Source: a virus (taxonomy: Duplodnaviria; Caudoviricetes). From it: DNA of 61,879 bases. The position numbers were made by a program, and so were the translations under genes. Under the pieces are notes generated by a model. It did no database searches. It was not told the DNA's origin and saw only the letters and a program-made list of their open reading frames with translations. Below are positions 1 to 61,879 of this stretch, one piece after another (within the stretch, counting starts at the first letter, position 1; every line of letters begins with the position of its first letter). Location: positions 1-61,879 of IMG/VR virus record IMGVR_UViG_3300032073_003536; one strand, written 5' to 3'.

Positions 1-592
1 ATGTATCTACTAGTTGTTGTACTACGGCATCACGTATAATACTTCTTTCTTCACCTTCACCTAATTCTTTTTTAAGGTTTACTTTTTCTTTTTTTCTGTC
101 GTAATCTTTTGATGATTTGTGAGCACCAGCACCAGACATATTTCTACTATGTTTTGCTACTGGGTTGTTTTGTTTTGGAAGTTTTTTGTCTTTGTTTTCT
201 GCAATGCTTGGATCAATTACTTGTGATGTAAATTGTTGCATTAGTTCAACAATGTCATCATCGTTATCTAATATTTTATAATCAGCATCGACTATAAGTG
301 CTACATTGTCTTCGTAACCATGATTCTCACCACTAAGTACATGCATTCCATTACTTAATTCTATGTGGTCTTCTTGGTTAACCCATTGATGAATAACTGA
401 CTCTACTTCCTCATGCGGAAGTTTACCTAACTTAGGTTCTGTATTAAGTGTAGTTACATCTTCACCCACAAGTTTACCTTGCATAGGATGAGGTGACTCG
501 TGCCCCATATTAGGTTTAATCTTCTTAGGCTTTTTATCTTTAGCCTTTGAATGATTAGGTTTCTTATCTTCAAAAAACTCGCTTATTTGCAT
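1..592 (-). CDS. Partial hypothetical protein (runs off window start), possibly virion-associated
   Basis: ATG at 592 overlaps the lysozyme stop (TAATG); open to position 1: MQISEFFEDKKPNH...HPMQGKLVGE...NPVAKHSRNMSGAGAHK. Confidence 0.75.
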   Translation of the reverse strand, partial: MQISEFFEDKKPNHSKAKDKKPKKIKPNMGHESPHPMQGKLVGEDVTTLNTEPKLGKLPHEEVESVIHQWVNQEDHIELSNGMHVLSGENHGYEDNVALIVDADYKILDNDDDIVELMQQFTSQVIDPSIAENKDKKLPKQNNPVAKHSRNMSGAGAHKSSKDYDRKKEKVNLKKELGEGEERSIIRDAVVQQLVDT

Positions 593-1059
593 TATACGTT
601 CTCTAATCTTTCCATTAATCTTTCAGCACGGTTAGTTACTTGTTTGTGCCATCTGCTGTCTCTTCCTTCTACAGCGGCTTGTTGCCAATCTTGAGATTCT
701 AACGCCTTGCGGAAATTATTAAATTTACCTAAACGTGTTCTTCCCATGTTAAACATCATATTAACAATTATTTGCTGTACTTCGTCGGGCCACTCATTGA
801 ATTGTTCTCCATATAACGCAACACACTCACTAATTGAGGTGTCAAGGTCACGTTCAAAACATTCTCTAACTCGCTCTTCTGATACTGGTGTTCCGACTTC
901 TTGTCCAAACTCTGGATCAGATTCGAGGACCAAATGTCCAACTCCGAAAGTTGGGTAGCCCAGATGGTCTTTATAAATTTCATTTACGACTCCTTCGTCG
1001 ATTTTTAGTTGTTCGAAAACTGCTTCTCGATCCAATGTTGTGTCTTTACTAAAAAACAT
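592..1059 (-). CDS. Phage lysozyme (GH24, T4-lysozyme-like)
   Basis: LKIDEG...YKDHLGYPTFGVGHL catalytic E-D-T pattern, MMFNMG, SRWHKQVTNRA; start moved to MFFSK after GGAG. Confidence 0.92.
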   Translation of the reverse strand: MFFSKDTTLDREAVFEQLKIDEGVVNEIYKDHLGYPTFGVGHLVLESDPEFGQEVGTPVSEERVRECFERDLDTSISECVALYGEQFNEWPDEVQQIIVNMMFNMGRTRLGKFNNFRKALESQDWQQAAVEGRDSRWHKQVTNRAERLMERLENV

Positions 1060-1096
1060 ACTAATTATATCTCCGTAATATGTAGTGTTATATTTG

Positions 1097-1104
1097 TATT
1101 TATC
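1097..1104 (-). promoter_or_regulatory. Putative late promoter GATAAATA
   Basis: Recurrent motif, here upstream of the lysozyme gene. Confidence 0.6.
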
Positions 1105-1123
1105 AGAATTTAATATTTTAACC

Positions 1124-1154
1124 AAAAAAAATCCCCACCGTAGTGAGGATTTTT
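1124..1154 (-). terminator. Rho-independent terminator
   Basis: Minus strand AAAAATCCTCAC-TACG-GTGGGGATTTTTTTT downstream of 1177..1764. Confidence 0.8.
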
Positions 1155-1176
1155 AAATTTTAATATAACAGTACTC

Positions 1177-1764
1177 TTAACTTGCAATAGAACCGTAGTC
1201 TCTAGCAATGTTGCTAGTTACACCAGCCTGTGTAATAACAACTGCTGTAACAGTAGCAGTACCACTTGAAGCACTACCTGAAGTAATTGTTGCCTTTACA
1301 TCTGTAGCAGAAGTATAGATATGTTGTTTTGAACTTTGGAACTGTCCAACTTCGGTCATTGCGGCATCATCTGCCTCGAATAGTCTGTTGGTATCACCAT
1401 CGTCTCCGATAATAATATTTGTGTTGTCAGTAGCACTAACCCACGGACTTCCAACATCTACATGAATACTAAAAATCATAGAGTTAGCAGGTGCATTAAA
1501 TAATGTAGTTGTACCAGTATTATATGAAACTGATGTACTCACATATTGTGCAACCGTCTGCGTAGCACTATCAAATTGACCTTTAGTAAAGAATGCATTC
1601 GCCTGAGTTGCGTCAGCACCTCGGACTTCAACAAGAGTAGAACCGTTATTGTCAGTAAAACTAAAATAGTCTGAATCTGTGTCTGTTAATATTTTAAGTC
1701 CACGTTTTCCGAATTGTACTAAGTTAGCAATTCCCTTTAACGCAAAATTATTTGTCTCTGCCAT
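1177..1764 (-). CDS. Putative virion structural protein
   Basis: S/T/G/A-rich; N-terminal QFGKRG shared with 52182..54806; C-terminal domain resembles that of 51115..52182; GATAAATA at 1819-1826. Confidence 0.65.
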   Translation of the reverse strand: MAETNNFALKGIANLVQFGKRGLKILTDTDSDYFSFTDNNGSTLVEVRGADATQANAFFTKGQFDSATQTVAQYVSTSVSYNTGTTTLFNAPANSMIFSIHVDVGSPWVSATDNTNIIIGDDGDTNRLFEADDAAMTEVGQFQSSKQHIYTSATDVKATITSGSASSGTATVTAVVITQAGVTSNIARDYGSIAS

Positions 1765-1841
1765 TTGGTTACTCCAATATATAATCGATTATGTATTAGT
1801 TATAAACTTCTACATCAATATTTATCTTTTCTGTGCTTTTA

Positions 1842-2531
1842 TTAACTGTTAATAAAATGATGTATTGCTTCTGCATATTTTTTTAAACCATCTGAATTAG
1901 GATGTTGGTCAGTATCACTTATAGTGTGGTCAATGTAAGATATATTTTCATAAGGTTTATTATCTATATTAAAACAAGAATCCATGTATTCTTTGGGTAT
2001 ATGATTTAATATGTTGTTTGGTATTGCAGGACCGTCAGGTGAGTCTGAATGCAACACACCCCATATAACTTTACTATTAGGATTTAGTTTTTCGTAAGCA
2101 AATATTCTTTCTATAGATGCAATTAACATATTTTCTGTACCAGATAGTCCATTGTCTGTTGGAAGTAAAAATTTTTGCATCCAATCCTTTGCTAGTAATA
2201 TACTATTTGAAGACCTACTATGTTCAAATTCAAAATCACTATCCAACATACCATACATACTATGAATACTTCCTTTGTTATTAAAATAAGGAAATCTGTA
2301 ATGTATTGTGAATCCGAAAATAATTAAAGGGTTTTCAAACTGTTTTTGCAATTTTAAAGGCTGTAATGATATTTCTGTATTGCTTGAACCTCCCCTAGAT
2401 AAATTAACAACAGGCAAGTTCATTATATTACCCAAATGTGCGGGCCAAGATTTATCCATGCTTAAACTACCCTTAGTAACAGGGCCTATAGTATAACTAT
2501 CTCCACATGCTATTATTCCATCAAATTTCAT
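1842..2531 (-). CDS. SGNH/GDSL hydrolase-like protein
   Basis: GDSYT, NLSRGGSSN and C-terminal DQHPN blocks. Confidence 0.7.
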   Translation of the reverse strand: MKFDGIIACGDSYTIGPVTKGSLSMDKSWPAHLGNIMNLPVVNLSRGGSSNTEISLQPLKLQKQFENPLIIFGFTIHYRFPYFNNKGSIHSMYGMLDSDFEFEHSRSSNSILLAKDWMQKFLLPTDNGLSGTENMLIASIERIFAYEKLNPNSKVIWGVLHSDSPDGPAIPNNILNHIPKEYMDSCFNIDNKPYENISYIDHTISDTDQHPNSDGLKKYAEAIHHFINS

Positions 2532-2543
2532 AATATTATTTAG

Positions 2544-2572
2544 TTGACATGTGTGCTAATAGGTAGTATAAT
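2544..2572 (+). promoter_or_regulatory. Sigma70-type promoter
   Basis: TTGACA-N17-TATAAT. Confidence 0.85.
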
Positions 2573-2612
2573 TTAGTCATGTTTACAACCGTACACAATT
2601 TATAGGTATTTT

Positions 2613-3725
2613 ATGTTTGATAATGATATACAACGTATAGGTTTTTGTTGCAAGTATATGGTCCCAGACCAAACGCAAACTCCTAAAGTTCTTAAGGAAC
2701 TACAGCAACAATACACAGAACGTATGACAACTATTACTTGGCTTAACAGACAAGAAAAGTCTGTAGCAGAAGAACGTATGCTTGAACTTGTTACACATAA
2801 CATGCAGGCGGCATACAATCTTGTTGAATATGTCAGTACACTTCCAGCAGAACGTAGAATGGTTAGACTAGGTAGCAATCAGTTGCCTGGCGCAACACAA
2901 GAAGACTGGCAATACATGTGGCAAGATCCTACTAATATTAAAATGCTAGAACAAGGTTTTGCTAAAGTCGGTAAACTTGCTAGAGACAAAGATGTACGCC
3001 TTAGTTTCCATCCAGGTCAATTTACTGTACTTGCTTCTGAAAGCGAAGATGTTATTAGACGTAGTGTAGATGAATTCGAGTATCATGTAAACATGGCTAG
3101 GTGGATGGGTTACGGCAAACAATTTCAAGACTTCAAGTGCAATGTACACATATCAGGTAGAAAAGGTGCCCAGGGTATTATAGATATACTGCCTAAACTA
3201 TCTCCCGAAGCAAGAAATATTATGACTATCGAGAATGACGAAATGTGTCATGGTCTAGATGAAAGTCTTAAATTAGTTGACCATGTTGCTCTGGTGTTAG
3301 ACATACATCATCATTGGATTAGAGATGAAGAGTACATACAACCAGATGATGATAGAGTTAAACGTGTTATTGATTCCTGGCGTGGTGTTCGTCCTGCAAT
3401 GCATTACAGTTATAGTAGAGATGAATGGCTTGACCAGTCTACTACTATTAATGAATCAACCAGACATAACGAATTACAAGATATAAAAGTATTATTAGAG
3501 ACAGGTGCTAAGAAACAGAAACTTAGAGCACATTCGGACTTCTATCCTAACGTAGATGCTAACGAGTGGGCATTGAGTTTTTGGCCCTACTTTGATATAC
3601 AATGCGAAGCCAAGGCTAAGAACTTAGCCAGTGAGCAATTATATTTACAAAGTTGTACACAAACATCGACTCCGGAGTCTATTGTGTTGACTGATTGGGG
3701 AACGCCGAGTTCCTTATCTATCTAG
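2613..3725 (+). CDS. uvsE: UV DNA damage endonuclease (UvsE/UVDE)
   Basis: RIGFCCK, RLSFHPGQF, IENDE, LDIHHHW, AHSDF, EAKAKNLA motifs. Confidence 0.92.
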   Translation: MFDNDIQRIGFCCKYMVPDQTQTPKVLKELQQQYTERMTTITWLNRQEKSVAEERMLELVTHNMQAAYNLVEYVSTLPAERRMVRLGSNQLPGATQEDWQYMWQDPTNIKMLEQGFAKVGKLARDKDVRLSFHPGQFTVLASESEDVIRRSVDEFEYHVNMARWMGYGKQFQDFKCNVHISGRKGAQGIIDILPKLSPEARNIMTIENDEMCHGLDESLKLVDHVALVLDIHHHWIRDEEYIQPDDDRVKRVIDSWRGVRPAMHYSYSRDEWLDQSTTINESTRHNELQDIKVLLETGAKKQKLRAHSDFYPNVDANEWALSFWPYFDIQCEAKAKNLASEQLYLQSCTQTSTPESIVLTDWGTPSSLSI

Positions 3726-3785
3726 CACATCTTGATGAGTGGTGCAATATTTTAATTGTCAACTGGTTCATAACCAATCAGTTAA
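3657..3785 (+). ncRNA. Candidate structured RNA overlapping the uvsE 3' end
   Basis: 12-bp stem 3687-3698/3774-3785 enclosing two hairpins, preceded by a hairpin containing GACTCCGGAGTC. Confidence 0.4.
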
Positions 3786-3865
3786 TAATATTTACAATAT
3801 TACCTACAAATCTGTTAGTTATGGTGTATTTTGATTAAATAATGGTATTAAATTGGAGTTAATCG

Positions 3866-4222
3866 TTGACCTACGTTGTAAAGAGTGAATGTGTAGATTG
3901 TAAACACACCGCCTGTGTGGCAGTTTGCCCTGTAGACTGTTTTTTTGAATTAGAAAACACTCTAGTAATAGATCCTGATATTTGTATCGATTGTGCTATT
4001 TGTGAGCCAGAATGCCCTGTAGACGCCATTGTAAGCGATAGAAAGTTAAAACCAGAAGAAAGCCATTGGCTTGATTTCAATAAAGAAATGAGTAGAGTAG
4101 GTGCACCAGTAATAACTAAAGTTAAGGCTCCTATGGAAGGACACGAAGATATAAATTACACGGATCAAGAAGCATTTGAGAAAGTTTCTAGGATACCATT
4201 TGTAGATATTACCGATAAATAG
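3866..4222 (+). CDS. fdxA: Dicluster ferredoxin (FdxA-like)
   Basis: CVDCKHTACVAVCPVDC and CIDCAICEPECP; TTG start after GGAG. Confidence 0.92.
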   Translation: MTYVVKSECVDCKHTACVAVCPVDCFFELENTLVIDPDICIDCAICEPECPVDAIVSDRKLKPEESHWLDFNKEMSRVGAPVITKVKAPMEGHEDINYTDQEAFEKVSRIPFVDITDK

Positions 4223-4237
4223 CAACACACATAATAC

Positions 4238-4266
4238 TTGACAAACACCACACTTTTTAGTATAAT
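4238..4266 (+). promoter_or_regulatory. Sigma70-type promoter
   Basis: TTGACA-N17-TATAAT. Confidence 0.85.
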
Positions 4267-4290
4267 ATTAGTATAAATTAGAAAGGATTT

Positions 4291-4836
4291 GTGATGGAAG
4301 TAGTAGGACCACTAATGATGACCGCGAAAGCAATAATGCTTTCTATGATGGTCGGCAATGCACCCATGGACCAGCATAATGTTGAGGAAACATATTGTAT
4401 GGCTCTTAACATTTATTACGAAGCAAGAGGCGAAGGCTGGAAAGGTAAAGCCGCCGTTGCCCACGTTGTTCAAAACAGAGTTGAACATCCTAAATATCCT
4501 AACACCGTATGTGGTGTAGTTTTACAATCACGTAAATGGAAAGGCAGAGTAATAAGAGATAAATGTCAATTTGCATGGTATTGCGATGGCAGGTCTGACG
4601 TAGTACAACTAACATATAAAAAAGCACCTAGGCGTGGTAAAGTAATTGAGCCTAATATGATTGATTGGAGACGTTCTGTAGAAACTGCTATTCAAGTTAT
4701 GGACGGTTGGAGCAGAGATGTTAGTTACGGTGCTACACATTATTTTAATCATAACATATCTACACCTAGTTGGAGCACAGTTTATCCCACAACAATAATC
4801 ATTGGTAATCATACTTTCCTTGCACGGAACGATTAA
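4291..4836 (+). CDS. SleB-like cell wall hydrolase (Hydrolase_2)
   Basis: CMALNIYYEARGE, VQNRV, YPNTVCGVV, CQFAWYCDG, GATHY, IGNHTF. Confidence 0.92.
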   Translation: MMEVVGPLMMTAKAIMLSMMVGNAPMDQHNVEETYCMALNIYYEARGEGWKGKAAVAHVVQNRVEHPKYPNTVCGVVLQSRKWKGRVIRDKCQFAWYCDGRSDVVQLTYKKAPRRGKVIEPNMIDWRRSVETAIQVMDGWSRDVSYGATHYFNHNISTPSWSTVYPTTIIIGNHTFLARND

Positions 4837-4907
4837 TTAAAACAGCATTTTAAGATAAATACTTCTTGTAAATAACACACACCCAGTAGGATGGGCAAGG
4901 AGTAACA

Positions 4908-5396
4908 ATGTACGAATATAGATGCACAGTCTTGAAAGTTGTGGACGGAGATACAGCGGACGTAGATATAGATTTAGGATTTGGAATAGTCCTAACAGAT
5001 GAAAGAGTTAGGCTCATGGGCATAGACACACCAGAAAGCAGAACATCAGACAAAGTAGAAGATTTATTTGGTGAACTTGCAAAAGCAAGATTAAAAGAAC
5101 TTATAGCAGGCAAATCAGGTCCTATTCTTAAAACACAAATTAATAAAGATGGCGAAGATATGAAAGGTAAGTTTGGAAGAATTCTCGGTGACTTTGAAGT
5201 TGAAAAAGATGGTGAGCGAAGAATGGCAACAGATGTATTAATTGAAGAAGGACATGCAGTAGCATATTTTGGCGGCAGTAAAGAAGAAATTGCGGCTAAA
5301 CATTTAGTTAATAGAGATAAATTATTGCGAGAAGGTTTAGTTAGTCAAGAAGACTTTGATAAAGCAACGGCAATAATGGAAAAGAAAAATAGTTAA
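4908..5396 (+). CDS. Thermonuclease (SNase-like) family protein
   Basis: KVVDGDT, RVRLMGIDTPE, GKFGRILG; GATAAATA at 4854-4861. Confidence 0.9.
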   Translation: MYEYRCTVLKVVDGDTADVDIDLGFGIVLTDERVRLMGIDTPESRTSDKVEDLFGELAKARLKELIAGKSGPILKTQINKDGEDMKGKFGRILGDFEVEKDGERRMATDVLIEEGHAVAYFGGSKEEIAAKHLVNRDKLLREGLVSQEDFDKATAIMEKKNS

Positions 5397-5424
5397 TTTT
5401 TACCAAAATAACAATGGAATTATC

Positions 5425-5452
5425 TTGACATTATCTAAATAGTGTGTATAAT
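5425..5452 (+). promoter_or_regulatory. Sigma70-type promoter
   Basis: TTGACA-N16-TATAAT. Confidence 0.8.
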
Positions 5453-5478
5453 ACTATTTAATATTAGAGGAATTCCAT

Positions 5479-5763
5479 ATGTTATTAGAAGTAATAAAAC
5501 CCGGTGAAGTTGTAAGTTGCAGATTGTCAACAGGCGAAGAACTTGTCGGTACACTAAAATCTGAATCAGCAGAGTCTGTAGAGTTATCTAAACCACTTAT
5601 TGTTGGAAGAAGTGAAAATGGATTTGGCTTAATGCCATATATGATGACAGTATCGCCAGAATCAATGGTTAAAATTTCACTAGAGCATATTATGACTTTA
5701 GCAAAAACCAACGAAGAAATTACCAAAGGATATCAAAAACAAACATCGGATATAATTACATGA
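5479..5763 (+). CDS. Sm-like fold phage protein
   Basis: RLSTGEELVG...LSKPL...GLMPYM pattern typical of myophage Sm-like proteins. Confidence 0.55.
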   Translation: MLLEVIKPGEVVSCRLSTGEELVGTLKSESAESVELSKPLIVGRSENGFGLMPYMMTVSPESMVKISLEHIMTLAKTNEEITKGYQKQTSDIIT

Positions 5764-6245
5764 ACAAAAGATTCTATTCAGGCAAAACATACAGCCACGC
5801 AACAGGACACAGTTGCGCCTTTAGACAATGGCGAGCAGATAGCCATTGCAATTTAATTCACGGATATGCATTACAGTTTGAACTGAAGTTTGGTGGTGAA
5901 CTAGATGACAGTAATTGGATTGTAGACTTTGGTGGACTAAAGCCACTGAAAACTTGGTTAGCAGAAATGTTTGACCATACATATATTGTTGCTGAAGATG
6001 ATCCAGAATTGGAAACATTTAAGGAACTAGAAGCAAAGAAACTTGTTGATTTGAGAATTGTTTCAGCAACAGGTTGCGAAAGATTCGCGGAGATGGTTTT
6101 TGATTATGCAACTACTCTTGTTAGTGAACTAACAAACGGTAGATGCTGGGTACAGGAAGTTACAGTTAGAGAACACGGACATAACTCTGCAACTGTAGAA
6201 TTGAATGACCATCAAAAATTATTTTTCCATGATGGAGTGCAATAA
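5760..6245 (+). CDS. queD: 6-carboxytetrahydropterin synthase (QueD/PTPS)
   Basis: HCNLIHGY, WIVDFGGLK, FDHT, GCERFA, VRE. Confidence 0.88.
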   Translation: MNKRFYSGKTYSHATGHSCAFRQWRADSHCNLIHGYALQFELKFGGELDDSNWIVDFGGLKPLKTWLAEMFDHTYIVAEDDPELETFKELEAKKLVDLRIVSATGCERFAEMVFDYATTLVSELTNGRCWVQEVTVREHGHNSATVELNDHQKLFFHDGVQ

Positions 6246-6346
6246 TGTACGATATCAGCGAAAAAGGTGAAAAACAATTTAACAGAGTTATTTGGTTATT
6301 GAGAGGTCTCTATATCTTTATACCTGTTATGTTTTTCCTAACATAA
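6245..6346 (+). CDS. Small membrane peptide (33 aa)
   Basis: TAATG-coupled to queD; hydrophobic C-terminus. Confidence 0.5.
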   Translation: MYDISEKGEKQFNRVIWLLRGLYIFIPVMFFLT

Positions 6347-6455
6347 CGAAGAACGAATAATGATGAACGAGGGCAAGTTGCTGAAGCCGAAAACAGTAGG
6401 CTAGAGTAAGCACCACACCCGCACCGAGTTGATAGCCAGTGAGTAATAGTATGTC

Positions 6456-7010
6456 CTATGAAAACTGGCCCTTTAATTCTACAACTTCATCAATAGTAAT
6501 ACTTTTTAAACCAGGATTATCAGGAAACACACAACAAGGTTGTTGGTTATAAAAATCCTCTTGATAATCACACCATTCTCTTTTCCAAAAGTTTCCTTCT
6601 GCATCTTCTAATATAGAAATTTTTTCTTCTTTATTATGAATCACAGTTTCGAAGTCTTCAAATGTTTGGAAAGAACCCAATCGTTGTAATCTATCTAAAT
6701 AATCGCCATCTTGAGAAATTCCAAATGACGGAAATGCTTTGTTCCAATTATTTGTACGCATCCATTCTTGTTGTTCTGCGTCAGGTATATCTATTGGCTG
6801 GTATGTGCCTAAGTTAGGAAATTGTTCACTTAACCAGTGTTTTTCATTTTCCCACACATCACTATCAGGGTCAAACTGTAATTCTACAATGTCTCCTTGA
6901 AAGTATTTTATAATTAAATTACCTCCATTATATGTTCTATAATGTAAGTCTTCGTTAATTATGCATTCGATATATTTTTCTTGGGGGTAATGTATCCAAT
7001 TCAGTTCCAT
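6456..7010 (-). CDS. Hypothetical protein
   Basis: Long ORF; start MELNW lies 5 nt after CTAAATA (7016-7022), which removes the overlap with the 7042 gene. Confidence 0.7.
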   Translation of the reverse strand: MELNWIHYPQEKYIECIINEDLHYRTYNGGNLIIKYFQGDIVELQFDPDSDVWENEKHWLSEQFPNLGTYQPIDIPDAEQQEWMRTNNWNKAFPSFGISQDGDYLDRLQRLGSFQTFEDFETVIHNKEEKISILEDAEGNFWKREWCDYQEDFYNQQPCCVFPDNPGLKSITIDEVVELKGQFS

Positions 7011-7015
7011 ATATG

Positions 7016-7035
7016 TATTTAGCATTAGATAAATA
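7016..7035. promoter_or_regulatory. Back-to-back divergent late-promoter motifs
   Basis: TATTTAG (minus-strand CTAAATA) and GATAAATA, each 5-6 nt from an ATG. Confidence 0.6.
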
Positions 7036-7041
7036 GTTGTT

Positions 7042-8484
7042 ATGCTATTCGGGATATTAACATTACTTACAGCCTTGGCTATTGCCGGAGTTGCCGCATG
7101 GTTCTCAATTATAGGACTTATGAGCATTTTCAGTGCCGCCGCTATGCCAATAGCAATTATGGCAGGTACATTAGAAGTAGGTAAGTTACTTACAGCAAGT
7201 TGGCTTTATAGATACTGGAATGAGACTTCATTACTATTAAAGACTTACTTGTCCACAGCCGTGGTTGTTTTAATGCTTATTACAAGTATGGGTATTTTTG
7301 GATACCTAAGTAAAGCACACTTAGATCAAGCAAGTGAAAGCGGAAATGCATTTGCTGTAGTTGAAAGACTAGAAGGACAAGTAGCAAGAGAAGAAAACAA
7401 AATAGACATCCTAGAAGAACGTATTGCCACTTTACAATCAGGAAGTGGCGTTGACAATTCACAAAGTATCTCACAACAAGCAGAAATTAGAGATGGTGCA
7501 TGGGAAAGAGTTAAAGGTGATATAGACTTTGCTAACGAACAAATTCAAAGACTTAGAGACCAATTAACAGTATTAGATTCAGCAGTAAATGACCTTAGAG
7601 CAAAAGGTGTTGAAGTAATTACCACTGATGAAGGTGGTACATTTAGACGTGCTGAAACAGAAACAATAGATTATGTTGCCCAAGCAGATGCATTATTCGA
7701 ACAACAAAAAGAACAACGTGACCAAATTAGAGCAGATATCAAAACACAACAAGACAACATTGATAGATATAGAGCTCAAGCACAAACAACTATCGACAAT
7801 GCTAATTCTGAAATTAACAGACTTAGAGATAGTAGTACAGCAACTCAAGATGACGCTCTAGATAAAATAGACGAATACAACGATGAAATAGATACAATAT
7901 ATGATGACATAGTAATTATTAAAGATGAGATGTTTCAAGCGGAAAGTGTTGTTAGAGAGTTAGAAAAAGAAGTAGGACCAATTAAATATGTAGCACAATT
8001 GGTATACGGACAAGATTCTGAAGATTATTTAGATGCGGCAGTAAGATTATTTATTTTATTGCTGGTATTTGTGTTTGATCCATTAGCAGTTGTACTAGTT
8101 ATAGCGGCTAACCAAACACTACTTAGGTATGGTATAAACTTAGAAAAAAGTGCACCAATAAAGCCTTCGGACCCAAATGAACTTAAACAAACTTGGCATA
8201 ATAAAGACTTAGGCAATATTCAAGACAAAGATGATTTTGAAAGACAAAGTAGAGAAATATACGGAGACAATATGCCAGACGTTCCAAATGTTATAGAAAA
8301 AATTGTAGAAAAAGAAGTTGTTGTAGAAAAAGAAGTACCCGTTGAAGTCATTAAAGAAGTTGAAAAAGTCGTAGAAAAAGAAGTTGAACTAGAAGTAGAT
8401 ATGTCCACACCTCCTGCTATCAAAGAATTAGAAAAACGATTAGAAAAGAAACTAAAGAAAAATGACAAAAAAAATAACGGTTAA
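7042..8484 (+). CDS. Membrane-anchored long coiled-coil protein with C-terminal VEK/EVP repeats
   Basis: About three N-terminal TM helices, long heptad-rich region, late TM (VFDPLAV), tail EKIVEKEVVVEKEVPVEV. Confidence 0.8.
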   Translation: MLFGILTLLTALAIAGVAAWFSIIGLMSIFSAAAMPIAIMAGTLEVGKLLTASWLYRYWNETSLLLKTYLSTAVVVLMLITSMGIFGYLSKAHLDQASESGNAFAVVERLEGQVAREENKIDILEERIATLQSGSGVDNSQSISQQAEIRDGAWERVKGDIDFANEQIQRLRDQLTVLDSAVNDLRAKGVEVITTDEGGTFRRAETETIDYVAQADALFEQQKEQRDQIRADIKTQQDNIDRYRAQAQTTIDNANSEINRLRDSSTATQDDALDKIDEYNDEIDTIYDDIVIIKDEMFQAESVVRELEKEVGPIKYVAQLVYGQDSEDYLDAAVRLFILLLVFVFDPLAVVLVIAANQTLLRYGINLEKSAPIKPSDPNELKQTWHNKDLGNIQDKDDFERQSREIYGDNMPDVPNVIEKIVEKEVVVEKEVPVEVIKEVEKVVEKEVELEVDMSTPPAIKELEKRLEKKLKKNDKKNNG

Positions 8485-9253
8485 ACAAGCCTTAAATGAA
8501 CTGAACACAAAGTATGCTAAAACACTAGAGATGTTAGACAGTTCTCTAGATGTTATAGAAGACTTAGAAAATGAAGTTGATGAACTAAAAACTACTAACA
8601 ATATTTTACAAAAAGATTTACTAAAGAAACCTAAAGTAATAACTAAGGAGATAGAAGTTGAAAAAGTCGTTGAGAAGGTTGTCGAAGTTGAGAGAAAGGT
8701 CGAGGTCCCAAAGGAGACAGTGGTCACTCGCGAAGTCAAAGTCCCAGGACCCGAGCGGATTGTTGAAGTCCCAGGACCCGAACGAGTTGTCGAAAAAATA
8801 GTAGAAGTTGAAAAAATTGTACAAGTGCCTGGACCAGAAAGGCGTATAGAAGTTCCTATAGAAAAAATTGTACAAGTGCCTGGACCAGAAAGGATTGTTA
8901 CTAAAGAGGTCCCTGGCCCAGAAGTTATAATCACTAAAGAAGTACCAGGACCTGAACGTGTAGTACAAGTTGAAGTACCTGTAGAAAAGATTGTAGAAAA
9001 GATTGTCAAAATTCCAGGAGAGAAACCTGATGTCATAGAAAAAGCATCCACTAAAGATTTACGTGAAGCCGCAAGGATTATGGCTATGAGTGAATTCAAT
9101 AAAGAAGGATTCAGTGAGGAAGAAATATTCAATATGTTGCAGAAAAGTAGTGAAGAAGATGTAAATAAACAGTTGGGGGGATTTTGGGCAATACCATTAC
9201 CAGCCGACCAAGAAGAAACAGATGAAAATCAAACGAGGTATCAAAAGAAATAA
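8462..9253 (+). CDS. Alveolin/articulin-like repeat protein
   Basis: N-terminal coiled coil, six VPGPE units interspersed with EKIVEV repeats. Confidence 0.75.
   Translation: MTKKITVKQALNELNTKYAKTLEMLDSSLDVIEDLENEVDELKTTNNILQKDLLKKPKVITKEIEVEKVVEKVVEVERKVEVPKETVVTREVKVPGPERIVEVPGPERVVEKIVEVEKIVQVPGPERRIEVPIEKIVQVPGPERIVTKEVPGPEVIITKEVPGPERVVQVEVPVEKIVEKIVKIPGEKPDVIEKASTKDLREAARIMAMSEFNKEGFSEEEIFNMLQKSSEEDVNKQLGGFWAIPLPADQEETDENQTRYQKK
8810..8893 (+). repeat. 33-bp direct repeat inside the coding repeat tract
   Basis: GAAAAAATTGTACAAGTGCCTGGACCAGAAAGG at 8810-8842 and 8861-8893. Confidence 0.9.
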
Positions 9254-10524
9254 TGTCTGACGATAAACAAGATAACAATTTAGAGTGTAGTTTTTGTGGT
9301 AAAAAACGCAACGATGTTAAAAAATTAATAGCAGGGCCTACATCCTATATTTGTAATGAATGTATTAGTATAAGTCATAAGATTATTAATGAAGAATATG
9401 ACGAAACAGACTTATTTGATGATGAGGAAATTCCTGCACCACAAGACATAAAAGACTATCTAGACGAGTATGTAATTAGTCAGGACTATGCTAAAGACAT
9501 ATTAAGTGTTTGTGCATATAATCATTACAAGAAGATTTTACATACAACAGAAAGCGAAAAGATAGAAAAAAGTAATGTACTATTATTAGGTAATACAGGT
9601 ACAGGTAAAACATTATTAGTTAAAACATTAGCAAATAAACTTAATGTACCTTTTGCAATAGCAGACGCAACTACACTAACTGAAGCAGGATATGTGGGAG
9701 AGGATGTAGAAAGTGTTATTGAACGTTTATTAAATGTATGCGACTGGAATGTACCATTAGCACAAAACGGTATAGTATTCATAGATGAGATAGATAAAAA
9801 AGCTCGTAGCAGTGAGTCTAATGCCAATACAAAGGACATAAGTGGCGAAGGTGTACAACAAGCACTCTTAAGACTTATAGAAGGTACAACTGTTAAAGTA
9901 TCAGCAAATGGATCAAAGCGAATGGATGATTACATAGAGTTTGATACATCAAATGTATTATTCATATTAGGCGGCGCATTTGTTGGCATAGATGAAATTG
10001 TTAAAAAGAAACTTAAACAAAGTTCAGTAGGATTCAATAGACCAATAAAAAGTACAACAGATAATAAAGATTGGATAGAACATGTAGAGCATGAAGATAT
10101 TATACAGTACGGGTTAATACCAGAATTTGCTGGACGATTGCCAAACATTGTTGGACTACTAGATTTAGATGAGGCAAATATGTTTAATATATTAAAAAAT
10201 TCTAAAGGTAGTGTAATTCATCAGGTTAAAAGATTATTAAAAATTGATGATATAAGTTTAGAATTTGAGGATCATTATCTTAGAGATGTTGCCAAGATAG
10301 CGGCAAAGAAAAAAGTAGGTGCAAGAGGTCTAAAAAGCATAGTAGAAAACAGTCTACATAATATTATGTTTAGAGCACCAGAGTTACAAAAAAGTGAAGT
10401 ACAACGTGTGGTGTTTAAAAAGTATCCATTTTCTGTTGACTTACATCCTACTATTGTGTATACTAATGGCATTAGTGAAATAGATAAAGACTATAAAATT
10501 AAATTAAGAGGGAACAGTGAGTAA
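9253..10524 (+). CDS. clpX: ATP-dependent Clp protease ATPase ClpX
   Basis: CSFCGK...CNEC zinc domain, [27 protein letters not shown] loop, GARGL. Confidence 0.97.
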
Positions 10525-10942
10525 ACCAAGGAATAACACCCACAACAAAAAATTTACAAAGGAGTGGAATACAAAAAAGAAATATGACAGTCCTAAAAAA
10601 GATGAGCATTACTTAGATGCTTATAAACCTGGCATTGAAGTTAGAAACGGAGATGTAAACAAAGCAATTCGTATTTTGAAGAAACGCCTTGAAAAAGCAG
10701 ATTTTCAAAAAGAAATGGCAAAACAGGCATTTTACGAAAAGCCTAGTGCTAAACGTAAACGTAAGAAAGACCAAGCAAAAAAACGTTGGAACAAATATGT
10801 ACGTGATGCAGAAGCAAGAGGTGAGTTTAAAATGTACGAACCTACAGGTACAAAATGGATGAAAAACAAACGTAAAACTAGAGAACATGCTAAAACCAAA
10901 CAAAGGCAACAAGCAATGTTAAGAAGTCGTGGTCATTTATAA
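10517..10942 (+). CDS. rpsU: Ribosomal protein bS21 with basic N- and C-terminal extensions
   Basis: VRNGDVNKAIRILKKR...FYEKPSAKRKRKK. Confidence 0.88.
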   Translation: MSKPRNNTHNKKFTKEWNTKKKYDSPKKDEHYLDAYKPGIEVRNGDVNKAIRILKKRLEKADFQKEMAKQAFYEKPSAKRKRKKDQAKKRWNKYVRDAEARGEFKMYEPTGTKWMKNKRKTREHAKTKQRQQAMLRSRGHL

Positions 10943-11721
10943 TGCGTATAGCCGTTGTCAGTGGTGGCTTTGATCCACTACATTCAGGACACATCAATTT
11001 ATTAGAAAGTGCAAAAGCACATGGCGATAAACTAGTAGTTCTAGTAAACAGTGATGAATGGCTATCTAGAAAAAAAGGCAGACCCTTTATGCCTTTTGAA
11101 GAGCGTTCCCTAATTATTCAACGCATGGACATGGTAGATAATGTTTATGCTGTTGACGATGAAGATGGTAGTGTAACTAAAGGACTTATACAAGTTCGTA
11201 ATGCATTTGGTACTAATCATAGTTATGTCTTTTGTAACGGAGGTGATAGAGGAAAGAATAACATACCGGAAATGGATGTAGAAGGTTACACATTTGAGTT
11301 TGCTGTAGGTGGAGATAACAAAGCCAACAGTAGCAGTTGGATACTTAAAGAATGGCAGTATCCAACAACTAGAAGGGTCTGGGGCGAGTTTAGTGACTTG
11401 TTTCAAGACGAAGCAGTTAAAGTTAAAGAACTTGTTATAGAGCCTGGCAAAGGCATTAGTTATCAACGTCATTTTAAAAGAGACGAGATATGGTTTGTTA
11501 GTAAAGGTGAATGTGAAATAAAGTATGGTGCAGATACGGATCTACCAGAACACTACACATATCATGTATTAAAAACGGATCAGTCTTTTACTGTTAGAAG
11601 AGGCAGTTGGCATCAAATTGTTAATAAAGGCATAGACCCTTGCCATATCATAGAGATACAATATGGGGAAGAAACTACAGAAGACGACATAGAACGTCTA
11701 GAATATTACAACGGAGAATAA
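10942..11721 (+). CDS. Cytidylyltransferase-like domain fused to mannose-6-P isomerase type II cupin
   Basis: SGGFDPLHSGH, NGGDR, KANSSS; RVWG, SYQRHFKRDEIW, IEIQYG...EDDIER. Confidence 0.88.
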   Translation: MRIAVVSGGFDPLHSGHINLLESAKAHGDKLVVLVNSDEWLSRKKGRPFMPFEERSLIIQRMDMVDNVYAVDDEDGSVTKGLIQVRNAFGTNHSYVFCNGGDRGKNNIPEMDVEGYTFEFAVGGDNKANSSSWILKEWQYPTTRRVWGEFSDLFQDEAVKVKELVIEPGKGISYQRHFKRDEIWFVSKGECEIKYGADTDLPEHYTYHVLKTDQSFTVRRGSWHQIVNKGIDPCHIIEIQYGEETTEDDIERLEYYNGE

Positions 11722-12161
11722 TGGAATTGAAAAAATTAAACGAAAGTAAAGTATGCGACATACTTAATACAATAGTGGAATATGAGATGGCAGGTGTTGT
11801 TAGATACGCACACAGTTCTTTAATGGTTACTGGTCCATACAGGATACCTATTGTGCAATTCTTACAGGAACAAGCAAATGAGAGTTTACAACATGCCTTA
11901 CAGGCAGGTGAACTAATCACAGGATTAGACGGACATCCTAGTCAAATTATTGCACCTATTGATGAATCACATGACCATTCTATTTTGAGAATACTTGAAG
12001 AGAGTTTGGAACATGAAACTTTTGCAGTAGATTTATATAAAGAGTTATTGCGGGAAGTAGAAGGTGCCAGTGTGTATTTAGAAGAATATGCTCGAGGACA
12101 AATTGGTCAAGAAGAACAACACGCATTAGAAATTAAAAAAATGTTAAAAGACTTTGCATGA
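11721..12161 (+). CDS. Bacterioferritin/ferritin-like protein
   Basis: EMAGVVRY, ESLQH, LEHE, EEQH di-iron ligands; start at MELKK after GGAG. Confidence 0.85.
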   Translation: MELKKLNESKVCDILNTIVEYEMAGVVRYAHSSLMVTGPYRIPIVQFLQEQANESLQHALQAGELITGLDGHPSQIIAPIDESHDHSILRILEESLEHETFAVDLYKELLREVEGASVYLEEYARGQIGQEEQHALEIKKMLKDFA

Positions 12162-12343
12162 AAACAATACGAGCGACAATTCAAATAGAAGTTCCGTATT
12201 CAAATGAATATATGAACTATGGGGATAAGTTAGATACAGAACTAAGAAGAGTTATAGATAACACACCTTTTTTAAATTGTGGTATAGAGGCAGGAAACTT
12301 GGAACCAAATGGTAATCCAACACTTAGATTAAAAGATGACTGA
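12158..12343 (+). CDS. Hypothetical protein
   Basis: ATGA-coupled ORF. Confidence 0.6.
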   Translation: MKTIRATIQIEVPYSNEYMNYGDKLDTELRRVIDNTPFLNCGIEAGNLEPNGNPTLRLKDD

Positions 12344-12422
12344 TTGGACAACCATAATTATTGTTGTTGCCTTTTTAATTTTTATATATATTAATAACAA
12401 CAACCAGAGGCCTAAATTTTGA
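12336..12422 (+). CDS. Small membrane peptide (28 aa)
   Basis: MTDWTTIIIVVAFLIFIYINNNNQRPKF fills the gap, overlapping both neighbours. Confidence 0.5.
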   Translation: MTDWTTIIIVVAFLIFIYINNNNQRPKF

Positions 12423-12877
12423 GGTTACATTACAAAGATTGCGGTAAGATAGGATTCACTTGTAGTACATTTGATTTACTACATGCTGGACATGTAACAA
12501 TGTTAGAAGAAGCAAAAAGACATTGTGATTTCCTTATTGTTGGATTGCAGAACGATCCTACATTAGACAGGCCCGAAAAGAATGCACCAGTACAGAGTAT
12601 TGTGGAAAGGCAAATACAACTGGCGGCAGTAAAATATGTAGATGAAATAGTTATCTATAACACAGAACAAGACCTAATAGACCTTTTACTAACACTTCCT
12701 ATAGATGTAAGAGTACTAGGTGACGAATACAAAAACAAAGACTTCACAGGCAAAGATATTGCTAAACAACGTGGCAGTAAGATAATTTACAACGGTAGAG
12801 ACCATTCATTTAGTAGTAGCAGTTTGCGTAAGAGAGTTGCATTTGCAGATAGCGATTTTGTAAACAAAGAAAAATAA
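12419..12877 (+). CDS. Glycerol-3-phosphate cytidylyltransferase-like (TagD)
   Basis: TFDLLHAGH, LIVGL, KYVDEI, RDHSFSSSSLR. Confidence 0.88.
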   Translation: MRLHYKDCGKIGFTCSTFDLLHAGHVTMLEEAKRHCDFLIVGLQNDPTLDRPEKNAPVQSIVERQIQLAAVKYVDEIVIYNTEQDLIDLLLTLPIDVRVLGDEYKNKDFTGKDIAKQRGSKIIYNGRDHSFSSSSLRKRVAFADSDFVNKEK

Positions 12878-12941
12878 TCTTCAAGTATTATTCGAATGTG
12901 CATCAACAGGTGTGCATTTAAGTAATTAAAAGGAGATTAAA

Positions 12942-13322
12942 ATGAAATACTTAATATTAGTACTAGCACTAGTTTCTTTTAGTGCATCAGCGGCAACGGT
13001 CATTAACTTTGATGATGGTTCTACATTGACCCTTAAAGAAGACGAAATGATTCACGTTACTAAAGATTTGTTATATCGACGACAAAGTTATAATAACGGT
13101 CGAACTGTTCAGTTCAAAGTTTATCCTGAAACTACTAAACGAGATTATGTTGAAGTAGACACAGGAACTGAACCTAATCAGGTAGTTGGTTCACACGAAT
13201 GGTGTAAGGCATATATTCCATGGAGCGAAGGTTTAACTTTCACTATGGTAACATGGCAACGTTTTTGTGATACAAACGGCGACAGTATCTATGACGAAAA
13301 TGACCAGGGTTGGGAAGGCTAA
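12942..13322 (+). CDS. Exported hypothetical protein
   Basis: Signal peptide ending ASA; strong AAGGAG RBS. Confidence 0.75.
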   Translation: MKYLILVLALVSFSASAATVINFDDGSTLTLKEDEMIHVTKDLLYRRQSYNNGRTVQFKVYPETTKRDYVEVDTGTEPNQVVGSHEWCKAYIPWSEGLTFTMVTWQRFCDTNGDSIYDENDQGWEG

Positions 13323-13332
13323 TTAAAAAAGG

Positions 13333-13360
13333 TTGACATTGTGGATAAAAGACGTATAAT
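13333..13360 (+). promoter_or_regulatory. Sigma70-type promoter
   Basis: AAAAGG-TTGACA-N16-TATAAT. Confidence 0.8.
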
Positions 13361-13416
13361 AGTAAACAAGTTAGGCAAACATGGACCTAACATTAATGTT
13401 GAAATTAGGAGGTCAT

Positions 13417-13674
13417 ATGACTACAACAACAACTAAAGAAATGAAAGTTCTATCCGCTTTACAAGAAGGCAGAACTCTTTCATCAGCACAAATCAAATCA
13501 TTTTTTGGTGCTGGAAACCCACAAGCAGTGATTCAATCGCTAAGATTCAAAGGATTTCCAATCTATTTGAATACTGTAACTGATACTAAAGGTAGAAGCA
13601 GAAACGTATATCGTTTAGGTACAGCCTCTAGAGCAGTTGTAGCCGCTGGTTATAAAGCATTAGCAACTTCTTAA
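13417..13674 (+). CDS. Small winged-helix DNA-binding protein
   Basis: KVLSALQEGRTLSSAQI...NPQAVIQSLRFKGFPIY...YRLG; AGGAGG RBS. Confidence 0.7.
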   Translation: MTTTTTKEMKVLSALQEGRTLSSAQIKSFFGAGNPQAVIQSLRFKGFPIYLNTVTDTKGRSRNVYRLGTASRAVVAAGYKALATS

Positions 13675-13687
13675 TAAAGAAGAAAAT

Positions 13688-13717
13688 AAAAAGGGAGACT
13701 TCGGTCTCCTTTTTTTA
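13688..13717 (+). terminator. Rho-independent terminator
   Basis: GGGAGAC-TTCG-GTCTCCT followed by a T-run. Confidence 0.9.
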
Positions 13718-13934
13718 TGGGCGAATACACCTACCTATCCTAATTAACCTATTATTTTGGATACATTTAGCATTAGTTAATACGGATATTATAGTAACTT
13801 CGTTCAGTAGAAAACAGCAAAACAGTAGCGAATTTATAATAGAGCAATCGATGTAAAGGCCCAGTTTAATGCTAAATACTACTACCAATCACAACCTCTC
13901 TTTATATTACATATCAATGAGTTATTTAAAAAAC

Positions 13935-13962
13935 TTGACATGAAGTTAAATTTATGTATAAT
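13935..13962 (+). promoter_or_regulatory. Sigma70-type promoter
   Basis: TTGACA-N16-TATAAT. Confidence 0.8.
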
Positions 13963-14040
13963 ATAGTAATGTTGCAGGGATGATGCAGAGTAATTCTATT
14001 CTGTTTTTGAACTGTAACTGTAATAAAAAAGGAGGGATAA

Positions 14041-14649
14041 ATGAAAAATTTATTCACATTAATGGTAGCAACAATGCTATCGGTACCAACCTTCGCCGCT
14101 GATTTTGGTGGTAAAGTTGGTATAGCATCTGATAATATATTCAGAGGCGTTAACATGAGTGACGGGTTTGGATACTCTGCTCAAGGCAATTTAAGTCTTG
14201 ACAATGGTATCTTTGCTGGAGCAAGTGTTATGTCACTGGATGAAAATTCAGATTTAATGACAACTATGTTGGTTGGTTATAGTTTTGACTTAGGTGGCGT
14301 TGATTTTAACGTTGCATACGTTGACCGTGGCTTCCAAGGTGTTGACATTGACGGATGGGAAGAATTAAACGTGAGAGCGGATTTCGACCTATTTGGCGTA
14401 TACTACTCTAAAGGACTAGATGATGCAGGTGATTTCTACAAAGTAGATTCAAGTGCATTAAAAGTTGTTGACGTTGCCTATGGTGACTGGGACAATGCAG
14501 GTTCTTATTGGGAAGTATCTAAGTCTTTTGACTTAGCCGCCGGTAGTGTAAAAGTTGGTTATATTGACCACGAGTTAAATGACGAAGACTTCAGTGACAA
14601 AATCACTGACGTAGACAACTTTTATGTAGGCTACTCTTATAGTTTCTAA
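14041..14649 (+). CDS. Outer-membrane beta-barrel, TorF/Gcw_chp-like porin
   Basis: Signal peptide, ASDNIFRG motif, alternating beta strands, terminal YVGYSYSF. Confidence 0.8.
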   Translation: MKNLFTLMVATMLSVPTFAADFGGKVGIASDNIFRGVNMSDGFGYSAQGNLSLDNGIFAGASVMSLDENSDLMTTMLVGYSFDLGGVDFNVAYVDRGFQGVDIDGWEELNVRADFDLFGVYYSKGLDDAGDFYKVDSSALKVVDVAYGDWDNAGSYWEVSKSFDLAAGSVKVGYIDHELNDEDFSDKITDVDNFYVGYSYSF

Positions 14650-14669
14650 TTACTTAGAAATCTTTAAGT

Positions 14670-14701
14670 AAAAAGCACATCTTAGGGTGTGCTTTTTTTT
14701 T
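14670..14701 (+). terminator. Rho-independent terminator
   Basis: AAAAGCACATC-TTAG-GGTGTGCTTTTTTTTT. Confidence 0.88.
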
Positions 14702-14713
14702 GGTTATAAAAGG

Positions 14714-14742
14714 TTGACATTAATATAGATTTTTAGTATACT
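14714..14742 (+). promoter_or_regulatory. Sigma70-type promoter
   Basis: AAAAGG-TTGACA-N17-TATACT. Confidence 0.8.
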
Positions 14743-14775
14743 AGTAAGTTCATTAAATATAAAAGAGGTATTTTT

Positions 14776-15003
14776 ATGAATAATGTAATGAATATAGCCA
14801 AAGACTTTGTGTCTGGTGTAACAGCAATCTTAATATCATTATTAGGATTAGGTGTTGTAGCAAACCTATTGTTTGGTAACACTATCATCATTGGTGATGT
14901 GGTTGCAAATATTACTAACCTAGTTACTACTTTAGGTAACGGTGGATTAGTAGGTCTTATCGTGGCTGTGATTGTTATTTCTTTCTTTTTAGACAAGAAG
15001 TAA
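14776..15003 (+). CDS. Small membrane protein (paralog of 58282..58524)
   Basis: SLLGLGVV..LLFG...VV.NI...GLVGL. Confidence 0.75.
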   Translation: MNNVMNIAKDFVSGVTAILISLLGLGVVANLLFGNTIIIGDVVANITNLVTTLGNGGLVGLIVAVIVISFFLDKK

Positions 15004-15018
15004 TAATTTTTTAAACTT

Positions 15019-15044
15019 AAAAGGTAGTTAATTCTACCTTTTTT
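15019..15044 (+). terminator. Rho-independent terminator
   Basis: AAAAGGTAG...CTACCTTTTTT. Confidence 0.75.
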
Positions 15045-15076
15045 GCTGAAAGATGCCAGAAAAAGTGGTAAAAAGG

Positions 15077-15105
15077 TTGACTCTGATCCCATATTTTAGT
15101 ATAAT
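15077..15105 (+). promoter_or_regulatory. Sigma70-type promoter
   Basis: AAAAGG-TTGACT-N17-TATAAT. Confidence 0.8.
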
Positions 15106-15139
15106 ATATGTATATTAAATAAAAACGTAGGAGTTTTTT

Positions 15140-15514
15140 ATGCAGAATTTAAACACAATTAACCAAAGTAAAGACAAGATTACATCAGTGCCTGGTCTTT
15201 GGATTGGTTCTTTAACTTGTTATTACAATGACGATAGACCTGGTAAGAATATACAACTTACTTCGCTTGAAGAAATGTGGTATGGACATGAAGAAAACAT
15301 TAATCATCCAGAAGGTTCAGAACATCCTGAGAGTGTAAATGTTCCTCACTTCAAGTTAATGAGAGAAAGAGTTTTTAATTCTGTATTAGCAAGAACTGGT
15401 ATTGATGTTAGAGATTTTGATAATATTATACATGCTTCAACTTCACCTGGTAGAGACAAAGATGGAAACATCATTGAACATGGTAATGAAAAAAATATTG
15501 TGAGGAACGTTTAA
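15140..15514 (+). CDS. Hypothetical protein
   Basis: AGGAG RBS; first gene after the promoter. Confidence 0.7.
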   Translation: MQNLNTINQSKDKITSVPGLWIGSLTCYYNDDRPGKNIQLTSLEEMWYGHEENINHPEGSEHPESVNVPHFKLMRERVFNSVLARTGIDVRDFDNIIHASTSPGRDKDGNIIEHGNEKNIVRNV

Positions 15515-15864
15515 TGATTAAAGAAAGAAATACAACTGTCCTTGCTTCAGACTATCAAAGTACTGAGCAACTTAAAAAGTTTCTGGTGCATTGTACTGGT
15601 GCTAAACTAACACCAGTTGCTAGAACTGATAACGCATTTTGGATATCGGGTGATAAAAGAGGCGACTACTACGAGCAAAAATATTACAAAGTAGTATTTG
15701 GTCCAGTCACCCAAGTCTCTTATGGTCAAGGTAGAAGCGAAAAGTCAGGCTATGGTTTTGACATTCAATCCTCAGGTGACTACATGGGTTGGTCAATGAT
15801 GGGCGAATACAGAACAATGATTAAAGAAGCGATTGCTGACTACAAGCAGAAAGAGACTGCATAA
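15514..15864 (+). CDS. Hypothetical protein
   Basis: TAATG coupling. Confidence 0.7.
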   Translation: MIKERNTTVLASDYQSTEQLKKFLVHCTGAKLTPVARTDNAFWISGDKRGDYYEQKYYKVVFGPVTQVSYGQGRSEKSGYGFDIQSSGDYMGWSMMGEYRTMIKEAIADYKQKETA

Positions 15865-15872
15865 TTTGACAA

Positions 15873-16241
15873 ATGACTAATAAGCATAAAAAACAAGTTC
15901 ATAATTTTGTGCAATCTACATTTAAAATTGTAGGTTGTTCTTTATTGTTTCTTGGATTGACTATGAGTTTAGGAATATCTGTAAATCCTCATATGGAACT
16001 TACAGCATACATGATGTTATTTATTGGTACAATACTAATAATGACACATAGTTTTAGAGGTAATGACCACATGTTCTTATTAGTTTCTAGTGCAGGTTTT
16101 TTATTGACTAGTAATGCATTCTTAGGCACAGAAACTGCATTAATGATTGCAGATAGTTATGGTATTGCACTCACAGAAGAAGAAGGTTGGTTTGCTAAGT
16201 ATGGCAAATTGTTTGTAGAAATATTAAAGGCGGTAGCATAA
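15873..16241 (+). CDS. Membrane protein
   Basis: About three hydrophobic helices. Confidence 0.7.
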   Translation: MTNKHKKQVHNFVQSTFKIVGCSLLFLGLTMSLGISVNPHMELTAYMMLFIGTILIMTHSFRGNDHMFLLVSSAGFLLTSNAFLGTETALMIADSYGIALTEEEGWFAKYGKLFVEILKAVA

Positions 16242-16678
16242 TGACAATGCATCTTGCACAAGGTCTAACGACTATTAGGAATAAAAAGTATAAGCCTAAA
16301 ATGACAAAGGCAAATATTGCCAAGTGGACAGAAGGATTACGTCTTAAAAATAAACAGAATAAACGTATGGGTATGCCTAAATGGACATTTGACCAATATG
16401 TAGATTACTGTCACGGCATATCACCTAAAGTAGATCCTAGAAGTAGAGAAGCATTTAAGTCGGTAAAGCCTGACACATCTCGAGTTAATGATATGATTGA
16501 ACATCAAAAGAAATATCCTAGTATGCCTATATCAACGAGTAACAGGACAGACGGTGTTGATATGAAATGGGAGAACGAAAAACGTGAAATTAGTTCTGGT
16601 TACACTATTGCTCCAGCATACAATAAAGGGGCATATCAAGTTATTGGTAAGGCTAACATAAAAGATATAGGCAAGTGA
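16241..16678 (+). CDS. Conserved myophage hypothetical protein
   Basis: C-terminal IAPAYNKGAYQVI motif. Confidence 0.7.
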   Translation: MTMHLAQGLTTIRNKKYKPKMTKANIAKWTEGLRLKNKQNKRMGMPKWTFDQYVDYCHGISPKVDPRSREAFKSVKPDTSRVNDMIEHQKKYPSMPISTSNRTDGVDMKWENEKREISSGYTIAPAYNKGAYQVIGKANIKDIGK

Positions 16679-16878
16679 GTGACCAAGAAGGAAATTCTAA
16701 AAGATGGCAAGACAACTCAGACGGCTGGGTTAAAACTATGACAGAGTCAAAAGAAAAGAAAGAAGCAAGGCGCCAACTGCTCAAAGGTGAATGTAATCAC
16801 GGAGACCTAGGCTGGTGCGAAGTATGTGCATACGATATCAATGGCGAGAGAGTAGCATTTAAAGGAATAGATTATTAG
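16675..16878 (+). CDS. Hypothetical protein
   Basis: GTGA-coupled; CNH...CEVC possible zinc site. Confidence 0.6.
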   Translation: MSDQEGNSKRWQDNSDGWVKTMTESKEKKEARRQLLKGECNHGDLGWCEVCAYDINGERVAFKGIDY

Positions 16879-16879
16879 T

Positions 16880-17140
16880 ATGACTACAGAATTAGCAAAA
16901 CTAAATAATAACGAATTAGTATACGGAACATATGATGAAGTAGAAGCATACGCAGAAAAAAATGATACCTGTGTAGACCGATATTTTGACCATATAAATC
17001 CTTCTACTGTTTACAATAAATTTAAATGGGTAGGAACAGGATTATCAGATCCTTTTGCAGTTTCCGTACCTTATAATTATGATAAGGCTGAACCAGCCGG
17101 TACGTTTAACACTAGAGGTGTTAATACAGACAAATGGTAG
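16880..17140 (+). CDS. Hypothetical protein
   Basis: Tightly packed ORF. Confidence 0.65.
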
Positions 17141-17150
17141 AGGTAATATA

Positions 17151-17429
17151 ATGGCAATGAGACGAGATGAAAGAACTGTATCTTTTGAAATAAAAGAATC
17201 AGAGTGGCTAGGTGAAAAAGGTGTACAACATCTTTACAGTTTTAAAAACGGTTATGGTGCCAGTGTTGTAAAGCACAAAGGATCCTATGGGTATGACGCA
17301 GGTAAATGGGAGTTAGCAGTTTTAAAAGGCGAAGACTTGTGCTATGATACAGAAATTACCGATGACGTAATAGGATATTTAAATGATCCTGAAGTTGATA
17401 GATATTTAGGAATGATTGCAAGTTTATGA
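17151..17429 (+). CDS. Conserved phage hypothetical protein
   Basis: FKNGYGASV...SYG...WELAVL...DDVIGYL; GAGGT RBS. Confidence 0.75.
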
Positions 17430-17641
17430 GTGAAGATAATAAAATAGATAAAAGCCATGGTAAGTGGCACGGTGGAAAAGGCTCCGCTAGAAAGGACAAT
17501 AACAATTCTAAATTTGCAGATGGCTGGGACGCCATATGGGGCAAAAAAGAAAAAGACAGTGGACTTACTAGAAGAGAGCAAGTATTGTTAGATCCATTAG
17601 AAGCAAGTAAACGAAGCGACGAAAGTAAAAAGGAAAAATGA
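17426..17641 (+). CDS. Hypothetical protein
   Basis: WHGGKGS.RK...FADGWDAIW phage-type motif. Confidence 0.65.
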
Positions 17642-17904
17642 CAATACCTGACGTAATAGGATTAATAGGAGTAGCATTATTAATTATAACTTATGCATTA
17701 CTCCAGTTAGATAGAATAGACCCTAAAGGGTTTTGGTATAGTTTTAATAACTTAATGGTAGCAATACTTGTTACTGTAAGTTTAATTTATACACCAAATC
17801 TTGCTAGTATTGTAATCGAAGTATTTTGGTTTCTAATTAGTTTGTTTGGTGTCGTCATGTTTTATAAAAGAAAGGACTTGACAAAAAAAGGAAATAGTAT
17901 ATAA
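17638..17904 (+). CDS. Small three-helix membrane protein (CBU_0592-like)
   Basis: IGLIGVALLIITYALLQ...NLASIVIEVFWFLISLFG. Confidence 0.7.
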   Translation: MTIPDVIGLIGVALLIITYALLQLDRIDPKGFWYSFNNLMVAILVTVSLIYTPNLASIVIEVFWFLISLFGVVMFYKRKDLTKKGNSI

Positions 17905-17905
17905 T
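17878..17905 (+). promoter_or_regulatory. Sigma70-type promoter
   Basis: TTGACA-N16-TATAAT. Confidence 0.75.
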
Positions 17906-17947
17906 AATATTTTAACATAACATAAAGACCGAGGAGGGTCGTTCACT

Positions 17948-19111
17948 ATGGCTATGAAAACGTATGCTGATAAAATAAATCAGCAATTTAAATCCGGAGC
18001 AAGTAATCTTGTTTCATTACAACAACGTCTAAATGATGCATTAGCATTAAATCCAGTATTTCAAAAAATGCTTGATGGTGCAGTAGACGAATTCAAACGC
18101 AGAAATACGCAATGGAAATCCTTTGAAGATTTAACATTGTGTAATGCAATACCTGTAAAAATGAACGAAGTAGTTATCGATACTACATTACAACGTCCAT
18201 TAAACATTAGGCACATTATAAAAATACTTGACCATTTTAGTCAAAGTATGGTTATGCCTATACAGGTGTACAAAGAGGTACCTCCCGGCGATGAATGGAT
18301 TGCATGGGACGGACAACATACTGCTATAACATTATACATAATTGCAACAAAAGTATTTGGGCAACGTCCTGCTACTGTTACAATTCCAGTTAATGATTAT
18401 CCAGTTGAAAATAAACTAGAGATTAGGCAAAACTTTATTTTACTTAATGGTGATGCTAAAGAGCCTTTAGACTTTATTGATACTTATAAGCAAATGGTAT
18501 ATGGTGTAAGAGTAGATGGTGCAACAAATGAAGATTGGATTGACACAGAACTAAAACAACAATATCTAGAAGACGCAGGTATCTTTGCTACCAACAGTAA
18601 GTTTGGTGATGAAGATGAGCAAGGTGCATTTACTTTGTTAGCAGACACACTAATGAGTAAAAGTCTTAAAACAAGAAAAGATCCACAAATAACAAAAATG
18701 TTTACTAGTTATTGGGGTTACTTAAATCAAGAACGTCCAGTACAAGCCAAGGAGGCTAGGCAGTTATATGAATACTTTGATGCTTGTTTTACACAAGGAA
18801 TTGTAGTAGATGATGAATACTGCAGAAAACTTGCCGACTTTACCAAAGAGTTCTTTGAAGGTGACTTCAGCGAAAGCGGAATGTTTTGGGATAAGGTAAA
18901 ACAAAGTTATTCCAATTGGTACCGTGGTGCTAATAAACATAGCGAAGATAAAAACGAAGATGGAGAAATAATTGTAAGAGGGTTTACTACAGAATGGAGA
19001 TGTGGCGGACCGTTTATTATTTCACAAATTAATAAAAGTACAGACTTAGAAACTCCAAGTTACACTCCTAACAATGGTTATAGTGTAAAGGATTTTGAGT
19101 TATGGCAATAA
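17948..19111 (+). CDS. ParB/Srx-superfamily (DGQH-motif) protein
   Basis: IDTTLQRPL and WDGQHT. Confidence 0.65.
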   Translation: MAMKTYADKINQQFKSGASNLVSLQQRLNDALALNPVFQKMLDGAVDEFKRRNTQWKSFEDLTLCNAIPVKMNEVVIDTTLQRPLNIRHIIKILDHFSQSMVMPIQVYKEVPPGDEWIAWDGQHTAITLYIIATKVFGQRPATVTIPVNDYPVENKLEIRQNFILLNGDAKEPLDFIDTYKQMVYGVRVDGATNEDWIDTELKQQYLEDAGIFATNSKFGDEDEQGAFTLLADTLMSKSLKTRKDPQITKMFTSYWGYLNQERPVQAKEARQLYEYFDACFTQGIVVDDEYCRKLADFTKEFFEGDFSESGMFWDKVKQSYSNWYRGANKHSEDKNEDGEIIVRGFTTEWRCGGPFIISQINKSTDLETPSYTPNNGYSVKDFELWQ

Positions 19112-19542
19112 GAAATCCAAGCAAAGATAAGTTAAAGTCTAACGCAGTATTAAAGGAACAACTAAGTAAACCTTGTATGCTGGAGGATTGTGATAATACT
19201 ATAAGTATATATGACGGGCCAGGCAGTAACGTTTTGTGTAGGGACCATCAATTGGAATGTGTTGAATATGGAGGTATGGGTAAACCAGAGAGACCTTGGA
19301 CATTTTACAGAACTATGGAATGTGCAAAGTGTGGATATAATCCAACTGAAGATCCACAGTTCGATGAAATAGAAGATGAGTACCACAGACTTCGTGTAAT
19401 GCGAGCCATTATGCATGGAGACCATATACACCTAAAAAGTCAAGGTGGTGCTAATACGGCAGATAACATACAGACATTGTGTGTTAAATGCCATATGATA
19501 AAAACATATAAAGAGAAGGACTATCTTGGCACAAAGCAATAA
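19102..19542 (+). CDS. HNH endonuclease with zinc fingers
   Basis: CAKCG...DHIHLKSQGGANTADNIQTLCVKCHMIKT. Confidence 0.88.
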   Translation: MAIRNPSKDKLKSNAVLKEQLSKPCMLEDCDNTISIYDGPGSNVLCRDHQLECVEYGGMGKPERPWTFYRTMECAKCGYNPTEDPQFDEIEDEYHRLRVMRAIMHGDHIHLKSQGGANTADNIQTLCVKCHMIKTYKEKDYLGTKQ

Positions 19543-19915
19543 AGAAAATATCCTCAGGAAACATATCCATACTGAGTCAAATGATAAGGCACAAGAACGT
19601 CTTATCATTTGTGCTCCTGTTAGTGATGATGCAGACTATGAATGGATAGTAGGTTTAGCAGTTGACGAAGCAATTAAGCCATTTAAAGATTGGTTTAAAG
19701 AAAATGACATACCGCATGTATTTGAAATTAATTGGGGTAGTCCGTGGCTAGATGAACAAGCAAGTCATTTATTTTGTATAAATGTTACTTGCCGTCCAGA
19801 AGGAAGAACTTTAACTAAAGAAGAGAGTATGGTGTTTGAATTAAAATTTAACGGAAAATTCCCTATTCTAAATATAACAGAATATATAGAAAAGGCGGCT
19901 AATAAATGGCAATAG
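19526..19915 (+). CDS. Hypothetical protein
   Basis: ORF in operon. Confidence 0.65.
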   Translation: MAQSNKENILRKHIHTESNDKAQERLIICAPVSDDADYEWIVGLAVDEAIKPFKDWFKENDIPHVFEINWGSPWLDEQASHLFCINVTCRPEGRTLTKEESMVFELKFNGKFPILNITEYIEKAANKWQ

Positions 19916-20163
19916 ATAAAGCATCATTAAAAGAATCAGTAATAGACACATCACTAGCATTAGTAATTAACTTTCCATTGAATATGTTATTGTTGTATAT
20001 TGCTAATAGAACATTTATACCTGACATGGAATCAGAACAAGAACAAATATTTTGGACATCTGTTTTCCTAACTGTAGTGTTTACACTTGTAGCAGTTACA
20101 AGAAAATATTTTGTTAGAGGATACTTTAAAGCCAAAGAGATTAGAAAAAATGCAATACATTGA
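19906..20163 (+). CDS. Two-helix membrane protein
   Basis: SLKESVIDT...INFPLN...RKYFVR. Confidence 0.7.
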   Translation: MAIDKASLKESVIDTSLALVINFPLNMLLLYIANRTFIPDMESEQEQIFWTSVFLTVVFTLVAVTRKYFVRGYFKAKEIRKNAIH

Positions 20164-21103
20164 ACACGGATTCGCAGGACGTGATATTCCTTCAATTGAT
20201 ATAGTAAAAGGTTTATTTGACACAATTGAACGAGAAGGAAAGTATAAACATATTATAGATACAAGTGTGTTGTGGAACTTTAATGATGTGTATAATCCTG
20301 ATCATTTCCCTAGAGTACAAAATCCTTTAGAAGGTCGTAAGAATTTAATGTTGCTAGTTCAATTAATGGACCCTGCTGGATATTTAGATAACAATAACGA
20401 TTTTAATAATAAAGGCTGGCATGGAATAGATATTTTAAGTGATAGAACATGCATGTATAACTTTTGGGCAGAGTATTGGTGTGATTACTGGACAAACAAT
20501 AATGAAAAATTTGAGACGGATGTTGAACTAAAATTTGATACACACTTTAAAAAATACCTAATGTATAATAGAAAGCCAGTGCACCATAGAGTAATAGCAG
20601 TTGACCAACTAGAAAAAGGAAACCTTTTAAACGACGGCTATGTGACTCTAGCAGACCAATTAACATTACCCATGCCTGGAGTTAAAGATGTATTTTTAGT
20701 TACAGATGGTGATATAGAAAAGAAATCAGATCCATCATTAGGTGATATGCATATATGGAATCATGCATTTGTGAATGTTATTAGTGAAACATCTATGGAT
20801 GGCACATTTATGAGTGAAAAAACATTTAAGCCTATTGTTGGTAAAAGGCCTTTTGTTAGTTTTAATAAAGAACGTACTCAACGTCTAATAGATGTAGGCT
20901 TTAAAACATTTGGTAATTTTTGGAATGAAAATTTAGATTGGTATGAGCAAGTAGACTTTATATGTAGACAAGATGTTGATACACTCAAAGGTTGGTGGGA
21001 ATCATATGAAATGCAAGATATATTAGAACACAACAAAATGCATTTCTGGAGCACCTATCAAGCCATAAACAAACAATTTCTATACGATTTTATAAAAAAA
21101 TAG
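20150..21103 (+). CDS. Glycosyltransferase-like phage protein
   Basis: YNRKPVHHR, VISET...SEKTFKPI, GFKTFGNFWNE; related to 27937..29448. Confidence 0.55.
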   Translation: MQYIEHGFAGRDIPSIDIVKGLFDTIEREGKYKHIIDTSVLWNFNDVYNPDHFPRVQNPLEGRKNLMLLVQLMDPAGYLDNNNDFNNKGWHGIDILSDRTCMYNFWAEYWCDYWTNNNEKFETDVELKFDTHFKKYLMYNRKPVHHRVIAVDQLEKGNLLNDGYVTLADQLTLPMPGVKDVFLVTDGDIEKKSDPSLGDMHIWNHAFVNVISETSMDGTFMSEKTFKPIVGKRPFVSFNKERTQRLIDVGFKTFGNFWNENLDWYEQVDFICRQDVDTLKGWWESYEMQDILEHNKMHFWSTYQAINKQFLYDFIKK

Positions 21104-21123
21104 CATTTTTTTGCAAAAAAAGG

Positions 21124-21172
21124 TTGATTTTTTGCCAAAAAGTACTATATAATATATTAAGTTGTATAAATA
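21124..21172 (+). promoter_or_regulatory. Tandem sigma70 promoter and T4-type late promoter
   Basis: TTGATT-N18-TATAAT (21124-21153), then TATAAATA (21165-21172). Confidence 0.7.
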
Positions 21173-21174
21173 AC

Positions 21175-21575
21175 TTTGCAATTTTACTAATGCAAGGGCA
21201 ATAGAATCGTAAGAAACTAAAGTCTACTGCAAAAGAAAAATTGCTATAATGATGCACAAGGTAAGTGAATCGTAAGAAACACAAACCGAATGGTATTATT
21301 ATATAAACTGGAGATTAAGTCTTCAAAAGTGCTCGGGCTTTGCAATATAAGTCTTCAAAAGAGCACGGACTTAAACCTCTTAGTTTTGATAGTTGAAGGA
21401 CACTCCTCGGAGACACAAATTCAACATTTGGGGTAACCAACAAACGGCTTTAGATGGCAACACCTGAAGACACGAAGAAGATTACCAAGTAGACTAGAGC
21501 GACAGGACACACACTAACGAATGCCGCTCTACTCCGCGAACTTTTTATTCGCCAAATGGGTTTAAGAAGTTTAAG
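21175..21575 (+). ncRNA. Large modular structured RNA of unknown family
   Basis: ORF-free; duplicated hairpins with compensatory changes, GNRA tetraloops, complementary loops GTGCTC/GAGCAC. Confidence 0.8.
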
Positions 21576-21583
21576 ATAGAAAA

Positions 21584-21610
21584 ATAACTTGCTAAACAAT
21601 AGGAGATTAT
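21584..21610 (+). promoter_or_regulatory. ROSE-like RNA thermometer hairpin
   Basis: CUUGCU pairs with the AGGAG Shine-Dalgarno (bulged G) directly before hsp20. Confidence 0.65.
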
Positions 21611-21611
21611 T

Positions 21612-22058
21612 ATGGTAAATAAGCAATTCAGAATCACATCAGATTCACTATCCCCACTATATAAAATGAGCGTCGGCTTTGACAGAATGGCAGAGCAGTT
21701 TTTTAACGACCCATCATTTGTAAATAACGGTACAGGCTATCCGCCTTACAACATTTCTAAAACATCAGATGACATCTATGAGATTACTCTTGCAGTAGCA
21801 GGATTTAAGAAAGGTGATATCGATATTAGTTTAGAAGACGGTACGTTAAAAATCGAAGGCACTTCAGGTGTACTTGATAGCGACAAAGAAGTTGAATACC
21901 TACATAAAGGTATTGCTGAAAGAAATTTCATTAGGACTTTCAAATTAGCAGAGTTTGTCGAAGTCAAAGATGCCAAGTTAGAAGACGGTATTTTAAAGGT
22001 AACATTGTTTAGAAATGTTCCTGACGCCCTTAAACCACAAAAGATTAAAATTTCTTAA
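21612..22058 (+). CDS. Small heat shock protein Hsp20 (IbpA-like)
   Basis: GYPPYNI, LAVAGF, YLHKGIAERNF, LEDGIL. Confidence 0.95.
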   Translation: MVNKQFRITSDSLSPLYKMSVGFDRMAEQFFNDPSFVNNGTGYPPYNISKTSDDIYEITLAVAGFKKGDIDISLEDGTLKIEGTSGVLDSDKEVEYLHKGIAERNFIRTFKLAEFVEVKDAKLEDGILKVTLFRNVPDALKPQKIKIS

Positions 22059-22075
22059 TAGTACTGGTAAATAAT

Positions 22076-22104
22076 GGGGAGGAAGAATACTTTCTCCTCA
22101 TTTT
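22076..22104 (+). terminator. Possible terminator hairpin
   Basis: GGGGAGGAAG...CTTTCTCCTC then ATTTT. Confidence 0.5.
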
Positions 22105-22115
22105 AGCGAGTACAT

Positions 22116-22319
22116 ATGGCAAAGAAAGACAAAAGAAAACAGATAGTATACCTCATACCAGAAGGTGAGACTAGAGATAGTCACACATATCATTATACAG
22201 CAGTTAAAACAAAAAGGTTGACTTCTGAAAATAAGAAGTTAAAATTAAACAAGTATAATCCGGTAAAACGAATACACGAAACTTTCGTAGAAGCAAAATT
22301 ACCACCACACACCAAATAG
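22116..22319 (+). CDS. rpmG: Ribosomal protein bL33 (zinc-free type)
   Basis: MAKK.KR..V.L...YTAVK...KLKLNKYNPVKRIHETFVEAK aligns with the L33 consensus. Confidence 0.85.
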   Translation: MAKKDKRKQIVYLIPEGETRDSHTYHYTAVKTKRLTSENKKLKLNKYNPVKRIHETFVEAKLPPHTK

Positions 22320-22326
22320 GTTTAAC

Positions 22327-22626
22327 ATGGCAAAAGAGGCAGTAAAGACTAGAACTAGCACAGAACTAAGATATCCAGGCAGATATAATGTTGTCATTTA
22401 CAATGATGACTACACGCCTGTTGAATTTGTTATCAAGATGTTAGTAGAGGTATTTAATAAAGATGTTAATACTGCTAAGTCATTAACGCAGGAAATTCAT
22501 TCTCAAGGTGCAAGTATTGCCGGAACATACAATGCCGAGATTGCTGAACAAAAGTGTTCAGAAGGCATTTCAATTGCTAGAGCAAACGGACACCCACTTC
22601 AACTTAAAGTTGAAAAAGTAGAATGA
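22327..22626 (+). CDS. clpS: Clp protease adaptor ClpS
   Basis: [30 protein letters not shown]. Confidence 0.95.
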
Positions 22627-24068
22627 GCATAGATAATCTTAATAAAGAAAAATACGAACAAGGTTTCAATACAGATGTAGAAGCAGATAGTCTGCCGCCT
22701 GGTCTAGACGAAGATACAATAAGACAAATTAGTGCTATTAAAGAAGAACCACAATGGTTACTAGATTTTAGATTAAAAGCATACAAAAAATGGATTGCAA
22801 TGGACGAACCAGATTGGAGTGAGTTAGATTACACACCAATTGATTACCAAGCATTAAGTTACTACTCAGCACCAAAGACTAGAACTAAAGATGATATACC
22901 ACCCGAAATATTAGAAACTTTTGAAAAATTAGGTGTACCTTTACATGAACGTGATGCATTATTGGGAATAGAAAAAGACCCAAGTGTTATCCCAACTGTA
23001 GCAGTTGATGTAGTCTTTGATAGTGTTAGTATAGCAACAACATTCCAAACAGAATTAAAAAAACACGGTATTATATTTTGTAGTATTAGTGAAGCAGTAC
23101 AACATCACCCAGACTTAGTAAGAGAAAACTTAGGTAAAGTTATACCTTATTCAGATAATTATTTTGCTACACTTAATAGTGCTGTATTTACAGACGGCAC
23201 ATTCTGTTATATTCCCAAAGGTGTTAAGTGTCCTATGGAACTTAATACATACTTTAGAATCAATGCTCGTAATACAGGACAGTTTGAACGTACACTTATA
23301 ATAGCAGATGAAGGAAGTTATGTAAGTTATTTAGAAGGATGTACAGCACCAGCATATGATGAGAATACATTACATGCGGCATGTGTTGAACTTATATTAC
23401 ATGATGATGCAGAAATAAAATATTCAACAGTACAAAATTGGTATCCAGGAGATGAGAACGGAGTAGGCGGAGTTTATAACTTTGTAACAAAACGTGCAAG
23501 GTGTGAAGGCAAAAATAGTAAAGTTAGTTGGACACAGGTTGAAACAGGAAGTGCTGTTACATGGAAGTACCCAAGTTGCATACTTAAAGGTGAAGGAAGT
23601 ATCGGAGAATTTTTTAGTGTTGCAGTAACTAAAGGTAAGCAACAAGCAGATACAGGAACTAAGATGATTCACTTAGGTAAGAACACAAAGTCCACAGTTA
23701 TATCCAAAGGTATTAGTTTTGGCGATAGTACAAATACATATAGAGGTGCAGTTAAAGTTAATCCCGGAGCTCATAATGCCAGAAACTATACTAAGTGTGA
23801 TAGTTTAATGTTACAAGATAGCAGAGCATTAACTATACCATATGTAACAAGCGAAAATAATAGTGCTATGATTGAACACGAAGCAAGTGCAGGTAAAATT
23901 AGTGATGAACAATTATACTATTTGCAAAGTAGAGGCATGGATGAAGATGATGCTATGAATTTAATTGTAAATGGATTCTGTAAAGATGTATTTCAGAAGT
24001 TACCATTAGAGTTTGCCGCTGAAGCCAATAAATTATTAAGTGTAACACTAGAAGGAGCAGTAGGATAA
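22623..24068 (+). CDS. sufB: Fe-S cluster assembly scaffold SufB
   Basis: [48 protein letters not shown]. Confidence 0.97.
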
Positions 24069-24070
24069 TG

Positions 24071-24099
24071 TTGACATTACATAAAAAAGGTAGTAAAAT
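24071..24099 (+). promoter_or_regulatory. Sigma70-type promoter, predicted leaderless sufC transcript
   Basis: TTGACA-N17-TAAAAT, 6 nt before the ATG. Confidence 0.75.
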
Positions 24100-24105
24100 A
24101 AGCGA

Positions 24106-24801
24106 ATGCTAAAACTAAAGAATTGGGCAATAGAAAATGTTATACACAGTATCGATGTAGATTTTGATGCTGGGCGTACTTATGTGGTTATGGGTGCAAA
24201 TGGTGTAGGTAAAAGTACATTGTTACATAGCATTATGGGTAAACCTGGATTAGAAACATCCGGTTCTGCAGAATTTTTAGATGTAGAGATATCAGATATG
24301 GAAGTAAATGAACGTGCTGATATGGGGATGTTTATAGGTTTCCAAGCACCTACTAGTATACCAGGACTTAGTAACTTTCAATTTATTAAACAAGTTAAAG
24401 AACTATCTGTAACAGATATCAAAGATAATCTTACACAATTCAAAGATTTAAGTTCAAAAATGAAACTGCCCGACGATTGGGATAAACGTAATCTAAATAC
24501 AGATGCAAGTGGCGGTGAGAAGAAAAAGAACGAATTAATACAAATGTTAATGATGGATACCAAACTTGCAATGTTAGATGAGCCTGACAGTGGACTAGAT
24601 GTTGACGGCATAAAAACACTTACAGAACAATTAAACAATTGGAGAACAAAAGACAATACTCTTATAGTTGTAACACATTACGATAAACTAATTGAAGGAC
24701 TAAATCCTGATGCAATATTTGTATTGAAGAAAGACCACATAGTAGGTGGTGATAAATCTCTAGCAGATAAAATATTTGCAGAAGGGTTTGATAGTGTATA
24801 A
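24106..24801 (+). CDS. sufC: Fe-S assembly ATPase SufC
   Basis: GANGVGKST, FQAP, SGGEKKKNE, LDEPDSGLDVD, VTHY. Confidence 0.93.
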   Translation: MLKLKNWAIENVIHSIDVDFDAGRTYVVMGANGVGKSTLLHSIMGKPGLETSGSAEFLDVEISDMEVNERADMGMFIGFQAPTSIPGLSNFQFIKQVKELSVTDIKDNLTQFKDLSSKMKLPDDWDKRNLNTDASGGEKKKNELIQMLMMDTKLAMLDEPDSGLDVDGIKTLTEQLNNWRTKDNTLIVVTHYDKLIEGLNPDAIFVLKKDHIVGGDKSLADKIFAEGFDSV

Positions 24802-26062
24802 ACAACTTTACGGTACTAGGTTATTAGAAAATCAGTTTGGCAAAGATGTATATTTTACCTTGCATGACGTAGCAGACTATGTCACATCAGACGAGTATAT
24901 AGATGGCATAGATTCTAACTACTGGTCTCACAAATTACCACAATACAACAAAACATATAAACATAATCTTATAAATTTAAAAGATGATGGTCTACCTACT
25001 AAGCGAAGTGAACAGTTTAATTTTGCAAACTTACATAAATTATATTCATTAGAAATACTTAATAGTCAGCCTACACAAGGTCTCGATTTAGAAAAGTTTA
25101 GTTACCTTGCAAACCAAGATAGAACTATTGTATTAAACGATAGTAATGTTGTTACTACAAATGACTTAGGCAAAAAGGCTCCGTTTAATGTACAGATATT
25201 GGATAGTATAACTGTTAATAAGAATAGAATGTCGGAATATATACAGTTATTGCATCAAGAAGAAAATTTAACTAGACTCACATACGCATTAAGTCCATTT
25301 CCTAATATTATTATTTTTCCAAGCGGCAGTAAAGAGTCTTTTAAAAAGAATCCATTAAGCATACAATATTTAAACTCAGGAGAAGATCCAAAATTAGATT
25401 GTAATACAACTATATTTGATATTCAATATAATACTAAAGTAAAATTAAATGAAACTGTTAAAACAACAGCAGGTCAAATGAACTATAGTATGTATATTCT
25501 AAGAGAAAATTCAGAACTAGTAATAGACAGAAAGTCAAAAGACTCCGGCGGGTGGAATATATTTGATAGTGTGTTCATTTGTCATCCTGGCAGTAAACTT
25601 ACAGTTAATTTTACTAACACAGGAAGTCAATACACACAAGAAAATTTTTATATAAACAGTAGCAGTAAGACTACTGTAAATATTAAAGGCAGAAATAAAA
25701 TATTCAGAGGTAACAATTATCACCAATATGTTTATCAAAAAAGTGACGACCCTGATAATTATAGTAGTATAGATATTAAAAATGTAGGTAAAGAATTCGC
25801 ATCAACAAGTTTCATAGGAAGATATGATGTTGGTGCATTAAGTATAGATTTTGATGGTGATATGAACAATCAAAATTTAATGTTAGACAAGAATGTAAAA
25901 ATGCATACTCGCCCTATTTTAGATATACATACAAAAGAAATAAAATGTCAGCATGGCTGTACTGTAAGTAATGTAAATGAAGAACACATATATTACTTGC
26001 AGAGTAAAGGTATGGATAAGAGTCAAGCAACTGACCTATTAGTAGAGAGTTTTTTATGTTAA
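24794..26062 (+). CDS. sufD: SufD-like protein (divergent)
   Basis: GLPTKRSEQF, NQNLML, RPILDI...KCQHGCTV...YYLQSKG; start uncertain. Confidence 0.85.
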   Translation: MYKQLYGTRLLENQFGKDVYFTLHDVADYVTSDEYIDGIDSNYWSHKLPQYNKTYKHNLINLKDDGLPTKRSEQFNFANLHKLYSLEILNSQPTQGLDLEKFSYLANQDRTIVLNDSNVVTTNDLGKKAPFNVQILDSITVNKNRMSEYIQLLHQEENLTRLTYALSPFPNIIIFPSGSKESFKKNPLSIQYLNSGEDPKLDCNTTIFDIQYNTKVKLNETVKTTAGQMNYSMYILRENSELVIDRKSKDSGGWNIFDSVFICHPGSKLTVNFTNTGSQYTQENFYINSSSKTTVNIKGRNKIFRGNNYHQYVYQKSDDPDNYSSIDIKNVGKEFASTSFIGRYDVGALSIDFDGDMNNQNLMLDKNVKMHTRPILDIHTKEIKCQHGCTVSNVNEEHIYYLQSKGMDKSQATDLLVESFLC

Positions 26063-27285
26063 GAGCGTACCCAAAAGCAAAGAGTATTAAAGAGATTAGG
26101 AATTGCTTTCCTAGTTTAGCATATACAGAACTAGCCTATTTAGATAATGCGGCTAGTACACAAACTGTTGACAGTTCGATTAAAGCAGTCAGCGACTATC
26201 ATTATAATTATAGAGCAAATGTTCATAGAGGTGATTTTGAAACTAGTAGTATTGCTAGTGAGATATATGACCAAGCAAGAGTAGAAATAGCAAAATTAAT
26301 TAATTGTGAAATAGAAGAAGTTGCATTTACAAAAGGCACAACCCATAGTTTAAACATTGTTACTAATTGGTTACAAGATGATAGAAAAGTAATAGTTACA
26401 GAGTTAGAACATCACAGTTTATTAATGCCTTGGTTAAAATCTGGTAAAACACAAAACGGTGGAGATTTAATTGTTGTACCAGCAAGTGACCATGGCGATG
26501 TTAGTTTAGAAGATTTCACAAAAGCATGTAAAGAAAATCCAGGATCAATATGTGCATTCCTTACACAAAGCAATTTAACAGGAATGTGTCTACCTTGGGA
26601 ACATATGGTTAGAATAGCAAAAGAATATGATTGTGAAGTTATTATAGATGCATGTCAAAGCATAGGTCATAAACCTATGGATGTTCAAGCAAACAATATA
26701 GACTGGATGGCATTTAGCGGACACAAGATGTTTGCAAGTACAGGAGTTGGAGTTTTATTCCATAGGGGTGGCTTTGGTGACATAGATAATGCCTATGATT
26801 TAGGAGGCGGTACAGCAGAGCATGTAGACTTCGACGGATACCATTTACATAGTGACTTTAGAAAAATAGAAGCAGGCACACCAGACATTGCAGGAATACA
26901 TAGTATAGGAGCCGCGGCAAAATGGATGCAAGAAATAGGCTATAAAGACATACAAGAATGTGAAGCAGAATTTTTTAACATGCTTGACGACAAAGGATTA
27001 TTCCACATACCAGAACTTAAACTTATTGGTCCTGTTGCACCAAGAAGTGTGTATAGTTTTGTAACAGAATTTAATCCAAGTGACTTAGCAGGGTTTTTAA
27101 GTTTTGATAAAGTATGTGTAAGAACGGGCCATATGTGTGCCCAGCCTGCCAGTAGACGTTACAATAAAAACAATACAGGTGTATTTAGAATAAGTACTGC
27201 ACCGTACAACAACGAACTAGATTGCGTAAAATTAGTAGAGGGTATATGGAAAGCGATGGAAAAGTTGGGCTTCAAGAACAGTTAG
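26056..27285 (+). CDS. sufS: Cysteine desulfurase SufS
   Basis: YLDNAAST, ANVHRG, EHHS, SGHKM, EAGTP, RTGHMCAQP. Confidence 0.93.
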   Translation: MLRAYPKAKSIKEIRNCFPSLAYTELAYLDNAASTQTVDSSIKAVSDYHYNYRANVHRGDFETSSIASEIYDQARVEIAKLINCEIEEVAFTKGTTHSLNIVTNWLQDDRKVIVTELEHHSLLMPWLKSGKTQNGGDLIVVPASDHGDVSLEDFTKACKENPGSICAFLTQSNLTGMCLPWEHMVRIAKEYDCEVIIDACQSIGHKPMDVQANNIDWMAFSGHKMFASTGVGVLFHRGGFGDIDNAYDLGGGTAEHVDFDGYHLHSDFRKIEAGTPDIAGIHSIGAAAKWMQEIGYKDIQECEAEFFNMLDDKGLFHIPELKLIGPVAPRSVYSFVTEFNPSDLAGFLSFDKVCVRTGHMCAQPASRRYNKNNTGVFRISTAPYNNELDCVKLVEGIWKAMEKLGFKNS

Positions 27286-27581
27286 TAGACCAAGTTATTG
27301 CAAATTTAAGAAGAGTCTTTGATCCAGAGATTCATTTAAATGTTTATGACTTAGGTTTGATATATAATGTCCAAGTAAATCAAGAATATGATGCAGTCGT
27401 TACTATGACCCTGACATCTCCAAATTGTCCAGCCGCAGAGATACTACCAATGGAAATAGAATTTGCAACTCGTAGTGTACAAGGATTAAATAAAGTTCAT
27501 GTACATTTAACATTTGATCCTCCATGGAATCCAGATACAATGGTAAGCGATGAAGGGAAGTATCAACTAGGAATATTATAA
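27246..27581 (+). CDS. sufT: DUF59/SufT (PaaD-like) Fe-S assembly factor
   Basis: DPEI..NVYDLGLIY, MTLTSPNCP, FDPPW. Confidence 0.9.
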   Translation: MESDGKVGLQEQLVDQVIANLRRVFDPEIHLNVYDLGLIYNVQVNQEYDAVVTMTLTSPNCPAAEILPMEIEFATRSVQGLNKVHVHLTFDPPWNPDTMVSDEGKYQLGIL

Positions 27582-27940
27582 TGAGTAGAACTGTTAAACC
27601 ACATTCAGAAAAATTAGATGATGTTATCATTGAAACAGCCAAAGGACAAGAGTTTACTGTAGGCGAGATTAAACACTCTAATAGAATACAGAAAAGTGCT
27701 ACACCTAAACAAGACCTCAGTTGGTATATTAAGTGGACCGCAAGTTTGTTTATACTTGGAAGTATGAGTATTAGAGGTATACCAGAACTTGCTATGTTTG
27801 ATATAATGCTAAGTCTTATTGGAGTAGCAGGATGGATGTGGGTAGGCTTCTTGTGGAAAGATAGAGCACTCATATTGTTAAATGGTGTAGGTATTATACT
27901 GTTTATGAGAACACTAATTACGGATTACTTACTTGTATGA
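27581..27940 (+). CDS. Membrane protein
   Basis: WYIKWTAS...W.DRALILLN; three TM helices. Confidence 0.75.
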   Translation: MSRTVKPHSEKLDDVIIETAKGQEFTVGEIKHSNRIQKSATPKQDLSWYIKWTASLFILGSMSIRGIPELAMFDIMLSLIGVAGWMWVGFLWKDRALILLNGVGIILFMRTLITDYLLV

Positions 27941-29448
27941 CTGTAGATGTAAGAGAATTGCCTTGTACTGATGGTAATGTAATAGACTTAGCAAATCCAG
28001 ACATAACACAGTTCACACAATGGCAAGTGCCTAGTAATGATACTCAACATACTCACCCCTTAGTAATGAGTAACGATCCATTTTTTAATTTGCGAGGTAT
28101 AACTAGAGAATTATTTGCTGATGTATCTTCAGAAGAACAGTTTTTAGCAGTAGACTTTTTTATACCAACTAGTGGATTTAGTGAATGGTCACCTAGTGGT
28201 AACTTGTATATCAGTCACGGGTTACGAGACCAGCAAATAGAATTTCTTATGAGTTGGTTTGAGAACTACGAAGAAATAAACAAAACATTAATATTAAGTT
28301 TTTGCGATGAAAGTCCAGAGTTAGAATCTGCTCTAGAAACAATTTACAGTTTAATGGCAATTTATAGTATTCCTAATAAGAAAGTAATTTTAATGGGACA
28401 CAATTTTGCAGGACAAGAAGTTGTTAATAGTTTTGCAAAAGAAAATGGCGAAGTACCTTTACAATATATAGTAGCATGGTGGATGTTAGGACATTTAGAT
28501 TGTACAGATATAGAAAAAATAGCAGAACGCCATTACGATTATTTAGAAGAAGGAACATACCAAACGTATCTGTACGAACCAATTAGTATGGAACAAAAAC
28601 GTAACACATTTATTTTTCTCAATAGAAGAGAAACAGCAAATAGAATTGCATTGCTTTGGTGGTTATGGAAGTTAGGTGTAAAACATTATAGATTTATACA
28701 TAGTGCATTTCCTCCTCTAAGATTATTTGGATTAAGTGAAACAAGAGAAGATGCAAGTCCTAGTGAAGATCCTTCTAAACGTAATCACTATACTAAAATA
28801 TTTTTTGATAGCATACTAAAACACATAGCACCAAAACTTGTTGACGAACTTACAGATAAAGATGTACATGATTTTGTAGTACAAATGGATGTAGGTAAAA
28901 CACTTAAAGGCGACCATAAGTTTATCGGAGACCAAGAGTCTAAGTTCGTGCCATTGAATAATGATGCATACATTTGGTTAACCTGTGAAAGTACAAGCGA
29001 ACTAAAAGGCAAGAATTTTTTCTTTACAGAAAAAGTATTAAAACCTATGGCTTATGGACAGGCACTAGTGGTACATGCACAACCAGGCTTTATAAAAGCA
29101 TTCAAGGAATTAGGTTTTTACACATTAGCAGATGAATTAGGCATAGACGAAAGTTACGACAACATAGAAGATGAGGGAGAACGTCTAGAGTTTATTGCTA
29201 AAGAAATGATAAAAATTAGCAAAGTGCCTGTAACTGAATTACATAAAAAATATATACTATTACAAGACAAAATAGATTCAAACAGAAAACTTATGTTTTC
29301 GATGTTAAGTAATATTAGCAATAATTTTACAGACAATCAAAGTAAGTATATAACAGAAGCAATCATTAATAATACAGCACATGATACTAAAACAGCACTA
29401 AAAAGTTACAAAGAATTATTTGACATTAAAACTATTGTTAATAAATAG
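27937..29448 (+). CDS. Glycosyltransferase-like phage protein
   Basis: FLNRR...R, CES...FTEKVLKPM, ELGFYT, DESYD. Confidence 0.55.
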   Translation: MTVDVRELPCTDGNVIDLANPDITQFTQWQVPSNDTQHTHPLVMSNDPFFNLRGITRELFADVSSEEQFLAVDFFIPTSGFSEWSPSGNLYISHGLRDQQIEFLMSWFENYEEINKTLILSFCDESPELESALETIYSLMAIYSIPNKKVILMGHNFAGQEVVNSFAKENGEVPLQYIVAWWMLGHLDCTDIEKIAERHYDYLEEGTYQTYLYEPISMEQKRNTFIFLNRRETANRIALLWWLWKLGVKHYRFIHSAFPPLRLFGLSETREDASPSEDPSKRNHYTKIFFDSILKHIAPKLVDELTDKDVHDFVVQMDVGKTLKGDHKFIGDQESKFVPLNNDAYIWLTCESTSELKGKNFFFTEKVLKPMAYGQALVVHAQPGFIKAFKELGFYTLADELGIDESYDNIEDEGERLEFIAKEMIKISKVPVTELHKKYILLQDKIDSNRKLMFSMLSNISNNFTDNQSKYITEAIINNTAHDTKTALKSYKELFDIKTIVNK

Positions 29449-29479
29449 TGTAATTAAAATATCTATATAGGAAATTAAA

Positions 29480-30058
29480 ATGGCAATTGAAATGACAGTA
29501 CCATCTATTAGTTGGATGGCTCGTAAAAAACCTGAAGGTCAGGACGACTATGACTGGGTACAAGAAAACTCTGCAGAACTATTTAACAACAAAAGAGTTG
29601 TAGTTTTTGCACTACCTGGTGCATTTACTCCAACATGCAGTAGTACACATTTACCAGGGTACGAAGCAAACTATGAAAAGATTTTAGAACAAGATGTTGA
29701 TGAAGTTTATTGTTTAAGTGTAAACGATAGTTTTGTTATGAACGCATGGTTTAGTTCTTTAGGTATCAATGATGTAAAACCTATTGCAGACGGCAACGGG
29801 CACTTCACACGTCATATGGGTATGCTTGTTAAGAAAGAAGCAGTAGACTTTGGATATAGAAGTCAACGATATTCTATGGTTGTAGACCGCGGTAGAGTAG
29901 AAATGATTTTTGTTGAAGATGGAAAAGAAGACAATTTTGCTGGTGACCCTTTTGATGTTAGTGATTCTACTTCAATGTTAAATTATTTAGAAGCAGTTAA
30001 AGATATCAGAAGAGAAGAGTTAGCAAGAGCGAATGCAGAAGATTCAACTGATTCTTGA
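29480..30058 (+). CDS. Peroxiredoxin (Prx5 type)
   Basis: LPGAFTPTCS, SVNDSFVMNAW, ADGNG, RYSM. Confidence 0.95.
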   Translation: MAIEMTVPSISWMARKKPEGQDDYDWVQENSAELFNNKRVVVFALPGAFTPTCSSTHLPGYEANYEKILEQDVDEVYCLSVNDSFVMNAWFSSLGINDVKPIADGNGHFTRHMGMLVKKEAVDFGYRSQRYSMVVDRGRVEMIFVEDGKEDNFAGDPFDVSDSTSMLNYLEAVKDIRREELARANAEDSTDS

Positions 30059-30941
30059 AAACGAATCCAAAACTAAATTAGAAAAGATAGAATGGGGTCT
30101 ATATGATACCCATTCTGCATTCAAAGTATACAATCTTTTAGAATATACTAAGCCTGGAAGTAATATGTTTCCTAGGATAGACGTACGACAAAAGAAAACA
30201 GCAGAAACAACATTAGACCTTGCAACAGAAATGAATTGGGTTATAGATGAAATTAATGCTGAGTGTGATGGTTGTGAAATAGACTTAGCACTAAAGTTAG
30301 ATTTAGAAGTACCACCACATCAACAAGTTAAAAAACTTAATACATTACATGAGATTTTTCAACTGTACACCGAAAAATACGGCACAGGGATAAACAGAAC
30401 ACAAGAGTTATTAGAACGTGTAAACATATTAGTTCACATGCTAGAAGCAGGTCCTGTTGAAATTGACCAGGTATTTTTTGTAGCAAAACAAGAAGGGCCT
30501 ATCCCTAATGAATTAGATTTAGAAATGACTGATGAAGACCATATGGAACGTAAGCCACATGCTCTTTGGGGTGTGCTTGAATTAGATTATCATACAGTAG
30601 GAAAAGATTTAGGTGCTTGTTTTTGGACAGATGATATTGAATTAGTTGCAAGTGGAGAACTTAGACAACAAACAACACTAAAGCCTAGTATAGCCGCAAA
30701 TTTTATGACAGGCCCTGAAATGGGACCGTCAGAGGATAAAGATAACGCAACTATACAGCAATACTATGATTGGTGTGCAGATAATAAATTAGATGAATAT
30801 ATAGATTATACTCTTCCCGTATATCGATTAGGGAGAATGAGAGTAGGTGAAATGACCAATGACCTAAATATTAGCGACATTCAAACCATGGCAATTGAAT
30901 ATCCGAGTATTAAAGAAATTATGTTGATAAATGATAAATAA
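30033..30941 (+). CDS. Hypothetical protein
   Basis: Long ORF; LNTLHEIF, NILVHMLE, LDYHTVGK. Confidence 0.75.
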   Translation: MQKIQLILENESKTKLEKIEWGLYDTHSAFKVYNLLEYTKPGSNMFPRIDVRQKKTAETTLDLATEMNWVIDEINAECDGCEIDLALKLDLEVPPHQQVKKLNTLHEIFQLYTEKYGTGINRTQELLERVNILVHMLEAGPVEIDQVFFVAKQEGPIPNELDLEMTDEDHMERKPHALWGVLELDYHTVGKDLGACFWTDDIELVASGELRQQTTLKPSIAANFMTGPEMGPSEDKDNATIQQYYDWCADNKLDEYIDYTLPVYRLGRMRVGEMTNDLNISDIQTMAIEYPSIKEIMLINDK

Positions 30942-30971
30942 TAACATTAATACTATAGTAGGAGTTTTTAA

Positions 30972-31799
30972 ATGACCGATTTTGTACTACCAACACAGGA
31001 TACATTCGACGCAGTAGACAGCAGTGGATATACCATTACTGATGGCGATGCAGGCTTCTTAACAAAAGAAGTTGGATCAGCGATTAAAATATTAGCAGAT
31101 CAAATGCCAAACAGTGAAATGATTCATGTTCGCTCACCAAGAACAGCAACAGGAAAAACAGAAAAGTTTATAACAGATAATATTGCAGATGCTGATGCAA
31201 TGCCTAAAATTGTAACTTCTGATTTCTTTGGTAATACATTATTAGACTGCACAAACTTTTTTACATACACTGGCAATCATGCAAAAATTTATAAAAATAT
31301 TTTCCAAGCACCCGTTGTAACAAACGATGGTGATGGCAATCCTACTCAATTAGTAATTGGATCTGTTAATGATGGAGACATTACTCTCGATTTAACACAA
31401 GATCCACCAAGCAGAAGTTCGTCACAACTTGCATCTATGAACGATTTAGATGAACAGTTCAATATGTCAACTATGGTTAATCAAGGCGGAACAGCATTAG
31501 GTACAGAATCAGATAACTTTAAACCTGAACTTGTTGTTGCTATGTTAAATCCAGTAGCAAGTGCAAAAACTGCCTGGGATCAATATGCGGCTGTAACATT
31601 ACTAGCCAGTTGTTTTAATAACCTACCTGACAATGGTGTTATGCTTGTTAATCACGTTGAATATAGTGCATTAAATCAGGCTTTATGGGCAGTACTAAAT
31701 GCTCAAACTTCTGTAGGAAGAACATACAACATTAGTTGGATTGCATCAGAAGGTGCAGATCAAGTACTTGACGTAGCCGTTATTAAAAGACTATCCTAA
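30972..31799 (+). CDS. Hypothetical protein, tandem paralog 1
   Basis: Colinear similarity with 31821..32651; GATAAATA at 30933-30940. Confidence 0.75.
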   Translation: MTDFVLPTQDTFDAVDSSGYTITDGDAGFLTKEVGSAIKILADQMPNSEMIHVRSPRTATGKTEKFITDNIADADAMPKIVTSDFFGNTLLDCTNFFTYTGNHAKIYKNIFQAPVVTNDGDGNPTQLVIGSVNDGDITLDLTQDPPSRSSSQLASMNDLDEQFNMSTMVNQGGTALGTESDNFKPELVVAMLNPVASAKTAWDQYAAVTLLASCFNNLPDNGVMLVNHVEYSALNQALWAVLNAQTSVGRTYNISWIASEGADQVLDVAVIKRLS

Positions 31800-31820
31800 T
31801 AATCACTGATAAATATCAGT

Positions 31821-32651
31821 ATGACAGACTTACAGCATCCTACTGAAGCATACATACGTGATTTAGAAATTTATGACTACGTTTGGGACGATTTATCAGA
31901 TGGTCTTATAACTAATGAACATGGTTCCATAATCAAACATTATGTTGACCAATTACAATCCACAGATACTATATTACTTAGAGAACCATTAAGTGGTACA
32001 GGCAAAAGTGCAAAGTTTATTATAGACAATGCAGAAAACCCAGACAACATTCCTAACATAGTAGTACAAGATGTATTCCAAAATACATTTTTATACTGCG
32101 GTGAGTTTTGGGATATTGTAGAAGACGATGCAAGAGTGTTTCAAAATCCACAATTACCAGACGAGATCCATTATGATGAAGCAGGTGATATTATAGGTAC
32201 CACTAGAACATTCCCTAGTGGAGAATCATATTATATGGACTTAACTACTGATCCTGAATTACGGTCTCCTGAACAATTAAAAACAGTATTAAACGATTCT
32301 GCTGACGATATGAGCAGAATGGTAAATGTAAATGATGTCCAACTAGGAACATCAGATGATTCTTTTATGCCAGAAACTACTGTAATATTTCCTTTCCCTA
32401 TTAGTACAGGATATCCATCGCATGAAGCAGAAGGATTAGTTAATCAAATAATTAGTTCTCTTCGTCATACACCTGTTGGCGGAGTAGTAATTCTAATAGA
32501 TATACACTACGATCGTGTTAATAAGCAAATGTGGAGATCTATAGAACCTTTACAAGACCTTGGTTGGGTATTTGACATACAATGGCTATTAAATTCAGAA
32601 GATGACGAAACTGGTGCATGGAAAGCCGCCGCAATTAAACGAATCCAATAG
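31821..32651 (+). CDS. Hypothetical protein, tandem paralog 2
   Basis: Paralog of the preceding gene; GATAAATA at 31808-31815. Confidence 0.75.
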   Translation: MTDLQHPTEAYIRDLEIYDYVWDDLSDGLITNEHGSIIKHYVDQLQSTDTILLREPLSGTGKSAKFIIDNAENPDNIPNIVVQDVFQNTFLYCGEFWDIVEDDARVFQNPQLPDEIHYDEAGDIIGTTRTFPSGESYYMDLTTDPELRSPEQLKTVLNDSADDMSRMVNVNDVQLGTSDDSFMPETTVIFPFPISTGYPSHEAEGLVNQIISSLRHTPVGGVVILIDIHYDRVNKQMWRSIEPLQDLGWVFDIQWLLNSEDDETGAWKAAAIKRIQ

Positions 32652-32673
32652 TTTATAATAATAAATAGTTTTT

Positions 32674-33888
32674 ATGAAACTCGCTATCACTGGAGTGGGT
32701 ATAGTCTCGCCTTTAGGCAATACTCTCTCTGAAAACATTAAGAATCTTAAGGCATTAGAAGTTCCAATACAAGACTATAGACAACAAGGTCATTTTAGTG
32801 ATTGGATACTAGAAGTAAAAAAAGCATTTCATTGCAATTATGATGATGTAGATATTGAACATCTTATAAAGAAAAAGGATAAACGTTGGATTGATCCAAC
32901 TGTAGTATCTAGTATGATTGCAGTAGAAGAAGCAGTTAAACAAAGCGGTTTAGATTTCCCACATGACACTCCTGTAATAGTAGGAACTATTAGAGGCGGT
33001 GCTCCTAACCTAGCAAGGTACGGGCAAATACTAAATGACAAAAGACGTAAAGTACACCCACAAATACTATTAAGTAGTTCACATGAGTACGTTAGCAACC
33101 ATATAAGCAGTCATTACAAGTGGCATGGGCCAAGTATGGGTACTAGCGGAACATGTATTAGCGGTGTACAAGCATTGGATATAGCAAAGAAATATATGAT
33201 TACTGAAGGTTATACCTGTGCTATTGTTGGCGGAACAGATTTTATGACAAGTTCTATGAGTACTATATACTTCCAACTGTTAGGTGCTATTAGCCAAACA
33301 GGAAAAAGTGTACCTTGGGACGAAAGTCGAGATGGTTTTGTTATGGGAGAAGGTAGTGTTTACCTAGTAGTAGAACCATTAGAGTTGGCCCGTAAGAGAG
33401 GGGCAAACATTAGGTGGGTAGTTGACGGTCTCGGGATAGCGAACGATGGGGCTCACCCTACTCAACCTGACCTTGAAGGCACTGGTGCCAGAATTGCTAT
33501 AGATAAGGCTTTATCACAAGCAGGCACTAGTGCTGGAGATTATAATGTATTAAATGCACATGCCACAAGCACACCATTTGGTGATCCTGTAGAGTATAAC
33601 GTGTTGAAAGATTACTTTCCAGAGCAAAGTTATTTGTACGGTAACAAAGGACAAATAGGCCATTTAATGGGTGCAAGTGGATTAGCAGAAGTTGTATTAG
33701 GTGCAGAAGCAATGGTAGACGGATTTGTTCCAGCAAACGCCGGCTTAGAAAAACCTTTTACAGATGACAACTATTTTAATTTATTAACACAACCAACAGA
33801 GGAGTCGTACACCAGAATGTTTAAAACATCTTTTGGATTTGGTGGAAGAAGTGCGGCAGTGAGTATAGTAGATGAAAGAGAAATTTAA
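32674..33888 (+). CDS. Beta-ketoacyl-ACP synthase (FabF-like)
   Basis: ITGVGIVSPLG, catalytic C (GTCISG), NAHATST, GHLMGASG, FGFGG. Confidence 0.92.
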   Translation: MKLAITGVGIVSPLGNTLSENIKNLKALEVPIQDYRQQGHFSDWILEVKKAFHCNYDDVDIEHLIKKKDKRWIDPTVVSSMIAVEEAVKQSGLDFPHDTPVIVGTIRGGAPNLARYGQILNDKRRKVHPQILLSSSHEYVSNHISSHYKWHGPSMGTSGTCISGVQALDIAKKYMITEGYTCAIVGGTDFMTSSMSTIYFQLLGAISQTGKSVPWDESRDGFVMGEGSVYLVVEPLELARKRGANIRWVVDGLGIANDGAHPTQPDLEGTGARIAIDKALSQAGTSAGDYNVLNAHATSTPFGDPVEYNVLKDYFPEQSYLYGNKGQIGHLMGASGLAEVVLGAEAMVDGFVPANAGLEKPFTDDNYFNLLTQPTEESYTRMFKTSFGFGGRSAAVSIVDEREI

Positions 33889-34375
33889 AAAAGCATTCAT
33901 GGATTGTGCAGAGAGATTTGCACAATTAAGTACTGCCAAACGTGCTCAGGTAGGTGCAATCATTGTAAAAGATAATCGTATTATTAGTATTGGTTACAAT
34001 GGTATGCCGAGTGGTTGGACTAATGATTGCGAAACAACTGTAACTTGGAATGATGTTCCTCACATGCGTAGAGAATACGAAGAATCAGGTGCAACATTTC
34101 ATGAATCTCCACACGGTAGTACATGGAGTAAACTAAAAACAAAAGACGAAGTATTACATGCAGAAACAAATGCAATAGCCAAAGTTGCACAAAGTAATGA
34201 TAATTGCAAAGATGCTACACTATTTTGTACACATGAGCCTTGTATACAATGTGCTAAATTAATATTTCAATCAGGTATTACAACTGTATATTACAAACAT
34301 TCATATGATGCCGCAGTTGGTAGAGGAAGAGAATTTTTAGATAGAAGTGGGTGTACTGTGGAACAAATGTCGTGA
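33872..34375 (+). CDS. dCMP deaminase
   Basis: GYNG, HAETNAI, PCIQC. Confidence 0.93.
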   Translation: MKEKFKKAFMDCAERFAQLSTAKRAQVGAIIVKDNRIISIGYNGMPSGWTNDCETTVTWNDVPHMRREYEESGATFHESPHGSTWSKLKTKDEVLHAETNAIAKVAQSNDNCKDATLFCTHEPCIQCAKLIFQSGITTVYYKHSYDAAVGRGREFLDRSGCTVEQMS

Positions 34376-35304
34376 AAGTAGAAAAGTTAAATGCAGGAAT
34401 ATTAATAGACTGTGATATAAGTAATTTAACAGAACAAGACTACCAAGACATTAACGAATTATACCTAGACAAGTTATTAATAACATTTAAAAATCAACCC
34501 TTCCAAACAATTCCTTTTGCAAAACTTATAAACAAAATGGGTTCCTTTGCAAATTGGAATCAAATGCTATGGAAACAAGATGGCACAAACCTTGCTAAAC
34601 AAGAATATGTAGATCCAGCAACATTTAATGGTGCTGACAATGATTACCCATTACAACGTGTTACAGGTGAAAAAACAGATAAAGGATTAGCAACAGGTAT
34701 ATTTGGTAACGGTGAATTAGATTGGCATAGTAATATGAATGGTGATATGGATCGTGCTAGAGGAGTAGCATTACAAGGTGCATGGCATAGTGAGAATACA
34801 CATACTGCATTTATGGATACTGTAAAAGCATATGATGATATGAGTGACGAGCTAAAACAACGTTGCGAGGGTGTAATAGGACATTATGAATATGCTCCTG
34901 AAAATTGGGCAAAAGGTGTTCCTACTCCACAACTGCAATTAATGAAAGGCTTTGGAATGGTAGACCATAGATATACTATGCCTTTAGTTAATGAAGGCTT
35001 CAATGGTAAGAAAGGATTATACTTTCATTTTCATAATAATTGTAAATTTAGACAAGATAAAGAATTAAAACAAGTTCTAATGGATCATTGTTTTCAAGAT
35101 AAGTACATATACAATCATAAATGGAATCCAGGCGATATAGTTATAAGTGACCAAGTACTTACACTACACAAAAGAGTAGAGTGGGAACCAGAGATTATAG
35201 CAAAACGTGTTCTACACAGAATAACATTCCATTATGACAACATGATAGAAGATTATTTTAACAAATATACCAAAATAAAAGAGTCAAATACACTAGAATA
35301 TTAG
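34372..35304 (+). CDS. TauD/TfdA-family Fe(II)/2-oxoglutarate dioxygenase
   Basis: WHSN, T.F.D...AY..MS, HKWNPGDIVISDQ..TLHKR, RVLHR. Confidence 0.85.
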   Translation: MKVEKLNAGILIDCDISNLTEQDYQDINELYLDKLLITFKNQPFQTIPFAKLINKMGSFANWNQMLWKQDGTNLAKQEYVDPATFNGADNDYPLQRVTGEKTDKGLATGIFGNGELDWHSNMNGDMDRARGVALQGAWHSENTHTAFMDTVKAYDDMSDELKQRCEGVIGHYEYAPENWAKGVPTPQLQLMKGFGMVDHRYTMPLVNEGFNGKKGLYFHFHNNCKFRQDKELKQVLMDHCFQDKYIYNHKWNPGDIVISDQVLTLHKRVEWEPEIIAKRVLHRITFHYDNMIEDYFNKYTKIKESNTLEY

Positions 35305-35333
35305 TTGACTTTTACAACCAAAGGTACTATAAT
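35305..35333 (+). promoter_or_regulatory. Sigma70-type promoter, predicted leaderless transcript
   Basis: TTGACT-N17-TATAAT, 6 nt before the ATG. Confidence 0.78.
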
Positions 35334-35339
35334 ACTAAC

Positions 35340-35585
35340 ATGGTAAAAAAATCTAAAACACAAATGACTAAAGCAGAGTTAATAGAACTATGCTATGAGT
35401 ATGAGTCAGTAATTAAAGATCTTAAAGACGCAGTAACCAATCTAGAAAATGACAGAATTGGATTAGATACAATAGTTGCTGACAACGACACTAGTTTCTT
35501 AATATCAGGCATGAATGCTAGGATTAAAAAATTAGAAGATAAAATTTTAGAGCTCGGGCAAAGTGAAAGGAAAGAGTATGAGTAA
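35340..35585 (+). CDS. Coiled-coil hypothetical protein
   Basis: Heptad pattern. Confidence 0.7.
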   Translation: MVKKSKTQMTKAELIELCYEYESVIKDLKDAVTNLENDRIGLDTIVADNDTSFLISGMNARIKKLEDKILELGQSERKEYE

Positions 35586-35961
35586 TTTAGTATTCGTTTA
35601 CGGGTCACTAAAAAGTGGCGGCATGGTAAGAGGATTGGATGGATTCCCTGGAGCAACTATCGTAGGTAAAGCAAAGACAACATATCCAGATTATAATATG
35701 TTAGACTTAGGAAGTTTTCCTGCTGTAGTCAAAGGAGAGAAATATATTCAAGGTGAAGTTTGGGAAGTAGATGACACAACTTTTCAAGAACTTGATATGA
35801 TAGAAGGCTATCCTGAATTTTACAAAAGAGTTAAAACAGAAACAACACAAGGTAGAGCATGGATGTACTTCTTAGAAAGTGACCAATACCGTTCATTAAT
35901 GCATCCTGAGTCTGATAACATAGACTTGGATGGTGACACACTAATTTGGAAAACAAAATGA
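35578..35961 (+). CDS. Gamma-glutamylcyclotransferase family protein
   Basis: VFVYGSLK, GEVWEV, LDMIEGYP, AWMY. Confidence 0.9.
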   Translation: MSNLVFVYGSLKSGGMVRGLDGFPGATIVGKAKTTYPDYNMLDLGSFPAVVKGEKYIQGEVWEVDDTTFQELDMIEGYPEFYKRVKTETTQGRAWMYFLESDQYRSLMHPESDNIDLDGDTLIWKTK

Positions 35962-36275
35962 AACCAGAAACAACACAACTAGTTGCACTAGTAGAACATA
36001 TCAGACATTGGCATCATGCAAGAAATTTAATTGAAGGTGCTACCGATAAGGATCAACTAGCAAAACTTATACAAGAAATGGGCGAACTGTCTGACAATAT
36101 TTGTAAAGGCAAAGATATTAGAGATGATATCGGCGACATGATTGTAGTTTTGATTAACATTGCGGAACGCAATAATGTTTCGTTAACAGAATGCTTAGAC
36201 CAAGCATGGAACGACATCAAGGATCGTAAAGGAAAGATGGTCGACGGCATCTTTATTAAAGAAGGAGACGACTAA
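35958..36275 (+). CDS. MazG-like nucleotide pyrophosphohydrolase
   Basis: QLAKLIQEMGEL, DDIGD, AWNDIKDRKG. Confidence 0.88.
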   Translation: MKPETTQLVALVEHIRHWHHARNLIEGATDKDQLAKLIQEMGELSDNICKGKDIRDDIGDMIVVLINIAERNNVSLTECLDQAWNDIKDRKGKMVDGIFIKEGDD

Positions 36276-36276
36276 A

Positions 36277-36444
36277 ATGGGTATGCTAGAAACAGTGACA
36301 CAAAAAATTAAAGAAGCAGTTTGGTGGCACGAAGACATGGTAGAAGATTTTGCAGAAAAATATAATTTAAGTATATATCAAGCATCTTGGATAAGTTTTA
36401 TAAAAGGTGTAATTGTAGTATTATTCCTGCAATGGTTATTCTAA
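36277..36444 (+). CDS. Small membrane protein
   Basis: AGGAG RBS; YQASWISFIKGV plus TM helix. Confidence 0.6.
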   Translation: MGMLETVTQKIKEAVWWHEDMVEDFAEKYNLSIYQASWISFIKGVIVVLFLQWLF

Positions 36445-36472
36445 ACTTTTTACTTACATAAGGAATCGCATA

Positions 36473-37591
36473 ATGCGTATTGAAGAAGACATTAAACTAG
36501 ATTACAATGACGTTTTACTTAGACCCAAACGTAGTACAATGGGTAGCCGTAAAGAAGTAGATTTACAAAGACAATTTACTTTTATGAACAGTAAAAAAAC
36601 ATTTAACGGTATTCCAATTATTGCCAGTAACATGCATGGAGTTGGAACATTTAGAATGGCAGAAGAACTTATTAAAGTTCCAATGTTTACCACGTTATGC
36701 AAAGATTATCAAACAGCAGACATTTGGGATTGGTTAAGTAATCATGTACATAAGCCAGACTTATGTAACCTAACAGCGGTGTGTACGGGCATCACAGACG
36801 TTGATAACGAGCGTATCGAAGCAACACTTAAACTATGCAGAAGCATTCAATATGTTTGCATTGATGTAGCAAATGGTTACAGTGAAAGATTTTTAGATTA
36901 TGTAGCACGTTTTAGAGACAAGCACCCGGACATTACAATTATAGCAGGTAATGTTGTAACAGGTGATATCACAGAGGAGTTACTCCTCAAAGGAGCAGAC
37001 ATTGTTAAAGTTGGCATTGGGCCTGGTAGTGTTTGTACTACTAGGATTAAGACTGGCATTGGATATCCGCAACTATCAGCCGTTATGGAATGTGCCGATG
37101 CCGCTCATGGTCTTGGCGGACACATCATTGCTGATGGCGGTTGTGCAAGTGCTGGAGATGTAGTTAAAGCATTTGCCGGTGGAGCCGACTTTGTACAACT
37201 AGGAGGTTTACTAGCAGGTACAGATGAAGGTGGCGGTGATGTAATAACAAAATCCTATATAACAAACGAACAACAAGAAAGCACTTCAGCAGGTGTTGGC
37301 AAAAGAGTACAAAAAAGTTATGTAGAATTTTATGGTAATAGTACCACAATAGCACAGGAGGATTTCGGTGGCGTACAAGAGCATAGAACAAGTGAAGGTA
37401 GAATTGTCCAAGTTCCTTATAGAGGTGCAGTTAAGTCCGCAGTTGGGGATATACTTGGAGGCTTGCGTAGTGGTTGCACTTATGTTGGTGCTCACTCTTT
37501 AAAAGAACTTAGTAAGCGAACAACATTTGTAAAAGTAAACGGTGGAAGAACTTATAACAATACGTTCGAACAATTAACAGTAGGTGAATGA
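36473..37591 (+). CDS. guaC: GMP reductase
   Basis: DVLLRPKRST, IDVANGYSE, GIGPGSVCTTR, ADGGC, SEGR. Confidence 0.95.
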   Translation: MRIEEDIKLDYNDVLLRPKRSTMGSRKEVDLQRQFTFMNSKKTFNGIPIIASNMHGVGTFRMAEELIKVPMFTTLCKDYQTADIWDWLSNHVHKPDLCNLTAVCTGITDVDNERIEATLKLCRSIQYVCIDVANGYSERFLDYVARFRDKHPDITIIAGNVVTGDITEELLLKGADIVKVGIGPGSVCTTRIKTGIGYPQLSAVMECADAAHGLGGHIIADGGCASAGDVVKAFAGGADFVQLGGLLAGTDEGGGDVITKSYITNEQQESTSAGVGKRVQKSYVEFYGNSTTIAQEDFGGVQEHRTSEGRIVQVPYRGAVKSAVGDILGGLRSGCTYVGAHSLKELSKRTTFVKVNGGRTYNNTFEQLTVGE

Positions 37592-38190
37592 AATATTTGA
37601 TTAAAACACCTGGTAGAACAGGATCGCATTTAATAGTAGATTACATTCGTAGTAATGAAGATTTAGAATTTACTATTTTTAATGAAAAAAGTGATGCATA
37701 CAGTCCTGAAAAATATTTAACAAAAGGAATAATTTTTGACCATAGTGTTTCTATACCAAAAAACACAAAAGATGCAATACTTATAATTAGTAAACGCAAA
37801 AATATTGCACATCAATTGTTAAGTGGCTGGGTAGGAATTTTAAGAGCAACACAAGATCCAGATAAAGATTTTGAAAAAGTAAATCATTTCAACTCATTAG
37901 CATTACCAATTGGATTAGCAGAATTATATAAAGTACAAAATGAACACTACGAACACTTAAAAACTTTACCTTGGAAAGCAATACACGAATTTTATATGGA
38001 AGATTTTTTAGAAGATCCTAGTGTATTGTGTAGTATTAATAATGGTAAAGCACCAAACGATTGGAAACATGCAGAAGAATATGGGCCTGAAAATTCAGGT
38101 TTAGCAATAAATTATAAGGAATTTTTTAATATGCCGATAGATGCACATTTGCATATAAAACAAATATGCGGGGAGATAGGAATAAAATGA
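37588..38190 (+). CDS. Sulfotransferase-like protein
   Basis: N-terminal PGRTGSHLI (5'-PSB-like) and R.N...QLLS (3'-PB-like). Confidence 0.5.
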   Translation: MKYLIKTPGRTGSHLIVDYIRSNEDLEFTIFNEKSDAYSPEKYLTKGIIFDHSVSIPKNTKDAILIISKRKNIAHQLLSGWVGILRATQDPDKDFEKVNHFNSLALPIGLAELYKVQNEHYEHLKTLPWKAIHEFYMEDFLEDPSVLCSINNGKAPNDWKHAEEYGPENSGLAINYKEFFNMPIDAHLHIKQICGEIGIK

Positions 38191-38396
38191 AATACAGTAT
38201 AACAGTACCAATGCCACATGGAGACAGTTTAAAAGCAATGGGGCAAACATCTATTCTTTCTGACCTAACATTAATAGTTAATGACGGTTGGGCAACATTT
38301 ATAGGTGAGGCAAATACTCCAGAAGAGTTCGAGCAGGACTTGATAGATTCAATAGACGGAGTACCGACAGGAGTTAAAGCCGTTGAAGTCTGGTGA
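38187..38396 (+). CDS. Hypothetical protein
   Basis: Coupled ORF. Confidence 0.6.
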   Translation: MKYSITVPMPHGDSLKAMGQTSILSDLTLIVNDGWATFIGEANTPEEFEQDLIDSIDGVPTGVKAVEVW

Positions 38397-38658
38397 TGAA
38401 CATAATGAAAGACAATACTACAGTAGTAAGACAGGCATGATTATACCAGATAGTAAAAAAGCAGAACATATCATATGGGAATTAAAACATGAAATGTCTA
38501 ATCCCCGCAATGATGGTTGGACTGGTTCAGATATGAAAAAAAGATTATGGGATATAAAAATGGCAGTAGATAAAGCATTAATAAATGCTCCAGAATATAC
38601 AAATGATCCTCCTTATGAAGATATATACTTGATAGAAAGACTAAAAGGTAAAGTATGA
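38383..38658 (+). CDS. Hypothetical protein
   Basis: NPRNDGWT phage-type motif. Confidence 0.65.
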   Translation: MKSGDEHNERQYYSSKTGMIIPDSKKAEHIIWELKHEMSNPRNDGWTGSDMKKRLWDIKMAVDKALINAPEYTNDPPYEDIYLIERLKGKV

Positions 38659-39440
38659 AATTAGGTATTATTGGTAAAGGATTTGTAGGCTCAGCAGTAG
38701 CACATGGCTTTGACAAAGACTGTGAACAAGTTATAGTAGATCCTAAATATACCGATAATGAAATAACAGATGTATTAGATTGTAAATTAGTATTTGTTTG
38801 TGTACCAACACCACCTAACGAAGATGGCAGTATAAATGTAGACATAGTTCATGATGTTTTAATAGAATTATCTATGCGAGATTACAAGGGTGTTGTAGTT
38901 GTAAAAAGTACAATTATACCAGATTACTTACATGAATTTAAAAAAGAGTTTGATTTAAAAATAGTTTACAATCCAGAGTTTCTTACAGAATCAAATGCAA
39001 ATGAAGACTTTAAAAATCCTCCCTTCCAAGTATTTGGAGGCAAGTGGAGAGATTGTGAAGTTGTTGAAAAAGCATATCTTAGACACAGTTCAGTTAGAAT
39101 TGTACCTACATTTAAAGTAGACTTAACCACAGCAAGTCTTTTAAAATACACAATTAACAGTTGGTTAGCAACTAAAGTAACATTCTTTAACGAATTAAAA
39201 CAACTACATGAACTAGGAAGTAGTATGGTAAGTTGGGAACAATTTACAGACATGTTAAGTAGAGATGACCGTATAGGCAATAGCCATATGAAAGTACCTG
39301 GCCCGGATGGAGAGCCTGGATTTGGAGGACATTGTTTCCCTAAAGACACAGAAGCATTACTACACTATGCAAATAACAAAAATATCAAGATGAGTGTATT
39401 GCGTAAAGCAGTACAGACCAACAAAAAACTCCGAGATTAA
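38655..39440 (+). CDS. UDP-glucose/GDP-mannose dehydrogenase family (short form)
   Basis: GKGFVG, VPTP, KST, NPEFL, GFGGHCFPKD. Confidence 0.92.
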   Translation: MKLGIIGKGFVGSAVAHGFDKDCEQVIVDPKYTDNEITDVLDCKLVFVCVPTPPNEDGSINVDIVHDVLIELSMRDYKGVVVVKSTIIPDYLHEFKKEFDLKIVYNPEFLTESNANEDFKNPPFQVFGGKWRDCEVVEKAYLRHSSVRIVPTFKVDLTTASLLKYTINSWLATKVTFFNELKQLHELGSSMVSWEQFTDMLSRDDRIGNSHMKVPGPDGEPGFGGHCFPKDTEALLHYANNKNIKMSVLRKAVQTNKKLRD

Positions 39441-39524
39441 GATAAATACTATTGTCTATACGCAAGACGAAACTAGATACAATGCGTAATAAATGGGTTT
39501 AGACACCCTAGACGGAGAAATAAT

Positions 39525-40157
39525 ATGTTTAGAAATATGCTTAAAAAGGCAATTCACAAGAGCCAGCATGTTCAGAGAAACTGGGACCTATCACAAGAAA
39601 TTCCACAAGAAGATATAGATATCATTGCAGAGTCAGTGATTGGTGCACCTAGTAAACAGAACATCAAGTTCTTTAAGCCTTATTTTATCACAGATAGAAA
39701 AAAGATTGAAGCAATACACAGAAACACTTTGGGATTCATGATTGAAGACGGAAAGCAAGGCGGTAAAGCATTAAAGGGAGACAGGTTAACAACTAACCCT
39801 CAAACTTTAGCACAGTTACTAATTGTTTTTGTTAAAGATTGGGATAGCAAAGATGCAAAAAATAAAACTGATATTAGTTGGGACGAAGAAGTTATGGAAT
39901 ATGACATGCACCAAGCACTTGGTGTAGCGGCAGGATACTGTAACATGACATCAGCACTATTAGGCTATGGCACAGGATGTTGTAGTTGTTGTGACAAAGA
40001 TGCAATCCGAAGAATATTAGGTATTGATGAAAAACCATTACTATTAATGGGAGTTGGTATTCCTGATGGCAGTAAGCCAAGAAGAGAGCACCACTTAAAT
40101 CCAAACTTAACTTTCCCTACTAAAAGGAAAGACATCAAAGCAGAATACATTAGTTAA
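39525..40157 (+). CDS. Nitroreductase-family flavoprotein
   Basis: QRNWD, APSKQN, LLGYGTGCC, LLMGVG. Confidence 0.8.
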   Translation: MFRNMLKKAIHKSQHVQRNWDLSQEIPQEDIDIIAESVIGAPSKQNIKFFKPYFITDRKKIEAIHRNTLGFMIEDGKQGGKALKGDRLTTNPQTLAQLLIVFVKDWDSKDAKNKTDISWDEEVMEYDMHQALGVAAGYCNMTSALLGYGTGCCSCCDKDAIRRILGIDEKPLLLMGVGIPDGSKPRREHHLNPNLTFPTKRKDIKAEYIS

Positions 40158-40171
40158 TTTTGTACAAAATT

Positions 40172-40202
40172 AAAGCCAGACTTTATAGTTTGGCTTTTTT
40201 TT
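40172..40202 (+). terminator. Rho-independent terminator
   Basis: AAAGCCAGAC...GTTTGGCTTTTTTT. Confidence 0.85.
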
Positions 40203-40240
40203 GACTACTAAATATGTACTTTACAGGATTATGTTAAAAT

Positions 40241-40759
40241 ATGTGGCAAAAAATATTTTGGTGGTTAGCAAAACGTAGAGGCACAGAGACCTTAACGAAC
40301 ATATATACTGACTTTGAATATATGCACAGAGTATTTTTGGGTAGACAAATTCATAGAAAAGGAATAGCAGGTGACTACCATGGTGGTAGAGTTTGTTTAA
40401 ACTTAATATTAGGAAGTGATTTACCCACAGAGCATAATCATCCATGGGGTTACTTTACACTCATACTGTCGGGAGGATACTATGAGGTTAGAGGTAAGGA
40501 AAGAAAGTGGAGAGGTCCAGGCTGGTTTGCTTGGCGTAGTCACAATGATTTCCATAGAGTTGAAATCCCTGATGGAGGATATGCAGTAACATTTTTTGTA
40601 AAAGGACAACATGGCAAAATGGGTTCGTTTTTTATGGATAAAGGCAAACCCACAAAAGATTTAAAATTCTGGTTACGAAGAGGTGTAACAAGAGAAAAAA
40701 TAGCGGAGATGATTAAACTTAAATCTCCAGAGGACATTAAAAAAGATGAAGTTAATTGA
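40241..40759 (+). CDS. Cupin-like phage protein
   Basis: HNHPW...ILSGGYYE...FHRVE. Confidence 0.7.
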   Translation: MWQKIFWWLAKRRGTETLTNIYTDFEYMHRVFLGRQIHRKGIAGDYHGGRVCLNLILGSDLPTEHNHPWGYFTLILSGGYYEVRGKERKWRGPGWFAWRSHNDFHRVEIPDGGYAVTFFVKGQHGKMGSFFMDKGKPTKDLKFWLRRGVTREKIAEMIKLKSPEDIKKDEVN

Positions 40760-41693
40760 CGATATTTTAAAACTAACTCCAGGAGATGGAGAAGCAATAG
40801 ACGAATGGTACATTGATAAATTAGCATACCAAATAGACAAAGGGATATATCCTAAAAGAGCAACACTAGGCAATATTGTTGAAAAAATTGTTGCAGGATT
40901 AAAAGATTATAAACATAAACATGGCATAGAAAATATAGTAGTAGGACAAAGTGGAGGCATTGATAGTGCCTTAACTGCCGCATTATTTAAACAAGCAGGT
41001 TGGATTACACATGGTGTAACAATGCCTATTCATCAAATAGAACAAGAAACAAATAGAGGTATTGAAAACATTGATGCTTTACAATTAGAAAAGCACCATT
41101 ACGACCTATCAGAACAGTTTGACAGTATGTTAAATTTCTTAGGAACAACTGGAAATACATACAAAGGGCAACAAAGGCAAGGAAATATTAGAGCAAGATT
41201 GAGAATGATTACTCTATATAATCTTGCACACAAACTTAACGGATGTGTAGCAAGTACAGATAACTTTAGTGAATTAGCCGCAGGGTTTTGGACATTACAT
41301 GGTGATGTGGGAGACATTGCACCTATACAATCACTAACAAAAAGTTGGGAGGTACCAGCACTAGCAGACATGCTAGATATACCGAAAAACACTATTACAG
41401 CACTACCTACAGACGGGTTAGGCATAAGTACTAGTGATGCGGACCAACTCGGAATGAACTATTTAGAGTTTGATATATTATTATTTGAACTACTAAGTTT
41501 ACCTGAAATTAATGAAGATAACCTTAGAAAGCATATAAATACTATAGAAGACGATGAAATTAGAGATAAAGCATGGCTTGTCGCTAATAGAGTTAAAGGT
41601 ACTGCTTTTAAAAGAGCAAATCCTTTCAACTTAGTTCATCCTGTATTTAGCGACAGATTCGCTATATTAGACAAACTAGACAGGAGTTTATAA
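40746..41693 (+). CDS. nadE: NH3-dependent NAD+ synthetase
   Basis: SGGIDS, GNIRARLRM, TDNFSE, GFWTLHGD, PTDGL. Confidence 0.93.
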   Translation: MKLIDDILKLTPGDGEAIDEWYIDKLAYQIDKGIYPKRATLGNIVEKIVAGLKDYKHKHGIENIVVGQSGGIDSALTAALFKQAGWITHGVTMPIHQIEQETNRGIENIDALQLEKHHYDLSEQFDSMLNFLGTTGNTYKGQQRQGNIRARLRMITLYNLAHKLNGCVASTDNFSELAAGFWTLHGDVGDIAPIQSLTKSWEVPALADMLDIPKNTITALPTDGLGISTSDADQLGMNYLEFDILLFELLSLPEINEDNLRKHINTIEDDEIRDKAWLVANRVKGTAFKRANPFNLVHPVFSDRFAILDKLDRSL

Positions 41694-41694
41694 A

Positions 41695-41976
41695 ATGGGA
41701 ATATTTAATTGGTTAAAAAATCTTTTTAGTTCACCATCACCAGTAGAACCAACACCTGCTCCAGCACCAGCACCGGTTTCAAAGCCTGCTCCTAAAAAAG
41801 CAGAACCTAAGAAAGCAGTTGCAAAGGCTGAACCTAAAGTGACCAAAGCAAGTTTATCAAAACTTACTAAAAGTCAAATTGAGGAAAAGGGTAGAGAATT
41901 TGGTATCGAAGTTGATAAGAGACAGAAAAAAGACAAACTAATTTCAGAAGTATTAGCCGCATCTAAGAAAGCATAA
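41695..41976 (+). CDS. Pro/Ala/Lys-linker protein with C-terminal HeH/Rho-N-like motif
   Basis: LSKLTKSQIEEKGREFGIEVDKRQKKDKLI. Confidence 0.65.
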   Translation: MGIFNWLKNLFSSPSPVEPTPAPAPAPVSKPAPKKAEPKKAVAKAEPKVTKASLSKLTKSQIEEKGREFGIEVDKRQKKDKLISEVLAASKKA

Positions 41977-41995
41977 TAGTTTTCTAAGCAGGCTA

Positions 41996-43876
41996 ATGAA
42001 AGAAAAAATTGTTTTAGTTCAGCCCAACTTCAAAATCGGCGGCGGTAGTTTTACAGGTTACTGGCTACCTTATTCTGTTGGATGTCTTTGGAGTTATGCA
42101 AGTAAGCATACTTGGGTAACAGACAATTTTGAAGTTCAAGACTTAATATACAAACGTGAGCAACCTAGCAAATTAATACAACGTATTAAGAATTGCAAGG
42201 TTGCATTCTTTTCCAATTACATGTGGAATTGGGAATACAATAAGCATATCGCTGAACAATTAAAGATTGAAAATCCGGACATCAAAATCGTATTTGGTGG
42301 TCCTCAAGTCACGACTAGACCACAAGAAGAAGAATTCTTCAAACATCACCCATACGTCGACAGCATTAGTCTCACAGAAGGCGAAGAGTCTTTTGTAAGC
42401 ATTCTTGACGCAATATTACACAAAAAGCCGTTAAAAGACGTCTATGAAGGCGAGCGACTAGTGGATTTAGACATACCCAGCCCATATCTTACAGGAGTAT
42501 TTGATAAGATAATGGCTGAAGCACCTAAAGACCAACTATGGAACGGAACCATAGAAACAAATAGAGGGTGTCCTTTTGCATGTACATTTTGTGATTGGGG
42601 TAGTTTAACCTATGCTAAGATTAAAAAGTTTCCTATACCAAAAGTATTACAGGAACTTACATGGATGTCAGAACGACAAATAGACTATGTTACTATTGCT
42701 GATGCAAACTTTGGCGTATTCACAGATAGAGACTTAGAGTTTACAGAAAGGTTAGTTGACTTACAAAACAAAAATGGATTTCCTAAAGTAGTAGATGCTA
42801 CTTGGTATAAGAATAGTAGTGATGAGATTTTAGAAATTGTTAAGAAGTTTATTAGCAGTGGTTTCAATAGAGGACTAACTCTTAGTGTGCAAAGTATGGA
42901 CATGGATGTATTAGAAGAAATTAAAAGACGTAATATGGAAATGTCTGACCTCAAAATGATTTTTGAAAAATGCAATAGGGAAGGCATACCTAGTTATACA
43001 GAACTTATATTAGGCTTACCTAAGGAAACATATGAAAGTTGGAAAGCAGGATTGTGTGAAGTAATTAAAGCAGGACAACACAATGCTATAGAAAGTTGGT
43101 TAGCACAAATGTTAGAAAACGCACATATGAACTTACCTTCAGAAATTGAAAAGCATGGTATTACAACAGTTGTTGTAGAAAACTATGTTAGTGGATTCGA
43201 AGAGGAAGATAATATCTTTGAAAAAGTTAATTTAGTTACAGGTACAAAATATATGCCAACGCCAAAGTTTATTGACAGTTGGTTATATGCATGGGTTATT
43301 AATAACTTTCATAACTATGGTTGGAGCCAAGCAATAGCAAGATTAATATATGAGAAGAATGGTATTGAGTATGAGCAAACATACGATATGCTTTTCCAAG
43401 CATGTTTAGAAGACGAAGGTGTAGTTGGTCAACTAATACGAACAGCAAAAGAACAAATTACATTTTATTTAGAAACAGGTAGAAGCGATGGTCCTGGCAT
43501 ACTACAAGGGTTTAGTGGTCATACTTTAATGTGGGAGGCACAAACAGACTTCCACAAAAACGATAAAGCAATTAAAGAATTTGTAAAGAAACATCTTACA
43601 CAAGAATACTGTAACCTAGATGACCATATGTATCAACATCTATTACAATTCCAACATAATTATACTACAGCAGAAGATACAGTATATCCATACTGGGCAA
43701 ACACTGGATATAACTTTTACGAATACATAAACGGTATAGATAAAGAACTTACAAGTACAAAAGACAATTATCAATTCGACATTGCCGAACATGTCAAAGG
43801 CGAAGAATACTTTAATAGATTATACTTCAGACGCAGACAAGGTTGGGGCAAATCCATAATCAGTCAAAATACTTAA
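41996..43876 (+). CDS. B12-binding-domain radical SAM protein
   Basis: VFGGP, ETNRGCPFACTFCDW (CxxxCxxC), DANFG, ILGLPKET. Confidence 0.92.
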   Translation: MKEKIVLVQPNFKIGGGSFTGYWLPYSVGCLWSYASKHTWVTDNFEVQDLIYKREQPSKLIQRIKNCKVAFFSNYMWNWEYNKHIAEQLKIENPDIKIVFGGPQVTTRPQEEEFFKHHPYVDSISLTEGEESFVSILDAILHKKPLKDVYEGERLVDLDIPSPYLTGVFDKIMAEAPKDQLWNGTIETNRGCPFACTFCDWGSLTYAKIKKFPIPKVLQELTWMSERQIDYVTIADANFGVFTDRDLEFTERLVDLQNKNGFPKVVDATWYKNSSDEILEIVKKFISSGFNRGLTLSVQSMDMDVLEEIKRRNMEMSDLKMIFEKCNREGIPSYTELILGLPKETYESWKAGLCEVIKAGQHNAIESWLAQMLENAHMNLPSEIEKHGITTVVVENYVSGFEEEDNIFEKVNLVTGTKYMPTPKFIDSWLYAWVINNFHNYGWSQAIARLIYEKNGIEYEQTYDMLFQACLEDEGVVGQLIRTAKEQITFYLETGRSDGPGILQGFSGHTLMWEAQTDFHKNDKAIKEFVKKHLTQEYCNLDDHMYQHLLQFQHNYTTAEDTVYPYWANTGYNFYEYINGIDKELTSTKDNYQFDIAEHVKGEEYFNRLYFRRRQGWGKSIISQNT

Positions 43877-43911
43877 AAAACTTAACAACTGTTATAACTT
43901 TTGATAAATAA

Positions 43912-44101
43912 GGTTGGAAGTTTAGCAATCCCCTTCCACAAGAGGACGGTTGTTGGAGGTCATTGACGTAATATGTATTTACTGTAGGTTCCGTTTTGAG
44001 AATACATCATATGACTCCATAAAAAGTTTAGGAACTTTAACCCCTCAGCACTTGCCGTAAGGGAGTGTGAATTTGGGTGCTAATTAAAATATTAGACTCA
44101 A
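43912..44101 (+). ncRNA. Structured RNA or 5' leader with predicted pseudoknot
   Basis: Follows GATAAATA; nested stems, loop AGGTTCC pairing with GGAACTT, GUAA hairpin. Confidence 0.6.
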
Positions 44102-44111
44102 GGAGAGTAAG

Positions 44112-44285
44112 ATGATAGTAGATAATACTAAGTTCTTCTTTCAAAATATGACAAGTAGTTGGTCCAACTTTAAAGCAAAATATTGCCCTAATGGACAGAC
44201 TTGTAATGACATAGCAACTTTTGGAACATTAGGTTTCATGATTTGGTTTATGTACATTGCGATGGAGCCAATTATCAGATTTTAA
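44112..44285 (+). CDS. Small membrane protein (57 aa)
   Basis: AAGGAG RBS; CPNGQTC then a hydrophobic helix; absent from the ORF track. Confidence 0.7.
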   Translation: MIVDNTKFFFQNMTSSWSNFKAKYCPNGQTCNDIATFGTLGFMIWFMYIAMEPIIRF

Positions 44286-44359
44286 AACCTGTACTGTTGA
44301 ATTGAACGAATGACGAATAATTAAAAAACATAATGGAGCAATCCATTCTCCCATTTTTA

Positions 44360-44388
44360 GGCCCTGTAGAGATACAGGGTTTTTTTTG
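44360..44388 (+). terminator. Rho-independent terminator
   Basis: GGCCCTGTA-GAGA-TACAGGGTT plus T-run. Confidence 0.88.
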
Positions 44389-44466
44389 GGTAAATTTTGC
44401 ATAAATATACTTGTAATTATTTACACACAAATACAAGGTAGTAGGATACCAATTAGGAGTAACATT

Positions 44467-45258
44467 ATGGGATGGTTAGCCGACTGTTCTGAATCAGAAC
44501 GAGCCAGTGTCCTGGCTAAAATGGCAGGGAGAGCATATCTTAGTGAAAAAGAATTAAAAGCCACTGAGAAGACTCTTAAGATGCAAAGGGCAAAAGCAAA
44601 ATTTATACAAGATGGTGATGCAGAAGCATGGGTATTTATTACTCGTGACGATGCTATTATCGTAAGTTGCAGAGGAACTGAACCTACAGAGTTTAGAGAT
44701 ATACTAGCAGACTTAAAAACAATACCAGTAAGTCACCCTAGAGCGGGTCGAGTACATAAAGGTTTTAAAGAATATACAGATTTAGTATTTGACGAAATTC
44801 TAGAGCAAGTTAAAAAAATGCGTAAAAAAGAAGAGAACGTTTTTGTTGTTGGTCACTCATTAGGTGGAGCAATGGCAGTATTAGTTGCTGAAGGCTTACA
44901 AGCAGAAGGTATACCAATCAAGGAACTAAGAACATTTGGTCAACCAAGAGTTGGTAACAGAGCATTTAGAAGACATTTAGAAGGTTGTGACATTGGAAGA
45001 TATGTACGTTATGTAAATAACAACGATATAGTGCCTAGTGTACCACCTTGGTTATTTGGATTTGTGCATGGTGGCAATTTACATTATATTAACAGTTATG
45101 GTTTTATTAGAGATATGACTATATGGCAAAGAATTAAAGATGGTTGGAGAGGTTTTTGGGCCGCATGTAAGCAGTTTAAATTCTTTGATTTTGTAGCGGA
45201 TCATGGCATGCCTAATTATGTTGAGAAGGCAGGAAACATTGCAGACTTGGATAAATAG
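44467..45258 (+). CDS. Lipase class 3
   Basis: RGTE, VHKGF, GHSLGGA, TFGQPRVGN, DIVP, DH. Confidence 0.93.
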   Translation: MGWLADCSESERASVLAKMAGRAYLSEKELKATEKTLKMQRAKAKFIQDGDAEAWVFITRDDAIIVSCRGTEPTEFRDILADLKTIPVSHPRAGRVHKGFKEYTDLVFDEILEQVKKMRKKEENVFVVGHSLGGAMAVLVAEGLQAEGIPIKELRTFGQPRVGNRAFRRHLEGCDIGRYVRYVNNNDIVPSVPPWLFGFVHGGNLHYINSYGFIRDMTIWQRIKDGWRGFWAACKQFKFFDFVADHGMPNYVEKAGNIADLDK

Positions 45259-45278
45259 TAGTAACATAGGAGATTAAT

Positions 45279-45437
45279 ATGTTAGATTATATAAAATCAA
45301 GATTAAAAGAAAGGACTAGTTGGGATGGAAGTATCCTAATTGCAGGTGGTATTGTAATGATACTTGCACCTGTTAATTTAATTGCATACGGCATGATTGC
45401 CTACGGTGCATGGACTATCTGGAAAGAAGAGGACTAA
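45279..45437 (+). CDS. Small two-TM membrane protein (possible holin)
   Basis: AGGAG RBS; RLKERTSWDG then two hydrophobic helices; GATAAATA at 45250-45257. Confidence 0.65.
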   Translation: MLDYIKSRLKERTSWDGSILIAGGIVMILAPVNLIAYGMIAYGAWTIWKEED

Positions 45438-45441
45438 TTAA

Positions 45442-45858
45442 ATGGCAAGTTTTGCAGAAGAACAAAAAATTAAAGCACACATGGAATTGATTATTGAAGA
45501 CGGTGACTATAAAGCATACTTTAGTCAAGGTACTAATGCAGATGGCGTAAGTGCTTGGTACTTAACTAATGATTCTGATAAAGCGGCGGCAGATACTTTA
45601 TTAGATGCCAAAGTTGCAGAACTTACTGCTATCGGCGATGCTACTGCTAATGGCGAAGGACCTAGTGACTTTGATGGTTATACTCCAATTCATTTTGATG
45701 ACAGTATTGCAGATGCAGGCGTTGATTATAGAACTTGGTTTGTAGATGAAAATGCAGACTACTTTAAAGCAGACAACGGCAATAGTGATAGTTTAGTACA
45801 AGTTACTGAATCATCAGAAATCAGCACACTACTTACAGACAGCAATTACGTTGCTTAA
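45442..45858 (+). CDS. Acidic hypothetical protein
   Basis: D/E/A-rich ORF. Confidence 0.7.
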   Translation: MASFAEEQKIKAHMELIIEDGDYKAYFSQGTNADGVSAWYLTNDSDKAAADTLLDAKVAELTAIGDATANGEGPSDFDGYTPIHFDDSIADAGVDYRTWFVDENADYFKADNGNSDSLVQVTESSEISTLLTDSNYVA

Positions 45859-45957
45859 AAATTTATTTTTATAGGGGGAGAACTCTGCAGGTTCAAGCCC
45901 TATATTTCTACGGTCCAATTCTAGGGCCAGAATACTACTATTACAATTAAATACTAA

Positions 45958-45986
45958 TTGACAACGAGAACAAAAGGTAGTACAAT
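45958..45986 (+). promoter_or_regulatory. Sigma70-type promoter, predicted leaderless sufE transcript
   Basis: TTGACA-N17-TACAAT, 6 nt before the ATG. Confidence 0.78.
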
Positions 45987-45992
45987 TACACC

Positions 45993-46388
45993 ATGCAATT
46001 AGACAAAGAAGATTTAGACTTCCTTAATGAATTAGAGCCTAGCGACTTGTACGAATTAATCGTAGAAAAAGGAGTCGATACGGTACCAACTAAGGAACTA
46101 CTAGATGAATTATGTATAGATGATAATCGTGTATACGGTTGTCAAAGTCTAGTATGGGTCAATAGAATTGACGATAACTGGTACTGGGAGAGCAATGCAT
46201 TTTTTGTACAAGGTCTAATAAATGTAGTGATGACTCATGTTGTACACATGACAGATGAAGAGATAGGTAAAATTAAAGTAGACGACTTTGCATTTATTTG
46301 TCCTGAAAAAGTAACGTGGGGAAGAGTAAGAGGCATAGAAAGTTTCTTGCGTAAATTAAAATTAATTGTTAACGGAGAAACTAAATGA
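45993..46388 (+). CDS. sufE: Sulfur-transfer protein SufE
   Basis: [25 protein letters not shown]. Confidence 0.85.
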
Positions 46389-46972
46389 ATTTTGTACCAT
46401 ATGTAATAGAAAAAACAAGTAATGGCGAACGTAGTTATGATATCTATAGTAGATTATTAAAAGAACGTATTGTGTTTTTAAACGGAGAAGTAAACGATAC
46501 TGTAAGTAATAGTATTTGTGCTCAGTTACTTTTTTTAGAAGCAGAAGATCCAGATACAGATATAAATTTTTACATTAACTCGCCAGGCGGTGTAGTTACA
46601 AGTGGTATGGCTATGTACGATACCATGCAATACATTAAACCAGATATTTCAACTATTGTAATGGGACAAGCGGCTTCAATGGGTAGTTTATTAGCACAGT
46701 CGGGTGCGGCTGGAAAACGTTATATGTTGCCAGGTGCTAGACACATGATACACCAACCATTAGGCGGTGCAAGTGGACAAGCAAGTGATATAGAAATCCG
46801 TGCTAAAGAGATTGTAAGAATTAAGAAAGAACTTACTGAAGTGTATGTAAGACATAATACTAAAGATAAAACATTCCAAGACTTTGAAAGTGCTATGGAC
46901 AGAGATAATTTTATGACTGCCAAAGAAGCCTTAGATTTTGGGCTGGTAGACGAAATTATTACTAAGAGATAG
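46385..46972 (+). CDS. clpP: ClpP proteolytic subunit
   Basis: [33 protein letters not shown]. Confidence 0.97.
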
Positions 46973-46984
46973 ATAAGTAATAGT

Positions 46985-47335
46985 ATGACTATAAATGTTT
47001 TTAACCCAACAGAACTTGTTTCAGTTACAGAAAGTGCAAAAGCACACTTACTTCAGCAGATTGGCGATTCTATAGGTGTTAGTTTAGGACTAATGCCAAA
47101 CGGTTGTGCAGGATTTGAATACGACTGGGAAGTCGTTAATGAAGTACCAGACGATTATACTGAATTACTATTAGGAGATAAGTTATTACTCGTAGACAAT
47201 ATGAGTTCAGATTTTCTAGTTGGTAGCATTATTGATTTGAAGGACGAAGGTATAAAAGGAAAGACACTAACAGTTACCTCCCCTAAGGCACTAGGAAGTT
47301 GTGGCTGTGGGGAATCGGTGACGTTTGATGTCTGA
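46985..47335 (+). CDS. A-type Fe-S carrier (SufA/IscA/HesB)
   Basis: GCAGFEY, CGCGES. Confidence 0.92.
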   Translation: MTINVFNPTELVSVTESAKAHLLQQIGDSIGVSLGLMPNGCAGFEYDWEVVNEVPDDYTELLLGDKLLLVDNMSSDFLVGSIIDLKDEGIKGKTLTVTSPKALGSCGCGESVTFDV

Positions 47336-48212
47336 ACTTAACTTCATAGAATATTCTGTAAACAGAAACGAATACGATCCAGGCGATGTTATTATCGCTT
47401 TACGTGGTTTAGGCTTTCAACAAATAAGCCATGCAATTAATGAAAAGGCTACAATGTGGTCTTGTAATGGTTGCGTATTACTACTAACTATTAATGATAA
47501 AATTGAAACAGGACTAACAGGATTAGGACTAAACACACCTATTGCACCAGATGGCAGTATTCACTGTGAAACAACAGGACTTAACCTATACAAAGACCCT
47601 AACGGATTAAACATCTATACTTACCCTGTTGAAGGATTTAAAAAAGTATTTGACGAACATTTTAATTTAAGAGGACAAGCAGGTACACAAGATGCATTAC
47701 AGTTCTTTGGTGGTGTTGTATATAGATGTAACAGTTCTAATATCAGAAATACTTTAGTAGACCAACTTAAATTAAGAATTGTAAAAACAACAGAAAATTA
47801 TATAACAGGTGTTTGTAGTCAAAACAGATTTAATATACTTTGGGATTTACATAGTGAAGATAATGTGCTTGATACATTAATTATTGTTACAGACGATATA
47901 ACAGATGTTGTTTCAAAATACATTGGTAGAGGATTTGATAGTGCTCCACTTAATGATGTAAGAAAATTAGAGATAAAAGAAAAGTATGCAACACAAGAAG
48001 AAGCATTATTTCCGCCAACACATTTTATTGCAGGTTGGGATTTGAATTTAGGCGGTAAAGAGAAAAGTTATGTTATCGAAAAAATGTTCGAAAATGCATT
48101 GCCTAACTTAAATATAGTAGTGCAAGAGAGACATAATCACAACGGAATAAACGAAGAAACATTACTTTACTACTCTCAAGTTCACGAATTTGAGGGGCAG
48201 TTAGTTGAATAG
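47328..48212 (+). CDS. Divergent VOC-fold protein resembling 4-hydroxyphenylpyruvate dioxygenase
   Basis: FIEYS...LGF...ATMW..NG.VLLL N-terminus and C-terminal VQERHNHNGINE echo HPPD. Confidence 0.5.
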   Translation: MSELNFIEYSVNRNEYDPGDVIIALRGLGFQQISHAINEKATMWSCNGCVLLLTINDKIETGLTGLGLNTPIAPDGSIHCETTGLNLYKDPNGLNIYTYPVEGFKKVFDEHFNLRGQAGTQDALQFFGGVVYRCNSSNIRNTLVDQLKLRIVKTTENYITGVCSQNRFNILWDLHSEDNVLDTLIIVTDDITDVVSKYIGRGFDSAPLNDVRKLEIKEKYATQEEALFPPTHFIAGWDLNLGGKEKSYVIEKMFENALPNLNIVVQERHNHNGINEETLLYYSQVHEFEGQLVE

Positions 48213-48528
48213 TATATTAGATAACATTTTTCCATACAAGTTATTAGGTAAAACATATACTAGTAAGCCAGAAGACATAGAAGATAGAACTGCTATGTTT
48301 AGAGAACGTTGGGATAGTTGGAAACATACAAGTATAAAATTACCAGCAGATTTACACAAAGCGGCTAGTTATGGTAGTGCTAGATATATACAAGGGTCTG
48401 CAGATAAAAAAGTTAAAACTTTTGCAAAGAAACACAAATTAAAAGAGTTTTGGGAATATCAAATTAGAGGCGATGAATTAAGATTCGCTGATGAAGATTT
48501 TGCATTACTATTTAGATTAACATTATGA
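48205..48528 (+). CDS. Hypothetical protein
   Basis: Coupled ORF. Confidence 0.65.
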   Translation: MNSILDNIFPYKLLGKTYTSKPEDIEDRTAMFRERWDSWKHTSIKLPADLHKAASYGSARYIQGSADKKVKTFAKKHKLKEFWEYQIRGDELRFADEDFALLFRLTL

Positions 48529-48860
48529 ATCCATTAATAGATTACACCACTAAGACAACAGACGAGTTGTTAGAGTTAAACAAAGAGTACACTAAAAAGT
48601 TATATAACATTAGTGGTACAAATCCTTTGTATAATCATATATTGGCATTAAGAGATCAAGTGCAAATGGAATACGGCGAACGTATGCAGTTGCAAATACA
48701 CAAAGATAAACTAAAAGGCGACCACGCAAAAATTATAGAGATAGGAGAGATTGAATCTGTAGAATACGGACTTGATCCTGATGATCAAACTAAATTTGTA
48801 ACAGAGGTTGCTAACACATACAGAAGCAAAGATGAAGACAATACACCTAAAGACGGATAA
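48525..48860 (+). CDS. Hypothetical protein
   Basis: Coupled ORF. Confidence 0.65.
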   Translation: MNPLIDYTTKTTDELLELNKEYTKKLYNISGTNPLYNHILALRDQVQMEYGERMQLQIHKDKLKGDHAKIIEIGEIESVEYGLDPDDQTKFVTEVANTYRSKDEDNTPKDG

Positions 48861-49572
48861 AGAAATACATTTAATAGGAATGTTAAATGTTCCTAACGAA
48901 AGTGATATAGAATCCTTAGAACAATTTAGATTTACAATAGCATACACTATGTTTGTTAGCCAAGATAACAATGAATCAATTGAAGAACTAAGCATAGCAC
49001 AAAATATAAGTTATCAAAAAATAAATCATTTTTTAAGTTATTATGTCGACCATGCAATGTGGTATGATGTAAACGGACAAGATATGATAGATAAACATTT
49101 AACACAATGTAGAAATTTATTATTAATAACACCTATAGTTAATGTAACATACTTAGGAAATTGCTTGTTTAAAAAATTTAACACACTATGCAAACCAAAT
49201 GTATATGTAGATGGCGTGTCTATATTAGACCACAGTACAGGATTATCATATGTTTATAGAACAGATGAGCCTGATGCAGAAATAGAAATATTACCAGATT
49301 CAAAAGAATGGCCCGGAGAGTTTTCTATATATGATACACCATGGTGGGAGAGAGATAGCATAAGTGCATACGACTATTCTTGCAAATCTCAAGAAGAATT
49401 AGATAATATTAAATTTCAAATAGAAGAAGGTGAGATTGAACACGAAGATTGGAAAATAATCGAAGATGAAGTTATAAAACAATTAAGTAACGATCCTAAT
49501 TTTAATCAAGAAAACGGTAAGGTAATTAAGTTTGATTTTAAGAAAGCAAACAACCCTAAAAAGGTTGACTAA
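48832..49572 (+). CDS. Hypothetical protein
   Basis: Long ORF, PWW motif. Confidence 0.7.
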   Translation: MKTIHLKTDKEIHLIGMLNVPNESDIESLEQFRFTIAYTMFVSQDNNESIEELSIAQNISYQKINHFLSYYVDHAMWYDVNGQDMIDKHLTQCRNLLLITPIVNVTYLGNCLFKKFNTLCKPNVYVDGVSILDHSTGLSYVYRTDEPDAEIEILPDSKEWPGEFSIYDTPWWERDSISAYDYSCKSQEELDNIKFQIEEGEIEHEDWKIIEDEVIKQLSNDPNFNQENGKVIKFDFKKANNPKKVD

Positions 49573-49593
49573 TAACAAACAATACTATATACT
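49565..49593 (+). promoter_or_regulatory. Sigma70-type promoter, predicted leaderless transcript
   Basis: TTGACT-N17-TATACT, 6 nt before the ATG. Confidence 0.75.
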
Positions 49594-49599
49594 AACAAT

Positions 49600-50109
49600 A
49601 TGTTAGACAAGCATAATAGATATCTTAGTGACGAGAATACAGGCGTAGAAATGCTGTATCGTAATATAGATATTAACACTACTGAGTTTCAGAACACTGA
49701 TGATATTGCAATGTACAATGAAAATGCTGAGCATTTTGATATAAAAACGTTGCAAATTTTAGGTGAAGATGATTTAGATAGGATAAATACATACATAATT
49801 CCACAACACTATAAAGATTTAGATGTTGAGGAATATATAAGAGAGTTAGTTCCAAACGGAGTGGACGGCACTGATAACGCCGAGGCCAGTCAAAGGGTTG
49901 AGATGGAACTAGCAATGTATAAGGAAAGAGGACTTTATCCTATACTACAAGTATTAATATATGTTGTAGACACTCTAAGAAAACATAATTTAGTTTGGGG
50001 TGTAGGTAGAGGCAGTAGTGTAGCAAGTTATTTGCTCCATTTAATCGGAGTCCACAAAGTAGATTCGGTTAAATACAATTTAGATATAAAGGAATTCCTA
50101 AAGAGGTAA
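49600..50109 (+). CDS. DNA polymerase III alpha (DnaE) N-terminal palm fragment
   Basis: RVEMEL...WGVGRGSSVASYLLHLIGVHKVD..KYNL..KEFL. Confidence 0.85.
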   Translation: MLDKHNRYLSDENTGVEMLYRNIDINTTEFQNTDDIAMYNENAEHFDIKTLQILGEDDLDRINTYIIPQHYKDLDVEEYIRELVPNGVDGTDNAEASQRVEMELAMYKERGLYPILQVLIYVVDTLRKHNLVWGVGRGSSVASYLLHLIGVHKVDSVKYNLDIKEFLKR

Positions 50110-50111
50110 GA

Positions 50112-50594
50112 ATGGTACAAAGAAAAAGTAATAAAGGTGTTATTATCGATATGGAAACATTACTATCAATGAATAGTGATGAGTTAGCAGTTGGTAACAT
50201 GAAAGTTAATGCGGCAGGTGATGTATTAGGTGACAAAGGCGAAGTCATACAAAAAGCAGAAGACCGTGTTAAAGCCTACTATGAAGCCAATCCTAAATCT
50301 AGTACTGCTCAGTCATCGTTAAAAGGCGCAATGCCAGACGTTCCAGAACAAGTACAATCAGATATGGCTCCAGAGTTAAAAACTGCTGAAGCAGAAAAAA
50401 CAGAAGCAAACCAAAGTGTAATGGATCAAGTAGATCCTGCTAGTGTGCCTGCTCCAGATGTAATTCAAGAAGAAGTTACTATGGTAGATGAGGAAAGAAC
50501 AATAGTAAGTTACAAAGAAGTAGAATTACCTAACGGTGATATTGAAATGGTTCCTGTATACGAAGATGATTGGACTGAAGATGACAAGGCTTAG
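50112..50594 (+). CDS. Conserved jumbo-phage hypothetical protein
   Basis: AVGNMKVNAAGDVLG; acidic tail. Confidence 0.7.
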   Translation: MVQRKSNKGVIIDMETLLSMNSDELAVGNMKVNAAGDVLGDKGEVIQKAEDRVKAYYEANPKSSTAQSSLKGAMPDVPEQVQSDMAPELKTAEAEKTEANQSVMDQVDPASVPAPDVIQEEVTMVDEERTIVSYKEVELPNGDIEMVPVYEDDWTEDDKA

Positions 50595-50943
50595 AGCATA
50601 TAAAGATAACATACTTTGCATTGAAGGTGATTTTGGAGACAAAACTACTGAAGCAGGTATTATAATTAAATCCACAATAGGTTCAGACGAAGGTATTGCA
50701 CCACGTTGGTTCAAAGCATTTGAAGTAGGTCCGGACATTGATTGGGTTAAGCCAGGTCAATGGTTGTATGTTGAATATGGCAGATGGACAGAAGGTTTTG
50801 CTGTAAAAGACGATAGACTTGAAGTAGGTCAAAAACTATGGAAAGTAGATCCTGAAGCATGTATGATGATATCAGATGAAGATCCTACTGCAAACAACAC
50901 AAACATTGGTAACATATCCTCTATGAAGCCAGACGATATTTAA
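50581..50943 (+). CDS. GroES-like co-chaperonin
   Basis: LRAYKDNIL...TEAGIII...VGP...VKPGQW.YVEYGRWT. Confidence 0.75.
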   Translation: MTRLRAYKDNILCIEGDFGDKTTEAGIIIKSTIGSDEGIAPRWFKAFEVGPDIDWVKPGQWLYVEYGRWTEGFAVKDDRLEVGQKLWKVDPEACMMISDEDPTANNTNIGNISSMKPDDI

Positions 50944-50944
50944 T

Positions 50945-51118
50945 ATGAAATTACAAGAAGCACCACAACGAACAGGTCTTAGCACCGTAGGATTATCAGG
51001 AATTACTATACTAGCAGGAGTTGTATTCGACTTTCTTAACCCTTGGTGGTTAATTGCAAGTGCATTTCTTATCCTAGTAGGAGTTGGACTTGAATCAGGA
51101 CAACGTAAAGAGTTTTAA
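50945..51118 (+). CDS. Small two-TM membrane protein (57 aa)
   Basis: Read manually; two hydrophobic segments. Confidence 0.55.
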   Translation: MKLQEAPQRTGLSTVGLSGITILAGVVFDFLNPWWLIASAFLILVGVGLESGQRKEF

Positions 51119-52182
51119 CTGTAACTTATAGTAATTACAGCAGTACCAGTGGTACTACTATCAGCATCAAAATAAGCCAACACACTAGTATCAGTTGCAT
51201 TAGAGTAAACAAAATTAGGTTGTACTTCGTATGTTCCAGTATCTGTTAAATCCAAATAATCATCTGTCATTAGTCTATCAGTATCACTAGCATCACCAAC
51301 TGTAAGAGTTGGAGCACTACCGTCAAATGCAGTTGTAACATCAACTGTAACACTTTGTACTTTACTACCACTACTGATATTGCCTATAACAGTACTTGCA
51401 CCAGTTGAGTGTAAAATAGTTGTTGTAAGTGTACCTGAATCTGTAACTGCACTATCGGCTGTACCAATAAGTGTTAAGTGTCCTGCATTGGCTGGATCAG
51501 CCTGGTCGGCAATGTACAATCTATATTCACCATCACCACCATCAGCAACTTTAACAAAGTCACCTGCTTCTACATCATTAGCGGCAAATAAGGCTGTAAG
51601 GTTTGCATAGGTTCTATAAACCATGCTACTACCAGTTGATGTAACACCAGTGTTACCAACATATCTTGCGCCAGCAACATAAATTACATTACCACTTGAC
51701 GTGCCTATAGCACTTGGAAGGTTGCTACCAATAAAGTTTAATACACCTGACTGGTAATCAAAATACCATTCGTCACTTGAACCAGAACCTGTTTCAAATA
51801 ATTGTGTACCATTTGTTTGTACATCTGCTGTACTAGTAGGAGCGGCATAAACTTTTAATTGGTATGTTGCACCAAAACTTGGAGATATCCAATTTGTTGC
51901 ATTTGTTTTCCACGTTCTATTATCTGATGAACTACCGTCCTCAACTATTTCTAATGCATCTGCATCTGCATCTGTGTAAATGTGTACAATACTGCTATTA
52001 GCACTTGGTATTGTACTTGGAATACTGCTTGACTGATTCCAAATATCCGAATCTTTAATTACTAAACTACTTGCTATAGGTTCATTAGGTGCTTTTTTGT
52101 TATCATTAGTATCAGTTTTGGCTTTACCAAAACCAATCTTCTTCCAAAGTAAATCAATTTTTTGTGAATCTGATATTGCCAT
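51115..52182 (-). CDS. Virion structural protein
   Basis: S/T/G/D-rich; KIDLLWKK, WYFDYQSGVLNF, GARYVG. Confidence 0.75.
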   Translation of the reverse strand: MAISDSQKIDLLWKKIGFGKAKTDTNDNKKAPNEPIASSLVIKDSDIWNQSSSIPSTIPSANSSIVHIYTDADADALEIVEDGSSSDNRTWKTNATNWISPSFGATYQLKVYAAPTSTADVQTNGTQLFETGSGSSDEWYFDYQSGVLNFIGSNLPSAIGTSSGNVIYVAGARYVGNTGVTSTGSSMVYRTYANLTALFAANDVEAGDFVKVADGGDGEYRLYIADQADPANAGHLTLIGTADSAVTDSGTLTTTILHSTGASTVIGNISSGSKVQSVTVDVTTAFDGSAPTLTVGDASDTDRLMTDDYLDLTDTGTYEVQPNFVYSNATDTSVLAYFDADSSTTGTAVITISYS

Positions 52183-54806
52183 TATGCTATACTCAATGCT
52201 GTGAGTTCGTCTCCGGACTCTAGTTTAATTCTAATTAATATATTATTACCAAAACTGTTTGTTGCATTTTGGTCACCTAATGTTAAGGTAAAACTATCAT
52301 TACTATATGTTGTACCATCTATAATTCTATCACCTGATGTAAATGCACAACCATTTGATCCGTTTCCACCATTACTGGTATCACTACCAGGAGTTCCTGC
52401 ACCACCGTACGTTACACCTGCATCAATCCAACCATTTAATCCACTAGCACTATCTATGCCTGTGGCCGGAGCCGCTACAAAAAAGCCACTTACCTTACCA
52501 CTTAATGTAATTGTAAAGTTAGCCATTGTAGTTCTTCTAAATGCAAAAGTAAAATATTGTGCTCCACTTCTGCCTGTGTTTAAATCTGGTCCTTGGGGTA
52601 GGTATGCTGTACTACTTAAATCTGTATCAAAATGTTTTATTTCTCCCCAACGTGTAACTGCTTCAGTTGTACCTGCAATAGTTTGTGCACCAGTCCAAGC
52701 ACTACCTGTATAGTAGTTAGTTGAATTACTAAAACTTGGATTATCTGTACTAGGCAAACCTGTAATACGTTTTCCGTTATCATTAAACCCAGCACCTAAA
52801 CTACTTGATACTGATATGCTCTCTTCATCAATACCTGTACTACCATTAAATGCTTGTACATATTTGCCACTTAGTTCTGCATAGGAACCTGTGCCATTAA
52901 CACTAAACATTCTTGCTTTAATTTGTTCTATACCAATACCACCGCCATTAACATTAACAGTAACATCACCTAATGAATATGCGGCGCCACTATTGGCACC
53001 TGTATTTGCTTTTGGTACACCACTATCTAAAAATGTTGTAGTGCCATCTATTTCTGCGTAAGTGGAATATTGTGTTGAAACTGTTGAACCACTTGTTGAT
53101 TCTTGATTAGTACCGTTTGCTATAGCAAATGGACTTGAAGTTTGTGAGTAACATTGACCAATCCAATCGTAAACTGTTACGCCACCTAATGTTAATGTTG
53201 CATCATTTGTGTAATAAGGAACACCTGAAATATATTTTAATGTTCCTGCACTTGCCTGTACAAGTGTTGCACCTGACATACTTACTGTTGGTGTATCTAC
53301 TACGTCATCTTTTACAAAAGAAAGTGTATTAGTATCACCTGTAACAGAATGACTTAATTTGTATGAGTGCGAACCAACTGCCAGTCCTGCTGTGGACTTA
53401 GATACTTTTGCTTTAAATCCTTGATGTAATCCTGGACTATAAATTGAATTACTAAATGATGATGAACCACCACTACTGCTTAAAAATTGATAATCACTTT
53501 CTTGTGTAATAGTAAGTCCGTTATCACTGCCACTATCATCTGCATTACTAAATGTTATAGAACCATCTGTAGCACCATCTATAACTGCTGTTAATGTTCC
53601 AGCATCTCCATTATAAGCAAAACTACTCATAACTGTTGATTCTGTTGTTGTGCCTGCACTTGCATTTGTAATTCTTGTAACTGATTGTCCTACAGTAACA
53701 CTATCCGCTGTACTGTTATCAGTAAAGCCATGTGCCGCTCTAGGACTTGAACCTGAACTGTTTTCACCAAATGTAATTGTTTTACTACTTAATCCACTTG
53801 GTGCTGATATACTGCCGTCATATACTTTTAATGAATCTGTTGCAGTACTGTTTAATTCACCTGGGTCTGCTGTACTATGAGCAGTTTGTACTAAAGTAAT
53901 TGTTCTCATACTGGAGCCACTATCAGAAGCATAAGCATGACTTTTTCTTGCTTGACCTACGTCACCTGCTGTACCACTACTAATTGTTTCTGTAGCACTA
54001 CCATCACCCCAATTGACTGTATAAGTACAAGTTGCTGAGCCTGAGTTTGTTGTTGTATTTTCTAAATAAATTGTTTCACCCGAATTAATTTCTCTACTGT
54101 TACCAGTTAATGCACTACCACCAGAACTAGCAGTAAATATGCCAAAGTTGGCTACTGGAGTTGCTGTATATAATGTAATGAAATTTGTTTTTGTTACTGT
54201 AGCACTGGAACCTTCACCACTACCACTTGTATTTCTTGCTACAATTACAACGTCATATGGTGAATTTGAATTGTCTGTATATGTATGACTTGGAGTACTG
54301 TCTGATGTGCCATTAGTATTGGAACCATCGCCCCAATCTATGTCATACTGATTTGAATTACCAACTGTAGATATAGTTAATGTAACTGTAAGTGGATTAC
54401 CACCTGAACTAACGTTGGTTGTTGCATCTACACTTTTAACATAAGTATTGTTTCTTATGTTTTCCATAGTTTCGTTTAATCTGTCTATGGACTCTGATAC
54501 TGTAGTTGAGCTTGTTAGTGATGTAACACTACCCGGACTAACAAAGTCACCATCACCTCCAGTACCCAATGTAATATTGTAAGCATTTGTACTTACATTA
54601 CTAACTGCTGTATCTAATTGTGATTTTGTTACTGCATCCGTACTTACCACACCGTCGGCAATCCTCATATTTGCTAATGTTGTACCGTCGTTCGCCATAA
54701 CTTGCATGGCACTTGTAGTTGCATTTGCTACTAACTTAGGTCCTCTTTTACCAAATTGAAGATCAGTGGATACACCTTTTTGACCAAATCTATTTTCGTT
54801 TGCCAA
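52182..54806 (-). CDS. Large virion structural protein with two PKD-like domains
   Basis: IDWGDG...SHTY and VNWGDG...SHAY; YISGVPYY; QYFTFAFRR; GATAAATA at 54842-54849. Confidence 0.8.
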   Translation of the reverse strand: MANENRFGQKGVSTDLQFGKRGPKLVANATTSAMQVMANDGTTLANMRIADGVVSTDAVTKSQLDTAVSNVSTNAYNITLGTGGDGDFVSPGSVTSLTSSTTVSESIDRLNETMENIRNNTYVKSVDATTNVSSGGNPLTVTLTISTVGNSNQYDIDWGDGSNTNGTSDSTPSHTYTDNSNSPYDVVIVARNTSGSGEGSSATVTKTNFITLYTATPVANFGIFTASSGGSALTGNSREINSGETIYLENTTTNSGSATCTYTVNWGDGSATETISSGTAGDVGQARKSHAYASDSGSSMRTITLVQTAHSTADPGELNSTATDSLKVYDGSISAPSGLSSKTITFGENSSGSSPRAAHGFTDNSTADSVTVGQSVTRITNASAGTTTESTVMSSFAYNGDAGTLTAVIDGATDGSITFSNADDSGSDNGLTITQESDYQFLSSSGGSSSFSNSIYSPGLHQGFKAKVSKSTAGLAVGSHSYKLSHSVTGDTNTLSFVKDDVVDTPTVSMSGATLVQASAGTLKYISGVPYYTNDATLTLGGVTVYDWIGQCYSQTSSPFAIANGTNQESTSGSTVSTQYSTYAEIDGTTTFLDSGVPKANTGANSGAAYSLGDVTVNVNGGGIGIEQIKARMFSVNGTGSYAELSGKYVQAFNGSTGIDEESISVSSSLGAGFNDNGKRITGLPSTDNPSFSNSTNYYTGSAWTGAQTIAGTTEAVTRWGEIKHFDTDLSSTAYLPQGPDLNTGRSGAQYFTFAFRRTTMANFTITLSGKVSGFFVAAPATGIDSASGLNGWIDAGVTYGGAGTPGSDTSNGGNGSNGCAFTSGDRIIDGTTYSNDSFTLTLGDQNATNSFGNNILIRIKLESGDELTALSIA

Positions 54807-54851
54807 TTTATAACTCCTACACTACAATGGTTTCTTATTGTTATTTATCAC

Positions 54852-54879
54852 TTGACATTAAATTTTTATATGCTATAAT
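54852..54879 (+). promoter_or_regulatory. Sigma70-type promoter
   Basis: TTGACA-N16-TATAAT with extended TG. Confidence 0.8.
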
Positions 54880-54906
54880 AAGTTAAAATTGCAATGGAGA
54901 ATTAAT

Positions 54907-55140
54907 ATGCACAAAGAAAAACAAGTAAAAGCACAATTTACTAAATCGGCTAGAGTTATTAGTGACTATGCTAATGATTTATATTTTGAACAACCACGTG
55001 ATGGATTAATCAAACAAGAATTAATCACATACGAAAACTTAGAACATGGAGTTAAAAAAACTACGGTGGAAAGGATCTTTACCACAAATGGTGATTACAA
55101 CGACCACACCACAATAAGTATATTACCTAACAACATCTAA
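54907..55140 (+). CDS. Hypothetical protein
   Basis: GGAG RBS. Confidence 0.65.
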   Translation: MHKEKQVKAQFTKSARVISDYANDLYFEQPRDGLIKQELITYENLEHGVKKTTVERIFTTNGDYNDHTTISILPNNI

Positions 55141-55150
55141 GGAGAAAGAG

Positions 55151-56074
55151 TTGAAAGAATTATGGGTAGAAAAGTATCGTCCGAATACTATAGCAGACTA
55201 TGTATTCAGAGATACAAATCAGAAAGGACAAGTTGCAGGTTGGATTAAAGACGGAGCATTACCACATTTGTTATTCAGCGGAGCACCAGGAACAGGTAAA
55301 ACAACATTAGCAAAAGTTTTGTTGTCTGAACTTAGTGTGGATAGCATGGACATATTAGAAATAAATGCAAGTAATGAAAATAGTGTCGATACCATCCGTA
55401 GCAAAATTACAAATTTTAGTAGCACCATGCCGTTTGGTGACCTAAAGTATGTATTGCTGGATGAGGCTGATTATATTACCCCTAATGGACAAGCCGCTCT
55501 ACGTGGTGTTATGGAAACATATCATACGTCTTGTCGCTTTATATTAACCTGCAACTATCCACAAAGAGTTATTCCTGCACTTCACAGTAGGTGTCAAGGA
55601 TTCCATATTAATAAACTTGATACTACAGAGTTTACTGCCAGGATAGCAACTATATGTATTGAAGAAGGTGTTACAATGGATTTAGAAACACTTGACACTT
55701 ATGTACAAGCAACATATCCAGATTTGCGTAAGGCAATTAATTTAGTACAGCAGAACGTAGTAGACAATGTATTGCAACGTCCACAAGAAGGCGACGGTAA
55801 TACTAGCGATTGGATGCTTAGTGCTGTTGAATTATTTAAAGCCAGCAAATACAAAGAAGCAAGGAACATGATTGTAAGTCAAGCAAGACCTGAAGAGTAT
55901 GAGGACATATACAAGTTCATGTATAGAAACTTAGAACTTTGGGGAGACACTGAACAAAAACAAGACCAAGCAATTATAATTATTAGGAATGGTATTGCTA
56001 AGGGTATTGCTGTAGCAGATCCAGAGATTAACTTATCTGCTACTTTAATTGAATTACAACTAAATAGTATGTAA
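55151..56074 (+). CDS. Clamp loader small subunit (RFC/gp44-like)
   Basis: LWVEKYRP, GAPGTGKTT, INAS, LDEAD, SRC. Confidence 0.95.
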   Translation: MKELWVEKYRPNTIADYVFRDTNQKGQVAGWIKDGALPHLLFSGAPGTGKTTLAKVLLSELSVDSMDILEINASNENSVDTIRSKITNFSSTMPFGDLKYVLLDEADYITPNGQAALRGVMETYHTSCRFILTCNYPQRVIPALHSRCQGFHINKLDTTEFTARIATICIEEGVTMDLETLDTYVQATYPDLRKAINLVQQNVVDNVLQRPQEGDGNTSDWMLSAVELFKASKYKEARNMIVSQARPEEYEDIYKFMYRNLELWGDTEQKQDQAIIIIRNGIAKGIAVADPEINLSATLIELQLNSM

Positions 56075-56075
56075 T

Positions 56076-56393
56076 ATGGTAGACTTAGAAAAAACAAAAA
56101 GAATACAGCAGGAACAAGAAGTAGAGTTTGTTCACGTAGGCTGGCGAGCAAAACTCAAGCAATGGTGGAGAACACTTTGGCGTGAAGAATGGGAACTTAC
56201 TGTATATTTTATAGCAGAAACTAAATTTTTTGAAGACAGTTCGAGAGTTAGCAGTTATGCACCTAAAACGTATCGTGCGAAAGCAATCAAAAAACTTACA
56301 CAAACACACATTATATTCGTAGACCTACTAGGTATTAAACATGAAATTAAAGTTGTTGAACCTGTAGGATATGATTTACGCAAGATATACTAA
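56076..56393 (+). CDS. Hypothetical protein
   Basis: ORF in operon. Confidence 0.65.
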   Translation: MVDLEKTKRIQQEQEVEFVHVGWRAKLKQWWRTLWREEWELTVYFIAETKFFEDSSRVSSYAPKTYRAKAIKKLTQTHIIFVDLLGIKHEIKVVEPVGYDLRKIY

Positions 56394-57016
56394 TGTACCT
56401 AAAAGCCGAGCATGAGTTAGACAAGAGTCTGGCTGAAGACCACTTCACTGTTTTATTCCATTATGCTCAAGAGAGTGAAACTCAAGTATTAATTAATGAG
56501 TTCATGCAAACCAAACTGGACACTATTACTGGTGTAAGAAACCAAACAGATGTTGATATTCATTTGCATGATGTATTTGACTTACATCCAACTGGCAAAG
56601 AACATAAAGAACGATTACAACAATCGTTACAAGAGTTGCGTAAAGAACAAGCCGGTAATATATTATTTGACCAAATACATTTCCATAGTACAACTCCTTT
56701 AGAAGTAGACCAACCTCAGATTGTAGCAGATGGTCCATATGATTTAGTGTATGTAAACTTACCTTACAAATTGCCACAGAGTCCTAATAGTGTAGACCTA
56801 GTCGTAGGTGAAACAATTAAGTTATGGTGGTCTGGAATAGAGCCTGGCGGCATTATGCTTATACCAGACTATGATAAAATTGCTATAAGGCGTCAAGTAG
56901 ATTTATTTGTAAGAAGTAAACAATGCGAATATGAAAAATATTATGATACTAACTGGGACCAACCAGAACTAGGCGAAGACCATTTTATGATTGCACTTAG
57001 AAAAGATGAGATTTAA
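56393..57016 (+). CDS. Divergent methyltransferase-fold protein
   Basis: YDLVYVN...IEPGGIMLIPDY; no clear glycine-rich motif I. Confidence 0.45.
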   Translation: MYLKAEHELDKSLAEDHFTVLFHYAQESETQVLINEFMQTKLDTITGVRNQTDVDIHLHDVFDLHPTGKEHKERLQQSLQELRKEQAGNILFDQIHFHSTTPLEVDQPQIVADGPYDLVYVNLPYKLPQSPNSVDLVVGETIKLWWSGIEPGGIMLIPDYDKIAIRRQVDLFVRSKQCEYEKYYDTNWDQPELGEDHFMIALRKDEI

Positions 57017-58028
57017 AGAACAAAACGTAGACATTATTATTGAAGAACATGGCTTTGGTCCATGGCTTAAAGAATTAAAACCTGACCTTAATATGCGTAA
57101 AGTACTTGTTATAGCAAGTAGCAGTATTAATATGGACTTAATAAAACAAGAACTTGATAAATGTAGATTTGAGAACGTAGCATATTTAATAGATAGTTTT
57201 GTAGATCCAACTACAAATAGTATTCAACAAGCACACAATATTTTTGTACAATCTCAATGCGATACTATTATTGCAATAGGTGGTGGAAGTGTAATTGATT
57301 TAGCCAAAGGCATAATGTATGAAGAAATAGGAAACCATGTTATTTTTATAGCATGTCCTACAACGTATGCTGGAACTGAACTAACCAAAGGTTTTATGGT
57401 TGTTAGAGATGACTTAACTAAAAAAAGTGTGTATGACGTAGCCGTACAGCCAAATGTTATACTAATTGATCCTATTTTAGCACACACTTTACCACATAAA
57501 ATTAGTGTTGTTGTGGCACTCGATGCCTTAACTCATTGCTTAGAAGGAGCGACAAGCAGTCTAAAGAACCCTGTAGCAGACGGTAGTGCTCTGTATGGAG
57601 TACAACTAATAACACAACATTTACCCACAGAAACTATAGACAAGCAATGGCGTATAGATATGGCTATTGCAGGATTACTTGGTAGCAAAGCAATGGACTG
57701 TGGACTAGGACATATACACACAATAACTTATGCTATTGCAAACAATACTAGTTTATCTCACGGTGAACTTAATTGTTTGTTTGCACCATTTGTAATTGCA
57801 AAAACATTAGAGTATGATCCTGATGTATACAAATACATTGACATTGAAAAAGTTCTGTCAATATATAAACATTATATTGTGGAATGGAATTTGATGTCTA
57901 GGTATACCGACGAGCATGAAGATAGATTTATTGCTCAGGCTGTACAGGACTCTGCATATATTAGTCACCCTGTAACTTTTAAAGCACAAGACTTTCAAGA
58001 AATATTTGACAACATTATCTCGTTCTAA
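57006..58028 (+). CDS. Iron-containing alcohol dehydrogenase family
   Basis: GGGSVIDLAK, PTTYAGTE, DALTHCLEG, H...SHG. Confidence 0.9.
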   Translation: MRFKEQNVDIIIEEHGFGPWLKELKPDLNMRKVLVIASSSINMDLIKQELDKCRFENVAYLIDSFVDPTTNSIQQAHNIFVQSQCDTIIAIGGGSVIDLAKGIMYEEIGNHVIFIACPTTYAGTELTKGFMVVRDDLTKKSVYDVAVQPNVILIDPILAHTLPHKISVVVALDALTHCLEGATSSLKNPVADGSALYGVQLITQHLPTETIDKQWRIDMAIAGLLGSKAMDCGLGHIHTITYAIANNTSLSHGELNCLFAPFVIAKTLEYDPDVYKYIDIEKVLSIYKHYIVEWNLMSRYTDEHEDRFIAQAVQDSAYISHPVTFKAQDFQEIFDNIISF

Positions 58029-58218
58029 TAAACCTTTCCCATTGTCTCTCATGAGCATAGTATAAAAACATTTTAGTAATTACTTCTAAACTTGCTATAC
58101 TTACACCCGCAACTATATTTCCTGTAATTAACCAACTCAGTAAGAAAGTATCTAAACTTGCTACTACTCTCCAAGTACAAGTTTTATAAAAACTATATCG
58201 CTTTTTTGCTTTTGCCAT
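58015..58218 (-). CDS. DUF2061 membrane protein
   Basis: KTCTWR...DT...KMFLYYAHERQW; AGGAG RBS. Confidence 0.85.
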   Translation of the reverse strand: MAKAKKRYSFYKTCTWRVVASLDTFLLSWLITGNIVAGVSIASLEVITKMFLYYAHERQWERFIRTR

Positions 58219-58232
58219 TATTTGACTCCTTA

Positions 58233-58262
58233 GAAAAAGAAAGGAGACCGAAGCCTCCCTTC
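58233..58262 (-). terminator. Rho-independent terminator
   Basis: Minus strand AGGGAGGC-TTCG-GTCTCCTTTCTTTTT. Confidence 0.8.
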
Positions 58263-58281
58263 CAACTTTCACTTAGAAAAA

Positions 58282-58524
58282 CTACTTTTTGCCGTCTTTC
58301 TTAAATAAGTGATATAACACAAAGGCACCTACAAGACCTAGCAATCCTTCTGCGGAAAGGCCTTTAAGAATACCCATAACATTGTCCACTACACTTACCT
58401 CGGGCCAGAAAGGAATTCCTGTGCCGTTGAATAAGACTTCGAGAACTATGCCAAGTGCTAAAAGTGATAATCCTGTTTGTGTCAAACCGTGAGCCCAATC
58501 ACCCACCTTCTTGATTATATCCAT
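58282..58524 (-). CDS. Small membrane protein (paralog of 14776..15003)
   Basis: SLLALGIVLEVLF...VVDNV...GLLGL. Confidence 0.75.
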   Translation of the reverse strand: MDIIKKVGDWAHGLTQTGLSLLALGIVLEVLFNGTGIPFWPEVSVVDNVMGILKGLSAEGLLGLVGAFVLYHLFKKDGKK

Positions 58525-58617
58525 ATAATATTCTCCCATTGGTTATTATAAAACCAATATTATTTACGCCTGTATTCTAAAGGTAAACTACTACTATAAG
58601 TTAAATAAGTACTTTAA

Positions 58618-59196
58618 TTGGATGAAACTAAGGATAACTACCGCCAAATGTTAATAGAACTAGAAAATATTAATTTTGAACACGAAATCGAGGTTTCCGG
58701 GTACGACAAGAGCATTATTTCAATATTGAATGCCTATGCTTTTGAAAAGAAAACAACAGGATTGGTTGAATTTGGGAGAGGTAACGGAAATTTATTTTCA
58801 TTTATTTCTGATGCTAGTATGGGAACGGTATCAATTCTAGAAGATTTCACACAAACTATATTTCAAGGCGATTCTACACAATATAAGGATTTAGAAGTTA
58901 CAACTTACAATGCATTTGCAGGCAAACCACTTGACCAAAAGTTTGATTTTATATATTGTTCTTTACCTAATATGATACCAGGATTTGAACAGCATATATT
59001 TGAGTCTAGATTAAAAATGGCATTTGAAAATTTGATGCTTATGCTTAATGAAGATGGTATACTTATAACTGTAGACTTTAATACCCAAAGCATTAAGACA
59101 ATAATAGAATCATTAGACAAGCCTTATATGCCTTATATTCAAACTAATGATGATGACATTAATCCTGCATACTATATGTGTGCAATAAAAAACTAA
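58618..59196 (+). CDS. Divergent class I methyltransferase-like protein
   Basis: VEFGRGNG, KFDFIYC, LNEDGILI. Confidence 0.55.
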   Translation: MDETKDNYRQMLIELENINFEHEIEVSGYDKSIISILNAYAFEKKTTGLVEFGRGNGNLFSFISDASMGTVSILEDFTQTIFQGDSTQYKDLEVTTYNAFAGKPLDQKFDFIYCSLPNMIPGFEQHIFESRLKMAFENLMLMLNEDGILITVDFNTQSIKTIIESLDKPYMPYIQTNDDDINPAYYMCAIKN

Positions 59197-59211
59197 CAAA
59201 GACACTAAAAT

Positions 59212-59850
59212 ATGAAATTTTACGATTACGATTTAGAGTACAGCGAAAAATGTTTTACCCCATCAACTGTAAGTAATTTAACTGCACCAAGAATACCTGT
59301 ACAAGGTAAAAAAGTTTTAGACCTGGGTTGTGGTATAGGTCCATTGTCTGTTTATTTTGCTAAGAATGGTGCTAGTTGGGTAACAGCAACAGATATATAC
59401 GAAGAACATATTAAGTATGCTAGGCTCAATGCACAAAAACATAATGTAGACATTGGTATAGTTCAGGGAGATTTATTTGAAAACATCTCTGATACATATG
59501 ATATAATATGTTGTGATGTATCTGGCATAGATAGACGAGTAGCAGAAATTACAGATTGGTTTCCTAGTGGCGTACCAATAGCAGATGAAACAGGTAACAA
59601 CATAATTTGCAAAGCAATAGAACAAGCACCAAAATATCTAAATGAAGGAGGCGAGATGTATATTTGCGTATCTTCTTTTTCTGATATTAAAAAACTAGAA
59701 GAGACCGTAGGTGACAAAGGCGGACCTATATTTGAAAAGAACATTCCTTTTAGTAAAACATTAATGGAAAAGCATCATTTATTAGATCCTAATAGTTTTA
59801 TAAAAAGAGGTTCTAGGTTCATGTGGACGTTTAGTTTATGGAAGATTTAG
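59212..59850 (+). CDS. Class I SAM-dependent methyltransferase
   Basis: VLDLGCGIG, TDI, GDLFE, YDII, YLNEGG. Confidence 0.9.
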   Translation: MKFYDYDLEYSEKCFTPSTVSNLTAPRIPVQGKKVLDLGCGIGPLSVYFAKNGASWVTATDIYEEHIKYARLNAQKHNVDIGIVQGDLFENISDTYDIICCDVSGIDRRVAEITDWFPSGVPIADETGNNIICKAIEQAPKYLNEGGEMYICVSSFSDIKKLEETVGDKGGPIFEKNIPFSKTLMEKHHLLDPNSFIKRGSRFMWTFSLWKI

Positions 59851-60050
59851 TAAAAGAAATATTACAAGAGCCAGAATTTAAACAAGGTGGATTTGTTTAT
59901 AAACACGTTGCTGGTGGTAACCCTGAACCTTTAAGAGCAGTACAGAGTACAGTAGACCGAATGAGAGAACTTCATGATATAGAAGACTCCCAATTCGGTA
60001 AACTGTGTGAAAGACTACTTAACGAAATTACTAAGATTTGTAAATCTTAA
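59838..60050 (+). CDS. Hypothetical protein
   Basis: Coupled ORF. Confidence 0.55.
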   Translation: MEDLVKEILQEPEFKQGGFVYKHVAGGNPEPLRAVQSTVDRMRELHDIEDSQFGKLCERLLNEITKICKS

Positions 60051-60774
60051 GTACTTCAGCAACTGCTGGATGTCTTTCAATTTGCCTGTGGTCAAACTCA
60101 ATTAAATTTATTCTGTCAGAACTAAATTGCTTTAACCTATCAATAAAGTCAGCAAGTCCATTACTAGTAAAACCTCTATCATGTTGATTAAGGTCACCAG
60201 TAACAATCAACTTACTGCCGTCACCTATTCTAGTAAGTAACATCTTCATTTGTTCTTGAGTTGCATTTTGCATCTCGTCTGCAATTATAATTGCATTTTT
60301 AAAAGTTCTTCCTCTCATATAGGCAAGAGGTGCCACTTCAAGTTTATTGTTTTCTACTAAGTATTCCATTTCTTTGGGATGATAATACTCATCGAATATA
60401 TCAAATATGGGTCTAGTCCATGGCGCCATTTTTTCTACTAACGAGCCAGGTAGAAAACCATGTTGTTCATCTACACTAACTGCCGGTCTAGTTATAACTA
60501 TTTTATCCACGTTACTATTTCTAAATTCTTTGATAGCATATAATGTACTAATCAAAGTTTTACCCGTCCCTGCAGGTCCTGTCGTGAATACTATGTTATT
60601 GTTGGGATTTGTTAGCGACTCTAATAAGTCGTCTTGTTTAAAGTTCCTTGGAACTATGTTGACTGTCTTCTGTCTTTGTATGGTCTCTACTTGACCACCT
60701 CGAATTATCTTCAAATTTCTGTTCTCCCTAATTTGTGTTTTAAATTGACGTTCTTTACGTTTCTTTCTGGACAT
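60031..60774 (-). CDS. phoH: PhoH family ATPase
   Basis: GPAGTGKT, ITRPAV, GFLPG, YMRGRT, DEMQN, LTRIG, GDLNQ. Confidence 0.95.
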   Translation of the reverse strand: MSRKKRKERQFKTQIRENRNLKIIRGGQVETIQRQKTVNIVPRNFKQDDLLESLTNPNNNIVFTTGPAGTGKTLISTLYAIKEFRNSNVDKIVITRPAVSVDEQHGFLPGSLVEKMAPWTRPIFDIFDEYYHPKEMEYLVENNKLEVAPLAYMRGRTFKNAIIIADEMQNATQEQMKMLLTRIGDGSKLIVTGDLNQHDRGFTSNGLADFIDRLKQFSSDRINLIEFDHRQIERHPAVAEVLKIYKS

Positions 60775-60973
60775 GTTACTATACTCCTTGAATGCCGCCC
60801 AAACGAATACAATGCAGAATAAATTCCTGCAAGATGACTCTTATTGGGGGGATTTGATATATGTTTGTGTTTAGTTTGATTTAACATACTCATATATTAC
60901 TTATCTTTCGGTCCTTTTAGAATAACTAATTAGTTAATGAAATGATAAATACATTTACAATAGGAATATATAC

Positions 60974-61549
60974 ATGCAAACCTTAAAAATTATTAATGAC
61001 AACATAAGAAAAATATCCGAAACTAATACGTTGTTGGATATGCTTTTAGAGTTCGAAGGAGTGTTAGATACATTTGATATGTATGCTTACAAGAACTGGA
61101 AAAAGGGTGAAGTTATAAACGGACCTAAACTAGGTAGATACTTTATTGAGGTAGCATTAATGTATCCGTATGAGGATATGCCAGATCCTGAAGCATTACT
61201 TCGTTTGAAAGCAAATGATTGCGATGTTAAAATGTACAAGGATCAGTTAATTAAAAGTAAGAAGATTAAAAGTGTTGAAGACACGGAAGTAGTAGTACGA
61301 GGTAATGCTCCAAGGCGTGTTGCTAAAAAAGAACAACATGATGTCTGGATAGTTGAAGTAAAAATGCCAAGACGTTTTGTAGATGAATTTAGCACAGAAC
61401 AAATTGAAGCGGCAGAAGATGCCTACGTAGACATGGAGGCTATCCAAAGCGGTGTTGACCAAAATTTAGAAAACCCAATCAACAATGCAGATCCTATGGC
61501 ACCACCAGTTGATCCTATGGCAGGAACAACACCAGGAGTTGGTCTATAA
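60974..61549 (+). CDS. Conserved jumbo-phage hypothetical protein
   Basis: LLEFEGVLD...NWKKGE..GP...MPDP; GATAAATA at 60944-60951. Confidence 0.75.
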   Translation: MQTLKIINDNIRKISETNTLLDMLLEFEGVLDTFDMYAYKNWKKGEVINGPKLGRYFIEVALMYPYEDMPDPEALLRLKANDCDVKMYKDQLIKSKKIKSVEDTEVVVRGNAPRRVAKKEQHDVWIVEVKMPRRFVDEFSTEQIEAAEDAYVDMEAIQSGVDQNLENPINNADPMAPPVDPMAGTTPGVGL

Positions 61550-61879
61550 TGAGTTTAGAACATTATGACTTAAAAGAAGTCGTTAAAGATGAAATAAGTA
61601 TCGATGAGTTTGAACCTAAAACAGGTGAGAAAGAAAACGTTGCTGTATTTGGTTTTTATGTAACTGAAAAAGCAGTTGGTGACGACTTAGCAAATTTTCT
61701 AGATAAAAGTTCCTTTGATTTCAGAGATGTCGAAGTAACTCCAAATCCAAATCCAGATAATTTATATATGGTATTTGTTGAAGTAGATAGACAACCTGGA
61801 ATAGTTGACATGATTAAAGAAGTTGCCAAAGATGTTGTAAACATTGCAGGCAAAATGGATTGGAGAGGTAAGCCATTAC
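61549..61879 (+). CDS. Partial hypothetical protein (runs off window end)
   Basis: TAATG-coupled; MSLEHYDLKEVV...ISIDEFEPKTG open to the end. Confidence 0.75.
   Translation, partial: MSLEHYDLKEVVKDEISIDEFEPKTGEKENVAVFGFYVTEKAVGDDLANFLDKSSFDFRDVEVTPNPNPDNLYMVFVEVDRQPGIVDMIKEVAKDVVNIAGKMDWRGKPL

Follow-up and report, generated by a model that had tools for sequence, protein, structure and literature searches.

A structured RNA ahead of a phage hsp20 gene: a putative ROSE-like translational control leader enlarged by a conserved domain and optional modules

The window, that is, the whole 61,879-nucleotide stretch of viral DNA analyzed (Caudoviricetes; IMG/VR record IMGVR_UViG_3300032073_003536), holds at 21104–21611 a region without a conserved ORF, where mechanical translation gives ORFs of 30–64 aa only. 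It is flanked by a 330-aa ORF (20111–21103) and by hsp20 (21612–22058), and its ORF-free part between the late-promoter word TATAAATA and hsp20 (21178–21611) is strongly folding (Table 1). The gap of about 430 nt without an ORF, described in the original prediction, was thus confirmed, as were the two promoter-like sites placed ahead of it, a sigma70-like site at 21124–21153 (10 of 12 consensus matches) and the late-promoter word at 21165–21172. At the late-promoter word, ATAAATAA was unchanged in all 11 aligned sequences (alignment A1), and 96 of 108 distinct loci had a promoter-like word ahead of the core; transcription presumably starts near 21178, a position that we take from the behavior of T4 late promoters. 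The sigma70-like site could be aligned in 8 of the 11 relatives in A1, the other three having coding sequence there. Nine such sites in the region compare with 8.5 expected from shuffles and are no excess, and promoter function of this one is inferred from its sequence. A possible second late promoter before hsp20 has the word AAAAATAA, in relatives ATAAATTA, and not TATAAATA. The consensus scan gave no terminator-like site between the structured RNA and hsp20, and a terminator-like hairpin 3′ of the gene. Little information was gained by comparing the neighboring ORFs with PHROGs.

Table 1. Features of the hsp20 leader and its surroundings (positions in the window)
Feature	Position	Strand	Basis
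Sigma70-like (early-type) promoter, TTGATT-18-TATAAT	21124–21153	+	Consensus scan, 10/12 matches
T4-type late-promoter word TATAAATA	21165–21172	+	Sequence
Rod 1: 5′-terminal hairpin of the transcript, optional; GUAA tetraloop, A-rich internal loops	21178–21244	+	MFE fold, covariation
Rod 2: second copy of the rod module, inside a closing helix	21246–21304	+	Direct repeat D3, fold, covariation
Optional pseudosymmetric rod ("twin" module)	21305–21386	+	Alignment A4, covariation
Variable hairpin GUUGAA/UUCAAC	21392–21426	+	MFE fold
Conserved new domain: helices A, B, and C and CAAGU	21432–21532	+	Alignment A3
Long-range helix A, enclosing hairpin B	21432–21436/21482–21486	+	Covariation
Hairpin B, GCAA loop; separated from helix A by a conserved internal loop (CCAACAAA/AAGAAG)	21445–21474	+	
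Invariant CAAGU	21486–21490	+	Alignment A3
Hairpin C, conserved CA-rich loop of ~23 nt	21494–21532	+	Alignment A3
Hairpin I of the ROSE-like unit; stem 21541–21547/21563–21569, tip UCGCC-AAAU-GGG (21549–21560)	21536–21569	+	
Putative hairpin II: invariant AACUUGCU (anti-SD UUGCU, 21589–21593) facing SD AGGAG (21601–21605)	21586–21605	+	Alignment A3
hsp20, small heat-shock protein, 148 aa; gene proposed to be controlled	21612–22058	+	Pfam HSP20, E 4.5e-17
Terminator-like hairpin 3′ of hsp20	22076–22097	+	Consensus scan

The leader is transcribed: RNA contigs from four libraries of four marine studies covered the region from about 21186 to 22093, 22142, or 22361. They started at 21186–21204 and ended at 22093–22142 in three of the four runs, the fourth having a contig that reached 22361. 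Upstream, at 20200–21108, the RNA contig depth was 0 or at most 0.7, and these uncovered flanks act as a control against DNA carry-over and not as proof of silence. A single 839-nt contig (21255–22093, no differences) joined the leader and hsp20; RNA contigs neither prove one transcript nor define its ends. In one library, leader contigs had a word depth of 171–578 versus 5.6 for hsp20, depths that sum over related phages and cannot rank the parts of the gene. The link to the bL33-clpS-suf genes drawn in the original prediction gained no support from the RNA contigs, which end near the terminator-like site after hsp20.

The minimum free energy (MFE) fold of the + strand reached −109.1 kcal/mol compared with −81.9 ± 5.4 for shuffled sequences (z −5.01; none of 100 shuffles as good), and the − strand also folded better than its own shuffles (z −3.72). 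The MFE fold contained every hairpin named earlier: the two rods (21178–21244 and 21246–21302), whose common apical module carries the GAAUCGUAAGAAAC tip (direct repeat D3), the repeated UCUUCAAAAG unit, and the GUUGAA/UUCAAC (21392–21426), GCAA-tetraloop (21448–21469), and UAGAGCG/CGCUCUA (21495–21531) hairpins. Compensatory changes in relatives backed the rods, the twin unit, the GCAA hairpin, and the UAGAG hairpin. Fold energy and covariation thus support the description as a large modular structured RNA, and some details had to be revised. The twin unit, formed by UCUUCAAAAG repeated at 32-nt spacing (direct repeat D2), had been seen as twin hairpins and is really one pseudosymmetric rod, in which GUGCUC pairs with GAGCAC and the two are swapped in 17–18 of the 41 distinct rows of its alignment (A4). 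The rods and the twin unit had also been taken as the essence of the RNA; they are optional, each missing from many relatives.

The optional modules nevertheless vary as paired RNA. The twin module consists of three helices with two 7-nt UUCAAAA bulges between them and a single G facing each bulge; in A4, 91.9% of the cells were paired versus 19–41% when slid, and 10 of 18 pairs were changed on both sides. The corresponding figures for the rod alignment (A5; 65 distinct rows) were 78.3% versus 32–41% and 8 of 12 pairs. Read by eye, the closing helix of rod 2 varies in sequence among relatives and keeps its complementarity, and the stretch at 21392–21426 differs in both length and sequence. The rod motif was absent in 30 and the twin word had zero copies in 37 of the 103 tallied loci. 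A first rod-motif pattern that fixed 14 bases proved insufficiently specific, with chance matches making up 111 of its 120 loci; these 120 loosely matched loci included eight genuine rods, all eight in this hsp20 leader.

Downstream of the modules, in the constant 3′ half of the leader, lies the conserved domain of about 100 nt formed by A, B, and C. In the alignment of 91 sequences, equal to 89 distinct rows (A3), the pairs changed on both sides were four of five in helix A, five of nine in B, and five of six in C, and RNAalifold recovered helix A, parts of B, and C unaided. The domain had no match in Rfam at E ≤ 10. At its 5′ edge, the hairpin UUGG/CCAA (21428–21441) of the MFE fold was wrong, relatives carrying CCGG or AAAG there, and we replaced it by helix A because covariation supports the long-range helix. 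A further helix, "F," between the bases before GCGA and GGG was dropped, with A standing opposite G in many A3 rows by eye.

The 80-nt 3′ unit (21536–21614) resembles the ROSE-type RNA thermometers of small heat-shock genes, defined in parts of PMC3669281 and PMC11342760 by a U(U/C)GCU that blocks the Shine–Dalgarno (SD) sequence in the 3′ hairpin of the leader. Its two hairpins, the last of the leader, had been overlooked and prove to be the recognizable part. The stem of hairpin I had six of seven pairs changed on both sides (A3), and RNAalifold gave this stem and CC/GG at the tip. All rows have the tip (U)CGCC-N4-5-GGG, and GCC..GGG(U) is common to the Rfam ROSE_3 consensus and the leaders of Melnitz, Mosig, and HTVC008M. 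The invariant GCGA (21536–21539), 5′ of hairpin I, is able to pair with UCGC of the tip as a candidate pseudoknot. The family rows have CGCC in 71 of 75 cases and the short leaders in 21 of 53, a distribution that weakly supports the pseudoknot, whose invariant bases allow no covariation check. In ROSE_3, hairpins I and II are joined by a shorter and less variable spacer than here.

At hairpin II, AACUUGCU was unchanged and UUGCU lay 7–12 nt ahead of AGGAG in 91 of 91 rows. The two would face each other in the order U·G, U–A, G·G, C–G, U–A. A standard pair was kept at the four flanking positions in 84–89 of 89 rows, and the middle position was, by eye, G opposite G in 89 of 89 (the formal count says "other"). 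The pairing itself is inferred from these motifs: all positions of the SD hairpin are invariant in A3 and show no covariation, and nearest-neighbor folding did not predict it, sometimes favoring CUUGCU with AAGCAA (hsp20 codons 4–6). A helix of the 5′ flank with CUAAA, 3′ of the anti-SD, was inconsistent between rows by eye and was rejected.

In total, about 95 distinct sequences, marine viral and metagenomic, share the conserved structured leader, and compensatory changes among them are many. In A3, 90.8% of the cells were paired versus 36–45% when slid, and the cells changed on both sides numbered 365 compared with 101 ± 8 in shuffles (0 of 500 as high); RNAalifold recovered 23 pairs, of which 14 were compensatory. 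Covariation among homologs, proposed earlier as a check, was thus present in the core (both-side changes in 20 of 36 pairs) as well as in the optional modules. G·U pairs, which would be A·C on the other strand, were frequent (for example, 33–37 rows at single pairs).

Using a search pattern placed inside the A/B/C domain itself, we found 97 distinct cores, of which 93 were followed by an hsp20 ORF, 3 were cut by contig ends, and 1 was a deletion remnant. The domain is thus directly ahead of the hsp20 start in 93 of 94 evaluable cases, and the sole exception is a truncated RNA without hsp20 in which the deletion also took the 3′ end of the RNA. With the exact core pattern, the genome collection gave two chance matches in GC-rich MAGs and no bacterial copy, although another pattern might find bacterial copies, and the search of isolate-phage DNA gave only a 43-nt A/T-rich chance match. 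The two-hairpin ROSE-like unit without the extension precedes most of the phage hsp20 genes sampled (72 of 80), with U(U/C)GCU 3–12 nt ahead of the SD in 72 of 80 distant viral hsp20 loci. A model of the 3′ 82 nt (R1) matched 45 of these 80 loci at the start codon, as well as the hsp20 leaders of Mosig (34.6 bits, E 3.8e-4) and HTVC008M (28.6 bits, E 0.0066).

The conservation, structure, position, and transcription of the region, together with its ROSE motif, point to a leader that controls hsp20 translation in cis and consists of a ROSE-like thermometer with a new conserved domain added to it, and we give this reading a probability of about 0.6. It agrees with one option of the original prediction, a complex stress-responsive leader, in that the hsp20 start directly follows and U(U/C)GCU stands opposite the SD. 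The hsp20 mRNA would have a 5′ leader of about 435 nt, running from the late (probably also the early) promoter to the start codon. In hairpin II, UUGCU would mask the SD by a weak helix with a G·G mismatch, and the helix would open on warming or on the departure of a bound factor, while hairpin I has the GCC-N4-GGG tip that ROSE_3-like leaders typically show. The A/B/C domain would have been added in this phage lineage, directly upstream of the two-hairpin unit. It probably contacts hairpin I by GCG/CGC pairing, and its invariant AAGU could compete for ACUU beside the anti-SD and could thereby tune or gate the switch; both contacts are putative and rest on invariant bases. The GNRA-capped rods and the pseudosymmetric rod would be peripheral modules further upstream, with fold stabilization, 5′-end protection, and an extra binding surface as candidate roles. 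A thermometer seems an odd need in a thermally stable ocean, which counts against this reading.

The factor bound to the leader could be Hsp20 itself. According to parts of PMC10474464, the thermometer-type leader of ibpA in Escherichia coli is bound by IbpA, which thereby represses its own translation, and binding to this 5′ UTR requires R93. Of 10 aligned small heat-shock proteins, 9, among them the Hsp20 of the window, have Arg at the R93 column; only IbpB lacks it. As a check of the column numbering, with the Salmonella IbpA row counted from its third residue, Y34, R83, R97, and K98 fall on Y, R, R, and K. The window's Hsp20 resembles E. coli IbpA at the R93 and R97 columns, both Arg, and at the Y34 column, which is aromatic, and differs from it at the K98 column, where Thr stands. 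The ibpA leader is likewise a thermometer-type structured leader of a small heat-shock gene, the phage leader being far larger. Since the phage Hsp20 keeps the Arg needed by IbpA, the enlarged leader would most simply be a platform for self-repression by Hsp20, with the repression lifted once aggregating proteins draw Hsp20 to themselves. Binding of the phage Hsp20 to its own leader is proposed by analogy only, and, on the same analogy, the A/B/C domain may be the platform for this autoregulation. A bolder and less probable version takes the domain as a new class of RNA sensor on a thermometer, either a dedicated high-affinity platform by which oligomeric phage Hsp20 would sense the state of aggregation in the infected cell or an aptamer for some ligand. 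Chaperone synthesis would then be timed by two signals read together in the leader, temperature and either proteostasis or a metabolite, and the optional GNRA rods and the symmetric UUCAAAA-bulge rod would serve as exchangeable parts at the periphery of a folded RNA particle several hundred nucleotides in size.

Other readings assign the long extension a different role. The A/B/C domain could be a sensor of its own. As a riboswitch-like aptamer that binds an ion or small molecule, or as the site of a protein other than Hsp20, it would decide the capture of ACUU by AAGU and the freeing of the SD and override the thermometer. We consider this rather unlikely. The highly conserved unpaired bases of the internal loop, the conserved 23-nt loop of hairpin C, the possible pseudoknot tying the domain to the neighboring hairpin, the finding of the domain only beside this expression platform, and the lack of matches to known families are in keeping with it, but the context of a chaperone gene suggests no ligand, and the proposed AAGU/ACUU helix is just 4 bp and beyond covariation testing. 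The AAC ahead of UUGCU, invariant in 91 of 91 rows, fits such a helix as well; however, the ROSE_3 consensus also has ACU before the motif, and the conservation of ACU therefore needs no extra helix. Less probable still is that the long structured part mainly stabilizes the message, a 5′-terminal hairpin and compact fold shielding the late hsp20 mRNA from host RNases with no sensing involved. Rod 1 does begin no more than a few bases from where the transcript is expected to start, the modules can be missing or exchanged, as would suit generic protective structure, and the leader was far deeper than hsp20 in the one library whose depths sum over related phages and cannot rank the parts. Stabilization would nevertheless leave unexplained the near-invariant loops and junctions across about 90 variants and the exclusive association of A/B/C with hsp20.

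The association with hsp20 also bears on whether the leader, or a piece processed from it, is a stable trans-acting noncoding RNA, a scaffold or protein decoy for which the location beside hsp20 is incidental or serves coexpression. In its size and modular build, with GNRA loops and bulge motifs that recur, the leader is reminiscent of large ornate RNAs, the contig depth of the leader was high in one library (again summed over related phages), and one lineage retains a truncated RNA without hsp20. We regard this as very improbable: there is no terminator-like site before hsp20 and one contig joins the two, of 94 evaluable cases, 93 have the RNA continuous with the ribosome-binding site of hsp20 and the remaining one is the deletion that also removed the 3′ end of the RNA, and Rfam has no match to GOLLD, ROOL, OLE, 6S, or others. 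Our analysis found nothing in favor of the scaffold or decoy idea raised in the original prediction. That the repeats act as DNA, as protein-binding sites or an origin, with the RNA folds a by-product, was already disfavored and has next to no probability left. The − strand folds better than its shuffles and the twin unit is a direct repeat with 32-nt spacing, yet the compensatory changes preserve pairing and not sequence, G·U pairs are many, and the region is present in RNA libraries in which its flanks have no contig cover.

If the preferred reading of a ROSE-like control leader is true, translation of hsp20, which belongs to the core auxiliary genes of marine T4-like phages, would be controlled in the ROSE manner at nearly all loci sampled (72 of 80). 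The literature searched contained no description of such control of a phage hsp20, and the passages of the Melnitz paper on Hsp20, heat shock, thermometers, and structured RNA mention the gene and no thermometer. One abundant lineage would have extended a simple switch by a conserved domain, backed by covariation, and by a set of optional modules, and the leaders, from 60 to 600 nt, would form a natural series for how RNA switches gain complexity. The RNA would be a candidate new RNA family, expressed in marine RNA libraries of several studies, and would offer a testable link between self-regulation of small heat-shock proteins and phage infection.

Among known RNA families, Rfam 15 gave no match at the gathering score in the whole window (tmRNA, RNase P, SRP, 6S, GOLLD, ROOL, OLE, and riboswitch classes included), and ARAGORN gave no tRNA or tmRNA, in agreement with the earlier view that this is not tmRNA, RNase P, SRP, 6S, or a known riboswitch. 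At E ≤ 10 (20900–21900 and 21400–21640), nothing relevant appeared except a weak ROSE_3; a miRNA-like palindrome (21096–21152), rliF, and CRISPR-DR62 were chance matches. ROSE_3 (RF02523), described for Pseudomonas ibpA as a short two-hairpin type (in parts of PMC3669281), was the only cis-regulatory match and aligned in the register of the SD hairpin (10.7 bits, E 9.9, threshold 43). It was found in 0 of 20 relatives' loci at E ≤ 10, and the Melnitz hsp20 leader matched over its full length at 34.1 bits (E 5.8e-4). Because neither score reaches the gathering score of 43, the leader is ROSE-like and not a member of RF02523. The claim of an undescribed RNA accordingly stands for the A/B/C domain and the add-on modules and not for the last ~80 nt, which resemble a known thermometer class.

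Like ROSE_3, the leader belongs to the 5′ UTR of a gene for a small heat-shock protein of the Hsp20/IbpA family, has U(U/C)GCU shortly before the SD with G opposite G possible against AGGAG, and carries the GCC..GGG(U) tip on the preceding hairpin. Unlike ROSE_3, it is phage encoded, its temperature response is putative, and it measures about 435 nt versus 60–90 nt. The 100-nt upstream domain, the candidate pseudoknot on hairpin I, and the optional rods set it apart from ROSE RNAs as portrayed in the sections examined of their descriptions. GOLLD and ROOL are large ornate noncoding RNAs, often found in phages or prophages. They share with this RNA a length of several hundred nucleotides, a modular build, many GNRA-capped helices, and a phage-borne location, whereas they stand free near tRNAs and this RNA is joined to one particular gene and its ribosome-binding site. 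The peripheral domains of large ribozymes and riboswitches offer a further analogy, a constant core with optional, lineage-specific GNRA-capped helical add-ons, although those RNAs have a catalytic or ligand-binding core and none was identified here. What is new here is the folded domain with its add-on modules; the putative thermometer at the 3′ end of the leader resembles the ROSE type already known.

The leader of hsp20, the ~435 nt before the gene, is a ROSE-like switch at its end with a conserved extension upstream. It lies in the gap of 21104–21611 between hsp20 and a 330-aa ORF to which no family was assigned, and the original prediction of a structured, ORF-less stretch at this place was confirmed: on the + strand, 21165–21611 folded at −109.1 kcal/mol versus −81.9 ± 5.4 when dinucleotides were shuffled (z −5.01; not one of the 100 shuffles reached it), and the − strand of the region gave z −3.72. 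Every hairpin listed in that prediction is present in the computed + strand fold, and its two internal repeats are real, corresponding to the direct repeats D2 and D3. The RNA had further been described as belonging to no recognized class, tmRNA included; Rfam 15 gave no match at the gathering score anywhere in the window and nothing relevant at E ≤ 10 near the leader region, and ARAGORN found neither tRNA nor tmRNA.

Features of the leader and its surroundings, with pairs changed on both sides in the alignment of the constant 3' half
Feature	Position	Evidence
Sigma70-like promoter	21124–21153	
Late-promoter word TATAAATA	21165–21172	
Helix A (long-range)	21432–36 / 21482–86	4 of 5 pairs; four pair types at one position
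Helix B (GCAA loop)	within 21445–21474	5 of 9 pairs
Helix C	within 21494–21532	5 of 6 pairs
GCGA/UCGC helix	21536–39 with hairpin I tip	0 pairs; invariant
Hairpin I stem	21541–47 / 21563–69	6 of 7 pairs
SD hairpin	21589–93 / 21601–05	0 pairs; invariant
hsp20	21612–22058	Pfam HSP20, E 4.5e-17
Terminator-like hairpin	22076–22097, after hsp20	
bL33-like ORF	downstream of hsp20	weak, under Pfam's cut-off
ClpS, SufB, SufC	downstream of hsp20	Pfam
SufD-like and SufS-like genes	downstream of hsp20	

The upstream region could be aligned in 11 IMG/VR contigs with an hsp20 66–82% identical to that of the window and showed extended blocks without variation as well as compensatory changes that could be seen in the alignment; no DNA similar to the leader region was found in isolate phages. 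We scanned three collections with a pattern chosen within the conserved 3' half; as this pattern belongs to the RNA rather than to hsp20, the scan provides an unbiased test of their association. The pattern matched 17 stretches in IMG/VR viral contigs (16 of them true) and at least 119 in metagenome contigs (marine, judged from the names and titles of the records). In a genome collection of 185,579 species, the two matches were both unlike the motif, and this pattern detected no copy of the RNA in bacteria. Among the matches listed, 97 distinct cores were left once duplicates and false matches had been taken out, 93 of them followed by an hsp20 ORF of 145–156 aa; three were cut by the contig end and one represents a deletion. 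This last locus (L169, the same as L194) extends from ~420 nt upstream of the core to 900 nt downstream. It keeps two rods and the A/B/C domain (the conserved part with helices A, B and C), but the RNA stops after CCGCGAAC, inside hairpin I, with no hsp20 behind it; a convergent gene comes next, putatively PhoH-like when judged by eye.

The leader is a real, expressed RNA. The stretch is present in 20 public runs (13 recorded as RNA; nine studies), and we mapped contigs from four RNA libraries, each of a different study, to 20200–23200. Their cover runs from 21186–21204 to 22093, 22142 or 22361, and one 839-nt contig (21255–22093, identical) joins the leader and hsp20; the contigs end close to the terminator-like hairpin, although such contigs cannot give true ends or establish a single transcript. 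Depth was 0 at 20200–21108 (0.6–0.7 in one run) and there was almost none beyond 22361, and these silent flanks argue against DNA carry-over. In one library, word depth was 30–100 times as high for the leader contigs as for the hsp20 contig, which is only a hint, as such depths sum related phages.

The invariable part of the leader is 21428–21614. We aligned the constant 3' half (91 sequences, 89 distinct rows) and drew its structure by hand; 90.8% of the cells were paired, versus 79.3% with shuffled partners and 36–45% when slid by 1–3 columns. Changes on both sides were found in 20 of the 36 pairs, and there were 365 both-side-changed cells, versus 101 ± 8 after shuffling (0 of 500 as high) and 19–82 after sliding. 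An independent RNAalifold run gave 23 pairs, 14 of them compensatory, and regained helix A, parts of helix B, helix C, the 21541/21563 stem and a CC/GG pair at its tip. All 75 distinct rows have GCG at 21536–38, and hairpin I has the tip CGCC in 71 of 75 family rows versus 21 of 53 short leaders with a GCC..GGG tip; a 3- to 4-bp pseudoknot between the two is weakly suggested at the family level. The invariant AAGU (21487–90) could pair with ACUU (21587–90), overlapping the anti-SD, and ROSE_3 likewise conserves ACU at the position of this ACUU.

The rods (GNRA-tipped hairpins, 21178–21304) and the twin unit (a pseudo-symmetric rod, 21305–21386), originally placed at the core of the RNA, turned out to be facultative, as their counts vary independently. 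Among the matches listed, the promoter word was found in 96 of 108 distinct loci, at 85–443 nt (median 228) from the core, and the numbers of rod motifs and UCUUCAAAAG words were independent of each other in the 103 loci tallied (rod motifs/UCUUCAAAAG words: 0/2 in 22, 2/2 in 21, 3/0 in 19, 2/0 in 12, 3/2 in 7, 0/0 in 6 and the remaining combinations in 16). The twin unit was 91.9% paired versus 19–41% when slid, with both-side changes in 10 of 18 pairs and the GUGCUC/GAGCAC halves swapped in 17–18 of 41 rows; the rods were 78.3% paired versus 32–41%, with both-side changes in 8 of 12 pairs. G·U pairs are frequent in both, which fits the + strand. The rod tips (e.g., 21204–21217 and 21267–21280) are either AAUC-GUAA-GAAA or GAUC-GUAA-GUGA; in the latter form, the flanking G-A/G-A could form tandem sheared pairs with U·U. 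Of 65 rows, 4 have G-C in place of the closing C-G of the tip.

The long leader is bracketed by a 20-nt direct repeat, D4 (21157–21176/21571–21590; 80% identical). Its 5' copy contains the late-promoter word and AACUU(U)GC and its 3' copy AAUAACUUGC of the anti-SD, so the first transcript bases resemble the anti-SD segment. It looks as if a short leader had gained the extension through duplication and insertion.

The loop of an A/T-rich inverted repeat at 21100–21148 (21-nt arms, 86% complementary) contains the −35 hexamer of the sigma70-like promoter. The repeat could be a terminator of the upstream gene; it is alignable in several relatives and was the source of miRNA-like chance matches in Rfam. 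The upstream neighbor gene varies among relatives. The window has an HNH endonuclease ORF at 19102–19542, 1.6 kb upstream of the leader, and in L009 and L010 a frame with an HNH-like motif (by eye, DNA alignment) ends directly before it. Host-like genes are plentiful in the window (Pfam; 2613–3725, 9253–10524, 22116–27285, 32674–33888, 36473–37591 and 41996–43876): UvdE, ClpX with zinc finger, the weak bL33-like ORF, ClpS, SufB, SufC, a SufBD-core protein (SufD-like), a class-V aminotransferase (SufS-like), a beta-ketoacyl synthase, an IMPDH/GMP-reductase-type protein and a B12-binding radical SAM protein. Around hsp20, these genes make up a block of proteostasis and Fe-S cluster functions. 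The window is a fragment, a 61,879-base IMG/VR record. Identity between its hsp20 and those of isolates does not exceed 48%, and Pelagibacter and Methylophilales myophages come closest; a marine T4-like phage is suggested by the late-promoter word and the relatives.

At the 3' end of the leader, the octamer AACUUGCU (21586–93) does not vary in any of the 91 rows and sits 7–12 nt before AGGAG, with which it could pair as U·G, U-A, G opposite G, C-G and U-A. Searching 21400–21640 with Rfam gave ROSE_3 (RF02523), a family of RNA thermometers, as the sole cis-regulatory match (21571–21617), in the register of this pairing. At 10.7 bits (E 9.9; threshold 43), the window is not a member by Rfam's own criterion, and we term it ROSE-like. 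The leaders of six isolate phages (L265–L270) bridge the two: the Pelagibacter phages Mosig, HTVC008M and HTVC115P (a SAR11 podophage), Methylophilales phage Melnitz and the cyanophages S-PM2 and S-CAM4 all carry A(A/C/U)CU(U/C)GCUU shortly before the SD. Mosig, HTVC008M and Melnitz have a late-promoter word and, after it, just one hairpin with a UGCC-N-GGG(U) tip, and the Melnitz leader matches ROSE_3 at full length (34.1 bits, E 5.8e-4). A covariance model of the last 82 nt of the window family matched Mosig (34.6 bits, E 3.8e-4), HTVC008M (28.6, 0.0066), Melnitz (20.9, 0.26), S-PM2 (17.2, 1.6) and HTVC115P (16.7, 2), all five at the hsp20 start; three chance matches (E 5–8) lay away from such starts.

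We sampled 80 more IMG/VR hsp20 loci (L272–L351; protein 37–51% identical). The 82-nt model (E ≤ 1) ended at the start codon in 45 of the 80, with two matches elsewhere, and U(U/C)GCU was found 3–12 nt before the SD in 72. Among the 77 evaluable loci, a hairpin tip of the form GCC..GGG lay within 90 nt in 53, and 43 had a late-promoter-like word no more than 500 nt from the start (the nearest at a median of 65 nt before the ATG); the A/B/C domain and rods were found in none. One locus, L333, lacks the A/B/C domain and has a twin-like unit (..AAAAAGAGCUCGG.. and ..UCUUCAAAAGAGCUCGG..) 260 nt before hsp20, indicating that modules are able to attach to a plain ROSE-like leader. With the isolates, the survey identifies the short two-hairpin ROSE-like unit as the ordinary phage hsp20 leader; judged from sequence, nearly all sampled phage hsp20 genes carry it, including those of S-PM2, S-CAM4 and HTVC115P, and the lineage of the window has inserted the conserved domain and the modules ahead of it. 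According to the annotations, regA, the gene of the T4-type translational repressor, immediately precedes hsp20 in S-PM2 and S-CAM4 (L268, L269).

The leader most likely acts like a ROSE element and controls hsp20 translation in cis via the UUGCU/AGGAG hairpin, here in a phage whose habitat is thermally stable. According to one study (PMC10474464), Escherichia coli IbpA binds its own thermometer-type leader and represses its own translation, with R93 required and R97/K98 and the aromatic Y34 helping. We aligned the window Hsp20 with seven other phage Hsp20s and Salmonella IbpA and IbpB: the R93 column has Arg in all eight phage proteins and only IbpB is without it, the Y34 column (read from the alignment) is aromatic, and the window has Arg at R97 and Thr at K98. 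This match to IbpA favors self-binding, in which the phage Hsp20 would bind its own enlarged leader until titrated off by aggregating proteins, and the A/B/C domain and rods may add binding surface or stabilize the repressed fold. Alternatively, the A/B/C domain could be an independent ligand or protein sensor, and the long structure could serve purely to stabilize the mRNA; other readings would have the leader act in trans, or its repeats function at the DNA level.

A search of one paper library on phage hsp20 thermometers, pelagiphage and structured RNA found no description of such leaders; passages of the Melnitz paper mention hsp20 and no thermometer. The ROSE-like switch is of a known kind, and the GCC..GGGU tip of the ROSE_3 consensus is also the tip of the phage leader hairpin; the conserved extension is the new part.
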